Assembly (NCBI GenBank): GCA_045119815.1
Contig: JBGVEC010000005.1
Coordinates: forward strand, 12,642 to 76,641
Length of the DNA: 64,000 nt
Direction of reading: 5' to 3'
Source of the DNA: Paludibacteraceae bacterium
GTDB taxonomy: Bacteria > Bacteroidota > Bacteroidia > Bacteroidales > Paludibacteraceae
Shown: positions 1-64,000 of the stretch, piece by piece
How the letters are laid out: each line of letters begins with the position of its first letter
Position numbering within the stretch: position 1 is the stretch's first letter
Translations under genes and position numbers: made by a program
The notes under the pieces: model-generated
The model's input: the letters and a program-made list of their open reading frames with translations, nothing else
Told to the model about the DNA's origin: nothing
Databases searched by the model: none

Positions 1-546
1 GCCTATGCCATTGACACCATTGCTGATGTGGATGCAGTGGACTTGATTATGGGCAAACAGAAACTTACCATCCTCGGTACCGATACTGCCTTCAAGAGTT
101 TTACTCCTGAATTGCAAAAAGTGGTAGCCAATTATCTGGCAAAGGGCGGTAACCTATTGGTGTCTGGCGCATATATCGCAAGCGATATGCAGAGTCCAGA
201 AGACAAAGCATTCGTTAAGAATCAATTGCACTATACCTACCGCTGCAACCACGCTAGCGAGCAAGGTAGTCTGGTGGTTAACCGCCGCGTATTATCGCCA
301 GCTACATACACTTTCCAATCTGCTCCTAATGCCGAACATATCCATACCGAGAATCCCGATTGTATTCTCCCAGCCGATGGTGCACAAGCCGTGGCTAAAT
401 ATGCGGACACCCAACTCAATGCGGCAGTAGCATACGACGGAGCAGAAAATCAAAAAGGCAAAACCCTCGCTTGGGGATTCATGCTCGAGAGCACACAGGA
501 TTTCAACACACTATACAAAGATTGTATCAGTTGGCTTTTTAGATAG
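1..546 (+). CDS. 3' part of a larger conserved hypothetical protein (5' end lies upstream of the window)
   Basis: Frame 1 is open from base 1 to TAG 544-546; the ORF track starts at the first Met (28). No diagnostic motif recognised. Confidence 0.5.
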   Translation, partial: AYAIDTIADVDAVDLIMGKQKLTILGTDTAFKSFTPELQKVVANYLAKGGNLLVSGAYIASDMQSPEDKAFVKNQLHYTYRCNHASEQGSLVVNRRVLSPATYTFQSAPNAEHIHTENPDCILPADGAQAVAKYADTQLNAAVAYDGAENQKGKTLAWGFMLESTQDFNTLYKDCISWLFR

Positions 547-558
547 TTTATAAACAAT

Positions 559-1965
559 ATGAAAAAGAAAAAATTACCTTTATTAGAAAATATTGAAATT
601 ACGGGTATCGCTGCCGAAGGCAAAGCCCTCACACGTGTGGACGACATGGTACTCTTCGTACCATACTGCGTACCTGGCGATATAGTGGATATACAAGTCA
701 CTCGCAAAAAACACTCCTTCATGGAAGGTCGTGTGGAGCGTATAGTTACTCCCTCCCCTACCCGATGCGAGCCTCGTTGTAAGCACTACGGCGAATGCGG
801 TGGCTGCAAGTGGCAGATTCTCCCATACGAAGAGCAACTCCGCCACAAACAACAGCAAATCGTGGATAACCTCACCCGTATCGGTAAGGTAGAACTGCCA
901 GAGATATCCCCTATCCTCGGTAGCCAAGAGATATACGAGTATCGCAACAAGCTCGAGTTCACTTTCTCCGACCGCAAATGGCTCAGTTGGGACACGATCC
1001 GCGCAGCTGGTGGACTAGAGAACCTAGACAACACCCACGGACTAGGATTCCATATCCCCAACTGTTTTGATAAGGTGCTCGACATCACCGAGTGCCACCT
1101 CATGCCTGACATCAACAACCGCATCCGCAACGGCGTTCGCGACTTCGCACGCCAGCTAGGTATCACTTTCTATAATGAACACGCGCACGAGGGACAACTG
1201 CGTACCCTCATCCTCCGTTCCAACCACAAAGGAGAAATCATGCTTATTGTCGTATGGGCAGACGAACCTGATATGCGCGTGATGGAGTACTTGCGCGATG
1301 AGTTCCCTGAAATCATTAGCCTACTCTATGTGGTCAATCGCAAGTTCAACGATACCATTGGCGACCAAGAGGTGCATGTCTTCCACGGTCAAGACCACAT
1401 AATGGAGCAGATGGAGGATTTGCAGTTTAAGGTAGGTCCTAAATCCTTCTACCAAACCAACACCCTGCAGGCATACGAGTTGTATAAAGTAGCGCGTGAG
1501 TTTGCAGGATTAACAGGCGAGGAACTCGTCTTTGACCTCTATACAGGTACGGGTACAATTGCCAATTTCGTGGCACACCAAGCCCGCCAAGTGATTGGTA
1601 TTGAGTATGTTCCAGAAGCGATAGAGGACGCGAAAGTGAATGCGAAGATTAATAATTTGGACAACACGCTTTTCTTCGCGGGCGATATGAAGGATATTCT
1701 TAATGAGGATTTTATTGCTCAGTACGGTCGTCCTGATGTGATTATCACAGACCCTCCGCGCGCAGGTATGCACGAGGATGTGATCAACACGATATTATTT
1801 GCCGAGCCTAAGCGTATAGTATATGTGAGTTGTAACCCAGCTACGCAGGCACGTGATTTGAATATGCTCGATAGCAAATACCGCGTTGTGAAGGTGCAAC
1901 CAGTAGATATGTTCCCACACACGCACCACGTAGAGAATGTGGTATTGCTAGAGATTAAGGATTAA
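559..1965 (+). CDS. rlmD: 23S rRNA (uracil-5-)-methyltransferase, RumA/RlmD type
   Basis: 468 aa. TRAM-like N-terminus, Cys cluster CKHYGECGGCKWQ, SAM-MTase motifs DLYTGTGTI, DPPRAG, VSCNPAT. Confidence 0.85.
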   Translation: MKKKKLPLLENIEITGIAAEGKALTRVDDMVLFVPYCVPGDIVDIQVTRKKHSFMEGRVERIVTPSPTRCEPRCKHYGECGGCKWQILPYEEQLRHKQQQIVDNLTRIGKVELPEISPILGSQEIYEYRNKLEFTFSDRKWLSWDTIRAAGGLENLDNTHGLGFHIPNCFDKVLDITECHLMPDINNRIRNGVRDFARQLGITFYNEHAHEGQLRTLILRSNHKGEIMLIVVWADEPDMRVMEYLRDEFPEIISLLYVVNRKFNDTIGDQEVHVFHGQDHIMEQMEDLQFKVGPKSFYQTNTLQAYELYKVAREFAGLTGEELVFDLYTGTGTIANFVAHQARQVIGIEYVPEAIEDAKVNAKINNLDNTLFFAGDMKDILNEDFIAQYGRPDVIITDPPRAGMHEDVINTILFAEPKRIVYVSCNPATQARDLNMLDSKYRVVKVQPVDMFPHTHHVENVVLLEIKD

Positions 1966-1971
1966 ACGATT

Positions 1972-3372
1972 ATGTTCACATTGCTCACGATATTCTTTTT
2001 GCAGTTCGTCAATAAGGCGGGCTCTGATATCGTGTGCCTCAGTCCTGTGGCACAACAGATGCGTGTGGAAAGAGGAATAACTATCGACTCGCTCGATTAT
2101 GCCGTATCACCCCTATACCTAGACTCTATTAGCCGCCTTGGAGCCGAAGTATTACACACCTCACGCTGGTTCAACGGAGCAACAGTGAAGGCAAACGAAC
2201 AAACGATCCAATCCATAAAACAATGCACATTTGTGGACACCATCTACCTCACACGGACAGATCAAGATCTCTCCGTTATCCCTCCATTATCCCTCCGTAA
2301 AAGAGAAGTGATAATAGGCGACAGGCAAGAGGCGAATGGCGAGGGGTTAGAGCAATTGGCACAACTTAACCTCCTCCCCCTGCATCAAGCAGGTTACAAA
2401 GGCAAAGGCATACGCATTGGCGTAGCCGATGGCGGATTCTACAATGCCGACACCTTGGAATCCTTACCACGGGGAAAACAATGGTTGGGATATGCCGACT
2501 TGACTGACAGCCAACACGATTTCTTCGGTCCTGAAGGCAACCATGGCACACTATGTCTATCAGCCATCATGGGACAACAAGAAAATTATCAAGGCGCAGC
2601 TACACAAGCAGAGTACTTCCTGTTTAGAACAGAAGAACACCATACCGAAAGTCCTAAAGAGATAGATAACTGGGTAGCAGCCATCGAAATGGCAGACTCG
2701 TTAGGTTTGCATATTGTCTCTACCTCATTGGGATATACCACGTTTGATCAAGAGCATTTCAATTTTGCGTACGACGATATGGACGGTCGTACTTCCCGCG
2801 GCGCACAAGCCTCACTCATAGCCGCCCGCAAGGGGATGTTGCTCGTAACAGCGATGGGCAACGAAGGGAACAAGGATTGGCATTACCTCTCTACTCCAGC
2901 CGACGCGGACAGTATATTGAGCGTAGGTGCCGTGAACCAAGACGGACAAGCAGGTATATTCTCATCATTTGGCCCATCAGCGGATGGAAGAGTCAAACCC
3001 GAAGTATGCGCTATGGGCGAAGGGACAGCACTCATCAACCCTGCCGACAACACCCTCATAAAAGGCAATGGCACATCCTTTGCTTGTCCGCTCATAGCAG
3101 GCATGGCTGCTAGTCTATGGTCAGCTCTACCTAATGCTACCAACATGGAGATACGTGAGATCATCCTCCGTTCATGCGACAGATACAATCAACCAGACAT
3201 GCAATTGGGATACGGAATACCCGATGTGTGGAAAGCGTATACAAGCGTAACAACCCCCACACACACTTTAACTCTCAACCCTCAACTCTCAACTCGTAAG
3301 ATTATTCACAACGGACAACTATATATCCTACATGATGGAAAGAAGTATAATGTTATGGGTTATAGGTTATAA
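1972..3372 (+). CDS. S8 family (subtilisin-like) serine peptidase, secreted
   Basis: Triad motifs VADGGF (Asp), GNHGT (His), GTSFACP (Ser). Hydrophobic N-terminus. Short C-terminal motif KIIHNGQLYILHDGKKYNVMG. Confidence 0.8.
   Translation: MFTLLTIFFLQFVNKAGSDIVCLSPVAQQMRVERGITIDSLDYAVSPLYLDSISRLGAEVLHTSRWFNGATVKANEQTIQSIKQCTFVDTIYLTRTDQDLSVIPPLSLRKREVIIGDRQEANGEGLEQLAQLNLLPLHQAGYKGKGIRIGVADGGFYNADTLESLPRGKQWLGYADLTDSQHDFFGPEGNHGTLCLSAIMGQQENYQGAATQAEYFLFRTEEHHTESPKEIDNWVAAIEMADSLGLHIVSTSLGYTTFDQEHFNFAYDDMDGRTSRGAQASLIAARKGMLLVTAMGNEGNKDWHYLSTPADADSILSVGAVNQDGQAGIFSSFGPSADGRVKPEVCAMGEGTALINPADNTLIKGNGTSFACPLIAGMAASLWSALPNATNMEIREIILRSCDRYNQPDMQLGYGIPDVWKAYTSVTTPTHTLTLNPQLSTRKIIHNGQLYILHDGKKYNVMGYRL
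3271..3295. repeat. 3 copies of the heptamer TCTCAAC (reverse complement of GTTGAGA) inside the S8 peptidase gene
   Basis: actctcaaccctcaactctcaactc, translated TLNPQLST in the linker before the C-terminal motif. Confidence 0.8.
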
Positions 3373-3382
3373 GTAAAAGATT

Positions 3383-4759
3383 ATGCGAAGAAATATACAC
3401 GAAATAACTCCAACTACCACATCCTACGAGATGGGTCTCAAGCGCGTGCTACTCTCTGCCAACGAAAGTGGCTGTAGTATCACACAGATCGCGGTCATTG
3501 ACCTCAAAGCAGGCGAAAAGAGTGCGATGCATATCCACCCCGACTTGCAAGACGTGTTTTATATCCTAGATGGCACGCTAGAAGTGACCATCAATGGACA
3601 GAACAATCTCTGCCACAAGGATGATTTCATCTTCATTGAGCACCTACAAACCTACCAACTACATGCCATTACCGATGTGCAAATGTTGGCCATGGGATGT
3701 GTCATTGAGTCGCAACGTACCAAACTCTACCCCATGCTCTTTGAACCCAACCTACACACCAAAGTGTGGGGAGGAGAACAATTAGCGATATGGAAAAACC
3801 TACCCCACCAACAGCACGTAGGCGAGAGTTGGGAAGTGTCGGCTGTACCGTCTGCACCATCCGTCATCACCAATGGCACATGGGCAGGATATCCTCTCAC
3901 CGAAGTGGTTAGCAAAATGCCTGATGCTATACTAGGCAAAACTGTAGCCAAACAATATCAAAACTTGCTACCCATCCTCGTGAAGTTTATCGACGCCAAC
4001 GATGACCTCAGTATTCAAGTACACCCTGACAATGCCATGGCGCAACGCGAACACAACAAGATGGGCAAAAACGAGATGTGGTATGTACTCAGCGCCGAAC
4101 CAGGAGCATGTATCTATGCAGGTTTCCAAGAGCAACTCACCGAACAAGAATACCAAACCCGCATCGCAGATGGCAGTATCATCAACGCCCTAGCCAAACA
4201 CCACGTCAAGGCGGGAGATGTGTTTTATATCCCAGCTGGACGTGTACATGCGATTGGCAAAGGCATACGACTGTTGGAAGTACAACAATCTTCTGATGTT
4301 ACCTATCGCATTTACGACTACGACCGATTGGACCTCAATGGACAACCCCGCGAACTGCATACCCAACTAGCCGCACAAGCACTAGACTATCAAGTATATA
4401 AGGAGTACAAAAATGACTACCAACAGAACATCAATACGGCTAATCTCTGCCTGGATACGGAGTATTTTACAGTCCGTGTAGTGGATTTGCAAGAACCGAT
4501 GCGCCGCAATATGGTCAAGTACGACTCCTTTATCATTCAAACATGCGTCCAAGGTGAGTGTAAGATGCATATCCGCAGTACACATGACGAGATTACACTC
4601 CGAGAGGGTTATTCGTGCCTTATTCCTGCGGCGATTGCAGACTACGATATGATTCCGTTGACTTCTCAAGTCAAAGTGATCGAATCCTATATCAACAATA
4701 ATACCCCAAGTCAGTTCCGTCGATTCATCTCACAATTCCTTCACATGACCAATGGGTAA
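3383..4759 (+). CDS. manA: Mannose-6-phosphate isomerase (type I) with an extra N-terminal cupin domain
   Basis: From about residue 113, LYPMLFEPNLHTKVWGGEQL...VGESWEVS...QVHPD...NEMWYVL is a typical Bacteroidales-type PMI. Residues 1-110 contain the cupin motif HIHPDLQDVFYILDGTLEVTING in the same frame. Confidence 0.7.
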   Translation: MRRNIHEITPTTTSYEMGLKRVLLSANESGCSITQIAVIDLKAGEKSAMHIHPDLQDVFYILDGTLEVTINGQNNLCHKDDFIFIEHLQTYQLHAITDVQMLAMGCVIESQRTKLYPMLFEPNLHTKVWGGEQLAIWKNLPHQQHVGESWEVSAVPSAPSVITNGTWAGYPLTEVVSKMPDAILGKTVAKQYQNLLPILVKFIDANDDLSIQVHPDNAMAQREHNKMGKNEMWYVLSAEPGACIYAGFQEQLTEQEYQTRIADGSIINALAKHHVKAGDVFYIPAGRVHAIGKGIRLLEVQQSSDVTYRIYDYDRLDLNGQPRELHTQLAAQALDYQVYKEYKNDYQQNINTANLCLDTEYFTVRVVDLQEPMRRNMVKYDSFIIQTCVQGECKMHIRSTHDEITLREGYSCLIPAAIADYDMIPLTSQVKVIESYINNNTPSQFRRFISQFLHMTNG

Positions 4760-4792
4760 TTTTGAATTAAGAATTTTGAATTAAGAATTTTA
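4760..4792. repeat. Tandem doublet TTTTGAATTAAGAA x2.3 (two 7-bp subunits), starting 1 nt after the manA stop
   Basis: ttttgaattaagaa ttttgaattaagaa tttta read directly. Confidence 0.9.
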
Positions 4793-4804
4793 ACAAATAT
4801 AAAC

Positions 4805-6085
4805 ATGACACGAGATCAAGAAATTTTTGACATCATCCGCCGAGAGCGCGAGCGTCAAACCAAAGGCATTGAACTGATTGCCTCAGAGAACTTCGTGAGC
4901 GACCAAGTAATGGAAGCCATGGGCAGTGTACTAACCAACAAATATGCCGAGGGTTATCCAGGCAAACGCTACTACGGAGGTTGCGAAGTAGTAGATGAGA
5001 GCGAGAATATCGCACGCCAACGTCTCTGCCAACTCTTTGGCGCAGAATACGCCAATGTACAACCACACTCTGGCGCACAAGCCAATATGGCAGTATTCAT
5101 GGCATGCCTCAACGCAGGCGATACCTTCTTGGGACTCAACCTCAGCCACGGTGGTCACCTCAGTCACGGTTCACCAGTCAACTTCTCTGGACTGATGTTC
5201 AACGCATTGGAGTACAATGTAAAAGAGGATACAGGCCGTGTGGATTACGACCAGCTGGAGCAAGTAGCACGCGAGAACAAACCAAAACTCATCATCGCAG
5301 GTGCAAGTGCGTATAGCCGCGATTGGGATTATGCTCGTATCCGCAAAGTGGCAGACGAGATCGGTGCACTCTTTATGGTAGATATGGCTCATCCTGCAGG
5401 ACTCATCGCAGCAGGCCTTTTGGAGAACCCTGTTAAACATGCGCATATCGTGACTTCTACCACCCACAAGACTCTCCGTGGTCCTCGTGGCGGTGTAATC
5501 TTGATGGGAAAAGACTTCCCTAACCCATGGGGCAAAACCACTCCTAAGGGCGAGATAAAGATGATGTCCGCATTGCTTGATTCTGCTGTCTTCCCAGGCA
5601 CACAAGGTGGACCACTCGAACACGTGATTGCAGCCAAAGCAGTCGCATTCGGCGAGGCATTGACTCCAGAGTTCAAAGAGTATCAAAAACAAGTTCAACT
5701 CAACGCAGCAGCCATGGCTAAAGCATTGATGGAGAAGGGATACAAAATCATCTCTGATGGTACCGACAACCACTCTATGCTCGTAGACTTGCGCACCAAG
5801 TACCCAGAGTTGACAGGTAAAGTGGCAGAGAAAGCCCTCGTAGCAGCTGACATCACTACCAACAAGAATATGGTGCCATTCGACTCTCGTAGCGCTTTCC
5901 AAACTAGCGGTCTGCGTTTTGGTACACCTGCTATCACAACCCGCGGTTTGAAAGAAGACAAAATGGCATGGATCGTAGAACTCATCGACCGTGTACTCGC
6001 TAATCCAGAGTCAGAGGAGAATATCGCAGCAGTACGCGCTGAGGTAAATGCCGAGATGGTGAAATACCCACTCTTTGCCTGGTAA
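4805..6085 (+). CDS. glyA: Serine hydroxymethyltransferase
   Basis: 426 aa. LIASENF, PLP-lysine motif [14 protein letters not shown]. Confidence 0.97.
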
Positions 6086-6087
6086 TC

Positions 6088-6474
6088 ATGGCAGAGGATA
6101 AAAAACATATCACAGAACTCTCCAAGGGTATCTTCAAGGATAGGGGCAGTAAGTTCCTATCCTTTGCAGAACCCATCACGGACGAAGAGCAAGCCAAGGA
6201 ACGCATCAAGTGGTACAAGAAAAAGTACCACGATGCGCGCCATGTCTGCTATGCATATCGATTAGGAGAAAACCTCTGGCGAACCAAAGACGATGGCGAA
6301 CCTCATGGTACAGCAGGTATGCCTATTCTGCGTAGCATAGACGCACAAAATCTAGATAATATCCTAGTGGTAGTCGTGCGCTATTTCGGCGGTACACTAT
6401 TAGGCACAGGCGGACTGATGGTCGCCTACCGAGAAGCCACCAAGGATGCCCTCAATAATGCCACCATTGAATAA
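6088..6474 (+). CDS. IMPACT/YigZ family protein, N-terminal (UPF0029) domain only
   Basis: 128 aa. GSKFLSFA...HVCYAYRLG...DDGEPHGTAGMPIL...VVVVRYFGGTLLG pattern typical of YigZ. The usual C-terminal domain is absent. Confidence 0.6.
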   Translation: MAEDKKHITELSKGIFKDRGSKFLSFAEPITDEEQAKERIKWYKKKYHDARHVCYAYRLGENLWRTKDDGEPHGTAGMPILRSIDAQNLDNILVVVVRYFGGTLLGTGGLMVAYREATKDALNNATIE

Positions 6475-6475
6475 T

Positions 6476-6922
6476 ATGACTACAGCTATTTTCCCAGGGA
6501 GTTTCGATCCCTTTACCATCGGTCATTACGACATCGTGATGCGTGGACTTACGCTTTTTGATCAAGTCATCATTGGTATTGGTCATAATAGCAGCAAGCA
6601 GAGCACTTTCCCATTAGAAGAGCGTCTCCAAGCTATCCAAGAGGCTTTTGCCCATGAGCCACGCATAAAAGTTGAAGTGTATCAAGGACTGACCATTGAT
6701 TTTGCCGCTGCACACCATGCACAATGTATATTGCGCGGAGTTCGTTCGATGCAAGACTTTGAGTATGAGCGAAATATAGCAGAAGCCAACAAGCAACTAT
6801 GCGGCATTGAGACCGTGCTGCTCTACACCCGTCCAGAGTACGCACATATATCCTCGTCGCTCGTGCGCGAACTATATGCCTATCACAAAGATATCACTCC
6901 CTACCTACCACCCCAACAATGA
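6476..6922 (+). CDS. coaD: Phosphopantetheine adenylyltransferase
   Basis: MTTAIFPGSFDPFTIGHYDIV and ISSSLVRE motifs. I prefer ATG 6476 over the track start 6446, which overlaps yigZ. Confidence 0.9.
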   Translation: MTTAIFPGSFDPFTIGHYDIVMRGLTLFDQVIIGIGHNSSKQSTFPLEERLQAIQEAFAHEPRIKVEVYQGLTIDFAAAHHAQCILRGVRSMQDFEYERNIAEANKQLCGIETVLLYTRPEYAHISSSLVRELYAYHKDITPYLPPQQ

Positions 6923-8472
6923 AACGACTCCTCATTCTACCTTTATTGTTGATGACTATGCAATTGTTTGCGCAGTCTACAACCACTCGTATAGATAAAA
7001 ACCTAACCATCTATACCGATGTCATGCGTCAATTAGACATCAACTATGTAGATACCCTTAACTACGACGAACTCATCAAAACAAGCATCAATGCCATGCT
7101 TCGCCAAGTGGACCCTTATACCGTATATATCCCTAAGAGCGAAGCAGATAACCTCCGTATGATGACAGAAGGCAAATACGGCGGTATAGGATCGATTATT
7201 CTACAACGAGATAGCGATGTGTTCATCAGCGAACCATACGAACATATGCCAGCGGCCGAGGCAGGACTCTTGCCCGGTGACAAACTTCTGCGCGTGGACA
7301 CACTAGACTGCCACGGCAAAACCACCAAACAGGTAAGCGACTGCCTACGCGGTAATCCTGGCACCCAAGTAGAAGTTACCATTCAACGAGATAAGCAGAC
7401 ACTCACCTACTCCATCACGCGCAGAGATATCCACCTACCTGCCGTATCATACTCCGCTGTTTATCAAGACTCTATAGCATACATCGCCTTCTCCGAGTTT
7501 ACGCAAAACTCAGCACAGGAGTTGCTCATGTCGCTAGATAAATTGATGCAATCACACCGCATCAGCCACCTCATTATTGACCTACGAGGCAATGGAGGTG
7601 GTCTCATCGATGAAGCCGTACAAATCCTCGGATTTTTCCTTCCAAGGGGTACAGAAGTCGTTTCGACCAAAGGTAAAATCGAACGTGTTTGCCATTCATA
7701 CAAGACCAAGACTTCACCTATCTTCCCCAAACTACCAATTATTGTCATGGTGGACAACCACTCTGCTTCTGCATCGGAGATTGTGGCTGGAGCACTACAA
7801 GATCTTAAGCGTGCCACTATTATCGGTCAACGCACATTCGGCAAAGGATTGGTACAAAACCTTCGCCCTATCGCCTACGGCGGACACCTCAAGGTAACAA
7901 CATCTAAGTACTATCTACCATCAGGTCGTTGTATCCAAGCCATTGACTACGCTGAGCGTCAAAAGGGCAACCAACTACACAAAGATACTGCGGGTGGTAT
8001 CATGCCGGATATTGTACTTTCAGACTCTAATAAGATAGATATTTGCTATAATCTCTACCGCGATCACCTCTTCTTTGACTACGCAACGATGTATCATCGC
8101 CGACATGCAACGATTGCTCCAGCCACGGAGTTTACACTCACAGATGAGGACATAGAGGATTTTTGTAAATTCCTAGATACCAAGGACTTCAAGTACGAAA
8201 CAGAAACGGGTCGTTATTTCAAAGAACTCCTTGAAGTAGCGACAAATGAGGACTTAGACTCAACTACCATGGCTTCACTTAAGGCCCTCCAACCACTCCT
8301 CACCATGGACTATCGCCAAGCCATTGAGCGCAACCGCGAGGAGATAGAGGAATGGTTAGGTAGCGAGATCGTCAAACGCTATTACTACCAGCGTGGTTAC
8401 AATGCCTACATACTCCGCTTCGATCCCGAACTCAAACGAGCTATCCAGGAAATAACCAAACAAAAACCATAG
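6919..8472 (+). CDS. S41 family C-terminal processing peptidase
   Basis: Signal peptide, PDZ-like segment (GIGSIILQ..), DLRGNGGG and HSASASEI motifs. ATGA overlap with the coaD stop. Confidence 0.85.
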   Translation: MKRLLILPLLLMTMQLFAQSTTTRIDKNLTIYTDVMRQLDINYVDTLNYDELIKTSINAMLRQVDPYTVYIPKSEADNLRMMTEGKYGGIGSIILQRDSDVFISEPYEHMPAAEAGLLPGDKLLRVDTLDCHGKTTKQVSDCLRGNPGTQVEVTIQRDKQTLTYSITRRDIHLPAVSYSAVYQDSIAYIAFSEFTQNSAQELLMSLDKLMQSHRISHLIIDLRGNGGGLIDEAVQILGFFLPRGTEVVSTKGKIERVCHSYKTKTSPIFPKLPIIVMVDNHSASASEIVAGALQDLKRATIIGQRTFGKGLVQNLRPIAYGGHLKVTTSKYYLPSGRCIQAIDYAERQKGNQLHKDTAGGIMPDIVLSDSNKIDICYNLYRDHLFFDYATMYHRRHATIAPATEFTLTDEDIEDFCKFLDTKDFKYETETGRYFKELLEVATNEDLDSTTMASLKALQPLLTMDYRQAIERNREEIEEWLGSEIVKRYYYQRGYNAYILRFDPELKRAIQEITKQKP

Positions 8473-8520
8473 AGTTAAGTTTCATTAGCCCCTCTGCTAG
8501 TCAATATCATAATAAACAAA

Positions 8521-8546
8521 CAAGGACGCAATCACTTGCGTCCTTG
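8521..8546. terminator. Hairpin between convergent genes, acting mainly as the rubrerythrin terminator
   Basis: caaggacgca-atcact-tgcgtccttg (10-bp stem). On the minus strand it is followed by TTTGTTTATTAT. Confidence 0.7.
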
Positions 8547-8584
8547 TTGATAGATTGGCTTTTGGCCTTTAGCCTAATCGCTAA

Positions 8585-9133
8585 TTACTTTTTAAAATAG
8601 CGGTTGTACAAGCCCTCGAAGCCTTTGCCGTGACGAGCCTCGTCCTTAGCCATCTCGTGTACGGTGTCGTGGATAGCATCCCAATCCATTGCTTTTGCAC
8701 GCTTAGCAATACGGAGTTTGTCGTCGCAAGCACCAGCCTCAGCCATCATACGTTTCTCGAGGTTCTCCTTAGTGCTCCAAACCACCTCACCAAGCAACTC
8801 AGCGAACTTAGAGCAGTGTTCAGCCTCTTCCCAAGCATAGCGCTTGAATGCCTCTGCGATTTCTGGATAACCCTCGCGATCAGCTTGGCGTGACATAGCG
8901 AGATACATACCTACCTCAGTTGCCTCACCCATAAAGTGAGCATTGAGGTCCTTTATCATCTCCTCATCTGTATCTTTAGCAACGCCGATGATGTGCTCGC
9001 ATGCAAATGCGATACCAGCTGACTCATCAACTTCCTTCCATGTTACTACTTGTTTGCATTGTGGGCAACGCTCTGGAGCAGGTGCACCTTCGTGTACATA
9101 GCCGCAAATTGGGCAAATAAATTTCTTGTTCAT
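8585..9133 (-). CDS. Rubrerythrin, reverse domain order (N-terminal rubredoxin-like Cys4, C-terminal diiron ferritin-like domain)
   Basis: CPICGYVH...CPQC at the N-terminus, then EATEVGMY...[13 protein letters not shown]...DEARHGKGF helix motifs. Confidence 0.85.
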
Positions 9134-9360
9134 CGTAATTATTTATTAAAAGGTTATACTTCAATTTTGATGCCTTTGCATCCACAAATAGCAACACAAA
9201 AATCGTGCCAAAAAAAAGCCAATATAAATAAATTTTTGTCTAAATAATCAAAAATTATTTAATTTTCCAAGGGATGATACATCCAAAGAGCCAATAGCGA
9301 AGGATTTTATAAAAAGATAGACGTTCCATAGATGTGTACTTAGGCGTATGAGATACTGTG

Positions 9361-9954
9361 TTAGGGTAATCGAGATGATACGATATGCCAATTGATGATA
9401 AGGAAAAGATTCTTCAAATAACTTTTCCTATTATTTTGGTAATCCAAGTAATAAGCGTGCTCCCACACATCAATAACCAATAATGGAGTCAAGTCATACT
9501 GCAATGGATTTTCACCATTCGGTAGAGACAAAATCTTAAGTTCTCCCTCCTTGTTAATGGCAAGAAAAGTCCATCCCGATCCAAAGAAGGTAGATGCCGC
9601 TTTGTAAAGTTGTTCTAACATTATATCAAACGAACCAAAAGACTGCTCAATTAAGAACAAAAACTCTCCCGATGGGCGTTTGGCATTGATACTCGGAGCC
9701 AATTGCTCAAAGAAAAGCATGTGATTGAGCACCTGTCCTGCATTATTGGCAATCGGGCCCTCAGGTGCTTTGCATACTAATTCATTCAGCGATAGCCCTT
9801 CATATTTTGAGCCATCAACTAGTTGATTGAGATTATCCACGTAGGTACGAAAATGCTTCCCGTAGTGGAAAGAGAGTGTCTGTTGGCTCATCATAGGAGC
9901 CAAATCTCCAAGTTGGTATCCCAACTCAGGCAGTTCATAGTGAAACTTTGTCAT
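9361..9954 (-). CDS. sod: Fe/Mn superoxide dismutase
   Basis: FHYGKHFRTYVDNLN and DVWEHAYYLDYQNNR signatures. Confidence 0.95.
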   Translation of the reverse strand: MTKFHYELPELGYQLGDLAPMMSQQTLSFHYGKHFRTYVDNLNQLVDGSKYEGLSLNELVCKAPEGPIANNAGQVLNHMLFFEQLAPSINAKRPSGEFLFLIEQSFGSFDIMLEQLYKAASTFFGSGWTFLAINKEGELKILSLPNGENPLQYDLTPLLVIDVWEHAYYLDYQNNRKSYLKNLFLIINWHIVSSRLP

Positions 9955-9993
9955 AGTTGTTTAGATTTAAAATAGGGTTTGTTATAAAAATAA

Positions 9994-10017
9994 AGTGCAG
10001 CACCCTTGTGCTACACT
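9994..10017 (-). terminator. Intrinsic terminator of the 450-aa gene
   Basis: agtgcagcac-cctt-gtgctacact (10-bp stem, 1 mismatch). On the minus strand it is followed by TTATTTTTAT. Confidence 0.65.
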
Positions 10018-10046
10018 TTACTGATATCAAATATCGTGCCAAATGA

Positions 10047-11399
10047 TTATCTTGTGCGTGAACCTCCGGAAGAGCCTGTTCGCATGGTACTCGAACCACC
10101 AGAAGAGCGCATTGAACCAGAACCTGATGAACGCATAGAGGAACCTACACTGGATGAACGTACGGTAGATGTACTAGATGAACGCATCGTGGAGTTCGTA
10201 CTAGAGGAACGGGTGGATGTACTACTCGAGCGAGTTACAGATGGCGTTGTACTGCGTGATGTAGTAGCAGTAGAATTGGTACGAACCGTTGTTGTAGTTG
10301 AACGCGAAGGTGTCGCTACGGAAGTATTGGTACGGGTTGTACTAACACTACGAGTGGCTGTCGGTGCCGCAGTAGCACGAGTGGCCGTGGTAGCAGTACG
10401 GGTAGCTGTACCACGAGTAGCAGCAGAACGGGTAGCAGTCGATGTGGAAGCTACACGAGTGGCTGTAGAAGTATTAGCAATACGACCAGAAGTAGTAGCA
10501 GTACGTACATTAGAACTACCATAAGTGCGATTCATAGAAGACGACTGACGACCTGTAGTTGTCGATTGACGAGTAGCAGTTGGTTGTGCAATGCGTGTGC
10601 GCGAACCATTAATATCACTAGCTTGGCGCATTGTCGTTCTTCTATTCTGCTCAATAGTGCGAGCATTGGTTATATTACGCGATGCATTACGAGTAGCAAA
10701 TGAGCGCTCTGGATGACGAGTGGCAAAATCATTACGTCCTACATGCTGATGCATTGGGTGATAGTGTGGATGGTGATGATGCCCTGTGCGATAAGAGCAA
10801 ATAGGATAATGATAGTGGTGCCAATAGCAATGATCCCAATATATAAAAGGATCTACGCAATAGTATGGTCTCCACCAATGAGGATAATATCCCCAGTAGT
10901 ATGGCGAATGCCAACATACCCATGATGCACCCCAAAACCAATCATATATAAGAGGTCTGTAAATATATACAGGCTCAATGATATAGTTGGTTCCATAGAT
11001 ATACTCGTCACCTATTACTTGTACCGTAATAGACTGAGTCTTCTCATCTTTCTCTACAAAAATAGATGCGACATCTTGGTAAATATCCCTTGCTAACACA
11101 GCTTGTATAACCACCAAATGGCGATTATTATCTGCAGTTTCGATCACGCGCAAATAATCCACCTCTCCGTCGCCATTGAGATCAAGGTTAGAGAAAGCTG
11201 AGTCTGGGTTATTGAGCAGTTGCTCAAATTGTTCAAGATCTTTGGCTTGACCAAAGAGCGTCGCAACAGTTTTCAAATCGAGATTCTCCGAAATATCGAA
11301 CGATGTGGCTGTCACCGTAACGGTCTCATCTGCATAAGACGAGATAGGAATCATTAAACTAGAACAAATAGCCAATAGCAAAAATAATACCTTTTTCAT
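10047..11399 (-). CDS. Secreted hypothetical protein: globular N-domain, Trp/Tyr/His-rich core, ~190-aa Ser/Thr/Arg-rich tail
   Basis: Signal peptide MKKVLFLLLAICSSLMIPISSYA. DLNGDGEVDY loop. YYWGYYPHWWRPYY / HHYHYP / GHHHHPHYHPMHQH. Tail rich in TATR/STTR/SSMR units. Confidence 0.6.
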   Translation of the reverse strand: MKKVLFLLLAICSSLMIPISSYADETVTVTATSFDISENLDLKTVATLFGQAKDLEQFEQLLNNPDSAFSNLDLNGDGEVDYLRVIETADNNRHLVVIQAVLARDIYQDVASIFVEKDEKTQSITVQVIGDEYIYGTNYIIEPVYIYRPLIYDWFWGASWVCWHSPYYWGYYPHWWRPYYCVDPFIYWDHCYWHHYHYPICSYRTGHHHHPHYHPMHQHVGRNDFATRHPERSFATRNASRNITNARTIEQNRRTTMRQASDINGSRTRIAQPTATRQSTTTGRQSSSMNRTYGSSNVRTATTSGRIANTSTATRVASTSTATRSAATRGTATRTATTATRATAAPTATRSVSTTRTNTSVATPSRSTTTTVRTNSTATTSRSTTPSVTRSSSTSTRSSSTNSTMRSSSTSTVRSSSVGSSMRSSGSGSMRSSGGSSTMRTGSSGGSRTR

Positions 11400-11401
11400 A
11401 A

Positions 11402-12646
<1,245 letters not shown>

Positions 12647-14126
12647 ATATATATTGTTATTGTTTTCAAACGATGCCAATATTTCATCCACGCTTCAGGG
12701 TTAAATAGCGCAGAGTCTGTAGCCGCTTTATATGTAAGGAATATTCCTATAGGCAAAAGAATCATAGAACTCAGCCACATTCCCGACCAGCAAGACCATA
12801 AAGCCTCTCGAGCCATCTTATATCCTGTATTATCAATAATATAATAGACAATAAACATCACCACGGATATTACCACAGGTGCACCTAAGCCTCCTTTACG
12901 AGTAATGGCGCCAAGTGGAGCACCAATAAAGAAGAATATCAGACATGCAAAAGCCAACGTAAATTTGCGATGCAATTCGATCTCGTGTTTGCGTATATAT
13001 CGCTGATAATCATCCAACATCAACGCATTATAATCTACTTTATCCTTCTTCTCCTTAGCTTTATCCACCGCAGCAGAAATAGCTCGATACCGTTCGTCAT
13101 CCGAAAAATGGGCATAGAGTGAATCTACATCATATTGACTATATTGCTTGGGATCACCCTCCCACATATCTACATTACGATTTTCCAGTCGCTCTCTTCC
13201 AAAATAATGTTTGGCAATAATCACCTCACTCTGTTCCTTACTTCGCTGATGTTCAAGCACTTGAACTGAATCAATAGACTCTATCAATCGTGCTACATCC
13301 TTTGCCACATGTTGATCTTGAAGGACATCTTCGTTGTAGCGATTGAAATCCATATCAAAATCTATCAGCAACTGCTTATGGGAGAAAGACTCTCTACGAT
13401 ATGGAATATTCTTTGTAGAACGTTGCTGTTTTTTATCTAAATTCTCAAACGACTCACCATTGTATAACTGTAAGAGCAAATACTTGTTGTCCTTCGTAAA
13501 ATAGATCTGCCCAGAGTCTGCAACCATGACTTTTGCATTTTTAAATCCATCTGAATAGTCATAGATTGTCAGGTCATATAACATACCATTGTTGATGTTT
13601 TTGCTTCTAACCATTAGGTTATAACCATCTATTCCATCATAAAATTCCCCCACAGGGATATCTAATTCAGGCGACTTCTGCTTGAGCGAGAAAATGAGTG
13701 CCCACAATTTGACTTGAGACTTAGGAAGAATATTGTTAGAAAAGAAGAATGCTCCCACGGATATACAAGCAATGGTAATGGCTAATGGTCGCATGATACG
13801 GAATAGACTCACTCCAGCAGCTTTCATAGCGGTGAGTTCAAATTTCTCTCCCAAATTTCCAAACGTCATCAAGGATGCCAGCAATATCGCCAAAGGAAGC
13901 GCTAGGGGGACAACAGAAGTTGCAGCATAAACAAAGAACTCTGCTAACACCTTAATTTCCACACCCTTACCCACTAAATCCTTGACATGCAACCAAACAA
14001 ACTGCATAAGCAGAATAAAAACGCATATCAAAAAGGTAATAGCCAACAACCCAAGAAAATTCTTGAGCAAATAGACATCTATTTTCTTCAGTCCTACTCT
14101 CACCGTTTATGCTATATCCCTACTTA

Positions 14127-14606
14127 TTATCCTAAACTCTCACTGGTGAAACAAACAGGGAGAAGATCCTTGGCGCTTTCGAACACATAACATTCTCTAT
14201 CTCCGTAGAGTAGCACTTTCATAGGTACGCCAAATCGATGTTCAGTTTCCAACATCACTTGTCTGCATGCTCCGCAAGGACTAGCAGGATCCGCAGTAAA
14301 ATGCTCATTGGAATAGCATGCAATAGCCAATGCCACAACAGGTGTAGTAGGATTATTAGCATTAGCAGCAAATAAAGCAGTACGCTCTGCACACAAACCA
14401 CTAGGATAAGCAGCATTCTCTTGGTTGGCACCGGTTACAACTTGCCCGTCTGCTAATAACGCTGCAGCACCTACATGGTAATGAGAATATGGACAGTACG
14501 CATCTTGCGTTTTGTTTTTAGCTGTCTCTACCAATTCGCGCAAATTTACTGGCAACTCTTCTTGAGAGCACACTGTTACTTTGGTTTTGATTTCTAATTC
14601 TTTCAT
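14127..14606 (-). CDS. cdd: Cytidine deaminase
   Basis: Zinc motifs CAERTALF and PCGACRQ. I chose the Met at 14606 (MKELEIK) because the longer ORF runs over the promoter box. Confidence 0.9.
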   Translation of the reverse strand: MKELEIKTKVTVCSQEELPVNLRELVETAKNKTQDAYCPYSHYHVGAAALLADGQVVTGANQENAAYPSGLCAERTALFAANANNPTTPVVALAIACYSNEHFTADPASPCGACRQVMLETEHRFGVPMKVLLYGDRECYVFESAKDLLPVCFTSESLG

Positions 14607-14670
14607 TGCTGTTGGACTTTTGAGTTTCACGCCTCGTATGCACAGACGCATACTCGCGCATAATACGGTA

Positions 14671-14678
14671 CAAAGGTA
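14671..14678 (-). promoter_or_regulatory. Bacteroidota -7 box TACCTTTG (for cdd)
   Basis: The plus strand reads caaaggta, matching the TAnnTTTG consensus on the minus strand about 65 nt upstream of the cdd start. Confidence 0.5.
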
Positions 14679-14783
14679 CAACTTTTTTGTTAAATACGCA
14701 AATTTTATGCCACGCTCCCTCTATTATTACCCGTAAACCATCGTAAAAAACAGCAAACATTTGTGTATATAAGAAAAAAGTTG

Positions 14784-14791
14784 TATCTTTG
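14784..14791 (+). promoter_or_regulatory. Bacteroidota -7 box TATCTTTG (for tilS)
   Basis: TAnnTTTG match about 40 nt upstream of ATG 14832. Confidence 0.5.
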
Positions 14792-14831
14792 CAGGCTTAA
14801 ATTGTGCACACACGCGCACACAGGATCCATT

Positions 14832-15707
14832 ATGCTACGCAGAGTACAGAAATACATACGCGATAAAGAGTTGCTCCAGAGTGGCGACCGCGTATTGGTA
14901 TGTGTCAGCGGAGGAGCTGATAGTATCGCATTATTAGATGTACTACAACGAGGAGGATACGATTGTGTAGTCGCTCATTGCAACTTTCATCTGCGAGGGG
15001 AGGAGAGCGATAGGGATGAAGCATTTGTTAGGCGATTAGGTGAGGTGAAGGTAAAGCATTTCGATACCCTAGCATATGCAAAAGAGCAAGGATTAAGCAT
15101 TGAGATGAGTGCTAGAAAATTGCGCTACGAATGGTTTGCCCAAGTAGCAAAAGAAGAGGGATGCAAAGCGATTGCTGTAGCACATCATCAAAACGACCAA
15201 GCAGAGACAGTACTTCTCAATCTCAAACGAGGAACAGGTATACGAGGTCTATGTGGTATGCGAGCTAAAAGTAGCAATCCTGAAGGTGGCGATACACCAG
15301 TAATCCGCCCTCTGTTATGTACCACTCGCGATTATATAGAACACTATCTACGGGATATACGACATTTACCATGGGTGGAGGATAGTACCAACAAGGATAC
15401 CGCTATTACCCGCAATGCCGTTCGCCAACAATTATCAACCTACAGCAAAGCAGAGATTGAGCATATAGCTAATACTGCCGAGCATATGCAAGGATATGTG
15501 GATTGGCTAGAAGGTAAAGAAACAGCATCCGCTGGACGTGCGAAATTGCACGAAGAATTGAAAGAATATGGTTTCGTGGAGATAGATAAGATCTACCATG
15601 CTTTGCAACAAGGCGTAGGAGGCAAAACATTCTGTTCTACCACCCACCAAGCGGTCATCAAGAAAGGGAAATTAATCATAGCACCTTTAGAACATTTAGA
15701 ACATTGA
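14832..15707 (+). CDS. tilS: tRNA(Ile)-lysidine synthetase (short form)
   Basis: PP-loop VCVSGGADS and HHQNDQAETVLLNL. Start moved to the Met at 14832, downstream of the promoter box. Confidence 0.85.
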   Translation: MLRRVQKYIRDKELLQSGDRVLVCVSGGADSIALLDVLQRGGYDCVVAHCNFHLRGEESDRDEAFVRRLGEVKVKHFDTLAYAKEQGLSIEMSARKLRYEWFAQVAKEEGCKAIAVAHHQNDQAETVLLNLKRGTGIRGLCGMRAKSSNPEGGDTPVIRPLLCTTRDYIEHYLRDIRHLPWVEDSTNKDTAITRNAVRQQLSTYSKAEIEHIANTAEHMQGYVDWLEGKETASAGRAKLHEELKEYGFVEIDKIYHALQQGVGGKTFCSTTHQAVIKKGKLIIAPLEHLEH

Positions 15708-16450
15708 AACACTACGGCATCATAGGCAACCCTCTAGGACATTCGTATTCCGAGGGATACTTCACGGACAAATTTATTCGTGAAGCCATTGATGCATGCT
15801 ATACTCCCTACCCTTTGGCAAGGATAGAAGAAGTCACCGAAATGCTAGAGGAATTAGATGGTTTTAACGTGACATACCCATATAAGGAAGTCATACTACC
15901 TTATTTGAACGCAATTGATCCTGTAGCCAATACGATAGGTGCAGTCAATGTAGTAAGTCACGGCAAAGGATATAATACGGATTGGATAGGGTTTAGAGAT
16001 AGTTTGCGCCCATTACTAGTGACACTTTCCACCAAAGCACTTTTGTTAGGAACGGGAGGAGTGAGTAAGGCTATACAATATGCACTCCGGGATTTAGGTA
16101 TACCATACACTTTGGTTAGCAGAACTGCTGACCATCAAGCAACTGGTCTATTAAGTTATAAAGAAGTCAACGAGCAAGTTATCCATGAGCACAAACTGAT
16201 CATCAATTGCACTCCACTCGGTATGGTCCCTTATCAAGACCAAAAACCAGATATCCCTTATCATCTGCTCAGCGAAAAACACATATTATACGATTGTATA
16301 TACAATCCCCAAAAGACGCTTTTCCTACAAGAAGGAGAGAAACAGGGATGCACCATCAAGAATGGACTAGATATGCTCCATCTTCAGGCAGACAAAGCAT
16401 GGGAGATATGGAAAGCAAGTGTAGAGAAAAAAAATAAAAATAGAATATGA
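15704..16450 (+). CDS. aroE: Shikimate dehydrogenase
   Basis: YGIIGNPLGHSYS, NVTYPYK, LLGTGGVSKA. TTG start overlapping the tilS stop (TTGA). Confidence 0.85.
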   Translation: MKHYGIIGNPLGHSYSEGYFTDKFIREAIDACYTPYPLARIEEVTEMLEELDGFNVTYPYKEVILPYLNAIDPVANTIGAVNVVSHGKGYNTDWIGFRDSLRPLLVTLSTKALLLGTGGVSKAIQYALRDLGIPYTLVSRTADHQATGLLSYKEVNEQVIHEHKLIINCTPLGMVPYQDQKPDIPYHLLSEKHILYDCIYNPQKTLFLQEGEKQGCTIKNGLDMLHLQADKAWEIWKASVEKKNKNRI

Positions 16451-17490
16451 AACGAATAAACATACTATTGGTCACGCTACTATGGGTAGCCAACCTAATG
16501 CAAGCACAACTGGTGCAAGAGAACGAAACGGCAGTCGTGTACTATATGCCTAAAACAGAATTAGTGATTACGCTTTCTTATGAGCGTATAGAACAGGAGC
16601 CTGGCATATTCTATCAATATGCGCAACGTTATCTTGGTGCGAAGGAGATCGTTACCGAGAAGAAAACCACCTACCAATTGAGCGACATGGCACTCAGCAC
16701 CCAAGCTAGTGCAGATACAGAGCGCGCCTATAAGATCAACGCACAAAAAGGCTACCAACTGCAATTGCTCTCACTCACTACTGACGGCAGATTGCTTGGA
16801 TACAATATAGGCGATGTATCGAAAGACGATGAGGTGAAAGGCGAAAAGCGAAAGGCGAAAGGCGAAAGGCGAGAGGAACTGATGCCATTATTGGAGGAAC
16901 AATTTATGGCTGGTTCGATAGCCAAAATGGCAGAAGGAGCTGCCAAACAAATCTATCGTATTCGTGAGATACGCCTTAACATCCTAGGAGGCGATGTAGA
17001 GCATGTGCCAGCAGACGGCCAAGCCATGCAATTAGTATTGGATGAATTGGACAAACAAGAGCAAGCCTTAGTTGCATTATTCATAGGAACAACCCAAGTG
17101 ACACAGCATACCCATACTTTCCGTTACCTCCCAGCAGATGATGTAGAGAAAGAAGTTGTATGCCGTCTATCCAAACATACAGGTATTGTGGATAAGAATG
17201 ATCTGAGCGGAGAGCCCGTGTACTTGACCCTCAAAGCACACAAGCAATCACTACAAACAGCCTATACCGTAGATGCAAAATCATCCTCTTTGCCTTCACA
17301 ACTATACTACAATTTACCAGGTAGAGCGGATATAAAGTTACAATGTCACACATGCACTTTAGCACAATCCGTGACTGTGGCACAATATGGTATAGCCATC
17401 CCATTGGCATTGGATTTGTTCAATAGCAAACAAAAAAATAGCATCGTTATCCACCCTGAGACAGGAAATATTTTATCCATTCAACAATGA
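16447..17490 (+). CDS. Secreted hypothetical protein (DUF4831-like, tentative)
   Basis: Signal peptide. VVYYMPKTELVITL...GIFYQYAQRYLG resembles the DUF4831 N-terminus from memory. Overlapping start and stop codons with both neighbours. Confidence 0.45.
   Translation: MKRINILLVTLLWVANLMQAQLVQENETAVVYYMPKTELVITLSYERIEQEPGIFYQYAQRYLGAKEIVTEKKTTYQLSDMALSTQASADTERAYKINAQKGYQLQLLSLTTDGRLLGYNIGDVSKDDEVKGEKRKAKGERREELMPLLEEQFMAGSIAKMAEGAAKQIYRIREIRLNILGGDVEHVPADGQAMQLVLDELDKQEQALVALFIGTTQVTQHTHTFRYLPADDVEKEVVCRLSKHTGIVDKNDLSGEPVYLTLKAHKQSLQTAYTVDAKSSSLPSQLYYNLPGRADIKLQCHTCTLAQSVTVAQYGIAIPLALDLFNSKQKNSIVIHPETGNILSIQQ
16836..16876 (+). repeat. GCGAAAG heptamer tract in frame (KGEKRKAKGERRE)
   Basis: gaaaggcgaaaagcgaaaggcgaaaggcgaaaggcgagagg. 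Confidence 0.9.
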
Positions 17491-18392
17491 AAAAACTGAT
17501 CACTATCCTATCCCTATTTATGGTAGGGACCTGCATATGGGCACAAGAACTCAGATGTACTGTCACCATCAATTCGGATCAAATTCAAGGTACCAACAAA
17601 GAGGTGTTTAACACCCTCAAACAAAGCATCGAGGAGTATGTCAACTCCTTGCGTTGGACCAATATGACCTACCAAGAAAAAGAACGCATTGAGTGCAGTA
17701 TGTTACTCGTTGTTAAGAGCGTACAAGACGATATGTTCAATTGTGAGTTCACCTGTCAAAGTCGACGTCCTGTATGGGGGACTACTTACTCGACTCCATT
17801 GCTCAACATCAAAGATAATAACTTTGCTTTCCGCTACCAAGAGTACGATCGTCTTGACTACCAACAGAGTACGTTTACCACCAACCTGACTGCCCTCCTC
17901 GCTTACTACTGCTATCTGATTATTGGTCACGATATGGATTCCTTCTCCAAATTAGGCGGCACCCCCTATTTTCAAGCCTGTGAAAGCATTGTTAATGCAG
18001 CACAATCCGCTTCACTAGAGACTATGGAGGCTGCTGGTTGGAAAGCCTTTGAGAGCAATCGCAACCGATATGCGCTCATCAACAATCTAATGGACGAAGC
18101 ATTCAAGAAATATCGCTTATTCTATTATGAGTACCATCGCCATGGATTGGATGAAATGGTCAATAATGTAGCCAATGGTCGCGCACGTATTGCTAAGGAG
18201 ATGATTGTGCTCAAAGAGGCATACAATGCTCGCCCAGGAACCTATATCATCAATACATTCTTAGATGCTAAGAATGATGAACTAGTCAATATTTTTGAGA
18301 AGGGTACTAGTGAGGAGAAGAAGCAAGTATATGACTTACTAATGCTCATAGACCCTACTCGTCAAACAACATACGACCGTATCAATAAATAA
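17487..18392 (+). CDS. DUF4835-like protein (PorD-type T9SS-associated family, tentative)
   Basis: Signal peptide, then ELRCTVTINSDQIQGTNKEVFNTLKQSIEEYVNSLRWTN, which matches my memory of the DUF4835 N-terminus. Confidence 0.5.
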   Translation: MKKLITILSLFMVGTCIWAQELRCTVTINSDQIQGTNKEVFNTLKQSIEEYVNSLRWTNMTYQEKERIECSMLLVVKSVQDDMFNCEFTCQSRRPVWGTTYSTPLLNIKDNNFAFRYQEYDRLDYQQSTFTTNLTALLAYYCYLIIGHDMDSFSKLGGTPYFQACESIVNAAQSASLETMEAAGWKAFESNRNRYALINNLMDEAFKKYRLFYYEYHRHGLDEMVNNVANGRARIAKEMIVLKEAYNARPGTYIINTFLDAKNDELVNIFEKGTSEEKKQVYDLLMLIDPTRQTTYDRINK

Positions 18393-18420
18393 CGTAATTC
18401 ATAATTCAAAATAACCATAT

Positions 18421-19962
18421 ATGTCAAAAGTTCGTGTTCGTTTTGCTCCTAGCCCAACAGGCGCATTGCACATTGGCGGTGTACGTACTGCCTTGTTTAA
18501 CTACTTGTTTGCTCGCCAACATGGTGGCGATATGTTGCTTCGTATAGAAGATACTGACTCCACACGCTTCGTGCCTGGAGCCGAAGAATATATTACCGAG
18601 TCCCTAGCATGGCTCGGCATTGAGATTGACGAAGGTATCTGCCAAGATGCACCTAACGGCAAGGGCGATCATGGTCCATACCGCCAAAGTGAGCGTCGTG
18701 AAATCTACCACCAATATGTAGATCAGCTCCTCGCTTCGGGCAATGCCTATATCGCATTCGACACCCCTGAGCAACTCGAAGCAAAGCGTGCGGAGATCGC
18801 CAATTTCCAATACGATGCCCGCACCCGCGAGCAGATGGTCAATTCTCTCACACTCAGCCCAGAGGAAGTACAAGCCCGCATTGCTGCTGGAGAGAAGTAT
18901 GTGGTTCGCTTCAAGGTAGAGCCAAATATTGATGTACATGTCCACGACCTTATCCGTGGCGAAGTGGTCATCAACTCCAATATTCTTGACGACAAGGTGC
19001 TCTATAAGTCAGCCGATGACCTGCCTACCTACCATCTTGCCAACATCGTGGATGACCACTTGATGGAGATCAGCCATGTCATTCGTGGTGAAGAGTGGCT
19101 GCCTTCTGCCCCACTCCATGTGCTCTTATATAAGGCGTTTGGTTGGGAAGACACTATGCCTGAGTTCGCTCACTTGCCACTCTTGCTCAAGCCAGATGGC
19201 AATGGTAAGCTTTCTAAGCGCGATGGTGACCGCTTGGGATTCCCTGTATTCCCACTCGAGTTCCACAACCAGAAGGATGGGTCTGTATCATCGGGTTACC
19301 GCGAAGAGGGTTATTACCCAGAGGCGGTCATCAACTTCCTCGCACTTCTTGGTTGGCACGCTACGGGCGACCAAGAGATGTACTCGATGCAAGAACTCAT
19401 CGAGCAATTCTCGCTGGAGCGCGTGAGCAAGTCAGGCGCTAAGTTCGACTACGAAAAAGGCAAATGGTTCAACCACCAATACCTCCAACTCCGTAGCAAC
19501 GAAGAATTGGCCGAGCAGTTTATGCCTATTCTCGCCTCTCGCCTTTCGCCTAATAGCCTAATAGCCTTATCGCCTGACGTAGTCGCGAAAGTGATCGGCC
19601 TCACCAAAGACCGCGTGAATTTCGTTTCCGAACTCTGGGAGCAAGTCAATTTCTTCTTTGTGGCTCCTGAGGAGTACGACGAGAAGTCGCTTAAGAAGCG
19701 TTGGAAAGAGGATTCTCCAAAGCATATGACTGAGATGCTTGCTTTGCTGGAGGCACACGAGGATTGGTCTGCAGAGGGTTTAGATAACTTGATCATGCCA
19801 TGGATTGCAGAGAAGGAGTACGGCGTAGGTATTGTGATGAATGCCTTCCGTATCTGTTTGGTTGGTGCTGCTCGTGGTCCACACATCTGGAATATCACCG
19901 ATATCCTTGGCAAAGAAGAGACCCTCAAACGTGTAAGAACAGCATTGGAGAAACTCGCTTAA
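18421..19962 (+). CDS. gltX: Glutamate--tRNA ligase
   Basis: HIGH-type motif ([10 protein letters not shown]) and KLSKR (KMSKS-type). Confidence 0.95.
19531..19574 (-). repeat. Composite GGCTATT/GGCGAAA/GGCGAGA heptamer block in inverted orientation, in frame in gltX
   Basis: ctcgcctctcgcctttcgcctaatagcctaatagccttatcgcc. Its reverse complement is ggcgataaggctattaggctattaggcgaaaggcgagaggcgag. Translated [14 protein letters not shown]. Confidence 0.9.
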
Positions 19963-19995
19963 TTGATATTTCGCTACCATCAAGAATTTGGTAAT

Positions 19996-21252
19996 ATGAA
20001 TCAAGATAGAAAAATGATATACCTCTGTTTGGCACACATGTCAGATGAGGGACTAGAGCAAAAGTACATCCAAGAAGCCTTTGATACCAATTGGGTTGTA
20101 CCTTTGGGTCCTAACGTGAATGCCTTTGAGGCTCAACTCAAAGAGTTTCATGGAGGAAAAAGCGAAGCGGTAGCCCTATCTGCTGGCACAGCTGCTGTAC
20201 ATCTGGGTCTATTGGCTTGTGGCGTTAGTCCAGGTGATGAGGTATGTGTACAGTCCTTTACTTTCTGTGCATCATCTCATCCTATTACCTATCTAGGCGC
20301 CACTCCGGTGTTTATTGACTCAGAGGCAGACACATGGAATATGGATCCAGATTTACTAGAGAAAGCCATTGAGGATCGTATTGCCAAGACAGGCAAAAAA
20401 CCAAAAGCCATTGTGCCAGTTGCGCTATATGGTATGCCATACAACTGCGATCGCATCATGGAGATTGCTAAGAAATACGATATTCCTGTGGTAGAAGACG
20501 CAGCCGAAGGATTTGGTTCTAGTTACAAGGGACAGATGTTGGGCACCTTCGGAAGATTTGGTGTACTTTCGTTCAATGGTAATAAGATGATCACCACCTC
20601 AGGTGGTGGTGCCTTACTCTGTCAAACGGCCGAAGATAAGGAGAAAATCATGTGGTATGCCACCCAAGCGCGTGAAGCCTATCCATATTACCAGCACGAG
20701 GAGATAGGCTACAACTACCGCATGTCCAACATCTGTGCGGGTATTGGTCGTGGTCAAATGGCGATAGTCAATGACCACATCGCTCATCACAAACATGTAC
20801 AAGCCTTGTATGAGGAGCTGCTAGCTGATGTAGAGGGTATCACGGTACACAAAGCGCCATCAGCTGATTATGATTCCAACTATTGGTTGTGCACCATCGA
20901 ACTAGATCCTGCATTGTGCATCCAAGGTCAAGAACATGCATACAAAGAGGTCATCACTAGCGCTGTAGGTGGTGCTGCAGGTGTGATACATGCAGTAGAT
21001 TCAGCCACAACGGATTGTCAACCTAATGCTAATGTAGAGGCATTGAGGGTGTATATGTTGAATGCCAAGATTGAGGCTCGTCCGGTATGGAAACCTATGC
21101 ACAAGCAACCTGTTTACAAGAACGCTCCTGCCTATGTCAATGGTGTCAGTGAGAGTATCTTCAAGGTAGGTATGTGCTTACCTGCAGGTCCTTATGTAAG
21201 TGATGATGATGTACGATACATCGTTGATACGATAAAAAAAGCAATCATTTAA
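19996..21252 (+). CDS. DegT/DnrJ/EryC1/StrS family PLP-dependent sugar aminotransferase
   Basis: EQKYIQEAFDTNWVVPLGPNV..., FNGNKMITTSGGG (Lys motif). Start choice 19996 or 20014 is uncertain. Confidence 0.8.
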   Translation: MNQDRKMIYLCLAHMSDEGLEQKYIQEAFDTNWVVPLGPNVNAFEAQLKEFHGGKSEAVALSAGTAAVHLGLLACGVSPGDEVCVQSFTFCASSHPITYLGATPVFIDSEADTWNMDPDLLEKAIEDRIAKTGKKPKAIVPVALYGMPYNCDRIMEIAKKYDIPVVEDAAEGFGSSYKGQMLGTFGRFGVLSFNGNKMITTSGGGALLCQTAEDKEKIMWYATQAREAYPYYQHEEIGYNYRMSNICAGIGRGQMAIVNDHIAHHKHVQALYEELLADVEGITVHKAPSADYDSNYWLCTIELDPALCIQGQEHAYKEVITSAVGGAAGVIHAVDSATTDCQPNANVEALRVYMLNAKIEARPVWKPMHKQPVYKNAPAYVNGVSESIFKVGMCLPAGPYVSDDDVRYIVDTIKKAII

Positions 21253-21265
21253 ACAAATTTGAGTT

Positions 21266-23218
21266 ATGAAACAGTTTAAAGACGTAACCACTTCAGATAT
21301 TTTCTCGCATTGGATCAACATAGCATACTTGCCACGTTGGGGAGTGTTGTTGTTGGATCTATTTATTGTGTTCGTAGCATTTATTATCAGTATTATTATT
21401 GGTAACAACTTGTGGGGATATAGTTTTCCATCTTTGTTATTTCCTATTTGGTTACAGATATTAATACTGCTCATAACTCAATGTGTATTCTTTTGGGCTT
21501 TTCACACCTATTCTGGCATTCTGCGCTATTCTACCTTTGTAGATACTATTAAAGTAATATTAGCAGCAACCAGCTGCGGTGCTACCCTATTGGTTATCAA
21601 CTTAATATGCAAGCCACTTCTTGCAACAACACCATTTTTAACTAGCTCATTGATTATATATACATTCATAGCCATATGTTTTCTTTTTATATGGCGTGTC
21701 ATTATCAAAACGACGTTTGAATACATATCATTTCATAACACGAAGGTAAAAAAGGTTCTTATCTATGGTACTCAATCTGCAGGCTTATCTATAGCCAAAA
21801 TGTTGCAGTCTAATATAGAGAGTACCTATCGTCCGGTTGGTTTTATAACTGACGACATAAATTGTAGCCATCATAATCTTTTAGGATTGAATATTTATCC
21901 ATACAATCAGAACTTGATTTCATTTATGAAAGAAAAAGGGATCAAGTATGTGATTGTATCGCCAATGAAGATGAAGGAGATCAACCCTTTAAAAGATTTA
22001 GCAATATTCTTAAACAACGATATTCAGATATTGACTACCCCCTATTTTACGGACTTTTCGACTCATGCGTTGGAAGAAAATATTTCTAAGGTTATTGGTA
22101 GAATTGAATCTATCAAGGTAGAGGATTTATTGGAGCGTCCAGTGATAGACATTGACACCGAGAATGTTGAAGCTATTCTGCGCAATCGTATCATTATGGT
22201 GACGGGTGCTGCAGGTAGTATTGGTAGCGAAATTGTTCGCCAAGTAGCTATCCATCATCCTAGAGCCATTATTTTATTAGAAATGGCAGAATCTCCGCTA
22301 CATGATTTGACTGTAGATTTACGCAGAAAATATCCTGAATTGCAGCTAGTTCCTATCATAGCTGATGTGCGTAATCAACATATGGTTGATACCATCTTTA
22401 GTGAGTATCATCCCCATGTTGTTTTCCATGCTGCAGCCTACAAACATGTTCCTTTGATGGAAGATTTTCCTACACAGGCCATTATTGCCAATGTCTTAGG
22501 GACTAAGAATGTAGCTGATTGTGCGATTAAATATCACGTAGATCGTTTCGTGATGGTATCTACAGACAAAGCTGTCAATCCAACCAATGTGATGGGAGCG
22601 TCCAAACGAATTGCAGAGATATATGTCCAATCCTTATTCCTCAAAGAGAGTAAGACCAATAGCAACTCCACCAAGTTTATTACTACTCGTTTTGGCAATG
22701 TATTAGGTAGCAATGGATCGGTTGTCCCATTCTTCAAGAAACAAATTGCTGAGGGAGGTCCTGTTACCGTCACCCATCCCGACATTATTCGTTATTTCAT
22801 GACGATTCCAGAAGCTAGTTGTTTGGTATTAGAAGCAGCTACATTAGGTAATGGAGGAGAAATCTTCTGCTTTGACATGGGACAACCAGTACGCATCGCT
22901 GATTTAGCAGAAAATATGATTCGTTTAGCAGGATTAATACCTGGAAAAGATATCAAGATCACCTATACAGGATTACGACCTGGTGAAAAGTTGTTTGAGG
23001 AGTTACTCAATCAAAAAGAGACCACTATTCCTACTAAAAATAAGAAGATACTCGTTGCTAAAGTTCGAGAATATGAGTTTGATAGTGTTTCTGAACAAAT
23101 ACAACAACTCATTGCTATGGCAGAAGAAGGCAAGGTATTCCCAACTGTTCAAGCAATGAAGAATATTGTTCCTGAATTCAAGAGCAAGAATTCAGTTTAC
23201 GAGAAACTCGACAAATAG
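21266..23218 (+). CDS. Membrane-anchored nucleotide-sugar 4,6-dehydratase (CapD/PglF/WbpM type)
   Basis: Four N-terminal TM segments, Rossmann motif VTGAAGSIGSE, YKHVP, STDKAVNPTNVMGASKR. Confidence 0.85.
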   Translation: MKQFKDVTTSDIFSHWINIAYLPRWGVLLLDLFIVFVAFIISIIIGNNLWGYSFPSLLFPIWLQILILLITQCVFFWAFHTYSGILRYSTFVDTIKVILAATSCGATLLVINLICKPLLATTPFLTSSLIIYTFIAICFLFIWRVIIKTTFEYISFHNTKVKKVLIYGTQSAGLSIAKMLQSNIESTYRPVGFITDDINCSHHNLLGLNIYPYNQNLISFMKEKGIKYVIVSPMKMKEINPLKDLAIFLNNDIQILTTPYFTDFSTHALEENISKVIGRIESIKVEDLLERPVIDIDTENVEAILRNRIIMVTGAAGSIGSEIVRQVAIHHPRAIILLEMAESPLHDLTVDLRRKYPELQLVPIIADVRNQHMVDTIFSEYHPHVVFHAAAYKHVPLMEDFPTQAIIANVLGTKNVADCAIKYHVDRFVMVSTDKAVNPTNVMGASKRIAEIYVQSLFLKESKTNSNSTKFITTRFGNVLGSNGSVVPFFKKQIAEGGPVTVTHPDIIRYFMTIPEASCLVLEAATLGNGGEIFCFDMGQPVRIADLAENMIRLAGLIPGKDIKITYTGLRPGEKLFEELLNQKETTIPTKNKKILVAKVREYEFDSVSEQIQQLIAMAEEGKVFPTVQAMKNIVPEFKSKNSVYEKLDK

Positions 23219-23220
23219 AA

Positions 23221-25101
23221 TCACTTTATTTTCTCTCCCAAAAGAGTATAAACCTCTGAATCTCGTAGGATGTACACTACTCCATCACGGAGGATGAGAC
23301 GTGGTCGGTCATAAAGTTCTGTATTCTCTAGATTAGTGGCAACCTTTTTCTCTTGGACGGATAGGTTAATTGCTAACTCTAAGCAACCTTCTTCGGTGTA
23401 ATATTTCAACTCATATTTACCAAAACTGTAGATGGTCGTGTCACGATAGATATATGGCAATTCACCTTGAGCCAGAATAAGAGTATCAGACAAATATTCA
23501 GGTTCGATAAAGGTGATAGTCGTTATCTCCACCTCGTAACGTTTGTTCATCACGCGTGGAATAGTGTCATACAGAACCGTTGACTCGGTGTACACATTCC
23601 CATAGTAATCTTCGTATTCCATACCCTGGCAGAGGGTGGTGTCGATATAGTAGTAGTCGTAGGTTATTCCATCATTTGAACCAGGCTTAACATGTAAGAT
23701 AATAGAATCCACACAAAGGGTTGAAGAGTTGGTATAAGTAAAGTTGAAATCACCTGTTTGTTTGAAAGTCTTGCCGTACTTATTTTGGTTTTGCATAATG
23801 GTATCATACACGATATCGGGTGTGGTAGCAAAATACACATTCAGAGTGTCAAGTATGAGTGTATCTTGGTTCTTCCAATCTGCTTGAGCGAAGGAAGTAT
23901 TCTTCTGATATAATTTACCATTGTGCTCATAGCTAGCGCCATAGCACAAGAAAGTATCAACCACATTGACTAGCGTATCAATATCGTGATAGACATGTAG
24001 CGCATATCGCTCGTCGCAGGCACCTGGAGTATGGATAGTCAGGTCGTAGTTTCCTGGTTTGGAGATAGTATGTTGGTTGCGATAGAGATATGGTTGTTGG
24101 GTATATTTGAATGCCAAAGTATCTGGTTGAATATCTGGTGCAACTACTGTGATATTGAGGCAATTAATACGATATTGATTGGTATGTAAGAACACCGTAT
24201 CTATAGTGTGTGTAGTAGATTCGGTCAACAAAGTATCAGCTAATTGAACGCCCATGCCTTGGCAGATGGTGGTGTCAGTATATGCAGCCGTGTACTCAGG
24301 AACTAAACAATGGACAAAGCCGGCGGTACCAGGGGCGTGAGAAAAGTGCAAATAGAATTTCTCATCATTGAACCATGCCTCGTCTAATGCTTCTGAGGTA
24401 AGGGTGTAGCAGTTGTTGGTGGCATCTAATGTCACTTTGTCCACAATAGGTCCATCGCAAGAATTAGATGTGAGTTGCAACTCGCAAGGTGTATTATTGT
24501 CTCCCTTCCAATGAATAATGACATCAGTAGCTTCGGCTATATTACTTGGGTCAATGACATAGACATCGGTTGGTTGTGTGCTATAGAGTGCCATTCCTGG
24601 GAATATATACAACGGATCCTCGCAGGCAGATGGCATACCATCTGCTTCAGAACGAAGAATAAGTCGCCCTCCCAACCCTACGAGAGGAGAAATACTTATA
24701 TAGAAAGTGCCTTCAGCCGAGCCATAGCCTGCTTCCTCCAGTCTATGCTTAATGCTAGTACCATCAATGGTATTCGCCTGATTTTGCTCGAAGATCTTTT
24801 CGTACTCTGGTGTTTTTGAAGTACAGAAAGGATAGACCTCGAATTTCATTGGGCAGTCGGAGTTAAGATAAGCTGAGATACCTTGTGCAAGATCTGAGAT
24901 TTTACCTTTGAACCATCTTGTACCCGATATTTGGATATCCAATGGAAGTGAAAAATCTTCGGCTGTATATTTACAGTCGCAATAGTACTCTGGCCAATCG
25001 TTAGCTTGTTGACGATCGGCACAATCTTCTGGTATTTGAGCAAGAAGTGTAGGTGCAAAAACCAATAGTAAGAAAGATAGGAATATAGGATATTTGTTCA
25101 T
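23221..25101 (-). CDS. Secreted Cys-rich repeat protein, hypothetical
   Basis: Signal peptide MNKYPIFLSFLLLVFAPTLLAQ. Repeated CxG...Y...Y modules (TTICQGMG.., DTFLCYGASY.., DTTLCQGMEY..). C-terminal LILRDGVVYILRDSEVYTLLG motif. Confidence 0.6.
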   Translation of the reverse strand: MNKYPIFLSFLLLVFAPTLLAQIPEDCADRQQANDWPEYYCDCKYTAEDFSLPLDIQISGTRWFKGKISDLAQGISAYLNSDCPMKFEVYPFCTSKTPEYEKIFEQNQANTIDGTSIKHRLEEAGYGSAEGTFYISISPLVGLGGRLILRSEADGMPSACEDPLYIFPGMALYSTQPTDVYVIDPSNIAEATDVIIHWKGDNNTPCELQLTSNSCDGPIVDKVTLDATNNCYTLTSEALDEAWFNDEKFYLHFSHAPGTAGFVHCLVPEYTAAYTDTTICQGMGVQLADTLLTESTTHTIDTVFLHTNQYRINCLNITVVAPDIQPDTLAFKYTQQPYLYRNQHTISKPGNYDLTIHTPGACDERYALHVYHDIDTLVNVVDTFLCYGASYEHNGKLYQKNTSFAQADWKNQDTLILDTLNVYFATTPDIVYDTIMQNQNKYGKTFKQTGDFNFTYTNSSTLCVDSIILHVKPGSNDGITYDYYYIDTTLCQGMEYEDYYGNVYTESTVLYDTIPRVMNKRYEVEITTITFIEPEYLSDTLILAQGELPYIYRDTTIYSFGKYELKYYTEEGCLELAINLSVQEKKVATNLENTELYDRPRLILRDGVVYILRDSEVYTLLGEKIK

Positions 25102-25122
25102 AAAATGATTGTTTATTTTTCA

Positions 25123-25158
25123 AAAAATCGCAGAAACATTTTCCTTTCTGCGATTTTT
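25123..25158 (-). terminator. Strong hairpin downstream of the giant gene
   Basis: aaaaatcgcagaaa-cattttcc-tttctgcgattttt (14-bp stem including A/T runs), U-run on both strands. It lies only 22 nt upstream of the next gene's start. Confidence 0.7.
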
Positions 25159-25187
25159 GATTTGTTTTAAGTTAGCAGCACAGCGTT

Positions 25188-25221
25188 CTCTAAACCGTAG
25201 GCGAACGCCGTCCACTAAACG
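25188..25221 (-). repeat. Intergenic single-hairpin relative of the AGTTTAGAGG element (reverse orientation)
   Basis: The reverse complement reads cGTTTAGtGGAC-GGCGTTCGCC-TACgGTTTAGAG. Confidence 0.7.
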
Positions 25222-25225
25222 AGGA

Positions 25226-28200
25226 TTACTTAACTACTGCTTTGAATTGGTCTTGCGCGCCTGCAATAAGGTAAATACCCGTTGGGAGTGAGATATGTAC
25301 TTCATCGGTCAAGTACTCTGATGTAACCAATTGTCCAGCAGCATTGTATATGCTTACTTGTTGAGCGACGACAGGCACGATGCCTACTCCACCCTCGATA
25401 TTGTAAACCATCATTTGCTTATTGCCGCCGATGGTAGGAAGAGAGGTAGTCGTTTCGTCACGGTAGGTAATTTCACCAGAGATAGGATTAATAGAAGATA
25501 TACGACGAGGCATACCAGAAGGAGAGGCAGGGGCATTAGCGTAAACGAAACAATCCGCAGGATATAGCCACGTATTGTCATAATTTACAAACACATTATG
25601 ATCATATCCGTCCTTATATTCATTTTCATTTTTTCCATTGACAACAAAAATATTGTCAGATGTTACTTCGTCTGAGTAGAAGGTATAATTACCACGAACT
25701 ACTGCCTTTCCTTCAACTGTAAACTCTTCCGTTATTTCATTCCATGAATCTGTACCAGCAATGATTTGTCCTTTAGAATCTAATTTACCATCTCCATCAC
25801 TGTCAATATTATTTTCAGCCGCAGGATAACCCTCTAATAAGATATATTTACCGGTCCAATAATCCCAAACAGTAGAAGGATCATGTACTTCACTATTTAC
25901 AATAGTGTATGGGAAAGACATTGAATAGACATGTCCTTTTTGCATGATCACTTTGTTCGTACCTTTTATATCGCGAGGAACAGATATCGTAGGCACTTCT
26001 TTCCAACTGGTTTGCAATCCGTTATCATCAATACCCCAAGACTCACCTTTTACCTCATACAAGTAGAAGTTTGCGTCCCAACGACTCTTACCTGTTGGAT
26101 ATCCTTCATTACTAGACTTGTAGTGATACAACTGTTCAATTACTGGTCGCTCTGAAGCGGCGTACATATTATACCAGAACTGCACAAACGAACCAACAGA
26201 GTAGATGCTTCCCATAGGTTTGTAGTTAGGGTCATTAGACCATACATCTGCCTTACCAGGAGTCACATCATTTTCCCATATCCATTGATAGAGCAAATCA
26301 ATCATTCTGTGCGCTTGAGCGATACGAGCTTCAGCTATTTTCTCTCCAGTAATGATAGGATTACCTTTTTTATCTTTAGCTCCATTGCTAAATGCTTCGA
26401 TCAACTTTTGCTCTGGATAAGACTCTATGATATAGACGTTTGAGACATCAAATGGTGGCGAGAACAACTTCCAGTCATTTGCGACTACAGGCATCAACAT
26501 ATACACCTTGTCATAAATTACATAATTATTCTCATTTAAAATATTTGCAGGCAAACCTCCTTCTTTCAAAACAACAGTAGAATTTCCAGGAGCCTGATAT
26601 GAACCTACGGAATTGATGGTAATTTCATCCATAGAAGCAAACAACAATTTAGATGTTTTTTTTATAGTAACTAACTTGGTATCGTCATCTGTTTCAATAG
26701 AAAATGGAACACGTTTATTACCTCCCAACTCATTAGTTGCCTGGACACCAGCATTTGTAATAATATCCAGTCTTGGATAGCACATTACCCAAGATGTTGT
26801 AATTTCTTCCTTGAAGCAAATTTTATCACTTGGCAACATCATATGTACAACAGTTGATGGGTCACCATTTACATCGGTAATTTGCTCTGGATTCATACTC
26901 TCTATTCCATAATAGCTCAAATCATTTGTATTCGCGCCATCTGGTAGTTGTGCGGCATAATTCATCCAGTCATCTATCAATGTCTCAACTAATCCATTTG
27001 CCAATTGCGTTTTAACTGGAATATCCACCATACACAAAGGAGAGCCATTACTATTAGTAGGAGATCCACCTTTAGATGTACTGCTATTACATGCCAACAC
27101 GTCACAATTGAATGTTCCACCATCAATTTTAGTATTAGCAGGACACTTCATTGAGGTTGGATTATGGAATAGTTTTTTATAAATACCTTGTACAACTGGG
27201 CTCGTAGACTGAGTAATAGAAGGAGGTAATGATCGACAATTAATCGTACCATCCTTGAATAAAACGGTTGCTCCAGGTTGATCGCTACCTAATCCATACA
27301 TTTTAGCAAGTCCATCCTTGATTGAGTAATAACGATAGGATATGGCATACGATACATCATAGGTAGTAGAAGTATTGAATGAGTTAGCCAAAAATAGTTG
27401 TCCACCATTAATAACCAACGTGGTTTTTTCAGTTCCCAAGTCTATAGTAGGTGCCGCTCGGTACGCTACCGTAGCTAAATTAAGTTTGCCATTTGTTCTA
27501 TTGTCAGAAATCCATTTATCATCAATAGTCAAAGTTGTTTTATTATCATCTTCAACTGACTCTTTATTATGAATAATTTGAATAGGAGCAGAGTGTTGAT
27601 CTGCCTCTGCATTTAATGTCATACCTATAGACACATCCACATGAATATCCATACCTCGTGCAGACTGTAGCACATTTTCTCCTAACAAGTGAATTTTGGC
27701 ATCAAGATTATTCGTATTTGGATAAAAACAAAACGCACTACCACTACCTTGAGAATATACATTTAGACCATTAAACTTGATATCAAAAAGACCCTCCCAC
27801 TTTATATCAAGTTTAAATTCATCCATATCAAGATAAGACATAACATTGTCTTTATTCACCTCAAACGTCTTCAGTGCAGGATAATCACCTAATTCAGTTT
27901 TTGGGCGAGCATACAACTCTAAATCATTCAAATAGATATCAATATTGTTTTTACCGTCAATAAAGAACACGCCATTCTCTTCCCAAGTTGAACCACATGA
28001 TGCGTATGGAGCATAACCTGTGAAGTAGATTTTTTGTCCTGATGCTGTAATATTAAACGAAGAAGGTTTCGTTGCTACATTGACATTTTCTATCGTCTGA
28101 CTAAGTACATAGTCATTTCCACTCTTACTATAAATATAACAAGGTGTTACTGCATTGGAGTTGGCTTTTGGGGCTGATGTTGGTATCGTAATATTATCAT

Positions 28201-30262
28201 TCGCATCACCTGTTGTTAAACCAAAGATATACAACTTATCAAAAGCTGCAACACCATTATTGAACGCTGCAGACAAATCTACTTTTACTTTTCCTTTTGA
28301 ATAATACGGATAAGAACCAACCTTTTCAGTACCTGTGTAAATATCCAAGCCAGTAGAAGAAGTAATGGTAGAATGCACACTAGCCGCAACTCTCACCTCG
28401 TCAGAAACGATTTCACCATAAGGGTTTGCTGTATCATAGATTGCAGTAACTGTAAATGCATATTCTTGTCCTAACTTGATAGGATTAGCACCTATTGCAG
28501 TAACCTTATAAGTATTCGTAATAGGTTCATCATCTCCAATAACAACCACTTCAGTTGCACCAGACTTAACAATATACTTGGTTGCGCCATGCACTGCCGT
28601 CCAATCTAATTGGATTGCGTTGCCTAAACCACCCGTTGCAGTCAATACTGGCTTCGCCAAACGTACTTGAGCAGATACAGCTAATGTAGCAACCACATCA
28701 CCATCATATGTAAAATTAAGTGTGCTGCTATAATCACCTGGTACGGCATCTGCAGGAACATTCACATCAATCGTATTTGCATTGACAGTATAAGTGAATG
28801 GCGAAGTAGCATTCCAATCTTCTGTATAAGCAACCGTTGCAGTAAATGGCAGCGAGGTACTTGCTCCGGTACCGTAGATGGTTGTGCCAAAGTCATGGCT
28901 TGCATTTTGGGTGTTGTTGATTTTAATCGCACTACCCGCATCCGCTGTTAAAACTACCTGTTTGGTGTCAGAAACGATTTGTTTAGTTTGTGCATCTGTA
29001 TATGTACAATTGATACTCAATGTACAAGTTAAATTCTCATAAAAACCATTCGCAGGTGCAGTAAATTTAACTACAGGTTGTAGCGGATTAGTGAAATCAA
29101 TCGAATATGGGTTATCACTTCCTGTAAAAGTAGTTGCATTATCAGCCACAGCATCGCTCAAAGTAAAACTCCAAGCAGAAGCAGTTGCAGCATTATTCGT
29201 TGTTGTAACAGCAAGGGTTTTAGTCTTTGATTCGCTATTTGCAATAATTCCATACTCATTAAAGAAATCATAAGAAGTAGGATTTATAGTAAAAGTAGGT
29301 ACTAGACTTACATTTGCTTTGATTGTTGCAGTTTGAGTCTTATTTGCCACTCCAACCTCACCACCTTTAGAAGTAAGAGTTACATTTGCAGAAAACTCTG
29401 GTTTTGGATCACCATTAACATTATCTGTAGTTTGAGATGTATATTGAACGGTAACTGTTACCACATTATTATTATATGACATACTCACATACCTAAAGTC
29501 TGTTCCAGTTACAATAGGAGTCTCAAAATCATTAATATCGTCCGCACCAGAAACACTAAAACTCACAGTTCCCGTAACAGTAGAATTAATATCATTAACC
29601 TCTACTACTCCATCTGTAGCACTATTGACTGTAACGGGAGCAAATACAGCCTTCATGATTGGGATATTACATGGATAATTTGATGCAGTATAATAGTCAT
29701 TGCTATGTGGTTGTATCATACTAAATTGCGTAATATGACCATTATTACCATGCCCCTCGCTAGTATCACTATTCTTTTGGGCATGATTATCTATCAACGA
29801 ACTAGAATCCCACTCCCAATTAGAGAAATAGTAACCAGGTTGAGTTTCTTGAGCATAAAAATAGAAATTTTGCTTTGCGTAAGAATAATAGGTATGAATA
29901 TATTTGTACTTATTATTGCGAGTAGATGTATAATACCCTGCCTCATAATCATAACAATTTATTACAGCAGCAGCATTAGAGGATTTTTCAATCCAACTAA
30001 CTTTAGTTTCATCGAAGGTCCAGTCTGACCACGAATATTTTTGGTCATATGCACTTTGATAACCTACAGCAGCCTTACCTCTACCTTCGATTGCTAATTG
30101 CACAACTAAACCATAGTTCACTAAATCAGTAGGTTTTTGATCGATATAACCTACATCTTTAGTTGATGTATTAGTTGGTAGTGTATTAAAACAATCTTGC
30201 GCCCACACACTTCCTACTCCGAGGATTAGACACATTACTAATGTTGACAATATTTTTTTCAT
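25226..30262 (-). CDS. Giant (1678 aa) secreted protein with a T9SS C-terminal sorting domain
   Basis: Signal peptide MKKILSTLVMCLILGVGSVWAQ at Met46 of the track ORF. Ig/Fn3-like segments. C-terminus VSIYNAAGQLVTSEYLTDEVHISLPTGIYLIAGAQDQFKAVVK is a typical type-A CTD. Confidence 0.8.
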   Translation of the reverse strand: MKKILSTLVMCLILGVGSVWAQDCFNTLPTNTSTKDVGYIDQKPTDLVNYGLVVQLAIEGRGKAAVGYQSAYDQKYSWSDWTFDETKVSWIEKSSNAAAVINCYDYEAGYYTSTRNNKYKYIHTYYSYAKQNFYFYAQETQPGYYFSNWEWDSSSLIDNHAQKNSDTSEGHGNNGHITQFSMIQPHSNDYYTASNYPCNIPIMKAVFAPVTVNSATDGVVEVNDINSTVTGTVSFSVSGADDINDFETPIVTGTDFRYVSMSYNNNVVTVTVQYTSQTTDNVNGDPKPEFSANVTLTSKGGEVGVANKTQTATIKANVSLVPTFTINPTSYDFFNEYGIIANSESKTKTLAVTTTNNAATASAWSFTLSDAVADNATTFTGSDNPYSIDFTNPLQPVVKFTAPANGFYENLTCTLSINCTYTDAQTKQIVSDTKQVVLTADAGSAIKINNTQNASHDFGTTIYGTGASTSLPFTATVAYTEDWNATSPFTYTVNANTIDVNVPADAVPGDYSSTLNFTYDGDVVATLAVSAQVRLAKPVLTATGGLGNAIQLDWTAVHGATKYIVKSGATEVVVIGDDEPITNTYKVTAIGANPIKLGQEYAFTVTAIYDTANPYGEIVSDEVRVAASVHSTITSSTGLDIYTGTEKVGSYPYYSKGKVKVDLSAAFNNGVAAFDKLYIFGLTTGDANDNITIPTSAPKANSNAVTPCYIYSKSGNDYVLSQTIENVNVATKPSSFNITASGQKIYFTGYAPYASCGSTWEENGVFFIDGKNNIDIYLNDLELYARPKTELGDYPALKTFEVNKDNVMSYLDMDEFKLDIKWEGLFDIKFNGLNVYSQGSGSAFCFYPNTNNLDAKIHLLGENVLQSARGMDIHVDVSIGMTLNAEADQHSAPIQIIHNKESVEDDNKTTLTIDDKWISDNRTNGKLNLATVAYRAAPTIDLGTEKTTLVINGGQLFLANSFNTSTTYDVSYAISYRYYSIKDGLAKMYGLGSDQPGATVLFKDGTINCRSLPPSITQSTSPVVQGIYKKLFHNPTSMKCPANTKIDGGTFNCDVLACNSSTSKGGSPTNSNGSPLCMVDIPVKTQLANGLVETLIDDWMNYAAQLPDGANTNDLSYYGIESMNPEQITDVNGDPSTVVHMMLPSDKICFKEEITTSWVMCYPRLDIITNAGVQATNELGGNKRVPFSIETDDDTKLVTIKKTSKLLFASMDEITINSVGSYQAPGNSTVVLKEGGLPANILNENNYVIYDKVYMLMPVVANDWKLFSPPFDVSNVYIIESYPEQKLIEAFSNGAKDKKGNPIITGEKIAEARIAQAHRMIDLLYQWIWENDVTPGKADVWSNDPNYKPMGSIYSVGSFVQFWYNMYAASERPVIEQLYHYKSSNEGYPTGKSRWDANFYLYEVKGESWGIDDNGLQTSWKEVPTISVPRDIKGTNKVIMQKGHVYSMSFPYTIVNSEVHDPSTVWDYWTGKYILLEGYPAAENNIDSDGDGKLDSKGQIIAGTDSWNEITEEFTVEGKAVVRGNYTFYSDEVTSDNIFVVNGKNENEYKDGYDHNVFVNYDNTWLYPADCFVYANAPASPSGMPRRISSINPISGEITYRDETTTSLPTIGGNKQMMVYNIEGGVGIVPVVAQQVSIYNAAGQLVTSEYLTDEVHISLPTGIYLIAGAQDQFKAVVK

Positions 30263-30276
30263 AAGCCTTTTTTGTT

Positions 30277-30338
30277 CGCTTTGCTCACGTTGTATGCTTT
30301 GCGTTGTTTGTCGCTTTGCGACGTTTTGTGCTTCGCGT
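30277..30338. repeat. Stuttered CGCTTTGCG words in the leader of the giant gene
   Basis: cgctttgc, gctttgcg, cgctttgcg, gcttcgcg each followed by ..gtt. On the mRNA strand these are GCAAAGC words. Confidence 0.7.
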
Positions 30339-30389
30339 TGCATGCAGCGGAGCTGCGTTATGTTGGTTGTTAATAATATTCTTGTTTTT

Positions 30390-30441
30390 GCTCGCAAGCG
30401 AGCGGTGTATAGTGTAGAGTGTAAGGTGTAAAGGCGGGGGG
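30390..30441 (+). repeat. GCTCGCAAGCGAGC hairpin plus GTGTAKA heptamer array
   Basis: gctcgcaagcgagc ggtgtata gtgtaga gtgtaag gtgtaaa ggcgggggg. Confidence 0.85.
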
Positions 30442-30473
30442 CTTTTATCGCTTCGCTCTAAACTGCTTTTATG

Positions 30474-32021
30474 TTAATTTCCTATTACAATCCATTTACC
30501 TCGTTTAGTTGATCCTTCTCTTCTGATCAATCCCTTTTCACGTAGAGACGTCATATAGCGTTGTATAGAGCGAAGACTTAACTTCAATTCTTGCGAAATT
30601 AACATAGCTGTAACCGAAGGATTGCTACGCATCATATTCAGAATCACAGACTCCTCTTTACCAATGGTTGATTCAACATTTCTTACGTCACTTCTTACGT
30701 CATTTCTTACGTCACTTCTTACGTCATTTCTTACGTCATTTCTTACGTCATTTCTTACGTCATTTGGATCATTATTTGGATCTTTATTTGGATCAGTTTC
30801 GCTTTTATTGCGCCAAATCACCACCCTAAAATCCTCTTCTTGGTGGAACTCTGGTGTTTGCAAACCATAATCATGGCACTTTGTGATAATATCCTCTGTA
30901 CCCGTACCCACTTTCTCTATATAGCCATTCCAATACATTGGATCAGCAAGCAGGGGATTAGTCGGTAAAGACTTATGTGGTCCATGCAACTTTTGCACCG
31001 TCAGTCCATAGGGCAATGCACCTGGATTCCACACCTCTAATCTATCACGGAACAACATCACCTGCACACTGGCATTGCTGGTATAATCTCTATGGCATAC
31101 CGCATTGACAATCGCCTCCTTAACTGCATCCATTGGCAACTCTGGGCGCGTAGGAACATCTGCCGTCTCGCCTTCAGAGCGAGTCCCTACCCAATTATCC
31201 ACACGGCTCATCACGAAGCTCGTGGCTTGATCCACTAACTCAAACACATCGCCTCGATATATCTGATACGATGGCATTGGCTTTTCCACTACCGTGCCAT
31301 AAAACTGCACGCATTTCACCTCTGAAGTAATAAAGTACTTCTGCGGTTTCTTGCCAAACAACAATATCGCTGCATTTGCCAATCGTCCTTGCTCATCAAT
31401 CAAATCCAAATGCGTGAGCAATTTCTCAGGAGCTGTATCCAACGGAAGAGGGAAATTGCGTTTGGAGCGAGCCATATAAATGAAGTTCTTCATCTTCTCC
31501 TCGTCCAAGTCAGCTAGTGTAGCGCCATTATCATTGGACGCATCAAATGGACGCCAGCGAATATACTCCTTCTCCTCCAAATAGCGTATCAACGATGCAT
31601 ATACCGAGGTACGCAATCCCTCCATATCCACAAACGTCTTGCGCACAATCTCCTGCTCTACCTTATGTATCAAAGCCGTCTCTTTTGGGTGTCTCTCCTG
31701 CTCGTTGAGGGACTTAATAAAAATCAAACGACTCTTATGCAGTGATGCAGCCAAATCATATTCACGTTCTGTAGGCGATATGCCCTCTGCATCTTCGTTG
31801 CCATACAAATTACCAAACAATCCTAAATAGATATCGCAGAGTTCTACTTCTCGTAAATAAACATGAGTGGCTGAATACTCATTAGCAGGAACCTCCTCGA
31901 AGATGAAGGGCTCGAAGAACTTGCCCAACAGCGCATCTGTTCGGATGTACTGACAAAGCATTTCGCGTTCTTGAGCGAATTCGCTTTGTACACTACTGAT
32001 GAATATTTTTATACGTTTCAT
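30474..32021 (-). CDS. DUF4062 + AlbA_2 (Schlafen-like) + HATPase_c_4 + wHTH protein; putative nucleic-acid-binding regulator or defence-type protein
   Basis: KIFISSVQSEFAQEREML...CDIYLGLFGNLYG (DUF4062), ...ANAAILLFGKKPQKYF (AlbA_2), ...AIVNAVCHRDY...LEVWNPG (HATPase_c_4), C-terminal MarR-like wHTH. Confidence 0.7.
   Translation of the reverse strand: MKRIKIFISSVQSEFAQEREMLCQYIRTDALLGKFFEPFIFEEVPANEYSATHVYLREVELCDIYLGLFGNLYGNEDAEGISPTEREYDLAASLHKSRLIFIKSLNEQERHPKETALIHKVEQEIVRKTFVDMEGLRTSVYASLIRYLEEKEYIRWRPFDASNDNGATLADLDEEKMKNFIYMARSKRNFPLPLDTAPEKLLTHLDLIDEQGRLANAAILLFGKKPQKYFITSEVKCVQFYGTVVEKPMPSYQIYRGDVFELVDQATSFVMSRVDNWVGTRSEGETADVPTRPELPMDAVKEAIVNAVCHRDYTSNASVQVMLFRDRLEVWNPGALPYGLTVQKLHGPHKSLPTNPLLADPMYWNGYIEKVGTGTEDIITKCHDYGLQTPEFHQEEDFRVVIWRNKSETDPNKDPNNDPNDVRNDVRNDVRNDVRSDVRNDVRSDVRNVESTIGKEESVILNMMRSNPSVTAMLISQELKLSLRSIQRYMTSLREKGLIRREGSTKRGKWIVIGN
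30679..30796. repeat. 12-bp tandem repeat: 7 copies of YTTCTTACGTCA, then 2.8 copies of TTTGGATCATTA-like units
   Basis: Read directly. Encodes DPNKDPNNDPN(DVRN/DVRS)x7 between the HATPase_c_4 and wHTH domains. Confidence 0.95.
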
Positions 32022-32031
32022 ATTCTTTTTT

Positions 32032-32104
32032 GCGGCGGAGCCGCGGTTTGGTGTAGAGTGTTGCTTTGGCTATAGGCAATTGGCGATTGGCTATAGGCAA
32101 TGGG
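32032..32104 (+). repeat. GC hairpin (GCGGC-GGA-GCCGC), a GTGTAGAG word and a GGCTATA/GGCAATT/GGCGATT heptamer array
   Basis: gcggcggagccgc ggtttggtgtagagtgttgctttggctataggcaattggcgattggctataggcaatggg. Confidence 0.85.
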
Positions 32105-32440
32105 CCCCACGGACTTTTTGTCGGATGATTGCCACGTGTCCGTGGAAATCAACGACAAATTCGTAAGTCACTCATTATCAAAGGTCGCTTATTAAATTAT
32201 TTAATGAGGTTGTTGAGGTTTTCGAGGATTTCGAGGATTTTGAAAACCTCAAAAACCTCGATTCCCTCACCTTACTAAATCATCCAAATATTCTAAATCC
32301 TGTAGCGCAGTTTCCTCTAACATGTACCATGAATCACATAGTTATCTCATACTAATCACATAGTAATCTCATAGTGAAGACCGCTTATGAACCCGTTATG
32401 AACCCGTAGCAACCTTTGCGCTACCCTTAGGCTAGTAATA

Positions 32441-32476
32441 GCGTAAGGCGTAGAGTGTAGGGTGTAGAGGCAAGGG
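32441..32476 (+). repeat. GCGTAAG/GCGTAGA/GTGTAGG/GTGTAGA heptamer array abutting the stop of the 657-aa gene
   Basis: gcgtaaggcgtagagtgtagggtgtagaggcaaggg. Confidence 0.9.
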
Positions 32477-34450
32477 TTACTTCACTTCCAAAACACCCTC
32501 TTTTTCGGTGAGGAAGCGGATGTAGAGGTAACCATCTTCATCTACATACTCAGCAAGAGTAGCAAACTTAGCAGCATCAATTACTGCTACACCTTCAGCA
32601 GGTACTGCCACGTACGCGTGTACGTATTTATTATAAGGAGCAACAGCAAACTCGCAAGTCTCAGCCACAAAAGTATGCAATGGTTCTGTACCATTCCATG
32701 TCAATGTAGCACCAGTAGCTACCCACTCGTTGTAGTTAATGCGATATATAGTAAATGCGCTATCAAGGTTGAGAGTCAGTTGATCGTTAGCCTTAAGCTC
32801 TATGCTATTGGCTACGCAAGGAGAGGTAGGAATAACTGGTATATCTACCAAAGTAGAAGTAACGGATAGATTACCTACACTATTCGCATTAAAGCGAAGA
32901 TACAAGTAACCATCTTCAGAAACGCGGTCCGCCCATGATTTCCATTGATCGGAAGTAATAGTCAATGTATCAGTTTTACCACTCTTAACGATAAATTGAT
33001 GATACAACACTGTACTTCCTCCAGAAGTGGCAAGCGAGCCTGAACATGTATCAAGAAGATACATCTTTAGACTTGATGAACCTTCCCAATAAAGTTGTAC
33101 ATCGTATTTTTTCCAATCATCGTAATAAATACGCCATACTGGTGTAGTATTACGACGTGGTATTTCAACATAATCTTCCGTATAAACCTCACTTGATGCC
33201 TTAGCGCATGGACAAGCATCCCAATACAAAGGAGTAACAGTCGTGGCTTTATTCGCCACAAACTTCACAAATACAAAATCACCGCTAACAGCTTCACAGA
33301 GGGTTGTTAGTTCCTTCTCAGATAGCGACAACAGCATTTCTCCACCTTGGTTTACAAAATCTTCAGTCGCAATCAATTTAGATTCAGAATTATTTGCTTC
33401 AAAGACTACATCTGTTGCAAAATACGCTTTTACAGGAGTATTAACCGATGATACGAATTGAATATTGCGCTTTTTCCAATCTATAGGGAAATAGTACACT
33501 TGTTCTGCGTCATTTGCAGTAACCTTAGCACTCTCATTCACTTCTAAACGAATCGCATCTGCCATAGGACCTGATATAGGTTGTTTCTCGACAATCAACT
33601 CTGCATCTTCAACAGACACAAAACGCACATAATAAATACCACCCTTCTCGTAAGAATTGACAAAGTCTATAATTTCCTTTTTAGACATCACATAGACATT
33701 CTCACCATTGCCAGCATCAGGTTGTAGTTCAAACATACTAATTGCAGCATTCTCTCCAGACAATGACAAATCAAATTCACAATCATCACCTATCCATACT
33801 TGTACTGGGGCAGATTTACCATTCCATACAAAACGCACACTATCATTAGCCCATTCAACCAATGGCAGTACGTAAGAGTCATTACCACTCAACAGATCTA
33901 CCTTAACATTAGAAGGTAAGGTCAACCATTCTGAACTCTCAACACAATTACGGAATGTAGCATCAGGAGTCATCGCAATATCACCTCTGCTAGATGTTAC
34001 CACTCTTACAAAAGCTTGCACATCGTACGTAATGCCAAAATTAGCCATCAACTCTCGATAGACTTCACCAACCGACAAATAATAATATTTTCTCCCATTG
34101 CTATCCTCATCTTTCTTAAAGTTATCAAAACGCATAGGTACCTTTATACCCCATCCCATTGTCTCATCTAGAAGTTCTTGGATATTAGGATCCTCATACA
34201 CTCCAGGGGTGCAAGAGAAATCTATATCTAAATACAGTTCAGTAACATTTTCATCCTCTGGATAGAAATAGCAAGTCAAAGGAAGATCGTATGTCCATGC
34301 AGTAAAATAGTATGTACCTGGAGCAGAGATAGAACCCGTATAGGTTCTATTAACAGGAATAGCTGTCTCACAAGTTAAACCATCAGGAGTTTGAGCAGAA
34401 AGTGTTAACGCAAAGGTTGCACACAAAATAACTGAAAAGAACTTTTTCAT
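32477..34450 (-). CDS. Secreted 657-aa protein built from about five copies of a ~130-aa module, hypothetical
   Basis: Signal peptide MKKFFSVILCATFALTLSAQ. Module ends recur: GGIYYVRFVSVEDAELIV, SGDFVFVKFVANKATTV, EDGYLYLRFNANSVGNLSV, EDGYLYIRFLTEKEGVLEV. Confidence 0.6.
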   Translation of the reverse strand: MKKFFSVILCATFALTLSAQTPDGLTCETAIPVNRTYTGSISAPGTYYFTAWTYDLPLTCYFYPEDENVTELYLDIDFSCTPGVYEDPNIQELLDETMGWGIKVPMRFDNFKKDEDSNGRKYYYLSVGEVYRELMANFGITYDVQAFVRVVTSSRGDIAMTPDATFRNCVESSEWLTLPSNVKVDLLSGNDSYVLPLVEWANDSVRFVWNGKSAPVQVWIGDDCEFDLSLSGENAAISMFELQPDAGNGENVYVMSKKEIIDFVNSYEKGGIYYVRFVSVEDAELIVEKQPISGPMADAIRLEVNESAKVTANDAEQVYYFPIDWKKRNIQFVSSVNTPVKAYFATDVVFEANNSESKLIATEDFVNQGGEMLLSLSEKELTTLCEAVSGDFVFVKFVANKATTVTPLYWDACPCAKASSEVYTEDYVEIPRRNTTPVWRIYYDDWKKYDVQLYWEGSSSLKMYLLDTCSGSLATSGGSTVLYHQFIVKSGKTDTLTITSDQWKSWADRVSEDGYLYLRFNANSVGNLSVTSTLVDIPVIPTSPCVANSIELKANDQLTLNLDSAFTIYRINYNEWVATGATLTWNGTEPLHTFVAETCEFAVAPYNKYVHAYVAVPAEGVAVIDAAKFATLAEYVDEDGYLYIRFLTEKEGVLEVK

Positions 34451-34462
34451 AATATAACGATT

Positions 34463-35407
34463 TTAAGAATTTACCACTTTTTGTTTTCTACGATATGCAA
34501 TATATAGTCCATAACCCAATGCCAAGAAGCACATAAACCACACACCACTTGGAATAGGGAAAGCATAGCGATCGGATTGGTCACCAAACCAAGAAAGAAA
34601 CTCCTCCCAAGTCATACCTTCAGGCAAATCACCATTGGCAATAGCAGCAAGATACATTTGGTACAATTTTGCCTTATCGAAATAATCAATTGTACCATCA
34701 GTCCAAACCCATCCATCATTTTCATTTCCAATAATGTCTTGAACCCAATTATCTAGGTTTCCTCCCATACCGGGCGCATTCTTTCTTCCACCAATACCTC
34801 TTGTAGTATTACCGATACCTGCATACGCCTGAGAAGATGCCATAGCGATATCGCCTGAAACAGAAGCCATCACATCAGTTGCAGATGAACCATTGCGATT
34901 GGTGTTATATGCATACAACGATGTACTAGGCATAGATACATTCAAACCAGAAGCAGTTACCACTGAAGAGTTAGAAGACTTAACCTGTCCACCAGACATA
35001 GACACACCACCCACATTACCGCCACCGCCAAAAGAACGGAACTCGGCGCTAGAGGTTGTATGCAACCTTTGGCTATAGGCAATTGGCGATTGGCTATAGG
35101 ACGCCGTACCGGCTATAGGCAATTGACTATTGGACACGCTCGCCGCAGGCGCGTATGAAGAAACAACACCATGGCGGAACATAGAACTAGAACCCGATGA
35201 CACAGTAGGTACAGCACCAAAATAAGAAGCAGGAGCGCCAGAAGACACCACAGAATAGGTACTGCGACGAGAAAGACTGGAACTTGAATACAAATCAGAC
35301 GGACGCCATTCATCTATCTCACGAGTCATTCGCTTCAACAATGAGAATCCGCTAATCGAACATATCAACACAATCAACCCAAATAATACATTTGATTTAA
35401 TTTTCAT
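34463..35407 (-). CDS. Membrane protein: N-terminal TM, Ser/Gly-rich region, C-terminal P-I-P-S-G + TM + RRK tail
   Basis: 314 aa. Shares DEW(R/H)PS and H..S.AEFRSFG motifs with the 181-aa gene upstream. 12-bp gap to the next gene. Confidence 0.6.
   Translation of the reverse strand: MKIKSNVLFGLIVLICSISGFSLLKRMTREIDEWRPSDLYSSSSLSRRSTYSVVSSGAPASYFGAVPTVSSGSSSMFRHGVVSSYAPAASVSNSQLPIAGTASYSQSPIAYSQRLHTTSSAEFRSFGGGGNVGGVSMSGGQVKSSNSSVVTASGLNVSMPSTSLYAYNTNRNGSSATDVMASVSGDIAMASSQAYAGIGNTTRGIGGRKNAPGMGGNLDNWVQDIIGNENDGWVWTDGTIDYFDKAKLYQMYLAAIANGDLPEGMTWEEFLSWFGDQSDRYAFPIPSGVWFMCFLALGYGLYIAYRRKQKVVNS
35071..35133 (+). repeat. GGCTATA/GGCAATT/GGCGATT heptamer block in frame in the 314-aa gene
   Basis: The 30-mer ggctataggcaattggcgattggctatagg is identical to intergenic 32068-32097. 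Translated (minus strand) SNSQLPIAGTASYSQSPIAYSQ. Confidence 0.95.
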
Positions 35408-35554
35408 AATTTTCGTAGAGGCTGCCTTTTACAGCCCGTGTTTGTTAAATATATCCTTAAAAATCGAAACTTCAACACTATTTCCCCAGCATTTATCCAC
35501 ATTTTACGCGTATTTTTTGCACCAATGCAAAGTATGCACCATACAAAAACGCTG

Positions 35555-35562
35555 CAAAATTA
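35555..35562 (-). promoter_or_regulatory. Candidate -7 box TAATTTTG
   Basis: The plus strand reads caaaatta, about 150 nt upstream of start 35407. Confidence 0.3.
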
Positions 35563-35710
35563 CAAATATTTTTTAAACCACGCAAGAAATACAACTTTTT
35601 TTATATATAAAAAGGTAAAATGTAAAACACAATTGGCAATTTGAAAAAAGGAGAAAGGAGAAATGAAAAATGAGAGGTTAGAAATGAGAGTTGAGCTTAG
35701 CCGTGTATTG

Positions 35711-35768
35711 CCCCATACATTAGTACGTATTAATTCCCCTATAAAGGGGGAATTAGTACTAATGGGGG
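35711..35768 (-). other. Long imperfect hairpin between the two paralogous membrane-protein genes
   Basis: cccc..cattagtac(gtat)taattcccc-tataaa(g)-ggggaattagtactaatg-gggg. Confidence 0.6.
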
Positions 35769-35826
35769 TAACGGCATATGCTCAAAAACCAACAAAAAAA
35801 GCAAATAAAAGCCAGAAAAACACTTA

Positions 35827-36372
35827 CTAGCGAGCCATTGGATAAAATGGCATAGAAACCATATTATCCGAAGCGTTTTTTTCTCCAGAAGATGCCTGCG
35901 GATCAAACGGCATTGGCATATACGGATAACCCATCGGCAATGGAGTAACAACCTCGTTATTCATACGCTTAAGATACTGAGGCATAGACAAATACATCAA
36001 ACCCTCCGCACCAAAAGAACGAAACTCTGCATCCGAAACCAAATGCAAGCCTCCACCAATAGGAGTGACACCAAAAGAATATAACGTAGGATTACGCTTG
36101 CCCAAAGCCGACTTAGCCATTGGCATACCCGAACGACGCTTACGCATAGCCCTACGGCGAGCTGTAACCGACTTCATAGGAACAGCCGTCTTAGCATCAA
36201 ACACCTGATCCGCAGCAGGAGGTGCAGATGTAGTGGTTGACGAACAATCGCCCACCTCATTGTATATACTGGAAGGATGCCACTCATCCTTTAACCCTTT
36301 GTTTAGCTTCAAGAAAAACCAACACAAAAAGCCTATATACACTATCGCACCTATAAACAAAAAACGTCTCAA
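35827..36372 (-). CDS. Small membrane-anchored protein, paralog of the 314-aa gene N-terminal part
   Basis: 181 aa, TTG start. N-terminal TM, KDEWHPSSIY, HLVSDAEFRSFG. Pro/Met-rich C-terminus. Confidence 0.5.
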   Translation of the reverse strand: MRRFLFIGAIVYIGFLCWFFLKLNKGLKDEWHPSSIYNEVGDCSSTTTSAPPAADQVFDAKTAVPMKSVTARRRAMRKRRSGMPMAKSALGKRNPTLYSFGVTPIGGGLHLVSDAEFRSFGAEGLMYLSMPQYLKRMNNEVVTPLPMGYPYMPMPFDPQASSGEKNASDNMVSMPFYPMAR

Positions 36373-36408
36373 CTACCTACTCTTTTACCTAATCATACAA
36401 AATCGCCG

Positions 36409-36416
36409 CAAAAGTA
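36409..36416 (-). promoter_or_regulatory. Candidate -7 box TACTTTTG for the 36372-to-32477 operon
   Basis: The plus strand reads caaaagta, about 37 nt upstream of the TTG start. Confidence 0.45.
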
Positions 36417-36462
36417 CAAAAAAAAAATGAAAACTGCAAATATAATTAAAAAAAACTGGTGC

Positions 36463-36575
36463 AGAGTGTAGGGACGAGTGAAGGAGTGAACGAATTAACG
36501 AGTGAAGGAGTGTAAGGTGTAGGGTGTAGAGCGTAGGAGTGTAAGGTGTAGAGCATAGAGGTATGTAGAAGTATG
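36463..36575 (+). repeat. ~113-nt nearly C-free tract of GTGTAGR/GAGTGAA words
   Basis: agagtgtagggacgagtgaaggagtgaacgaattaacgagtgaaggagtgtaaggtgtagggtgtagagcgtaggagtgtaaggtgtagagcatagaggtatgtagaagtatg. Confidence 0.85.
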
Positions 36576-36628
36576 CACTAATTTTACTTGATTTTAGTCA
36601 AAAATTTGTATATATGATTTTTTTTTAG

Positions 36629-36636
36629 TAATTTTG
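36629..36636 (+). promoter_or_regulatory. Candidate -7 box TAATTTTG for ftsY
   Basis: TAnnTTTG match 42 nt upstream of ATG 36678. Confidence 0.5.
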
Positions 36637-36677
36637 CAGCGCATTTAGTGTGCACATCGTAACATTAAAGAGAAATT

Positions 36678-37631
36678 ATGGCATTTTTTGGACTATTCGG
36701 AAAAGAAAAGAAGGAAACTCTAGACAAAGGACTAGAGAAAAGCAAAGAGTCTGTTTTAGGTAAAATCAGCCGTGCCATTGCCGGCAAATCGACTGTAGAT
36801 GAGGATGTTCTAGACAACCTAGAAGAAGCACTCATCACCTCTGACGTAGGTGTAGACACCACCCTACGCATCATCGAACGCATACAAGAACGCGTCAAAC
36901 GCGACAAATACCTCGGCACCGCCGAACTTAACACCATCCTCGTGGATGAAGTAGCCTCCCTACTCGCTGAAAACAATAGCACACAAGTGCTAGACTTCAG
37001 CGACGAACTGCCATGTAAACCCTACGTAATCATGGTTGTAGGCGTGAACGGTGTGGGCAAAACAACCACCATCGGCAAACTCGCTCACCAATACAAAATG
37101 GCAGGTAAGAAAGTCTATCTCGGCGCAGCCGACACCTTCCGCGCCGCTGCTGTAGAACAACTCTGCATCTGGGGAGAACGCGTGGGTGTTCCCGTCGTGA
37201 AACAACAACAAGGTTCCGACCCTGCCAGTGTGGCATTTGACACCCTACAAAGCGCCAAAGCCAACGATGCCGATGTCGTACTCATCGACACCGCAGGACG
37301 TCTACACAACAAGGTGAACCTCATGAACGAGCTTACCAAGATTAAGAACGTCATGCAAAAAGTAGTGCCCGATGCGCCACACGACGTGATGCTCGTTTTG
37401 GACGGAAGCACCGGTCAAAATGCTTTTGAGCAAGCGAAGCAGTTCACCAAAGCCACACAAGTTAGTTCATTAGCTATCACCAAGTTAGACGGTACCGCCA
37501 AAGGTGGCGTAGTGATCGGAATCAGCGACCAGTTTAAGATACCTGTGAGGTATATTGGATTGGGTGAGCAAATGACCGACCTGCAGGTGTTCAACCGCGA
37601 AGAGTTTGTGAAATCGTTGCTTAAGATGTAA
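36678..37631 (+). CDS. ftsY: Signal recognition particle receptor FtsY
   Basis: GVNGVGKTTTIGK, DTAGR, TKLDGTAKGG. Confidence 0.95.
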   Translation: MAFFGLFGKEKKETLDKGLEKSKESVLGKISRAIAGKSTVDEDVLDNLEEALITSDVGVDTTLRIIERIQERVKRDKYLGTAELNTILVDEVASLLAENNSTQVLDFSDELPCKPYVIMVVGVNGVGKTTTIGKLAHQYKMAGKKVYLGAADTFRAAAVEQLCIWGERVGVPVVKQQQGSDPASVAFDTLQSAKANDADVVLIDTAGRLHNKVNLMNELTKIKNVMQKVVPDAPHDVMLVLDGSTGQNAFEQAKQFTKATQVSSLAITKLDGTAKGGVVIGISDQFKIPVRYIGLGEQMTDLQVFNREEFVKSLLKM

Positions 37632-37703
37632 GGCGCCCAACTATACCAACTAGATAATCTAGATCAACTAGTAGTACTAGACCAACTAGCAATCGGCGCC
37701 CAA
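37632..37703. repeat. GGCGCCCAA direct repeats flanking a 9-bp-period CTAG array
   Basis: ggcgcccaa ctataccaa ctagataat ctagatcaa ctagtagta ctagaccaa ctagcaatc ggcgcccaa. Confidence 0.85.
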
Positions 37704-37711
37704 AGAATCAC

Positions 37712-39061
37712 ATGAAAATACGGTTTGTCACATTAGGATGTAAGCTCAATTTTGCAGAGAGTAGCGCAATAGGCAAAGCACTACTCCAACAAGGGCATAC
37801 CCGTGCCAAACAAGGCGAAGAAGCCGACATCTGCGTGATCAACACCTGCTCCGTCACCGACAATGCCGACCACAAAGATAGACAAACCATACATCGCATA
37901 CATCGCCAAAACCCTAACGCAATCATCATAGTAACAGGATGTTACGCACAACTACAACCTGAACAAATAGCGCAAATAGAAGGGGTAGATTATGTGCTGG
38001 GACAGAATGAGAAATATGAGATCACGCAATTAGTCGATGATATCGAGCGATTGCGTGATAGTTTAGAGGACGCTTCGCTACAGGACGCCGCAAGCGGCTA
38101 CAGTTTAGAGGCACAGAAAATTCGCGTGGCGAATATTCGCGAGGTAGAGGAGTTTCATGGTGCATACAGCAAAGACGACCGTACACGCTGCTTCCTCAAA
38201 GTACAAGACGGTTGCAACTACTTCTGCACCTATTGTACTATCCCATACGCGCGAGGCAAATCACGCAACCCTAAGATAGAAGAAGTAGTCAAAGACGCAC
38301 AAGAAGCCATCTCACAAGGAGCCAAAGAAATCATCCTAACTGGCGTCAATATAGGTGACTTCGGAAGAAGCACAGGGGAGGCTTTTATCGATTTGCTGAA
38401 GGCATTAGATAGTTTAGAGGACGGCGTTCCGCCTACAGAACGCCCTACGGGCTACAGTTTAGAGGCAAGAGACTACCGCATCCGAATTTCATCCTGCGAA
38501 CCCAACCTTTTGACAGACGAAATCATCGATTTCGTAGCCCACTCCAAGCACTTTGCTCCACACTTCCATATTCCTCTACAATCCGGTAGTAACGAGGTAC
38601 TTAGCATCATGAAACGCCGCTATACCCGCGAGCTATTTGAGGAGCGTGTAAAGCACATCAAACAGGTCATGCCACATGCCTTCATCGGCGTGGATTGTAT
38701 GGTAGGTGTACGAGGCGAAACAGAAGAGTATTTCAACGACTATGTAGAATTTATCAAGCGATTGGATGTAAGTCAGTTACATGTATTCACCTACTCCGAA
38801 AGAGCCAACACTCGTATGCTAGAGTTAGACCTGTGCATCGTCCCTAAAGCGGAACGCCAACGCCGCAGCAAGATCCTACACGAAATCTCCGAAGCGAAAA
38901 CCCAAACCTTCTACGCCAACCAAACAGGGTGTGAGGCCATCGTACTATGGGAGTCAAAGAAAGAGGGCGACCAAATGGCTGGATTCACAGAGAACTATGT
39001 CAAGGTACATCGTCCATATGACAAAGCAAAAGTAAATACTTTTGAGGTTATTAGGTTATAG
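37712..39061 (+). CDS. mtaB: MiaB-like tRNA methylthiotransferase (MtaB type)
   Basis: FVTLGCKLNFAES N-domain, radical-SAM CNYFCTYCTIPYARG, C-terminal TRAM-like part. Confidence 0.8.
   Translation: MKIRFVTLGCKLNFAESSAIGKALLQQGHTRAKQGEEADICVINTCSVTDNADHKDRQTIHRIHRQNPNAIIIVTGCYAQLQPEQIAQIEGVDYVLGQNEKYEITQLVDDIERLRDSLEDASLQDAASGYSLEAQKIRVANIREVEEFHGAYSKDDRTRCFLKVQDGCNYFCTYCTIPYARGKSRNPKIEEVVKDAQEAISQGAKEIILTGVNIGDFGRSTGEAFIDLLKALDSLEDGVPPTERPTGYSLEARDYRIRISSCEPNLLTDEIIDFVAHSKHFAPHFHIPLQSGSNEVLSIMKRRYTRELFEERVKHIKQVMPHAFIGVDCMVGVRGETEEYFNDYVEFIKRLDVSQLHVFTYSERANTRMLELDLCIVPKAERQRRSKILHEISEAKTQTFYANQTGCEAIVLWESKKEGDQMAGFTENYVKVHRPYDKAKVNTFEVIRL
38060..38111 (+). repeat. AGTTTAGAGG-flanked 52-bp element, copy 1, in frame in mtaB
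   Basis: agtttagaggacgcttcgctacaggacgccgcaagcggctacagtttagagg, translated SLEDASLQDAASGYSLE. Confidence 0.95.
38411..38465 (+). repeat. AGTTTAGAGG-flanked 55-bp element, copy 2, in frame in mtaB
   Basis: agtttagaggacggcgttccgcctacagaacgccctacgggctacagtttagagg, translated SLEDGVPPTERPTGYSLE. Confidence 0.95.
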
Positions 39062-39133
39062 GGGAGAGGCGAAAGGACGCTCGCAAGCGAGCTATAGGCT
39101 ATAGGCTATAGGCGAAAAGTTAAAGGCGAGGGA
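39062..39133 (+). repeat. Composite array directly after the mtaB stop: GGCGAAA words, GGAC-GCTCGCAAGCGAGC-TATAG hairpin unit, GCTATAG x3, GGCGA words
   Basis: gggagaggcgaaaggacgctcgcaagcgagctataggctataggctataggcgaaaagttaaaggcgaggg. Confidence 0.9.
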
Positions 39134-39205
39134 CAAAAAGGAGGTATTTTTCTTAAAAAAATACATTTTTTTATTACAGCTCTTGCATGTTTCAATAATT
39201 TTTAC

Positions 39206-39213
39206 TACCTTTG
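39206..39213 (+). promoter_or_regulatory. Candidate -7 box TACCTTTG for rho
   Basis: TAnnTTTG match 68 nt upstream of ATG 39281. Confidence 0.5.
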
Positions 39214-39280
39214 CATCGTCTTAGCGAGACTAGTTAAGATTATTCCCATTTTTTCAGATTTTTTACACAGATTTTATTAT

Positions 39281-41224
39281 ATGCAATACGACATGCAGAA
39301 ACTCGGGCGTATGACGCTCGAACAATTGACAGAGATTGCTGCTAGTTTTGGTCTCAAAGTAGGCCGAAACGCATCTTTGCAATCTATTATCTATGACATC
39401 TTAGATGCACAAGCCGACAAACGTGGCGCTGAAGTACAAGCGAAAGAAGATGCCAAACAAGCCAAAAACGAGGAGAAAAAACGTAGCAAACGCCAACGCA
39501 TTCAAAACACTCCTACCAAAGTCAACACCGACAACCTCAAGAGCAATCGCATGATTGCCACCGTAGGCAACGAACAAGACACTTTGGGGCAAATGAAAGA
39601 AGAACAAGCCAAACAACCTACTCCTAAGCCAGTAGTATCAGCCCAACAAGCTAATATTTTCAGTTTAGAGGCGAGAGGCGATAAGGCGAAAGGCGAAGAG
39701 GCGAAAGGCGTGGTCAGCGACCAAGGCGATAAGGCGAAAGGAGAGGAGGTTAAGGCCAAGAAGAAGCGCGGCAGACCAAAGAAGGAGGTAAAGAGTTTAG
39801 AGGACGCTGCGCTACAGGACGGCAGTAAAACAGCCTATAGTTTAGAGGCGAGAGGCGATAAGGCAAAAGGCGAAAGGCAAGAGGCGAAAGGAGAGGAGAA
39901 TCCTAATACACCTAAAAAATCAGCCGAGACCCCAGAGGAGAAGAAAGCGCGACTAGATGCTCGTATCGCACAAATAACCAAGCAAATTGCCAAACGCGAA
40001 GAACAACTAGCGAATGGAGAAGAAGTGACTCCCATCCAAAATCAACCCAACAATAAACCAGAAGAGGAGTTGCTAGAAAAAGGCGCAGAAGCATTTGGTA
40101 ACACCATCGTAGCCGTTGGTACACTAGAATGTGCACCAGATGGATACGGATTCTTGAGAAGCGCAGACTACAACTACATCTCTTCACCAGATGACATCTA
40201 CGTTTCCCAACAACAGATTCGACAATATGCACTCAAAACAGGCGACACCGTAGAGTGCACCATTCGTCCACCACGTGATACAGACAAGTATTTCCCTATG
40301 AAAGATGTGATACGCGTAAACGGTGTAGCACCATCCGTGGCAAAAGAGCGTATCGCATTTGAGAACCTCACCCCACTCTTCCCTGACGAGAAATTCAAAC
40401 TATGCAAAGGCGACAAGAGTGATCCACTATCTGTGAGAATCATCGATTTCTTTGCTCCTATCGGTAAAGGACAACGCGGGTTGATAGTCGCACAACCTAA
40501 AACAGGTAAAACTGTACTACTCAAACAAATAGCCAATGCTATCGCGTCTAATCACCCTGAAGTATATATGATTGTATTGCTTATTGACGAACGCCCTGAA
40601 GAAGTAACCGACATGGCTCGTTCTGTCAATGCAGAGGTGATCGCATCTACCTTTGATGAACCAGCAGAGAACCATGTGAAAGTAGCGAATATCGTACACG
40701 AGAAAGCCAAACGACTAGTCGAATGTGGACACGACGTAGTTATCCTACTCGATAGTATCACACGTCTTGCACGCGCATACAACACCGTGGCTCCTGCTAG
40801 CGGTAAAGTATTATCAGGCGGTGTGGAAGCTCAAGCATTGCATAAACCAAAACGTTTCTTTGGCGCTGCTCGTAACATTGAGAATGGCGGAAGCCTCACT
40901 ATCATCGCTACCGCATTGACCGAAACCGGTAGCAAGATGGATGACGTAATCTTTGAGGAGTTCAAGGGAACTGGTAACATGGAATTGCAACTAGATCGCA
41001 AGCTCAGCAACAAGCGTATCTTCCCAGCTGTAGATATACCTGCATCTTCTACCCGTAGAGATGATTTGCTACTACCTGCCGACGTATTAAGCCGTATGTG
41101 GATCATCCGCAAACAGCTAACCGACATGAACAGCGTGGAAGCTATGGAGAAACTCAAGACCCTCATGGAGAGAACCAATGATAATGATGAGTTTCTATTA
41201 GCAGTTCAAGGAACAAGGAACTAG
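39281..41224 (+). CDS. rho: Transcription termination factor Rho with a ~220-aa K/E-rich insertion after the Rho_N domain
   Basis: Rho_N ([14 protein letters not shown]), CSD-like GYGFLRS, P-loop [30 protein letters not shown]. Confidence 0.95.
39662..39748 (+). repeat. AGTTTAGAGG word followed by GGCGAGA/GGCGATA/GGCGAAA heptamers, in frame in rho
   Basis: Translated [29 protein letters not shown]. Confidence 0.9.
39794..39898 (+). repeat. AGTTTAGAGG-flanked 55-bp element (copy 3) plus a GGCGA heptamer tract, in frame in rho
   Basis: agtttagaggacgctgcgctacaggacggcagtaaaacagcctatagtttagagg then cgagaggcgataaggcaaaaggcgaaaggcaagaggcgaaaggagagg. Translated [35 protein letters not shown]. Confidence 0.95.
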
Positions 41225-41238
41225 TAAGACAAAAGGAT

Positions 41239-41688
41239 ATGAAGATAGTAATTATTAATGGACCGAATTTGAATCTACTGGGTAAGAGAGAGCCCGCAAT
41301 ATATGGGACTCAATCCATGGAGCAAATACTAGTGGACATACAACGTGCCCATATGGATGTGCATTTTACCTATCTTCAGTCCAACCACGAAGGCGATTTG
41401 ATAGATTGGATACAACGGTATGGGATTGAGGCAATGAGGCGAGAAGGCGATGAGGCAAAAGGCATCGTACTAAATGCAGGAGGATACACCCATACCAGTG
41501 TGGCACTCAGAGATGCGGTAGCATGCGCTAACGTACCTGTTGTAGAAGTACACATATCCGACATCTCTCAGCGAGAAGAATTTAGAAAAGTAAGCCTACT
41601 AACCGATGTGTGCAACCATAGCATCATAGGACATGGCACAAAGGGATATCAAGAAGCGGTTGAGTGGTTATTAGGAAGCCTCTCCTAA
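41239..41688 (+). CDS. aroQ: Type II 3-dehydroquinate dehydratase
   Basis: IINGPNLNLLGKREP, QSNHEGDLIDWIQ, NAGGYTHTSVALRDA, EVHISD. Confidence 0.93.
   Translation: MKIVIINGPNLNLLGKREPAIYGTQSMEQILVDIQRAHMDVHFTYLQSNHEGDLIDWIQRYGIEAMRREGDEAKGIVLNAGGYTHTSVALRDAVACANVPVVEVHISDISQREEFRKVSLLTDVCNHSIIGHGTKGYQEAVEWLLGSLS
41428..41463 (+). repeat. Degenerate GAGGCRA heptamer tract in frame in aroQ
   Basis: gaggcaatgaggcgagaaggcgatgaggcaaaaggc, translated EAMRREGDEAKG. Confidence 0.8.
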
Positions 41689-41739
41689 ATCCTCCCCTAA
41701 AGGGAAGGACTTTTAGAGGTGAGGGTTAAAGTATATAAC

Positions 41740-42498
41740 ATGAAAAATAGATTAATCAAATGTATCGTATGTAGCCTATTGCTGATAGCAACAGGCAAGA
41801 CATATGCACAAAACAATCCTTATGTAGATGACAAATTGATACATTTTGGATTCTTTTTGAGTGTAGATATGTTGTCTTATCATATCCAAGAAAATGATAG
41901 TTTGACACAAATGGGTATGCCCCACTTTGATGGCAATGTATATCACCCTCGTACCATGTCCGTAGGACCTGGTTTTAGTGTCGGATTCATTACCGACTTG
42001 CGTCTCACTCCTCATTTGAATTTGCGTTTTACCCCATCATTGAGTTTTGGTGAGCGAAGTGTAACCTACACGAGTTATACGGTACCAGATAGTTTGATTG
42101 GTTTTACCAACGTAGCTCGCAACAAGCCAAGTATGCTGACCATACCCGTATCTATCCCCGTTTACCTCAAATGGTCTGCGGAACGCGAATGGAACTATCG
42201 ACCATACGTCATCGTGGGTGGCGGTGTGCAATTCGAATGTTTTAGAGATAAAGATAAAATGCTGTTGCACAAACCTTTTGATGTGTTTGTGTCCGGAGGT
42301 TTTGGCTGTGACTTCTATTTTAGATGGTTCAAACTTTGCCCTGAGATCAAATATCAAATTGGATTCTTAGATGCACATGTACCTACTAGCAGAACAGAGG
42401 AAGAAGGTTGGGGGCTATCCGAAGGACAATACTTCTACACCGATGCCATCAAACGAGTAATCCATCAAAAAATATCCATTACATTCAACTTTGAGTAA
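41740..42498 (+). CDS. PorT-family outer-membrane beta-barrel protein (probable T9SS PorT/SprT, tentative)
   Basis: Signal peptide, DDKLIHFGFFLSVDMLSY near the N-terminus, alternating beta-strand pattern, C-terminal ..ISITFNFE. Confidence 0.5.
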   Translation: MKNRLIKCIVCSLLLIATGKTYAQNNPYVDDKLIHFGFFLSVDMLSYHIQENDSLTQMGMPHFDGNVYHPRTMSVGPGFSVGFITDLRLTPHLNLRFTPSLSFGERSVTYTSYTVPDSLIGFTNVARNKPSMLTIPVSIPVYLKWSAEREWNYRPYVIVGGGVQFECFRDKDKMLLHKPFDVFVSGGFGCDFYFRWFKLCPEIKYQIGFLDAHVPTSRTEEEGWGLSEGQYFYTDAIKRVIHQKISITFNFE

Positions 42499-43976
42499 TG
42501 AGAAACTATCATCACATATCACCATGGAAAGGATTGCTATTATTCGCAATAGCAACAATGCTTTTCGCATGTCAACAAGATAGAATATCATCCGATCCTA
42601 GTTTGCAATTATCTTTCTCGCACGACACCGTACTCTTTGATACGGTGTTTACTGCTATGGGGACATCCACACACCGTGTGATGGTATATAACCCTCATAA
42701 AAACGCCATCAATATTGAGCAAGTGAGTATGCAGAATGGCAAATATTTTCACATCAATCTGGATGGCGAAAATGATATGGAGCAACTGCGCAATGTGATT
42801 ATACGAGGCGAAGATAGTCTATTCCTATTCGTACGCGCGTATATTGATCCGTTGGATGAAAACTCACCTGTACTGATAGAAGATAAAATTGCCTTCAAGG
42901 TCAACGACCAAACACAACAAATAACCTTGCAGGCATATGGACAGAACATAGAAAAGATTCAAGGAAAGAATGGACTAAAAATATTTCCAGAATTGACGTT
43001 AACTAGCACCAAACCCTACGTAATATACGATACCATAGCAATTGCTGGAAATCTAACCATTGAGGCTGGCACAACCATCTATATGCACGAAGGCGCTGGT
43101 ATATACGCCTATGGAAACGTACTAGCACAAGGAACCAAAGAACAACCGATTATTTTCCGAGGAGATAGAACGGACAAACTATTTGATTCTGTGCCATACA
43201 GAATGGCTTCCGGACAATGGAATGGTATTTACCTCATCCACGACAAGCAGATAGAACAACAACCTCTGTATCAAATGGAGTATGTAGATATCCTATCCGG
43301 AAGCATTGGACTATACACCTATTCCGAGGAAACAGACACTACATATTGCCCAAAACTGATACTCAAAAATAGTCGCATCCACAATCATTCCATTTACGGA
43401 CTCATTTTACAAAATGTGAATGCAGATGTATCCAATTGCGAAATCAGCAATTGCGCGTCCTATTGCGTTTATTTGGCAGGTGGCAAACATGATTTTGTAC
43501 ACAATACCATTGCAGCTTACTACGGTTATCCATATACCAATTTGAATATCCATAGCAATATTATTCCCGAAGATGTCGCTGCGGTGTATGTCAACAACCT
43601 GAGTAAGAATTACGCCAAGACCATCAGTTCATTTAGCAATTGCATCATTACAGGTGGCAGAAAAAACAATGTCGTAGTAGCCACACCACTAGCAAATGAA
43701 TACCAAGGGCAGTTTGTAGGCAACTATCTACGTGCTGATTCATTATCTGAACTATTTGCACACAACAATGTCTATGCAGCAGAAGAAGACACAGCTGTCT
43801 TCCGAAACATATATTACCAATACAAGAAATATCATTACTATGATTTTCGCCTAGACTCTCTATCACCCGCTCGCGGAATAGCAGATAGTATCATAGCGTT
43901 GAAATTTCCAATAGATAGAGTTGGTAATGCACGCAAACCACATCCAGATGCTGGATGTTATGAATTTAGTTTATAG
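42498..43976 (+). CDS. Lipoprotein with predicted right-handed beta-helix repeats, hypothetical
   Basis: Lipobox LFAC. Repeated N.S/I..N..YG/ISNC segments (NSRIHNHSIYGLILQNVNADVSNCEISNCASYCVYL). Start overlaps the porT-like stop (TAATG). Confidence 0.55.
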   Translation: MRNYHHISPWKGLLLFAIATMLFACQQDRISSDPSLQLSFSHDTVLFDTVFTAMGTSTHRVMVYNPHKNAINIEQVSMQNGKYFHINLDGENDMEQLRNVIIRGEDSLFLFVRAYIDPLDENSPVLIEDKIAFKVNDQTQQITLQAYGQNIEKIQGKNGLKIFPELTLTSTKPYVIYDTIAIAGNLTIEAGTTIYMHEGAGIYAYGNVLAQGTKEQPIIFRGDRTDKLFDSVPYRMASGQWNGIYLIHDKQIEQQPLYQMEYVDILSGSIGLYTYSEETDTTYCPKLILKNSRIHNHSIYGLILQNVNADVSNCEISNCASYCVYLAGGKHDFVHNTIAAYYGYPYTNLNIHSNIIPEDVAAVYVNNLSKNYAKTISSFSNCIITGGRKNNVVVATPLANEYQGQFVGNYLRADSLSELFAHNNVYAAEEDTAVFRNIYYQYKKYHYYDFRLDSLSPARGIADSIIALKFPIDRVGNARKPHPDAGCYEFSL

Positions 43977-43993
43977 TTTAAAGTTGAAAGGCA

Positions 43994-44443
43994 ATGAATA
44001 TAGGAGACAAAATGCCCACCTTTAGTGTGGCTGATCAAAATGGTAATGTTGTGACTGACCAACAGTTACTAGGTAAAAAAACGATTATCTATTTTTACCC
44101 CAAAGATAGCACCCCAGGTTGCACCGCAGAGGCATGCAATTTGCGAGATAATTATGAGCGTATGTTGGCAGAAGGTTATCAGGTACTTGGTGTAAGCAAA
44201 GATAGTCAGAAATCTCACTTGAATTTTATTGCCAAATATGAATTACCATTTACATTACTATCCGACCCTAGTACAGAAATGCTACAAGCATTTGGTGCAT
44301 GGGGCGAGAAGAAAATGTGCGGTAAGACATGTGTTGGCACCCTACGCAAGACCTTTGTGTTTGATGAAAAAGGCATACTAACACAAGTGATTGAGAAAGT
44401 TAATACCAAAAATCATGCAGAACAGATTTTGGGAGAGAGTTGA
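43994..44443 (+). CDS. bcp: Thioredoxin-dependent thiol peroxidase (Bcp/PrxQ)
   Basis: YFYPKDSTPGCTAEAC active-site motif. Confidence 0.9.
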   Translation: MNIGDKMPTFSVADQNGNVVTDQQLLGKKTIIYFYPKDSTPGCTAEACNLRDNYERMLAEGYQVLGVSKDSQKSHLNFIAKYELPFTLLSDPSTEMLQAFGAWGEKKMCGKTCVGTLRKTFVFDEKGILTQVIEKVNTKNHAEQILGES

Positions 44444-44461
44444 GAGTTTAAAGTTTAAAGG
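44433..44461 (+). repeat. GAGAGAG/TTGAGAG/TTTAAAG x2 heptamer tract containing the bcp stop codon
   Basis: gagagagttgagagtttaaagtttaaagg; the TGA at 44441-44443 lies inside ttgagag. Confidence 0.85.
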
Positions 44462-44471
44462 CAAAGAATAT

Positions 44472-45338
44472 ATGGAAACACAAGAATTGAAAAAACTCAT
44501 TGCAGTTTGGTTTGAAGAAGATATACGCGACGGTGATCATACATCACTAAGTTGCATCCCAGAGACAGAAATGGGCTGCCAACAGCTCATCGTAAAAGAA
44601 GAAGGTATCATTGCAGGTATCGAAGTAGCAAAAGAGATCGTTGCATATTTTGATCCAGCATGTCGTTTTGAACAATTGCTCGAAGACGGAGCGCATGTAA
44701 AACCAGGCGATATAGCTTTCCGTGTATATGGTAAGGAACTTAGCCTATTGCAAATTGAGCGCACCATGCTCAACATCATGCAGCGTATGTCTGGTGTTGC
44801 CACCACCGCCAACCGCTATCAAAGCCTTATCGCTGATACCAACTGCCATGTGTTGGATACTCGTAAAACTACCCCAGGTTTGCGTTATCTAGAGAAAGAG
44901 GCAGTACTCATTGGTGGCGGCATGAATCACCGCATCGGTCTATTTGACATGATCCTACTCAAAGATAACCACGTGGATTTTGCAGGTGGTATCACCGCAG
45001 CACTTACTCGTGCAAAGAACTACTGCGAAGAGAAAGGTAAAGACCTTCGCATTGAGATTGAGACTCGCAACGAGGACGAGATTCGCGAAGCATTGGCGAC
45101 CAATATTCCAGATCGCATCATGTTGGATAACTTCACCCCAGAACGCACCAAGGGTGCCGTAGAAATCATCCGTGCATGGGAGAAAGAAAATGGCAAACAT
45201 ATTGAGATAGAGTCTAGTGGTGGTATCACCATTGACACCTTGCACGACTATGCCGTGACTGGCGTAGATTTTGTGAGTGTAGGTGCATTGACTCACTCAA
45301 TCAAGAGTTTGGATATGTCGTTTAAAGCAATGAAATAG
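44472..45338 (+). CDS. nadC: Nicotinate-nucleotide diphosphorylase (carboxylating)
   Basis: EDIRDGDHTS, LDTRKTTPGLR, KDNH, LDNF. I prefer the Met at 44472, downstream of the bcp stop. Confidence 0.9.
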   Translation: METQELKKLIAVWFEEDIRDGDHTSLSCIPETEMGCQQLIVKEEGIIAGIEVAKEIVAYFDPACRFEQLLEDGAHVKPGDIAFRVYGKELSLLQIERTMLNIMQRMSGVATTANRYQSLIADTNCHVLDTRKTTPGLRYLEKEAVLIGGGMNHRIGLFDMILLKDNHVDFAGGITAALTRAKNYCEEKGKDLRIEIETRNEDEIREALATNIPDRIMLDNFTPERTKGAVEIIRAWEKENGKHIEIESSGGITIDTLHDYAVTGVDFVSVGALTHSIKSLDMSFKAMK

Positions 45339-45366
45339 TTTAGTGTTTAGAGTTTAGTGTTTAGAG
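45339..45366. repeat. Perfect tandem doublet TTTAGTGTTTAGAG x2 filling the nadC-pepP spacer
   Basis: Starts 1 nt after the nadC stop and ends 3 nt before the pepP ATG. Confidence 0.95.
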
Positions 45367-45369
45367 ACG

Positions 45370-47172
45370 ATGATTAAAGAGAGATTGGCAGCGCTACGAG
45401 CGTTGATGCAACAACATAATATTTCCGCATGTATTGTACCAGGTACAGACCCACATGCTAGTGAATACATGGCTCCTCACTGGACTGAAATGTCATGGAT
45501 AACCGGTTTCTTAGGAGAGACCGGCACCGCCGTCATCACAATGGATAAAGCCTTGTTGTGGACAGACAGCCGTTACTACCTACAAGCTCAAGCAGAGTTA
45601 CGAGGTACAACTGTAGAACTTATGCGTGAAAGCGATGTAGATTGTCCGACCATACCTGAGTGGCTGTGTAAGGCGACAGGCGAAAGGCGAGAGGCGAGAG
45701 TGGCGGTAAATCCAGAGATGTATAGTGTCAATGGTTATCGTGCATTGAAAGCAGAGTTAGAGGAAGGTGGACTGGAATTGGTATCTATAGATCTAATCTC
45801 TCCTCTATGGACAGAGAACAGACCCGCCATCCCAACATCCGTACTATATGAATACAGCGAGCAATATGCGGGCGAAAGCGTAGCGAGCAAACTGAAACGT
45901 GTGCGCCAAGCTTTGCAAGAGAAACACTGCCAAGCCCTAGTAGTCTCAGCATTGGATGAGATAGGATGGTTACTTAACATTCGAGGTAAGGATGTAGATT
46001 ACACACCTTGTTTGATTAGTTATGTGGTGGTAGAAATGGATAAATGCACCCTATTTGTTACTCCTAATAAACTCAATGATGCTGCCAAAGAATACCTCCA
46101 ACGTATACATGTTTGCGTACAGGATTACACCCACGTATTTGCATATCTACAACAATTGTCCGTAGATAGTATTATGTATGATGGCGGCAAAGTCAACGAA
46201 GCACTATACGAAGCCATAAACGCTGACGTAAAGAAAGTGAATGTCAGCCCAAGTCCCGTACTTAAGATGCAAAGTATTAAGAACGAGGTTGAACTCAACG
46301 GCGAACGCATTGCCATGCGCAAAGATGCAGTAGCACTAACCCGTTTCTTCTACTGGCTAGATAAAGAAGCATTACAGACTCCACAAACCGAAATCACATT
46401 GGCCCAAAAACTCGGAGAGTTCCGCGCTATGGGTGAAAACTACACCGATGATAGTTTCTGCACTATCGCTGGCTGGAAAGGCAACGGCGCCATCGTACAC
46501 TACCATGCAACTCCGGAGGAATGTGCCAATATTGAGGGCGAGGGTGTACTTCTTCTAGACTCAGGAGGACAATATCTAGACGGCACAACCGATATTACAC
46601 GTACTGTTTGGGTGGGTAATCCAGCCAATATCCCTGCTGCCGTTAAACGCGACTATACCGCCGTATTAAAAGGACATATCGCTTTGGCATGCGCCCGTTT
46701 CCCAAAAGGTACACGTGGTAATCAATTGGATGTATTGGCACGCCAGTTCCTTTGGGCAGAGGGTATGACATACGGTCACGGAACAGGTCATGGCGTAGGT
46801 CACTTTATGGGTTGTCACGAAGGACCACAAAACATTCGCACAGACAATAACCCTAATCCATTGCAAGTGGGTAATATCTGTTCTGATGAACCAGGATTGT
46901 ATCGAGCCAATGAATATGGTATTCGCACAGAAAACTTAATTGCTGTGCGCGAATGCAGTAATCTTGAAGCACACGCTACTGGTGAGACTTTCTACGAATT
47001 TGAGACACTCACCCTCTGCTACTATGATACCCATATGATTGACCTTACTCGCATGACTCCCCAGGAGATAGCATGGATCAATGCATACCACGAGTGGGTA
47101 TATGTAGAGACCGCACCCATGCTATCTGCAGATGAGGCAGCATGGCTAAAAGAGAAGTGCAAAGCGCTATAA
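45370..47172 (+). CDS. pepP: M24B family Xaa-Pro aminopeptidase
   Basis: Creatinase-like N-domains. HGTGHGVGHFMGCHEGP, SDEPGLY. Confidence 0.85.
   Translation: MIKERLAALRALMQQHNISACIVPGTDPHASEYMAPHWTEMSWITGFLGETGTAVITMDKALLWTDSRYYLQAQAELRGTTVELMRESDVDCPTIPEWLCKATGERREARVAVNPEMYSVNGYRALKAELEEGGLELVSIDLISPLWTENRPAIPTSVLYEYSEQYAGESVASKLKRVRQALQEKHCQALVVSALDEIGWLLNIRGKDVDYTPCLISYVVVEMDKCTLFVTPNKLNDAAKEYLQRIHVCVQDYTHVFAYLQQLSVDSIMYDGGKVNEALYEAINADVKKVNVSPSPVLKMQSIKNEVELNGERIAMRKDAVALTRFFYWLDKEALQTPQTEITLAQKLGEFRAMGENYTDDSFCTIAGWKGNGAIVHYHATPEECANIEGEGVLLLDSGGQYLDGTTDITRTVWVGNPANIPAAVKRDYTAVLKGHIALACARFPKGTRGNQLDVLARQFLWAEGMTYGHGTGHGVGHFMGCHEGPQNIRTDNNPNPLQVGNICSDEPGLYRANEYGIRTENLIAVRECSNLEAHATGETFYEFETLTLCYYDTHMIDLTRMTPQEIAWINAYHEWVYVETAPMLSADEAAWLKEKCKAL
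45670..45700 (+). repeat. GGCGAMA heptamer tract in frame in pepP
   Basis: aaggcgacaggcgaaaggcgagaggcgagag, translated KATGERREAR. Confidence 0.85.
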
Positions 47173-47190
47173 GAAATAGTTGAAAGATAA

Positions 47191-49461
47191 ATGACTATGG
47201 CTAATTCAATTTTGAAAAAAATACTAATATGGTTTTGGAGTATATTCGCTCTAGGACTTGCATCAATAATATTGATATTCTGGTTAATAACCAAAGGTGC
47301 ATTAGGCTATCTACCTCCATTGGATGAATTACAAAATCCAAAAAACAAATTTGCTACCGAAGTCATTTCTTCGGACATGCAACTGCTAGGACGTTACTAT
47401 CGTCAAGAGAATCGCGTGGGTGTATCTTACGAGGATATATCACCTAACATGATTAATGCATTGATAGCCACAGAAGATGCGAGATATTATAGCCATACAG
47501 GTATTGACTTCAAATCCTTACTGCGTGCTATCATCAAAATGGGTAAAGCAGGTGGAGGAAGTACTATTACACAGCAATTGGCAAAGCAATTGTGGTCACC
47601 ACGTGCCAACAATATCTTTGAGCGTGCACTGCAAAAACCTATAGAATGGGTGATTGCCACTAAATTAGAGAGACTCTATTCCAAAGAAGAGATACTGACT
47701 ATGTATCTCAACCAATTTGATTTTCTCTACAACGCGGTCGGTGTTAAATCCGCAGCGCAGGTATATTTCAGTACGACTCCTGACCAACTAACGATAGAAG
47801 AAGCTGCAATGCTGGTGGGTATGTGTAAAAACCCATCCATGTACAACCCACGTCGCCGTCCAGAACGTGCATTGAATCGTCGAAACACAGTCTTAGATCA
47901 GATGTGCAAATACGGGTATCTCAGCAATCAAGAGTGTGACTCACTCCAGGCATTACCTGTTGATATCAAATACCAATCCGTGGATCACAAACAAGGACTA
48001 GCTCCTTATTTCCGTGAATATTTGCGACAGGTATTGACTGCCAAAGAACCTAAGAAGAGCAATTACTCCGAATGGAATGCACACCAATATGATATTGATA
48101 TGCGTTTATGGAGAGAGAATCCGCTATACGGTTTCTGCAATAAGAATCATAAACCAGATGGTACACCATACGATTTATATCATGATGGATTGCGCATATA
48201 TACTACAATAGACTCACGCATGCAAAAATACGCAGAGGAAGCCGTGAGTGAGCACATGCAAGACCTGCAAAAGAGTTTCTTCCGCGAGAAACGGAAAAAG
48301 AGTTATGCCCCATTCTCCAAAGATTTGACGGAGGAAGATATAGATGGCATCATGCATCGCTCTATGCGTCAAACTGATCGCTACCGTGGATTGAAGAAAC
48401 AAGGAATGAATGAGAATGAGATACGTAAAGTGTTCAACACGCCTGTAGTTATGCGTGTATTCTCATACGACGGTTTGATTGATACGACTATGACTCCTAT
48501 GGATTCCATCCGTTGGAATAAGCATTTCCTGCGTTGCGGTTTTATGTCTATGGATGCACATTCCGGTGCCGTAAAAGCATACGTGGGTGGTCCTAATTTC
48601 ACACATTTCCAATACGACATGGTCACTTCAGGTCGCCGTCAGGTGGGTTCTACCATTAAACCATACTTGTTCACATTGGCTATGGACGAAGGTATGTGGC
48701 CTTGCGATAGCACAGTCAACGACTCAATCACCTTGATTGACGGCAATGGTGTGGCATGGACACCACGTGATGATCACCACGCTAACCAAGGAGAAATGGT
48801 GACACTCAATTGGGGACTAGAGAAATCAAGTAACTGGATTACCGCCTACCTCATGTCTCTATTTACTCCAGAGCAATTGGTAAGAATGATGCGATCATTT
48901 GGTATAGAAGGTCCACTGGAGCCAGTAGTGAGTCTATGTTTAGGTCCATGCGAAGTGAGTGTACAAGAGATGGTTGATGCATACACCACATTCCCAAACA
49001 AGGGTATTCGTGTAGAGCCCATGTATGTAACACGCATTGAAGATAACAATGGTAACGTATTAGCGACATTTGTACCTAAGACCCACGAAATTATCAATGA
49101 GACCACATCGTACAAGATGATCTATATGCTCCGCAATGTAATGGATCATGGTACGGGTGTTCGCGCTCGTTTCCGTTATGGTTTGAAAGCTCCTATGGGA
49201 GGAAAAACCGGAACATCCCAAAACCATTCCGACGGTTGGTTTGTCGGTTTTACGCCATCTTTGGTAAGTGGTGTATGGGTAGGAGGTGAAGACCGATCCA
49301 TTCACTTTGATAACATGAGTGCAGGACAAGGTGCAAATATGGCATTGCCTATCTGGTCTATCTACATGCAAAAAGTGTATGCAGATGAAGAATTAGGATA
49401 TAGTGTAGAAGAACAATTTGATGTTCCAGAGTGGTTCGATGCAGAAGCGGGATGTAAGTAA
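47191..49461 (+). CDS. Class A penicillin-binding protein (transglycosylase/transpeptidase)
   Basis: EDARYYSHTGID, GGSTITQQLAK (GT51 domain). STIK, SSN, KTGT (transpeptidase domain). Confidence 0.9.
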   Translation: MTMANSILKKILIWFWSIFALGLASIILIFWLITKGALGYLPPLDELQNPKNKFATEVISSDMQLLGRYYRQENRVGVSYEDISPNMINALIATEDARYYSHTGIDFKSLLRAIIKMGKAGGGSTITQQLAKQLWSPRANNIFERALQKPIEWVIATKLERLYSKEEILTMYLNQFDFLYNAVGVKSAAQVYFSTTPDQLTIEEAAMLVGMCKNPSMYNPRRRPERALNRRNTVLDQMCKYGYLSNQECDSLQALPVDIKYQSVDHKQGLAPYFREYLRQVLTAKEPKKSNYSEWNAHQYDIDMRLWRENPLYGFCNKNHKPDGTPYDLYHDGLRIYTTIDSRMQKYAEEAVSEHMQDLQKSFFREKRKKSYAPFSKDLTEEDIDGIMHRSMRQTDRYRGLKKQGMNENEIRKVFNTPVVMRVFSYDGLIDTTMTPMDSIRWNKHFLRCGFMSMDAHSGAVKAYVGGPNFTHFQYDMVTSGRRQVGSTIKPYLFTLAMDEGMWPCDSTVNDSITLIDGNGVAWTPRDDHHANQGEMVTLNWGLEKSSNWITAYLMSLFTPEQLVRMMRSFGIEGPLEPVVSLCLGPCEVSVQEMVDAYTTFPNKGIRVEPMYVTRIEDNNGNVLATFVPKTHEIINETTSYKMIYMLRNVMDHGTGVRARFRYGLKAPMGGKTGTSQNHSDGWFVGFTPSLVSGVWVGGEDRSIHFDNMSAGQGANMALPIWSIYMQKVYADEELGYSVEEQFDVPEWFDAEAGCK

Positions 49462-49530
49462 TTCAGACCACTACGCTGATAGATGTCAGATCACGACATT
49501 GTTGGACCGCTGCACTGATAGATAAAAAGA

Positions 49531-51546
49531 ATGAGGATATCGCTCCGATATATATTAATTATTTTTGGTTTTTGGCTCCTAAGTATTGGTTCCATACATG
49601 CACAATTGAATACGGATCGAATAACAGCGATTGGTAGGAATGCGTTGTATTTTGACGACTATGTACTTAGTATTCAATACTTTAATCAAGTTATTAAGCT
49701 CAAACCGTATTTGAGTGAACCCTATCTTCTGCGTGCCATTGCTAAAATTCAATTAGGAGATTACACGGGAGCAGAACAAGACTGTAATGCAGCTATCGAA
49801 CGCAATCCGTTTCAACCAGGCGCATATTATACCCGTGGATATGTCTATCGACTAACCAATCAACTAGAAAAGTCAGAACAAGACTTTAATGAAGCACTCA
49901 TATTTGCTCCCGAAAATCGCACCTATATTGCTATGCGTGCCGATGTTCGCGCGGAGCAAGAGAAATTTGACTTAGCCCTAGATGACATCAATCACTTACT
50001 CCATCGAGAGCCTAAATCAGCGGCACTACATTTTGAAAAAGGTTCGATTTGTTTGCGTAGCAATGATACATTATGTGCGCTCAACTCCTTTGTTCAAGCA
50101 ACAACATACGACTCGCAAAATCCTGCCAACTGGTCCGCATTGGGATTGGTGCAACTGATGATGAATAGTCAAGATGATGCATTGGTATCGCTCACCAAAT
50201 CCATTAATCAAGGGAGCAATTGGGCTGGCGACTATATTAACCGGGGTATCATCTACTATCAACGACATAATTACAGAAGTGCTCTTGCTGACTATGATAA
50301 AGCAGTAACACTTGCTCCGAAGGACGCACAATGTTATTACAATCGTGGCATGCTGCGACAGGAAGTAGGCGATTATAATCGAGCTTTGGAAGATTTCTCA
50401 CAAGCTATAGAACTGTCTCCTGAACAGATTGAAATATATTATCAGCGAGGATTGGTTCAACTCCAGTTGCGCCAATGGGAAGAGGCATTGAATGATTTTC
50501 AGACTATTATCAACCGATTCCCCTATTTTTTACCCGCTTATTATCTCTCTGCCCAAGCAGAAACCTCATTAGGAAATGGCAAGCAAGCCTACGAATTGCG
50601 TAAAAAAGCCTACGAATTGGAACAACAAAAAGATAGCATCCAATCCTTGCAGACGACGATGCAACTCGCCCAATCACAACCACAACAACGAGATAGACGC
50701 AAAGAATTCTCCGCATTAGCAGCACAAAACCAAGAAGCAAGTGAAGAAGAGAGCAAATACGATAGCGAGACACGTGGGGCTGTGCAGAATCATTATGCAG
50801 ATGTCGTAAACGAGCCTAATATTTTAATCTCATACTACGCTAACCCGAACAACGCAACATCACTGAGACAAACCAATTATTCACATGTTATAGTGGATGA
50901 ATACAACCGAAAAAACTTGTTGCCATCTCCTTTGCGTTTTACGACACAGGAAATTACTCTGACAGTTGATATGGTGAATCAACACTTTGCACAAATCCAC
51001 CAACTCTCTGATCAGATAGAACTACTAAAACAAATAACACTACCACAATCACCCAATAATCAACAATTATGTGCAGCATATTTAGCACGTGCTATTGAAG
51101 AGGCTTTGGTACAAGATTACTCATCCGCGATGGACGACATTACACGCGCCATATTGATGGATGATCGTTTATATTTTGCGTATTTTTGTCGTGCCAATTG
51201 GCGATATAAGTTATTGGAATACAAACGTGCAATGGGAGAGAAGACGGATGCCGCAGACTTTGAATTGATGATGCGTGACTATGATTATGTCATATCTCAT
51301 CAACCAGACTTCTCTTTTGCCTATTACAACAAGGCGAACATGTTATGCCTACAACAAGATTTTCGTGCAGCTATTTCCTATTATACCCAAGCTATAGCAG
51401 TTGATAGTGATTTTGCCGAAGCATACTTCAATCGTGGACTAACATATATCTATATCAACGAAACAGAAAAAGGACTTGCTGACCTAAGCAAAGCAGGCGA
51501 ACTAGGAATATATCAAGCATATAACCTCATTACCCGATTTCAATAA
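49531..51546 (+). CDS. Tetratricopeptide-repeat protein, secreted
   Basis: Signal peptide. More than 10 TPR-like A..Y..RG..Y units. Confidence 0.75.
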   Translation: MRISLRYILIIFGFWLLSIGSIHAQLNTDRITAIGRNALYFDDYVLSIQYFNQVIKLKPYLSEPYLLRAIAKIQLGDYTGAEQDCNAAIERNPFQPGAYYTRGYVYRLTNQLEKSEQDFNEALIFAPENRTYIAMRADVRAEQEKFDLALDDINHLLHREPKSAALHFEKGSICLRSNDTLCALNSFVQATTYDSQNPANWSALGLVQLMMNSQDDALVSLTKSINQGSNWAGDYINRGIIYYQRHNYRSALADYDKAVTLAPKDAQCYYNRGMLRQEVGDYNRALEDFSQAIELSPEQIEIYYQRGLVQLQLRQWEEALNDFQTIINRFPYFLPAYYLSAQAETSLGNGKQAYELRKKAYELEQQKDSIQSLQTTMQLAQSQPQQRDRRKEFSALAAQNQEASEEESKYDSETRGAVQNHYADVVNEPNILISYYANPNNATSLRQTNYSHVIVDEYNRKNLLPSPLRFTTQEITLTVDMVNQHFAQIHQLSDQIELLKQITLPQSPNNQQLCAAYLARAIEEALVQDYSSAMDDITRAILMDDRLYFAYFCRANWRYKLLEYKRAMGEKTDAADFELMMRDYDYVISHQPDFSFAYYNKANMLCLQQDFRAAISYYTQAIAVDSDFAEAYFNRGLTYIYINETEKGLADLSKAGELGIYQAYNLITRFQ

Positions 51547-51548
51547 CT

Positions 51549-52421
51549 ATGAATAGACTCATTCTATGTATAGGCTTGTGGCTCCTTACTCTTGTGGATA
51601 TTCACTCACAGGTGCTATATCGTGTTTCTAGCAATTCAACCAAGGCACCCTCCTATATTCTCGCTACCAACAAACTCGTAGATATAACCTTCTTAGATAC
51701 CATTCCCAATGTGTTTAAGTGCTTTAGCGATTGTGATAAAGTAATCACGGAGTTTGCGATGCAAGATTATGAAGCAATTGCCGCACTACGGCAAGCCGCT
51801 CTCCTACCCGATTCCGTACAACTACGTAACTTCTACACTGATCTACAATACAAAGAAATAGACGAGGCACTACGTACTCACCTAGGTATGGGATTAGATA
51901 AATTAGGAAGAATGAAACCGTCTTATCTAACAGAAATGTTTCGTAATGAACTTTTAATCCAATGGTTACATTATAACGAAGAGCGATCTATGGAATCATT
52001 CTTCGAAAAAATCGCCATACAAAACAATACCCCCATATATGGTTTGGATGATATTGGCGAAACGATGTATATGCTCTTTGATCGTGAACCATTCCATTGG
52101 CAATGCGAAGAATTGGAAAAAATCATCAACTATCCAGAACGCGAGATTCGTCTAGAACGCACACTGTGCAATATGTATCGCTACGGCCGATTAACAGATA
52201 TGGTATATACCTTCAAAGGGCCGGATAACACCTCCACCCTATCCTATTCGGATTATCAAGTATATGCTAAACGCAATAAGGAATGGGTTAAACGATTGCG
52301 CCCATATCTTGCAGAAGGCAATGCCTTTATCACACTCAATGCAGTATATTTGGGAGGTGAAGATGGTTTGCTCGCTCAATTAAAAGCAGCAGGATACAGA
52401 GTGAAAGCGGTGAATAAGTAG
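51549..52421 (+). CDS. TraB/GumN family protein (both conserved His positions apparently substituted)
   Basis: Signal peptide. APSYILATNKL and FITLNAVYLGGEDGLLAQLKAAGYRV align by eye with the family GTxH and GAGHLxGexG motifs. Confidence 0.55.
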   Translation: MNRLILCIGLWLLTLVDIHSQVLYRVSSNSTKAPSYILATNKLVDITFLDTIPNVFKCFSDCDKVITEFAMQDYEAIAALRQAALLPDSVQLRNFYTDLQYKEIDEALRTHLGMGLDKLGRMKPSYLTEMFRNELLIQWLHYNEERSMESFFEKIAIQNNTPIYGLDDIGETMYMLFDREPFHWQCEELEKIINYPEREIRLERTLCNMYRYGRLTDMVYTFKGPDNTSTLSYSDYQVYAKRNKEWVKRLRPYLAEGNAFITLNAVYLGGEDGLLAQLKAAGYRVKAVNK

Positions 52422-52451
52422 TGTAGGGTTTAAGGTTTAAGGTTTAGGGTG
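52421..52451 (+). repeat. GTGTAGG/GTTTAAG x2/GTTTAGG heptamer array right after the stop
   Basis: gtgtagggtttaaggtttaaggtttagggtg. Confidence 0.9.
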
Positions 52452-52457
52452 AAACGA

Positions 52458-53501
52458 ATGTTATCATTTTTAGAGCGAAATGCATTAGCATTGGCAATGG
52501 TAGTAGGTGTACTTGGGCAATCCATCTTTAGACACCTTAATTTTTTATTGCCACCGCTAATATTTTTCATGTTATTCTTTACGTTCTGCAAAATCGATCC
52601 TGCTGATTTACGACTGCGGAAATGGCATGGATTGATATTGGTGACCCAATTGGTATTAGGAATAGGTCTGTACTATGCTCTCCATTATGGTCTTAGTGCA
52701 TATAGTTCATTAACTAGTAATGATATCGCCATTATCTCTCAAGGCTTGATGTTATGCGTGCTCATGCCTACTGCTTCGGCAGCCGCTATCATCGCTGGCA
52801 AACTAGGAGGTAGTATTCAGAATCTCACATCGTTTACGATGTTGAGCAACGTAGCCACAGCGGTGATCGTCCCATTGTTTTTTCCTGTGGTAAATCCTAG
52901 TGCAGGGATCGAATTTACAACTGCCTTTCTGATGATTCTCAAACGCATCACTCCTCTTCTGCTTTGTCCTTTCTTTGCAGCATGGTTGCTTAGAATAGTG
53001 TGCAATATCTATCATCGTAAACGCAACACTGGCAAGACATTTACCTTATCTACCCAATGGGCATCTATGCCTTTTTATATCTGGATAGCGGCATTGATTG
53101 TCCTAATGGCCGATCTGACCCATACTCTCATTCATCAAACCTATAGTTTCTGGACTATTGCTATCATTTGTGTGGGATCACTCATCACTTGCTTGATGCA
53201 GTTTGGACTAGGTAAATGGATCGGTTATCACTACCCTGCCGGTACTAAGGGAAATGATTACAAAGATGTATTGATAGACCCCGAAGCAGCAAACTACTCT
53301 ATGCAAAAAGTCAGTCAAATTACGGCAGGTCAAGCTTTTGGACAAAAGAACACTACCCTAGCCATTTGGATGGCACAAGCTTATTTGGTGCCCATCGCCT
53401 CTATGGCACCTGCGGTATATATCATTTGGCAAAACTTGTTCAATTCGATTCAACTAATGATGGCAGGACGAAGGGCGGAGAAAAGCAAGAAGGGAGCGTG
53501 A
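52458..53501 (+). CDS. Polytopic membrane transporter (bile acid:Na+ symporter-like fold, tentative)
   Basis: About 10 predicted TM segments. I prefer ATG 52458 because the GTG at 52449 lies inside the repeat array. Confidence 0.45.
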   Translation: MLSFLERNALALAMVVGVLGQSIFRHLNFLLPPLIFFMLFFTFCKIDPADLRLRKWHGLILVTQLVLGIGLYYALHYGLSAYSSLTSNDIAIISQGLMLCVLMPTASAAAIIAGKLGGSIQNLTSFTMLSNVATAVIVPLFFPVVNPSAGIEFTTAFLMILKRITPLLLCPFFAAWLLRIVCNIYHRKRNTGKTFTLSTQWASMPFYIWIAALIVLMADLTHTLIHQTYSFWTIAIICVGSLITCLMQFGLGKWIGYHYPAGTKGNDYKDVLIDPEAANYSMQKVSQITAGQAFGQKNTTLAIWMAQAYLVPIASMAPAVYIIWQNLFNSIQLMMAGRRAEKSKKGA

Positions 53502-53513
53502 TGCTCCCTTCTT
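53487..53513. terminator. 11-bp-stem hairpin straddling the transporter stop codon
   Basis: aagaagggagc-gtgat-gctcccttctt. No clean U-run. Confidence 0.4.
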
Positions 53514-53528
53514 GTGGTAATGTATAAA

Positions 53529-53570
53529 AAGTTTTAAGAGTTTTAAAAGTTCTAAAGGTTCTAAAGGTGG
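53529..53570. repeat. Stuttered AGTTTTAAG / AGGTTCTAA words between convergent genes
   Basis: aagttttaagagttttaaaagttctaaaggttctaaaggtgg. Confidence 0.8.
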
Positions 53571-54776
53571 TTAGGCGAGTTTTGCCAATGCTTCTTTCAT
53601 GCGGCGCATTGCCTCAATGATGAGATCTTCGCTCGTTGCGTATGAGAAGCGGATGCAGTTATCCTCACCAAAAGCACTACCGGATACACATGCCACATGC
53701 GCTTCTTGAAGCAGGTAAGTAACCAATTCATCGGCATTGTGGATGGTTTGACCATTATATTGTTTGCCAAAGAAAGCAGACACATCTGGGAAGAGGTAGA
53801 ATGCACCCTGTGGCTCAAGTACTTTCATACCAGGAATCTCCTTAGCAAGACCAACAATGAGATTGCGACGACGCTCAAATGCTTGGCGCATATCCTCTAC
53901 ACATTCCTGAGGACCAGCATAAGCAGCTTCAGCAGCTTTTTGAGCAATGGTGGTAGCACAACTGATGGTTTGACCTTGAAGACGTTTTACAGCCGTAATA
54001 AAATCTTTATCGTGGCAAGCAAGCCAACCAATACGGTAACCTGTCATAGCATACGCTTTGCTGACGCCGTTGATAATAATAAGACGATCTTCTAACTCTG
54101 GGAACTGAGCGAGCGTCTCGTGTTTACCTGTATAAAGGATATGTTGGTAAATCTCATCTGCGAGCACGATGATTTGTGGATGTTTCTTGAGTACTTCCAC
54201 AATCGCCTTGAGATTCTCGTAGGTATAAACTGAACCTGTAGGGTTATTAGGCGTACAAAGCATGAGGAGCTTGGTATTAGGAGTGATTACATCCTCTAGT
54301 TGCTCTGCAGTAAGGCAGAAGTTGTTCTCCATAGATGTCTTAACAAGTACACTCTTACCTTGAGCAATCTTGACCATTTCCACATAACTTACCCAACAAG
54401 GTGTAGGCATGATTACCTCATCTCCAGGACCAATAATTGCCTCGATGGCATTGCAAAGCGCTTGCTTAGCACCAACCGAAACAACGATCTCGTTGGCATT
54501 GTATGAACGAACAGGATAGTCCTTGATATCCTTATTGAGAGAAGCGGCAATCGCTTCACGCAAAGCAGGGAAACCAGGTGTAGGACCATAGTGAGAGATG
54601 TCGTTGTTAACAGCATCGATAGCCGCTTGTTTGACATGTGCAGGAGCAGGAAAATCAGGTTCTCCCAAAGAAAGACCAATCACATCTACTCCTTCCGCAC
54701 GGAGTTGCTGACAAAGTGCTGCAACTTGTAGTGTAGCTGACTCTTCGAGGGCAGCAATACGATTAGAGATAATCAT
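53571..54776 (-). CDS. aspC: Class I PLP-dependent aminotransferase (aspartate aminotransferase type)
   Basis: 401 aa. GEPDF, NPTG, SKAYAMTGYRIG (PLP-Lys). Confidence 0.85.
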   Translation of the reverse strand: MIISNRIAALEESATLQVAALCQQLRAEGVDVIGLSLGEPDFPAPAHVKQAAIDAVNNDISHYGPTPGFPALREAIAASLNKDIKDYPVRSYNANEIVVSVGAKQALCNAIEAIIGPGDEVIMPTPCWVSYVEMVKIAQGKSVLVKTSMENNFCLTAEQLEDVITPNTKLLMLCTPNNPTGSVYTYENLKAIVEVLKKHPQIIVLADEIYQHILYTGKHETLAQFPELEDRLIIINGVSKAYAMTGYRIGWLACHDKDFITAVKRLQGQTISCATTIAQKAAEAAYAGPQECVEDMRQAFERRRNLIVGLAKEIPGMKVLEPQGAFYLFPDVSAFFGKQYNGQTIHNADELVTYLLQEAHVACVSGSAFGEDNCIRFSYATSEDLIIEAMRRMKEALAKLA

Positions 54777-54783
54777 AAGGGGT

Positions 54784-54822
54784 AATTAAGAATTATGAAT
54801 TATGAATTTTGATTATGAAGTT
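54784..54822. repeat. AATTAAG/AATTATG x2/AATTTTG heptamer array just upstream of the aspC start
   Basis: aattaagaattatgaattatgaattttgattatgaag. Confidence 0.85.
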
Positions 54823-54837
54823 TGTTTTTACGGGGTG

Positions 54838-54845
54838 CAAAGGTA
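54838..54845 (-). promoter_or_regulatory. Candidate -7 box TACCTTTG for aspC
   Basis: The plus strand reads caaaggta, 62 nt upstream of start 54776. Confidence 0.5.
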
Positions 54846-54941
54846 CTACATTTTTTTGAAATACGCAAGAATTAGAATAGGGAGGATTTATTTTTTTATG
54901 TAAAAATCAAATGAAAATTTGCATATACAAAAAAAAAGTCG

Positions 54942-54949
54942 TACCTTTG
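54942..54949 (+). promoter_or_regulatory. Candidate -7 box TACCTTTG for the small OMP gene
   Basis: TAnnTTTG match 85 nt upstream of ATG 55034. Confidence 0.5.
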
Positions 54950-55033
54950 CGAAGCGAATTGACAAAAAGTCTGGTAATTCAGCAAAAATAATTACTAAAT
55001 AATACAATTTATTCACTATTAATTTTAAGCATT

Positions 55034-55528
55034 ATGAAAAAATTACTTTTGGTTGCCATTTTGGCAGTAGCAGGTATTGCAGCGGCAGTTGCTCAACCTC
55101 GCGCAATCGGTGTAAACTTGGGTTATGGTCTTGATGTTTCTTACCAACATTCACTCGGTGAGGCAAATATGATTGATTTATCTGTAAACCTTCCATTCTT
55201 TGATGGTATTGGTGCGCAAGCTACTTATGATTGGGTTAACCCATTTGGTACAGCAATTCCTTGGAACAATAAAGGTGAGTGGAACTGGTCTCTCGGTGTA
55301 GGTGCTGGTGCTGGTCTCTACGGTTTTGATGCGATGGCTGCTGGACTTTGCGTTTGGTATGTTGGTGCTGTTGGTCACGTAGGTGTATCATATGATTTTT
55401 GGTTCCCATTGCAACTCTCTGTTGATTGGCGTCCAAACATCGGTGTTGCAGGTTTTGCTGATGGTTGTGGATTTAACAAAGATGGTTTGTACAGCGGTAT
55501 CACCCTTGGTGTTCGTTACTTGTTCTAA
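55034..55528 (+). CDS. Small Gly-rich outer-membrane beta-barrel protein, hypothetical
   Basis: Signal peptide MKKLLLVAILAVAGIAAAVAQ, alternating aromatic/Gly strands, C-terminal GVRYLF. Confidence 0.6.
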   Translation: MKKLLLVAILAVAGIAAAVAQPRAIGVNLGYGLDVSYQHSLGEANMIDLSVNLPFFDGIGAQATYDWVNPFGTAIPWNNKGEWNWSLGVGAGAGLYGFDAMAAGLCVWYVGAVGHVGVSYDFWFPLQLSVDWRPNIGVAGFADGCGFNKDGLYSGITLGVRYLF

Positions 55529-55550
55529 TTCAAGTTCAACATACAACAGA

Positions 55551-55582
55551 AAAGATGTTCTCGCAAGAGAGCATCTTTTTTT
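55551..55582 (+). terminator. Intrinsic terminator of the OMP gene
   Basis: aaagatgttctc-gcaa-gagagcatcttt followed by tttt. Confidence 0.8.
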
Positions 55583-55606
55583 GTGCGCGATAGAATACGC
55601 TTGTTC

Positions 55607-55653
55607 TCCGTTATCCCTCCGTTATCCCTCCGTAGAAGATCAGTAGAAGATAG
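55607..55653. repeat. Two adjacent 11-bp tandem repeats (TCCGTTATCCC x2.5; GTAGAAGATCA x2)
   Basis: Read directly. Confidence 0.9.
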
Positions 55654-55739
55654 GGAGGTTATAAGCAGGTTGAATATAGGAGGGAGGTAGCGGAATCCTA
55701 CGGAGTTCTCCGCCACAAGGGCTCGATAACGCTTCGCTC

Positions 55740-55760
55740 TTCCTTCGGTGTTCCTTCGGT
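55740..55760. repeat. 11-bp doublet TTCCTTCGGTG x2
   Basis: Read directly. Confidence 0.85.
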
Positions 55761-55782
55761 AAAGTTACGGAAAAGATACGAC

Positions 55783-55848
55783 GAAGTTCCTATGAAGTTC
55801 CTATGAAGTCCCTATGAAGTTCCTATGAAGTTCCTATGAAGTTCCTAT
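55783..55848. repeat. 6 tandem copies of the 11-mer GAAGTTCCTAT (one copy reads GAAGTCCCTAT)
   Basis: Read directly. Confidence 0.97.
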
Positions 55849-55871
55849 AGAGACAGAGGGCAACAAGGAGG

Positions 55872-55914
55872 GGTAAGGTTAAAGGTTAGAGGCGAAAGGC
55901 GAGAGGCGAAAGGC
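55872..55914 (+). repeat. GGTAAGG/TTAAAGG/TTAGAGG then GGCGAAA/GGCGAGA/GGCGAAA heptamers, intergenic
   Basis: ggtaaggttaaaggttagaggcgaaaggcgagaggcgaaaggc. Confidence 0.9.
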
Positions 55915-55920
55915 ATAAAT

Positions 55921-55946
55921 AAAGCTGCGTTTGAAGACGCAGCTTT
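55921..55946 (-). terminator. Hairpin downstream of the GH13 gene
   Basis: aaagctgcgt-ttgaag-acgcagcttt, with A/T-rich flanks on both sides. Confidence 0.65.
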
Positions 55947-55970
55947 ATTTTGTGTATGAGATGAGAATGA

Positions 55971-58655
55971 TTAGCGGATTACCTTTTGGGTTGCTGTCTT
56001 ACCATTCTTCTCGAGTTGAATGATATACATACCATTCTTCAATGCACCCATATTCACCTGCTCTACATTATTTTGAACAGAAACTACTTGACCATTGACA
56101 TTGTAGATAGTCACATTGTATGGAGGAAGAACCTCAGAAGTTGAACCTGAGAATACGAGATCCTCGAGATCAGTAGTGATAGCAGGCAACTTACACTCTT
56201 TGCCTGTAAGGATAACATACTCACCTGGAGCAAGTGTGATAGTTGTAGCAGTTTGTTTCTTTTGCTCGAAGTAGTTGTACCAAGTACCTGAAGGAACATT
56301 AACCGTTTGGTTACCTGTTACGCCAAAGTTACCTGCAACGAAAACATTGCTATCCCATTGGATAGTACGAAGTGACTTACCTGAACCAAGACTAGATGCA
56401 GTTGGGTTACCCTCGAATACCTCTGGCATGAGACGAGTACGAAGTTGGATGGTTTGACCTACTTTCTTGAATGCAGCATGACGGCAATGAGGTGCTTTCA
56501 TCCAAGCCTCTGGACGATATTTAGCTTGCATCTTGCAGTCGTAATCAGCACCAAGTTGACTTGTTATTCCGTAATCGTTTTTACCCCATTTGCCTTGTGC
56601 GTTTTGATATTTAGAATAATCGAAACCAAGTTCAGCGAAGTGATAGAACATCTTAGGACCATTGAGCATAGTCAAGAACGCCATATTCAAAGGTACGCGC
56701 GCTGCACGAGCCTCCTCGCTAGTTTTGAGGTCACCATTACCCCATTGTTTAGCCTTGAAGAATGCACGTTCCTCATCGTGGCTCTCGCAGTAGGTAACAT
56801 AGTTATCTTTATTAGCAGATGATAAGTCATCACCATCTTTGAGCCAACCCATAGCGGTTTGGTAGTAAGCGTTAGTGGTGTTATCCCAACACATCATACC
56901 CGCATTAACGAGTTGTGGACGCTCAGAACCCATATTGCCCCCCCAGTGCTCGAGAATCATATAGGCAGTAGGAGAAACGGCTTTTACGCCATACTCATAG
57001 TAGTGTTTGATATTGCCAACCGAAGTGTTCGCCTTGGTACCACAGAGACCATGGCTAAGGTCCATACGGAAACCGTCCACCTTGTACTCAGTAAGCCAAT
57101 AAGCGAGTGAGCGAGTAAACATAGTCTTGGTAGGACCGAAATCGTGGTTCCAGTCCTCGTATACGTTGTCAGAGTGAGGTGCAGTAGCATTGAACCAAGG
57201 GTTGCTGCTCAAGTCAGTACCATAAGGATAAAGTTTGTTCATTGGGTTAAGACCTGTAGCGTGGTTGAAGACCATATCAAGAATGACAGCGATGCCGCGT
57301 TTGTGACATTCATCAACGAAAGTCTTGAGATCATCAGAAGTACCATATGCACGGTCAAGCGCGAAGAAGTGGTTAGGAGAATACCCCCAGCTGTCATTGC
57401 CATCAAACTCGGTGATAGGCATGAGCTCAACAGCGTTCACACCAAGATCCTCGATATAGTCAAGACGATCTATGAGCCCCTTGATATTGCGAGAAGGTGT
57501 GTGGTCATATACCCAAAGTTCGTAGATAACGAGGTTGTTTTTGTTAGGGCGTTTGAAGTTGAGGGTAGCATCAGACCATTTGAAGGCAGGTTTGTTGGTT
57601 TGAAGAACTGTGACGTAGCCATCACCTTGTGCGGGATAGTTGCTCTTGTAGCCAGAAATCCATTTGTCATCTGGATGCTTGAGTTCGGTGGAATAGAGAT
57701 CAGAAATGCGCACCACTTTGCCATCAGCACGAACCACTACGTATTGCATAGCGTACTCTTGACCAGGGTTGAGACCTGTGAGTTCAATCCAGAAGTATGC
57801 ACTATCGTTAGCTTGCTTGAGTTGGTAATCGTTAGAGATGGTCCATTTGTTGAAATCACCTACGACGAATACATTTTTCGCAGGTTCAGTTTTGCTTCCT
57901 GCATATGTACAAAGGGTTACTTTAGTAGGGTTAATCTTATCATAATAGATACCATTTACGATACCAGCAGGACGATTAGCCTTGGTTGGAGCGTTTGGAA
58001 CGCAGGTGAAAGCAGTAGCTTTAGCCGTTTGTGCACCAGAAGTAGCAGTAAACTCAATATTGTAGTTACCTTGTTTTGCAAAGGTGTATTCATGTGTAAG
58101 TTGGGTACCCGTAGCTGTTTTAACCGTTTCGCCATTGATCTTGAGCGTAAGACTAGCAGAAACGGTAGCATTACCAGTAAGAGTAACTTTGGTATTGAGT
58201 GATGTAATCTCGGCAAATTCATTGATAGAAACAGCAAGACCTTTGTCAGCTAAATTTACGAAGATATCACCATTATCCGCCGTTTTACCTTCCTTAGAAC
58301 CGCCAGGGCCATCGTTGAACACAAAGCATAGACGATTGATTTCTGTAGTTGCAGAAACACCGTAGTATTCATACATATTAGGGGTAATTTTCAGCTCCCA
58401 ATTTCCATCTGCGTTTTTGGTCATTTCGTATTTTTCTTTTCCATCACGCCAACCACTAGTATTTGTCCAGTTGTTAATACCCGTATGCGCATAACACTTA
58501 GTCGCGTTAGCCATACCTTTGTTACCTTCGTTAGGATTGAAGATAATTGTGATCTCTCCTGTGTATCCCTTTTGGATAATAGCAGGAATTGTAGTCACCT
58601 GTGCTACCGCTGTAAGAGCGAAGACAGATAAAAATAGAAGTGTTAATTTTCTCAT
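55971..58655 (-). CDS. GH13 alpha-amylase-family glycosidase with N-terminal carbohydrate-binding/Ig-like domains and a T9SS CTD
   Basis: DMVFNHA, GFRMDLSHG, ILEHWG, YCESHDE (GH13 regions I-IV). C-terminus TIYNVNGQVVSVQ...NGMYIIQLEKNGKTATQKVIR. Confidence 0.85.
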   Translation of the reverse strand: MRKLTLLFLSVFALTAVAQVTTIPAIIQKGYTGEITIIFNPNEGNKGMANATKCYAHTGINNWTNTSGWRDGKEKYEMTKNADGNWELKITPNMYEYYGVSATTEINRLCFVFNDGPGGSKEGKTADNGDIFVNLADKGLAVSINEFAEITSLNTKVTLTGNATVSASLTLKINGETVKTATGTQLTHEYTFAKQGNYNIEFTATSGAQTAKATAFTCVPNAPTKANRPAGIVNGIYYDKINPTKVTLCTYAGSKTEPAKNVFVVGDFNKWTISNDYQLKQANDSAYFWIELTGLNPGQEYAMQYVVVRADGKVVRISDLYSTELKHPDDKWISGYKSNYPAQGDGYVTVLQTNKPAFKWSDATLNFKRPNKNNLVIYELWVYDHTPSRNIKGLIDRLDYIEDLGVNAVELMPITEFDGNDSWGYSPNHFFALDRAYGTSDDLKTFVDECHKRGIAVILDMVFNHATGLNPMNKLYPYGTDLSSNPWFNATAPHSDNVYEDWNHDFGPTKTMFTRSLAYWLTEYKVDGFRMDLSHGLCGTKANTSVGNIKHYYEYGVKAVSPTAYMILEHWGGNMGSERPQLVNAGMMCWDNTTNAYYQTAMGWLKDGDDLSSANKDNYVTYCESHDEERAFFKAKQWGNGDLKTSEEARAARVPLNMAFLTMLNGPKMFYHFAELGFDYSKYQNAQGKWGKNDYGITSQLGADYDCKMQAKYRPEAWMKAPHCRHAAFKKVGQTIQLRTRLMPEVFEGNPTASSLGSGKSLRTIQWDSNVFVAGNFGVTGNQTVNVPSGTWYNYFEQKKQTATTITLAPGEYVILTGKECKLPAITTDLEDLVFSGSTSEVLPPYNVTIYNVNGQVVSVQNNVEQVNMGALKNGMYIIQLEKNGKTATQKVIR

Positions 58656-58698
58656 AAGTTATAATATTTATTGTTTGAATATCTGCTAAATTTGGCGA

Positions 58699-58706
58699 CA
58701 AAGTTA
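58699..58706 (-). promoter_or_regulatory. Candidate -7 box TAACTTTG for the GH13 gene
   Basis: The plus strand reads caaagtta, 44 nt upstream of start 58655. Confidence 0.45.
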
Positions 58707-58741
58707 GTAAAAAAATTTAATATATACAAATATTACGATAA

Positions 58742-59827
58742 TTATTTGATGATTCCGCCACCTACGAGCAGTCCATCCTTATATATTACTACGGATTGTC
58801 CAGGTGTTACGCCCCAAACAGGTTGGTCAAAATGGATATTGATTATTGGCGACAGGTTATTGGTCAGTTGGGATAATTGCACAGTAGCCGAAACGGCAGG
58901 TGACTTATACCGAATGCGAGCAGTAACCTGAGGAGAGTCTTTGAGCCATTGCATATCCCGAATACGAACATCGCACGCTTGCACATCACAAGTATAGAGT
59001 TCGTCATGGTCACCTAGAACAACGGTATTGGTCTGAGCATCAATCTTTAAGACATGTTTAGGAGAACCTAAAGCAATGCCTAATCCCTTGCGCTGGCCAA
59101 TGGTGTAGTTACAGAAGCCGCAATGCGAGCCAAGTATTTTGCCCTCCCTATCAATATAGCAACCTGGTTCTACATGCAATCCCTGTTGGGAGAGGAAAGT
59201 GCGATAATCGTTATTAGGTATAAAACAAATATCCTGACTTTCTGCCTTCTTGCTCAGTTCAACATAACCATGTTCAAACGCTATTTGTCTTACCTGTGTT
59301 TTGGTCAGTCCTCCAAGCGGAAAAATTGTCCGACGGAGGTTTTCCTCCGTGAGCATCCAAAGAAAATAGGTTTGATCCTTGATAGAATCAACCGCATTCT
59401 GTAGATAAAGATGTCCACGATGCTCAGCTATTTGTGCATAATGTCCCGTCGCTACATAGTCGCAACCATACATATCGGCAGCCTCTAATAATTTGCCCCA
59501 CTTTATATGAGAATTGCACATCACACATGGGTTTGGCGTTCTGCCATTGGCATACTCATCCACAAAATTAGAGATGACATATTGGCGGAAGGTCTCTCGG
59601 AAATCCAACACATGGTGCTCTATCCCTAAGAGTTGCGCCATATTCTGTGCCTCCGTGATACTATCTTCAGAGCAACATCCTTTGGTATTGGCAAGATTAG
59701 CATCCTGGACCACGTCAAAAGTACGGAACGTGGCACCCACCAACTCGTAGCCCTGCTCTTGGAGGAGTATGGCAGCAACGGTGGAGTCAATTCCTCCCGA
59801 CATTCCTATGAGTACACGCTTAGACAT
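58742..59827 (-). CDS. mnmA: tRNA 2-thiouridine(34) synthase
   Basis: PP-loop GMSGGIDSTV. I chose the Met at 59827 (MSKRVLIG) so that the gene does not overlap the sulP end. Confidence 0.92.
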   Translation of the reverse strand: MSKRVLIGMSGGIDSTVAAILLQEQGYELVGATFRTFDVVQDANLANTKGCCSEDSITEAQNMAQLLGIEHHVLDFRETFRQYVISNFVDEYANGRTPNPCVMCNSHIKWGKLLEAADMYGCDYVATGHYAQIAEHRGHLYLQNAVDSIKDQTYFLWMLTEENLRRTIFPLGGLTKTQVRQIAFEHGYVELSKKAESQDICFIPNNDYRTFLSQQGLHVEPGCYIDREGKILGSHCGFCNYTIGQRKGLGIALGSPKHVLKIDAQTNTVVLGDHDELYTCDVQACDVRIRDMQWLKDSPQVTARIRYKSPAVSATVQLSQLTNNLSPIINIHFDQPVWGVTPGQSVVIYKDGLLVGGGIIK

Positions 59828-59840
59828 ATTGGTTAGACGG

Positions 59841-61565
59841 TTAGGCGGAAATGATTTCTTGTGCGCGTGCAAGAGCACCGTTGATATGATTACGGACATT
59901 CTCTTTGCCAATCATCTTCACAAGTCCCGCTTTATCAAGGGTTTTGTATACATTTTCGTTGACACCAGATAAAACGAGCGTCATTCCACATCGTTGCGAG
60001 CGCAAGAATAGTTGCTCAAGATTGTGGATACCTGTTGAGTCCATGAATGAGACTTTACGCATACGTAAGATTCTCACCTTCTGACCATCAGTTCCCATAC
60101 GTTGGCTAATCTCATCGAACTTATTGGCTATACCAAAGAAATAAGGGCCATCAATCTCATACACTTCGGTGTGTGGAGGGATATGCAATTTCTCCAGGTC
60201 GTTGCCATGCAAACGAATATCATTGCTAAGGGTAGGATCAATCTCATCAGAGAAGGAGCGAATAACCGTAGTTTCATTTGTGCGTTTGAGGAAGAGAATC
60301 ACCGCTAGAAGCAGACCTATCTCAATCGCTATAGTAAGATCAAATATCACCGTTAACACAAATGTAACAAGCATAACGATAACGTCAGACTTAGGTGCTT
60401 TAGAAAGAGCAATTATCTCACGCCATCCAGACATATTATAGCTCACAATTATCAACACTCCTGCTAGGCATGCCATTGGAATCATACCTACGAGAGGACC
60501 GAAACACAGTAGTACAAGAAGCAATACCACAGCATGTATCATACCCGCTACAGGAGTACGACCTCCATTATTAATATTAGCCATGGTACGAGCAATAGCA
60601 CCCGTTGCTGGAATGCCTCCAAAGAAAGGAGTAACCACATTAGCAACGCCTTGGGCAATCAGTTCGGTATTCGAGTTATGTTTATCACCGATCACGCCAT
60701 CCGCCACCATAGCAGATAGCAGAGATTCGATAGCACCCAACATAGCAATGGTAAAGGCAGAAGGGAAAAGCTCCTGTATGAGGTTGATCAGGGTCTGTCC
60801 ATCGCTTAGATTAAGTTCTGGTAAATGGGGTGCAGGCATACCACTTGGCAAAGTATAAAGATCACCAATAGTAGTAATCGATGTAATACCACCAAACTTA
60901 CGCAACAACCATACTACCAATGTCATTAAAACAATTGCCAGTAATGAACCAGGAATCTTCTTGCTCAATTTGGTAGAGAAGATAATAATCAACAACGAAG
61001 CTATACCAATAGCAAAGGCCCACCAATTAATATCACGCCAATGTTGAAAATAGCAAATCCATTTATGAATAAAATCGGCAGGAGCATCTTGGATTCCCAT
61101 GCCAAAAAGATCATTCATTTGGGTAGAAAAAATAGTAACTGCAATACCAGCTGTAAAACCAACGATGACTGGATATGGTACAAACTTAATCACATTACCC
61201 AACTTGAATACTCCCATAAGAATGAGTAATATACCCGCCATAATAGTAGCGATGAGCAAGCCTGTAAGACCATGTTGCTGGATAATACCATAAATAATGA
61301 CAATAAACGCGCCTGTAGGTCCACCAATTTGTACCTTGCTACCACCAAAGGCAGAAATAATGAATCCTGCAATAATAGCTGTCACTAAACCTTCTGTAGG
61401 ACCAACGCCAGAAGAAATACCAAAAGCAATAGCAAGAGGAATAGCTACAACTGCCACAATCATACCTGCTATGAGGTCTTGAAGAAGTTTCTCTTTGCTG
61501 TAGCCTTTTAGCGTAGAAAATAGTTTTGGACGAAAAACATCCTTAAATGAAAAATAACTTTGCAT
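59841..61565 (-). CDS. SulP family inorganic anion transporter with a C-terminal STAS domain
   Basis: 574 aa, polytopic. C-terminal STAS-like VRILRMRKVSFMDSTGIHNLEQL. Confidence 0.85.
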   Translation of the reverse strand: MQSYFSFKDVFRPKLFSTLKGYSKEKLLQDLIAGMIVAVVAIPLAIAFGISSGVGPTEGLVTAIIAGFIISAFGGSKVQIGGPTGAFIVIIYGIIQQHGLTGLLIATIMAGILLILMGVFKLGNVIKFVPYPVIVGFTAGIAVTIFSTQMNDLFGMGIQDAPADFIHKWICYFQHWRDINWWAFAIGIASLLIIIFSTKLSKKIPGSLLAIVLMTLVVWLLRKFGGITSITTIGDLYTLPSGMPAPHLPELNLSDGQTLINLIQELFPSAFTIAMLGAIESLLSAMVADGVIGDKHNSNTELIAQGVANVVTPFFGGIPATGAIARTMANINNGGRTPVAGMIHAVVLLLVLLCFGPLVGMIPMACLAGVLIIVSYNMSGWREIIALSKAPKSDVIVMLVTFVLTVIFDLTIAIEIGLLLAVILFLKRTNETTVIRSFSDEIDPTLSNDIRLHGNDLEKLHIPPHTEVYEIDGPYFFGIANKFDEISQRMGTDGQKVRILRMRKVSFMDSTGIHNLEQLFLRSQRCGMTLVLSGVNENVYKTLDKAGLVKMIGKENVRNHINGALARAQEIISA

Positions 61566-61618
61566 TACCTTAAAAAAATCTTATTCAGACACCTTAATAT
61601 ATTAATATTCTTTCTACT

Positions 61619-62089
61619 TTACTCATGATGGTATGGTTCGCCACGAAGAATAGTCATCGCACGATATATCTGCTCCACAAAGAACAATCGTACCATCTGA
61701 TGCGAAAACGTCATTTTACTCAATGATATTTTACCATTCGCTCGTTCGTACACAGTCTGAGAAAAACCATATGGACCACCCACTACAAAAACCACGTCTC
61801 TGCCTGACGACATTTTCTTTTGCAGATAATCAGCATATTCTATCGAACGATACTCCTTCCCCCTTTCATCCAGTAATATCATATCCGTAGAAGGTGTTAT
61901 CTGTCGCAGAATAAGTTCGCCCTCTGCTTGCTTCTGTTGTTCGGAGGTCAATGACTTGGTATTCTTGAGTTCGGGTATAACTGCTATGTTAAATGGCACA
62001 TAGTGAACAAGACGTTTTTGGTAGTCCTGCAATAGTGCTTCAATATGTGCATCAGTAGTTTTGCCTACAACAAGAAGAGTTATTTTCAT
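61619..62089 (-). CDS. rlmH: 23S rRNA (pseudouridine1915-N3)-methyltransferase
   Basis: 156 aa SPOUT. FVVGGPYGFS, SKMTFSHQMVR. Confidence 0.9.
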   Translation of the reverse strand: MKITLLVVGKTTDAHIEALLQDYQKRLVHYVPFNIAVIPELKNTKSLTSEQQKQAEGELILRQITPSTDMILLDERGKEYRSIEYADYLQKKMSSGRDVVFVVGGPYGFSQTVYERANGKISLSKMTFSHQMVRLFFVEQIYRAMTILRGEPYHHE

Positions 62090-62829
62090 ATACCTCGTTG
62101 TTGTTTAATATGTTCATATGCCTCGTTAATGGCACGAAACTTATCAGTAGCTTGTTGACGAATCTCTTCTCCTGCATTAGCCACCTTATCTGGATGATAC
62201 TTCATTGCCATTCGTCTATATGCTTTTTTCACCTCCTCATTCGTAACAGAAGGAGTAATCTCCAATGCTGTATATGCCCAATTAGCATCCTTACTACGCT
62301 GGTATAAAGCCAGTATTGACTGATAATCAGCATCTTGAACACTCATATCCATAGAGATACTAGAAATTATCTCTAACTCTAACTCATGAAGTTCACCATC
62401 TGCATTAGCAACCGCTAATAGGAGATGCACCAACTCCAAACGGGTCGAATAGTTAATATGTTGCCCTATTTGTTGTGCTACAGCTTTTGCATCAATATCT
62501 TGTTTGAGCAATTCTTTGAGCAACAATAATGCTTGCTTTGCTCCTGCCTCTCCAAAGGTCTTTAACAAGAATGGTTTAATGCAATTAATCTCAGACTTAA
62601 GCACCCTTCCGTCTGACTTAATGACGCAAGCTATCAAAACAATAATTGATACACGCACATCCCCTGCTGTGGTTCGTTGTGCACGAAAAGTGCGATTCGT
62701 AGAAGAGGAAGTTTGATTATCCGCTCCGTTTTTCTCAAACAACGATGCAATCAACACACCTATGATCGAACCGATGGGGCCACCAACTGCGAAGCCTAAT
62801 CCGCCTAATATCCATTTTCCAAGTGACAT
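62086..62829 (-). CDS. TerB-like domain + C-terminal J-domain protein (DjlA type)
   Basis: N-terminal TM, TerB-like middle part. J-domain KKAYRRMAMKYHPDK. Confidence 0.75.
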   Translation of the reverse strand: MSLGKWILGGLGFAVGGPIGSIIGVLIASLFEKNGADNQTSSSTNRTFRAQRTTAGDVRVSIIVLIACVIKSDGRVLKSEINCIKPFLLKTFGEAGAKQALLLLKELLKQDIDAKAVAQQIGQHINYSTRLELVHLLLAVANADGELHELELEIISSISMDMSVQDADYQSILALYQRSKDANWAYTALEITPSVTNEEVKKAYRRMAMKYHPDKVANAGEEIRQQATDKFRAINEAYEHIKQQRGI

Positions 62830-62839
62830 GACGTATAGT

Positions 62840-63631
62840 TTATAGTTTAGATATAGCTAGTTGTAAATCTTCGGGAGTATCTATTCCTATAGAAGCATGA
62901 TGAGTAAGCGCAACACGTATTGTAAACCCATTCTCAAGCCAACGGAGTTGCTCTAACGATTCGCTTTTCTCGAGTGAAGATGGAGGCAAGTGTGTTATTT
63001 GCTGCAAAACATCTGCACGATAGGCATACATTCCAATATGACGAAAATGCTTTCCTTGTAGAAGCCACTCATTCTGTTCCACTCCACGGAGATATGGAAT
63101 CACACTACGCGAAAAATAGAGAGCTCTGCCTATGGTTGTATTGTTAGTACCCTTTGTTTCACGCGCAATGGCCACCTTAACGTAGTTCGGATTTTGCAAG
63201 TCCTCCCAAGTATCATTCACTGTAAACGGATGTACAAGCGTAGCTATCTCTGTAGGGAAACAATCCATTAATGCCTTAATCTGATCAGGCTGAATAAAAG
63301 GTTCATCACCTTGGATATTTACCACAACAATGTCATGATGATTCGGAAGTTCTATACGATTTTGGAGTTCAGAAGTGTAGATTTGATAAGCCTCATATAC
63401 GCGATCAGTACCACAAGTATGATCAGGAGATGTCATAACAACCTCACCACCAAATGCTCTAACACAGTCATAAATACGCGTATCGTCAGTAGCGACGAGA
63501 ACGTGATCTAACACTTTTTTTGCCTGTTCATAGACACGTTGGATCATAGGTTTGCCACCTAGATCCGCCAATGGTTTGCCAGGGAAACGTGTACTCGCGT
63601 AACGAGCGGGTATGATACCGATAAAAATCAT
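62840..63631 (-). CDS. kdsB: 3-deoxy-manno-octulosonate cytidylyltransferase
   Basis: IIPARYASTRFPGKPL, NIQGDEP. Confidence 0.92.
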   Translation of the reverse strand: MIFIGIIPARYASTRFPGKPLADLGGKPMIQRVYEQAKKVLDHVLVATDDTRIYDCVRAFGGEVVMTSPDHTCGTDRVYEAYQIYTSELQNRIELPNHHDIVVVNIQGDEPFIQPDQIKALMDCFPTEIATLVHPFTVNDTWEDLQNPNYVKVAIARETKGTNNTTIGRALYFSRSVIPYLRGVEQNEWLLQGKHFRHIGMYAYRADVLQQITHLPPSSLEKSESLEQLRWLENGFTIRVALTHHASIGIDTPEDLQLAISKL

Positions 63632-63643
63632 TGTACAACAGGA

Positions 63644-64000
63644 TTATTCGTCATCCTCTATGTATTGATATGGCGTATCTACAGTTTTTTTAGTCCATTT
63701 TGTACGGATATAATCAAAACCATATCGATTATTCTTTTTCTTATGCCCATAACCGTAACCATAGCCGTAGCCATAGCCATAACCATATTTAGAACCGTAA
63801 CCATAGCCATAACCATATGCATATCCTTGTCCAGATTTGTCTGTTGGTATATCAGAAAGGATAACATTCACTTTATCCTTGTGATAGATAGCCAGATTAT
63901 CTAGTGTAGATTTAGCAAAACGCTTATCGGTAGAGGTACAACGAACTGCATACAGAGTGATATCCGTTTGTTCAATCAATGCCATAGCGTCAGGTACAAT
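63644..64000 (-). CDS. C-terminal part of a polysaccharide-export tyrosine autokinase (BY-kinase), truncated by the window edge
   Basis: The frame is open to base 64000. Tail GQGYAYGYGYGYGSKYGYGYGYGYGYGYGHKKK is a Tyr cluster as in Wzc/Etk-type kinases. Confidence 0.65.
   Translation of the reverse strand: MVPDAMALIEQTDITLYAVRCTSTDKRFAKSTLDNLAIYHKDKVNVILSDIPTDKSGQGYAYGYGYGYGSKYGYGYGYGYGYGYGHKKKNNRYGFDYIRTKWTKKTVDTPYQYIEDDE

Follow-up and report, generated by a model that had tools for sequence, protein, structure and literature searches.

Repeats of the REP/BIME class fall into GTAG-tagged and CGTC-tagged super-families (Di Nocera et al. 2013, PMC3733652; Ton-Hoang et al. 2012, PMC3333891), and the Rickettsia palindromic elements (RPEs) are one case of intragenic REPs, RPE-4 and RPE-6 being CGTC-tagged REPs (PMC3733652). 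CGTC-family REPs have stems of 8-9 bp that open with A-T pairs, loops of 4-5 nt and a CCA tail, and intragenic REPs of various phyla are concentrated in helicase and DNA-repair genes (PMC3733652). Typical REPs are 20-40 nt long, and inverted pairs are the typical arrangement in REPs, BIMEs and REPINs. RPE-1 elements are longer palindromic insertions of ~100-150 bp. The hairpin repeats NTS/dRS3, with a conserved 28-nt unit (CGTCATTCCCGCG...), go together with Ssn GIY-YIG single-strand nucleases, and ssnA is typically flanked by its own repeats (PMC11893778). Heptanucleotide tandem repeats are a common class in bacteria according to Mrazek (2007), as cited in PMC4679880, and include the tandem TAACTGA arrays of cyanobacteria and Beggiatoa (PMC4679880). 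RAYT subclass 2.6, a Bacteroidetes-specific group of HUH-Y1 enzymes, is encoded by genes with weak, non-canonical hairpins on their flanks, and these hairpins have further copies in the genome (Quentin et al. 2018, PMC6006769). The searchable literature yielded no description of repeats such as those reported here for Bacteroidales, namely in-frame, REP-like hairpin repeats that resemble REPs and the Rickettsia elements.

In the window, the whole 64,000-nt stretch of Paludibacteraceae DNA that was analysed, we identified three matches to the pattern AGTTTAGAGG-N30-36-AGTTTAGAGG, compared to none in any of 100 dinucleotide-preserving shuffles. Two copies (38060-38111 and 38411-38465) lie in mtaB and one (39794-39848) in rho, as had been described in a sequence-only reading of this DNA; all are insertions in essential genes, with 32-35 nt between the AGTTTAGAGG repeats. 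The reading was also correct in stating that all three copies use one reading frame (SLED...YSLEA) and that their repeats are spaced by 42, 45 and 45 bp. The 10-mer AGTTTAGAGG occurs exactly seven times in the window, always on the plus strand and always inside 38060-39848; the seventh occurrence (39662-39671), overlooked in that reading, is solitary and marks a site that is empty here but occupied in other strains. Two single modules, just 3' of the mtaB stop codon (39076-39097) and at 35100-35118, had been overlooked as well. The same reading had proposed one element of 52-55 bp: the repeat layout is real, but the unit is modular rather than fixed, a composite of two hairpin modules of 15-23 nt that lie head to tail between TTTAGAG heptamer microsatellite units. 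The direct repeats that flank the copies are units of heptamer arrays scattered through the window (AGTTTAG-AGG...).

The mtaB reading frame (37712-39061, plus strand) encodes UPF0004 (PF00919) and Radical_SAM (PF04055) domains, and JGI gives the name MtaB to one close homologue. Copy 1, at site 1, consists of two modules, GAC-GCTTCGC-TACAG (38069-38083) and GAC-GCCGCAAGCGGC-TACAG (38084-38103), between AGTTTAGAGG repeats and encodes SLEDASLQDAASGYSLE in the linker that joins the N-terminal and radical-SAM domains. Copy 2, at site 2, encodes SLEDGVPPTERPTGYSLE in a loop of the radical-SAM domain, its modules being GAC-GGCGTTCCGCC-TACAG (38420-38438) and AAC-GCCCTACGGGC-TACAG (38439-38457). Among 120 close relatives (MtaB at least 90% identical), which differ chiefly at the two insert sites, there are 27 peptide variants at site 1 and 26 at site 2, whereas both inserts are missing from a 71%-identical MtaB (P0001) and both sites fall in gaps of the alignment with the MiaB structure 7MJZ, a Bacteroides uniformis paralogue. 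The comparison with orthologues that had been suggested from the sequence thus indicates that the peptides are not ancestral. At the DNA level, what distinguishes alleles, in mtaB and at the other polymorphic sites, is the gain or loss of complete heptamers or complete modules, and allele classes come with linked flanking substitutions. Module-free alleles at site 2 consist of GGTTTAGAGGCGAAAGGC (L005) or of GGTTTAGAGGCGAAAGGC and three heptamers (21 bp; L001), strain L009 retains the GGCGTTCCGCC module next to an exchanged second module, and site 1 of L006 holds the site-2 element.

The product of rho (39281-41224, plus strand) matches solved Rho structures (E = 1 × 10−141), and its inserts fall within an N-terminal extension (~residues 45-270) that is unaligned to E. 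coli-type Rho structures. Site A, represented in the window by the solitary AGTTTAGAGG, carries a two-module element in L007, L008 and L009. The length difference between filled and empty alleles is exactly 45 bp and falls between AGTTTAGAGG repeats, in agreement with the earlier proposal that recombination between the repeats would excise the unit without a frameshift. Copy 3, at site B, encodes an 18-residue peptide and comprises GAC-GCTGCGC-TACAG (39803-39817) and GAC-GGCAGTAAAACAGCC-TATAG (39818-39840). Where L007, L008 and L009 carry the rho element at site A, the window, L001 and L002 have the same element at site B; a degenerate relic occupies site B in L005, L007, L008 and L009. The GGCAGTAAAACAGCC stem has one A/A mismatch, where the site-A copies of other strains have a perfect GGCAG/CTGCC stem. 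Tandem repeats detected with TRF accompany both sites, namely an AGGCGAA-type heptamer array (39669-39710) that is translated as a 12-residue stretch and differs in unit number between strains, and a heptamer array 3' of copy 3 (39846-39891).

Module pairs and cores recur at unrelated loci of other species: the pair of copy 1 (GCTTCGC and GCCGCAAGCGGC) is intergenic in L018, between GGTGAAA heptamers, the pair of copy 3 has a near-identical counterpart in mfd (L041, L045, L105 and L138), and the core GCCCTACGGGC was found in L011, L084, L099 and L102. Array structure is unstable. Sites that have the heptamer AGTTTAGAG(G) in common gain, lose and exchange single units and whole two-unit blocks, which are also copied from one such site to another; gains and losses between flanking direct repeats are precise and come in multiples of 3. 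This gives mtaB, rho and aroQ a hypervariable length polymorphism. If expressed, the copies in genes would be translated as short hydrophilic peptides.

All 8 modules in the window obey a single grammar, AG/RAC-G(stem-loop-stem)C-TAY/AG, with a length of 15-23 nt. Across species-representative Bacteroidales loci (Paludibacteraceae and other Bacteroidales gut genomes) plus the window, we identified 244 modules that follow this grammar, with 118 distinct hairpin cores and 39 different stem arms, so that the search for further copies in related genomes, proposed at the outset, was successful. The commonest core of the family is the 7-nt mini-hairpin GCTTCGC (36 of 289 modules). Stems are GC-rich, 2-6 bp long and open with G-C, loops are mostly of 3 nt, and a CCA tail is absent. 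Of the 118 distinct cores, 65% have a stem of 4 bp or more without mismatch, compared to 2% after shuffling of the inner bases. Among 39 equal-length modules, picked by flanks and length alone, 95.4% of cells were paired vs. 65.8% in shuffles, and the covariation score was 0.686 vs. 0.142 in shuffled modules, with 0 of 500 shuffles as high; slid registers gave only 30-45% pairing. These values substantiate the claim that the internal segments differ but stay self-complementary through compensatory change. The proposed folding of the copies gave a divided result: covariation is evident across the family, but the folding energies of the whole single copies on the plus strand are no better than those of shuffles (z = -0.13, -0.85 and +0.55; not significant), and the hairpins are supported at the family level. 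No Rfam family matched the region 34000-42000 at E ≤ 1.

On the opposite strand, a module reads CT-GTAG-hairpin-CGTC, the G of the GTAG tag doubling as the first stem base. Within the window, the minus strand shows CTGTAG and the stem for TACAG modules (5/8) and CTATAG (ATAG) for TATAG modules (3/8); family-wide, about one third of the modules end in TATAG and thus carry ATAG, not GTAG, on the other strand. RACG opens every module on the sense strand, which gives CGTY at the 3' end of the minus strand (CGTC for GAC modules). Modules assort independently and are accompanied by heptamer units, and unit joins fall at 'AG' boundaries within heptamer microsatellites. All Bacteroidales arrays run head to tail on one strand, whereas inverted array pairs were seen only in gamma-proteobacterial loci; Cellvibrionaceae, too, have the same 15-nt unit alongside heptamer arrays. 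The flanking 10-mer is identical (AGTTTAGAGG, GGTTATAGG and similar) across many loci and is therefore part of the repeat system rather than a target-site duplication. A MITE was rejected as a class because the ends are direct, not inverted, repeats and there is no site-specific target-site duplication.

Among known repeats, the modules come closest to REP/BIME and, more generally, to intragenic REPs. They share with this class short palindromic units in high copy number, whose tags are fixed and unpaired and whose stems vary yet stay complementary, mosaic clusters in which unit number varies among strains, the CGTC tag and, in TACAG modules, an apparent GTAG tag (both here on the minus strand), and a location mostly 3' of genes, between unidirectional or convergent ORFs, where they sometimes provide a TAG stop (PMC3733652). 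They differ from REPs in the length of the unit (15-23 nt) and stem (2-6 bp, also shorter than in known RAYT and Ssn substrates), in the head-to-tail order, in the heptamer microsatellite setting, in the diversity of cores (118), in the ~95% sense orientation and in the ~40% share of intragenic multi-unit arrays. Like the Rickettsia elements, they are palindromic, carry a CGTC tag and lie in frame in housekeeping ORFs with an apparently tolerated extra peptide, but the host phylum is a different one and there is no sequence similarity; the 8-9 bp A-T-first stem, the 4-5 nt loop and the CCA tail of CGTC-tagged REPs are all absent. The element is thus not a member of any RPE family. Of the early comparison with RPEs, the in-frame inserts absent from orthologues stand, whereas the class assignment shifts to REP/BIME. 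NTS/dRS3 repeats are likewise oriented hairpins with a conserved flank that contains CGTC, clustered around genes and with proposed recognition as single-stranded DNA (PMC11893778); their sequence is conserved, in contrast to the freely varying stems seen here. Known heptanucleotide repeats resemble the present arrays in their short 7-nt tandem units, mostly intergenic location and sporadic occurrence among phyla, but have other unit sequences and no tagged hairpins, and the arrays described here also lie in housekeeping genes; the simple definition of one 7-nt unit repeated head to tail fits the flanks and neighbouring arrays only, not the modules. The repeats listed for RAYT subclass 2.6 (GCTAG-CGCGAGCG-TCC-CGCTCGTG; PMC6006769) are not similar to the modules. 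Intrinsic (Rho-independent) terminators were also rejected, given that the hairpins are followed by TAYAG and a purine-rich heptamer and never by a T-run.

To characterise orientation, we counted arrays with at least two modules. Inside genes, 38 were sense and 1 antisense, compared to the ~63:37 ratio predicted from avoidance of stop codons alone (p ~ 8 × 10−7). Of the 57 intergenic arrays, those in co-directional gaps were sense in 32 cases and antisense in 4, whereas 11 lay in convergent and 1 in divergent gaps; most lie 1-46 nt 3' of a stop codon, and the array sometimes supplies the TAG stop codon. Overall, ~95% of multi-unit arrays are in sense orientation and ~40% are intragenic. By contrast, plain heptamer arrays at the same loci were roughly neutral in orientation (12:9 and 15:11). 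The intragenic copies found are in frame and sense-oriented, in linkers, loops or disordered regions, and cluster in genes for helicases and repair proteins (Mfd, RecQ, UvrA, RecD-like helicase and Rho). The AlphaFold model had a mean pLDDT of 54, too low for placing inserts on a structure.

Taken together, these findings indicate a real REP/RPE-like repeat family that is mobile or recombining. The best explanation, to which we assign a probability of about 0.55, is that the copies are REP-like miniature palindromic units that would be copied by a strand-specific process acting on single-stranded DNA. The most likely agent would be a RAYT-type (HUH-Y1) or Ssn-type (GIY-YIG) enzyme that recognises hairpins and acts on transcribed DNA, probably helped by recombination or template switching at the common heptamers, and selection may then have purged out-of-frame and antisense copies and those in structured regions. 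RAYT subclass 2.6 is specific to Bacteroidetes and has atypical hairpins beside its genes, which makes it a plausible partner (Quentin et al. 2018, PMC6006769). No RAYT (subclass 2.6 included), IS200-type or GIY-YIG gene, and neither a nearby RAYT nor an ssnA-like gene, turned up in ~1.1 Mb of sampled loci and the window with motif scans, a Pfam batch scan or tblastn probes, although the power of such a sample to detect a single-copy gene is low. Among 150 neighbouring ORFs, no family of nucleases or transposases was enriched. 'Selfish' mobility is suggested by changes of position and by presence/absence differences, with no transposase found. A bolder version, which we regard as rather improbable, is that the modules are footprints of an undescribed strand-specific single-stranded-DNA insertion system, a third REP super-family with both GTAG and CGTC tags and its own enzyme, common to gut Bacteroidales (Paludibacteraceae) and marine Cellvibrionaceae. 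Such a system would insert hairpin units head to tail on the 3' side of heptamers ending in ...TA(N)AG, in transcribed regions including ORFs, and would regularly supply essential proteins with new peptide segments of a disordered or linker kind.

The lack of an enzyme candidate in the loci and window would equally be expected if no dedicated enzyme exists and the modules are mini- or microsatellite DNA, in which heptamers slip, hairpins spread by unequal crossing-over, gene conversion and microhomology-mediated template switching, and purifying selection filters frame and orientation. Every documented move joins sites with at least 10 bp of identical flanking sequence, so that ordinary gene conversion or template switching might be enough; whole-unit allele differences, such as the three additional heptamers of L001 vs. 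L005, and the linked substitutions around allele classes, as expected of recombining haplotypes, point the same way, as does the reported commonness of heptanucleotide repeats noted above. What these processes leave unexplained is why 118 different perfect palindromes bear the same asymmetric tags (RAC...TAYAG), why module arrays are strongly biased to the sense strand and plain heptamer arrays are not, and why the same 15-nt unit occurs with heptamer arrays in Cellvibrionaceae. We consider an origin without a dedicated enzyme possible, if somewhat improbable.

The sense bias and the position just past stop codons could instead reflect modules that are primarily functional RNA, namely sense-strand mRNA hairpins between fixed flanks with a role in the stability of 3' ends, the modulation of termination or protein binding, with the in-gene copies as by-products. 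Stem covariation like that of structured RNAs, the avoidance of divergent (promoter) regions (1 vs. 11 convergent) and the proposed action of REPs as RNA elements in other bacteria (PMC3733652) are consistent with such a role. However, ~40% of multi-module arrays lie in coding regions, where a 3'-end role makes no sense, module number and identity vary freely among near-identical strains, the array after mtaB is dispensable in L007, and the hairpins have no T-run for intrinsic termination, no Rfam match and whole-element folding no better than shuffles; a primary RNA function thus seems clearly unlikely. An ancestral or selected linker peptide with secondary DNA similarity might have been suspected from the hydrophilic peptides and the one frame shared by the three window copies, but more distant orthologues and paralogues have no such inserts, the DNA units themselves are also found outside coding sequence and in other frames (e.g., RT..., GR...), and there are dozens of alleles in one species. 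Assembly artefacts, in turn, are at odds with identical alleles recovered from many independent assemblies (52, 41, 31 and 20 cluster representatives for single alleles). Both of these readings are already contradicted and extremely improbable.

Further arrays lie elsewhere in the window. From the mtaB stop codon, an intergenic plus-strand array (39059-39133) combines heptamers, the module GAC-GCTCGCAAGCGAGC-TATAG (39076-39097) and GGCTATA heptamers; it varies among strains and is entirely missing in L007. At 35067-35140 (plus strand), GGCTATA and GGCAATT heptamers surround the module GAC-GCCGTACCGGC-TATAG (35100-35118), antisense within a conserved hypothetical gene (34463-35407, minus strand), with a local fold at z = -5.0. 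Many housekeeping genes (RibBA, GltX, AroQ and Rho) contain in-frame heptamer arrays, and the one detected with TRF in a loop of aroQ (IEAMRREGDEAKG; 41427-41458, plus strand) is a fourth polymorphic site, which holds a two-module element in L002 and a different heptamer array in L009.

The three copies of the element, at 38060-38111 and 38411-38465 (sites 1 and 2 of mtaB) and at 39794-39848 (site B of rho), have exactly the sequence attributed to them in the sequence-only reading, the in-frame translation SLED...YSLEA holds for all of them, and the flanking repeats are spaced by 42, 45 and 45 bp as claimed. The pattern AGTTTAGAGG-N30-36-AGTTTAGAGG has 3 matches in the window vs. 0 in 100 dinucleotide-preserving shuffles, and there are 7 perfect occurrences of the 10-mer AGTTTAGAGG, all of them on the + strand and confined to 38060-39848. 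The host ORFs, both on the + strand, are mtaB (37712-39061), with UPF0004 and Radical_SAM domains in its relatives, one of which JGI names MtaB, and rho (39281-41224), which matches solved Rho structures (E = 1e-141). The inserts are probably translated, SLEDASLQDAASGYSLEA being one of the peptide segments. Exact look-ups of two proteins, MtaB from the window and P0002, returned no matching record, and an AlphaFold model of MtaB was of too low quality for mapping the inserts (mean pLDDT 54, only 15 close sequences in the alignment).

Although these copies are real, the proposed 52-55 bp element is modular rather than a fixed unit. What had been described as direct repeats, AGTTTAGAGG, are units of heptamer arrays, and between them each copy holds two tagged hairpin modules with the grammar AG/RAC-G[stem-loop-stem]C-TAY/AG; a copy stripped of its modules reads TTTAGAG-TTTAGAG. 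The window contains 8 modules, all on the + strand, including one at 39076-39097 that begins just past the mtaB stop codon and one at 35100-35118 that is antisense in a conserved hypothetical gene. Arrays with a 7-bp period (AGGCGAA, GTTGAGA, GTGTAGA, GTTTAGA, GGCTATA and others) fill the window, in intergenic regions as well as within real genes. In-frame heptamer arrays in housekeeping genes lie at 11997-12035, 16820-16876, 19530-19575, 2303-2353, 45671-45700 and 41427-41458; the array-bearing genes encode, in this order, RibBA, a DUF4831 protein, GltX, an S8 peptidase, an Xaa-Pro peptidase and AroQ, and the in-gene arrays run in both orientations relative to the gene. The heptamers lie in the inter-domain linker of RibBA and, in GltX, where the catalytic domain meets the anticodon-binding domain. 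Heptamers and hairpins make up a genome-wide mosaic to which the element belongs.

Comparison of MtaB sequences shows that the inserts are lineage-specific, as the sequence-only reading had proposed, and not ancestral peptide: they are absent from a 71%-identical orthologue (P0001), which has short linkers in their place, and the alignment with the solved MiaB of Bacteroides uniformis has a 13-residue gap at each site. Among 120 proteins at least 90% identical to that of the window, MtaB length ranges from 436 to 465 residues, with nearly all of the variation at the two insert sites (27 different peptides occur at site 1, 26 at site 2). This hypervariability consists of whole units in the DNA of seven other strains. 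Site 2 reads GGTTTAG-AGGCGAA-AGGC in strain locus L005 and the same with three further heptamers in L001; it holds the two-module element in the window, and the first module, a different second module and more heptamers in L009. Site 1 of L008 holds three other hairpins. The aroQ loop has heptamers in the window vs. a two-module element in L002, the array 3' of the mtaB stop codon is missing from L007, and in L002 and L009 the mtaB stop codon TAG itself provides the initial 'AG' of the array. In the orthologous mtaB of a related Paludibacteraceae species (L112, 665-2152), the site-2 insert spans about 50 residues and site 1 contains three modules; this orthologous site places the window in the same family. 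Separately, a small PDDEXK_3 (PF13366) gene lies directly upstream of mtaB in L005 (1273-1716) and L008 (574-1017) and is missing from the window, where the ftsY-mtaB gap (37632-37711) is only 80 bp; it looks like another strain-variable small insertion.

In rho, the two-module element (GCTGCGC plus GGCAGTAAAAC[A/T]GCC) changes position between strains: the window, L001 and L002 carry it at site B, L007, L008 and L009 carry it some 130 bp further upstream at site A, and L005 has it at neither site. The empty site A of the window is a solitary AGTTTAGAGG at 39662; a filled site A is longer by exactly 45 bp, delimited by the 10-bp repeat. Such a difference is expected from the in-frame excision between repeats that had been predicted, and insertion fits it equally well. 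The 'empty' site B holds a degenerate relic, AACGGCAGTGAAAAAACCGTTAGTTTAGAGG, which suggests that old copies degrade to ordinary coding sequence. In L006, the site-2 element occupies mtaB site 1, an allele present in 6 of the 120 MtaB representatives, and mfd genes of other species contain near-identical module pairs. In rho of an uncultured member of the Bacteroidales (L064, 6021-6275), the two-module unit is repeated 4 times with a 45-nt period (DAPLQDAAKAATG...) in the N-terminal region, after KKRGRPKK, the place of site B in the window.

Thermodynamic folding of the three whole copies gave energies no better than those of shuffles; hairpins therefore cannot be argued from one sequence, and the case rests on covariation. 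Scanning one genome per species with a pattern of two tandem modules yielded at least 117 loci, most of the listed matches coming from gut metagenome-assembled genomes (ruminants, horse, human) labelled 'Paludibacteraceae bacterium' or 'uncultured Bacteroidales'. Further copies of the architecture described in the sequence-only reading do exist, AGTTTAGAGG with two modules and a second AGTTTAGAGG recurring at many unrelated loci among these matches. The listed loci and the window together contain at least 244 modules with at least 118 different hairpin cores and at least 39 stem arms, and 65% of these cores have stems that pair perfectly over 4 bp or more, vs. 2% (maximum 6%) after shuffling of the inner bases. 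For 39 equal-length modules, picked by flanks and length only, 95.4% of cells are paired, vs. 65.8% on shuffling, with a covariation score of 0.686 vs. 0.142 (reached by 0 of 500 shuffles), and slid registers give only 30-45% pairing, which supports, at the family level, the compensatory change noticed in the three copies. The sequence GTTTAGAG is about 4.6-fold over-represented at the listed loci, where 56 of its 97 occurrences adjoin a module. Optimisation of the minus strand for d(GC-GNA-GC) mini-hairpins was tested: the signal is strong across all modules of the listed matches (77 TNC vs. 16 GNA triloops) but weak by distinct cores (15 vs. 9), and it was set aside because the abundant GCTTCGC core accounts for it.

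Arrays of at least 2 modules, searched on both strands of the listed loci, are strongly oriented: 38 are sense vs. 1 antisense within long ORFs, and 32 sense vs. 4 antisense between co-directional genes, with 11 arrays in convergent gaps and 1 in divergent gaps; the intergenic arrays usually start 1-46 nt past the stop codon. Stop codons alone would predict a sense:antisense ratio of about 63:37 (p ~8e-7). Plain heptamer arrays at these loci are hardly biased (12:9 and 15:11), so the bias belongs to the tagged hairpins. This points to a transcript-linked or strand-specific step as a possible cause, and the contrast makes a transcription-linked step testable; the GC skew of the window was too noisy for assigning the replication strand. 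Pfam was run on 19 host ORFs with genuine arrays, a twentieth, the DDE transposase of L123, being a chance pattern match. About half of the 19 encode repair ATPases or helicases that act on nucleic acids: Mfd (at three positions), RecQ (at two loci), UvrA, a RecD/PIF1-like helicase and Rho, with which VapE-like and DUF3987 proteins were grouped. The other hosts are Dxs, a GH20 enzyme, a SpoIIE phosphatase, a TolC-like protein, NlpC/P60 and a 2-hydroxyacid dehydrogenase.

Read on the minus strand, a module is CT-GTAG-hairpin-CGTC. Prokaryotic REPs fall into two super-families, one tagged GTAG and the other CGTC, according to Di Nocera et al. (PMC3733652). In that study, most REPs are located 3' of genes, in gaps between unidirectional or convergent ORFs; they sometimes provide a TAG stop codon, and in some cases are in frame within genes, many of them for repair and replication; Rickettsia RPE-4 and RPE-6 are CGTC REPs. 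The CGTC tag, the GTAG tag in part of the modules, the placement after genes, the TAG stop supply and the in-frame copies in repair genes all recur here, which indicates that the module family works like REP/BIME and RPE elements. The modules nevertheless run head to tail, whereas REP/BIME units are inverted; their 2-6 bp stems, free to vary, and their interleaving with heptamers are unlike any described REP family, about a third have ATAG instead of the GTAG tag, and the stem, loop and tail rules of the CGTC family do not describe them. Hence the reading of lineage-specific hairpin repeats borne in frame, as in Rickettsia, holds, but the family is best filed as a fresh variant within the REP/BIME kind and not as an RPE. 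The modules are not MITEs, as they have no terminal inverted repeats and a constant flank, nor intrinsic terminators, as no T-run follows the hairpins. No Rfam family matches, and the literature searched contained no description of REP-like or in-frame palindromic repeats in Bacteroidales; these results extend REP/RPE-type palindromes within genes to abundant gut Bacteroidales.

Copying between sites could be carried out by a single-stranded DNA hairpin-specific enzyme, or could result from recombination alone. Enzymes known to partner tagged hairpins include RAYTs (PMC3333891) and the Ssn GIY-YIG nucleases (PMC11893778), and PMC6006769 describes a Bacteroidetes-specific RAYT subclass 2.6 with 'atypical' repeats; those it lists are dissimilar to the modules. 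Three low-power searches returned no partner enzyme: HUH/Y-motif regular expressions on six-frame translations of the available DNA, Pfam on 150 small ORFs adjacent to arrays, where only housekeeping and HTH families turned up, and tblastn with approximate GIY-YIG, IS200 and RAYT probes. This sampling could easily miss a single-copy partner gene. The two-site polymorphism and the 45-bp presence/absence in rho offer a tractable system for studying the movement of REP-like units. Through the inserts, essential proteins (MtaB, Rho, AroQ, Mfd, RecQ, UvrA) also vary greatly in length from strain to strain, and the insert sites provide natural strain-typing markers, reveal insertion-tolerant protein loops, and create annotation and assembly pitfalls in metagenome-assembled genomes.

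The taxonomic spread among the listed matches is a lower bound. Beyond Bacteroidales, most matches were pentapeptide-repeat genes or TAGGACC arrays of an unrelated kind, except that Cellvibrionaceae SEMH9 and Pseudomaricurvus HS19 (L010, L034, L043, L073, L074, L082, L086, L100) carry the same 15-nt unit, AGGACGCTTCGCTAC, in inverted array pairs that adjoin long AGGTTCC heptamer runs, so that a grammar of AGG-phased heptamers plus mini-hairpins is common to different phyla. The SEMH9 and HS19 arrays also contain GCTGCGC and GCGTTGC cores, with ordinary-looking REPs nearby. Long ATAGGAC(C/G)-type heptamer arrays (L031, L035, L038, L039, L057, L080, L094, L096, L111, L118) are chance pattern matches; their hosts, Thermoanaerobaculia, Acidobacteria, Syntrophorhabdus and Sedimentisphaerales, show that heptamer arrays of similar type are widespread. 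The family is not phage-borne, all 11 matches in viral contigs being chance or unrelated coding repeats, and the single match to the rho-type element in a metagenome scan was in the already-known mfd context.

Other repeats were observed in the window. The conserved hypothetical gene with the antisense module (34463-35407, minus strand), confirmed as a real gene by a protein search, encodes a serine-rich protein with 575 homologues and no Pfam domain, whose length varies by strain (281-322 aa); module and heptamers are translated as ...SQLPIAGTASYSQSPIAYSQ.... The palindrome GCTCGCAAGCGAGC occurs twice, identically, at 39079-39092 and 30390-30403, the latter between minus-strand genes, without RAC/TAY tags and followed by GTGTAGA-type heptamers. 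Intergenic arrays with an 11-bp period (55590-55930 and 2267-2296; CTCCGTTATCC, CTTCGGTCTTC and GAAGTTCCTAT x6) lead into AGGCGAA heptamers, with CTCCGTTATCC found again 53 kb away, and a 12-bp-period tandem repeat at 30677-30795 (CATTTCTTACGT x7.4, then ATTTGGATCATT x2.8) lies inside the minus-strand ORF 30474-32021.
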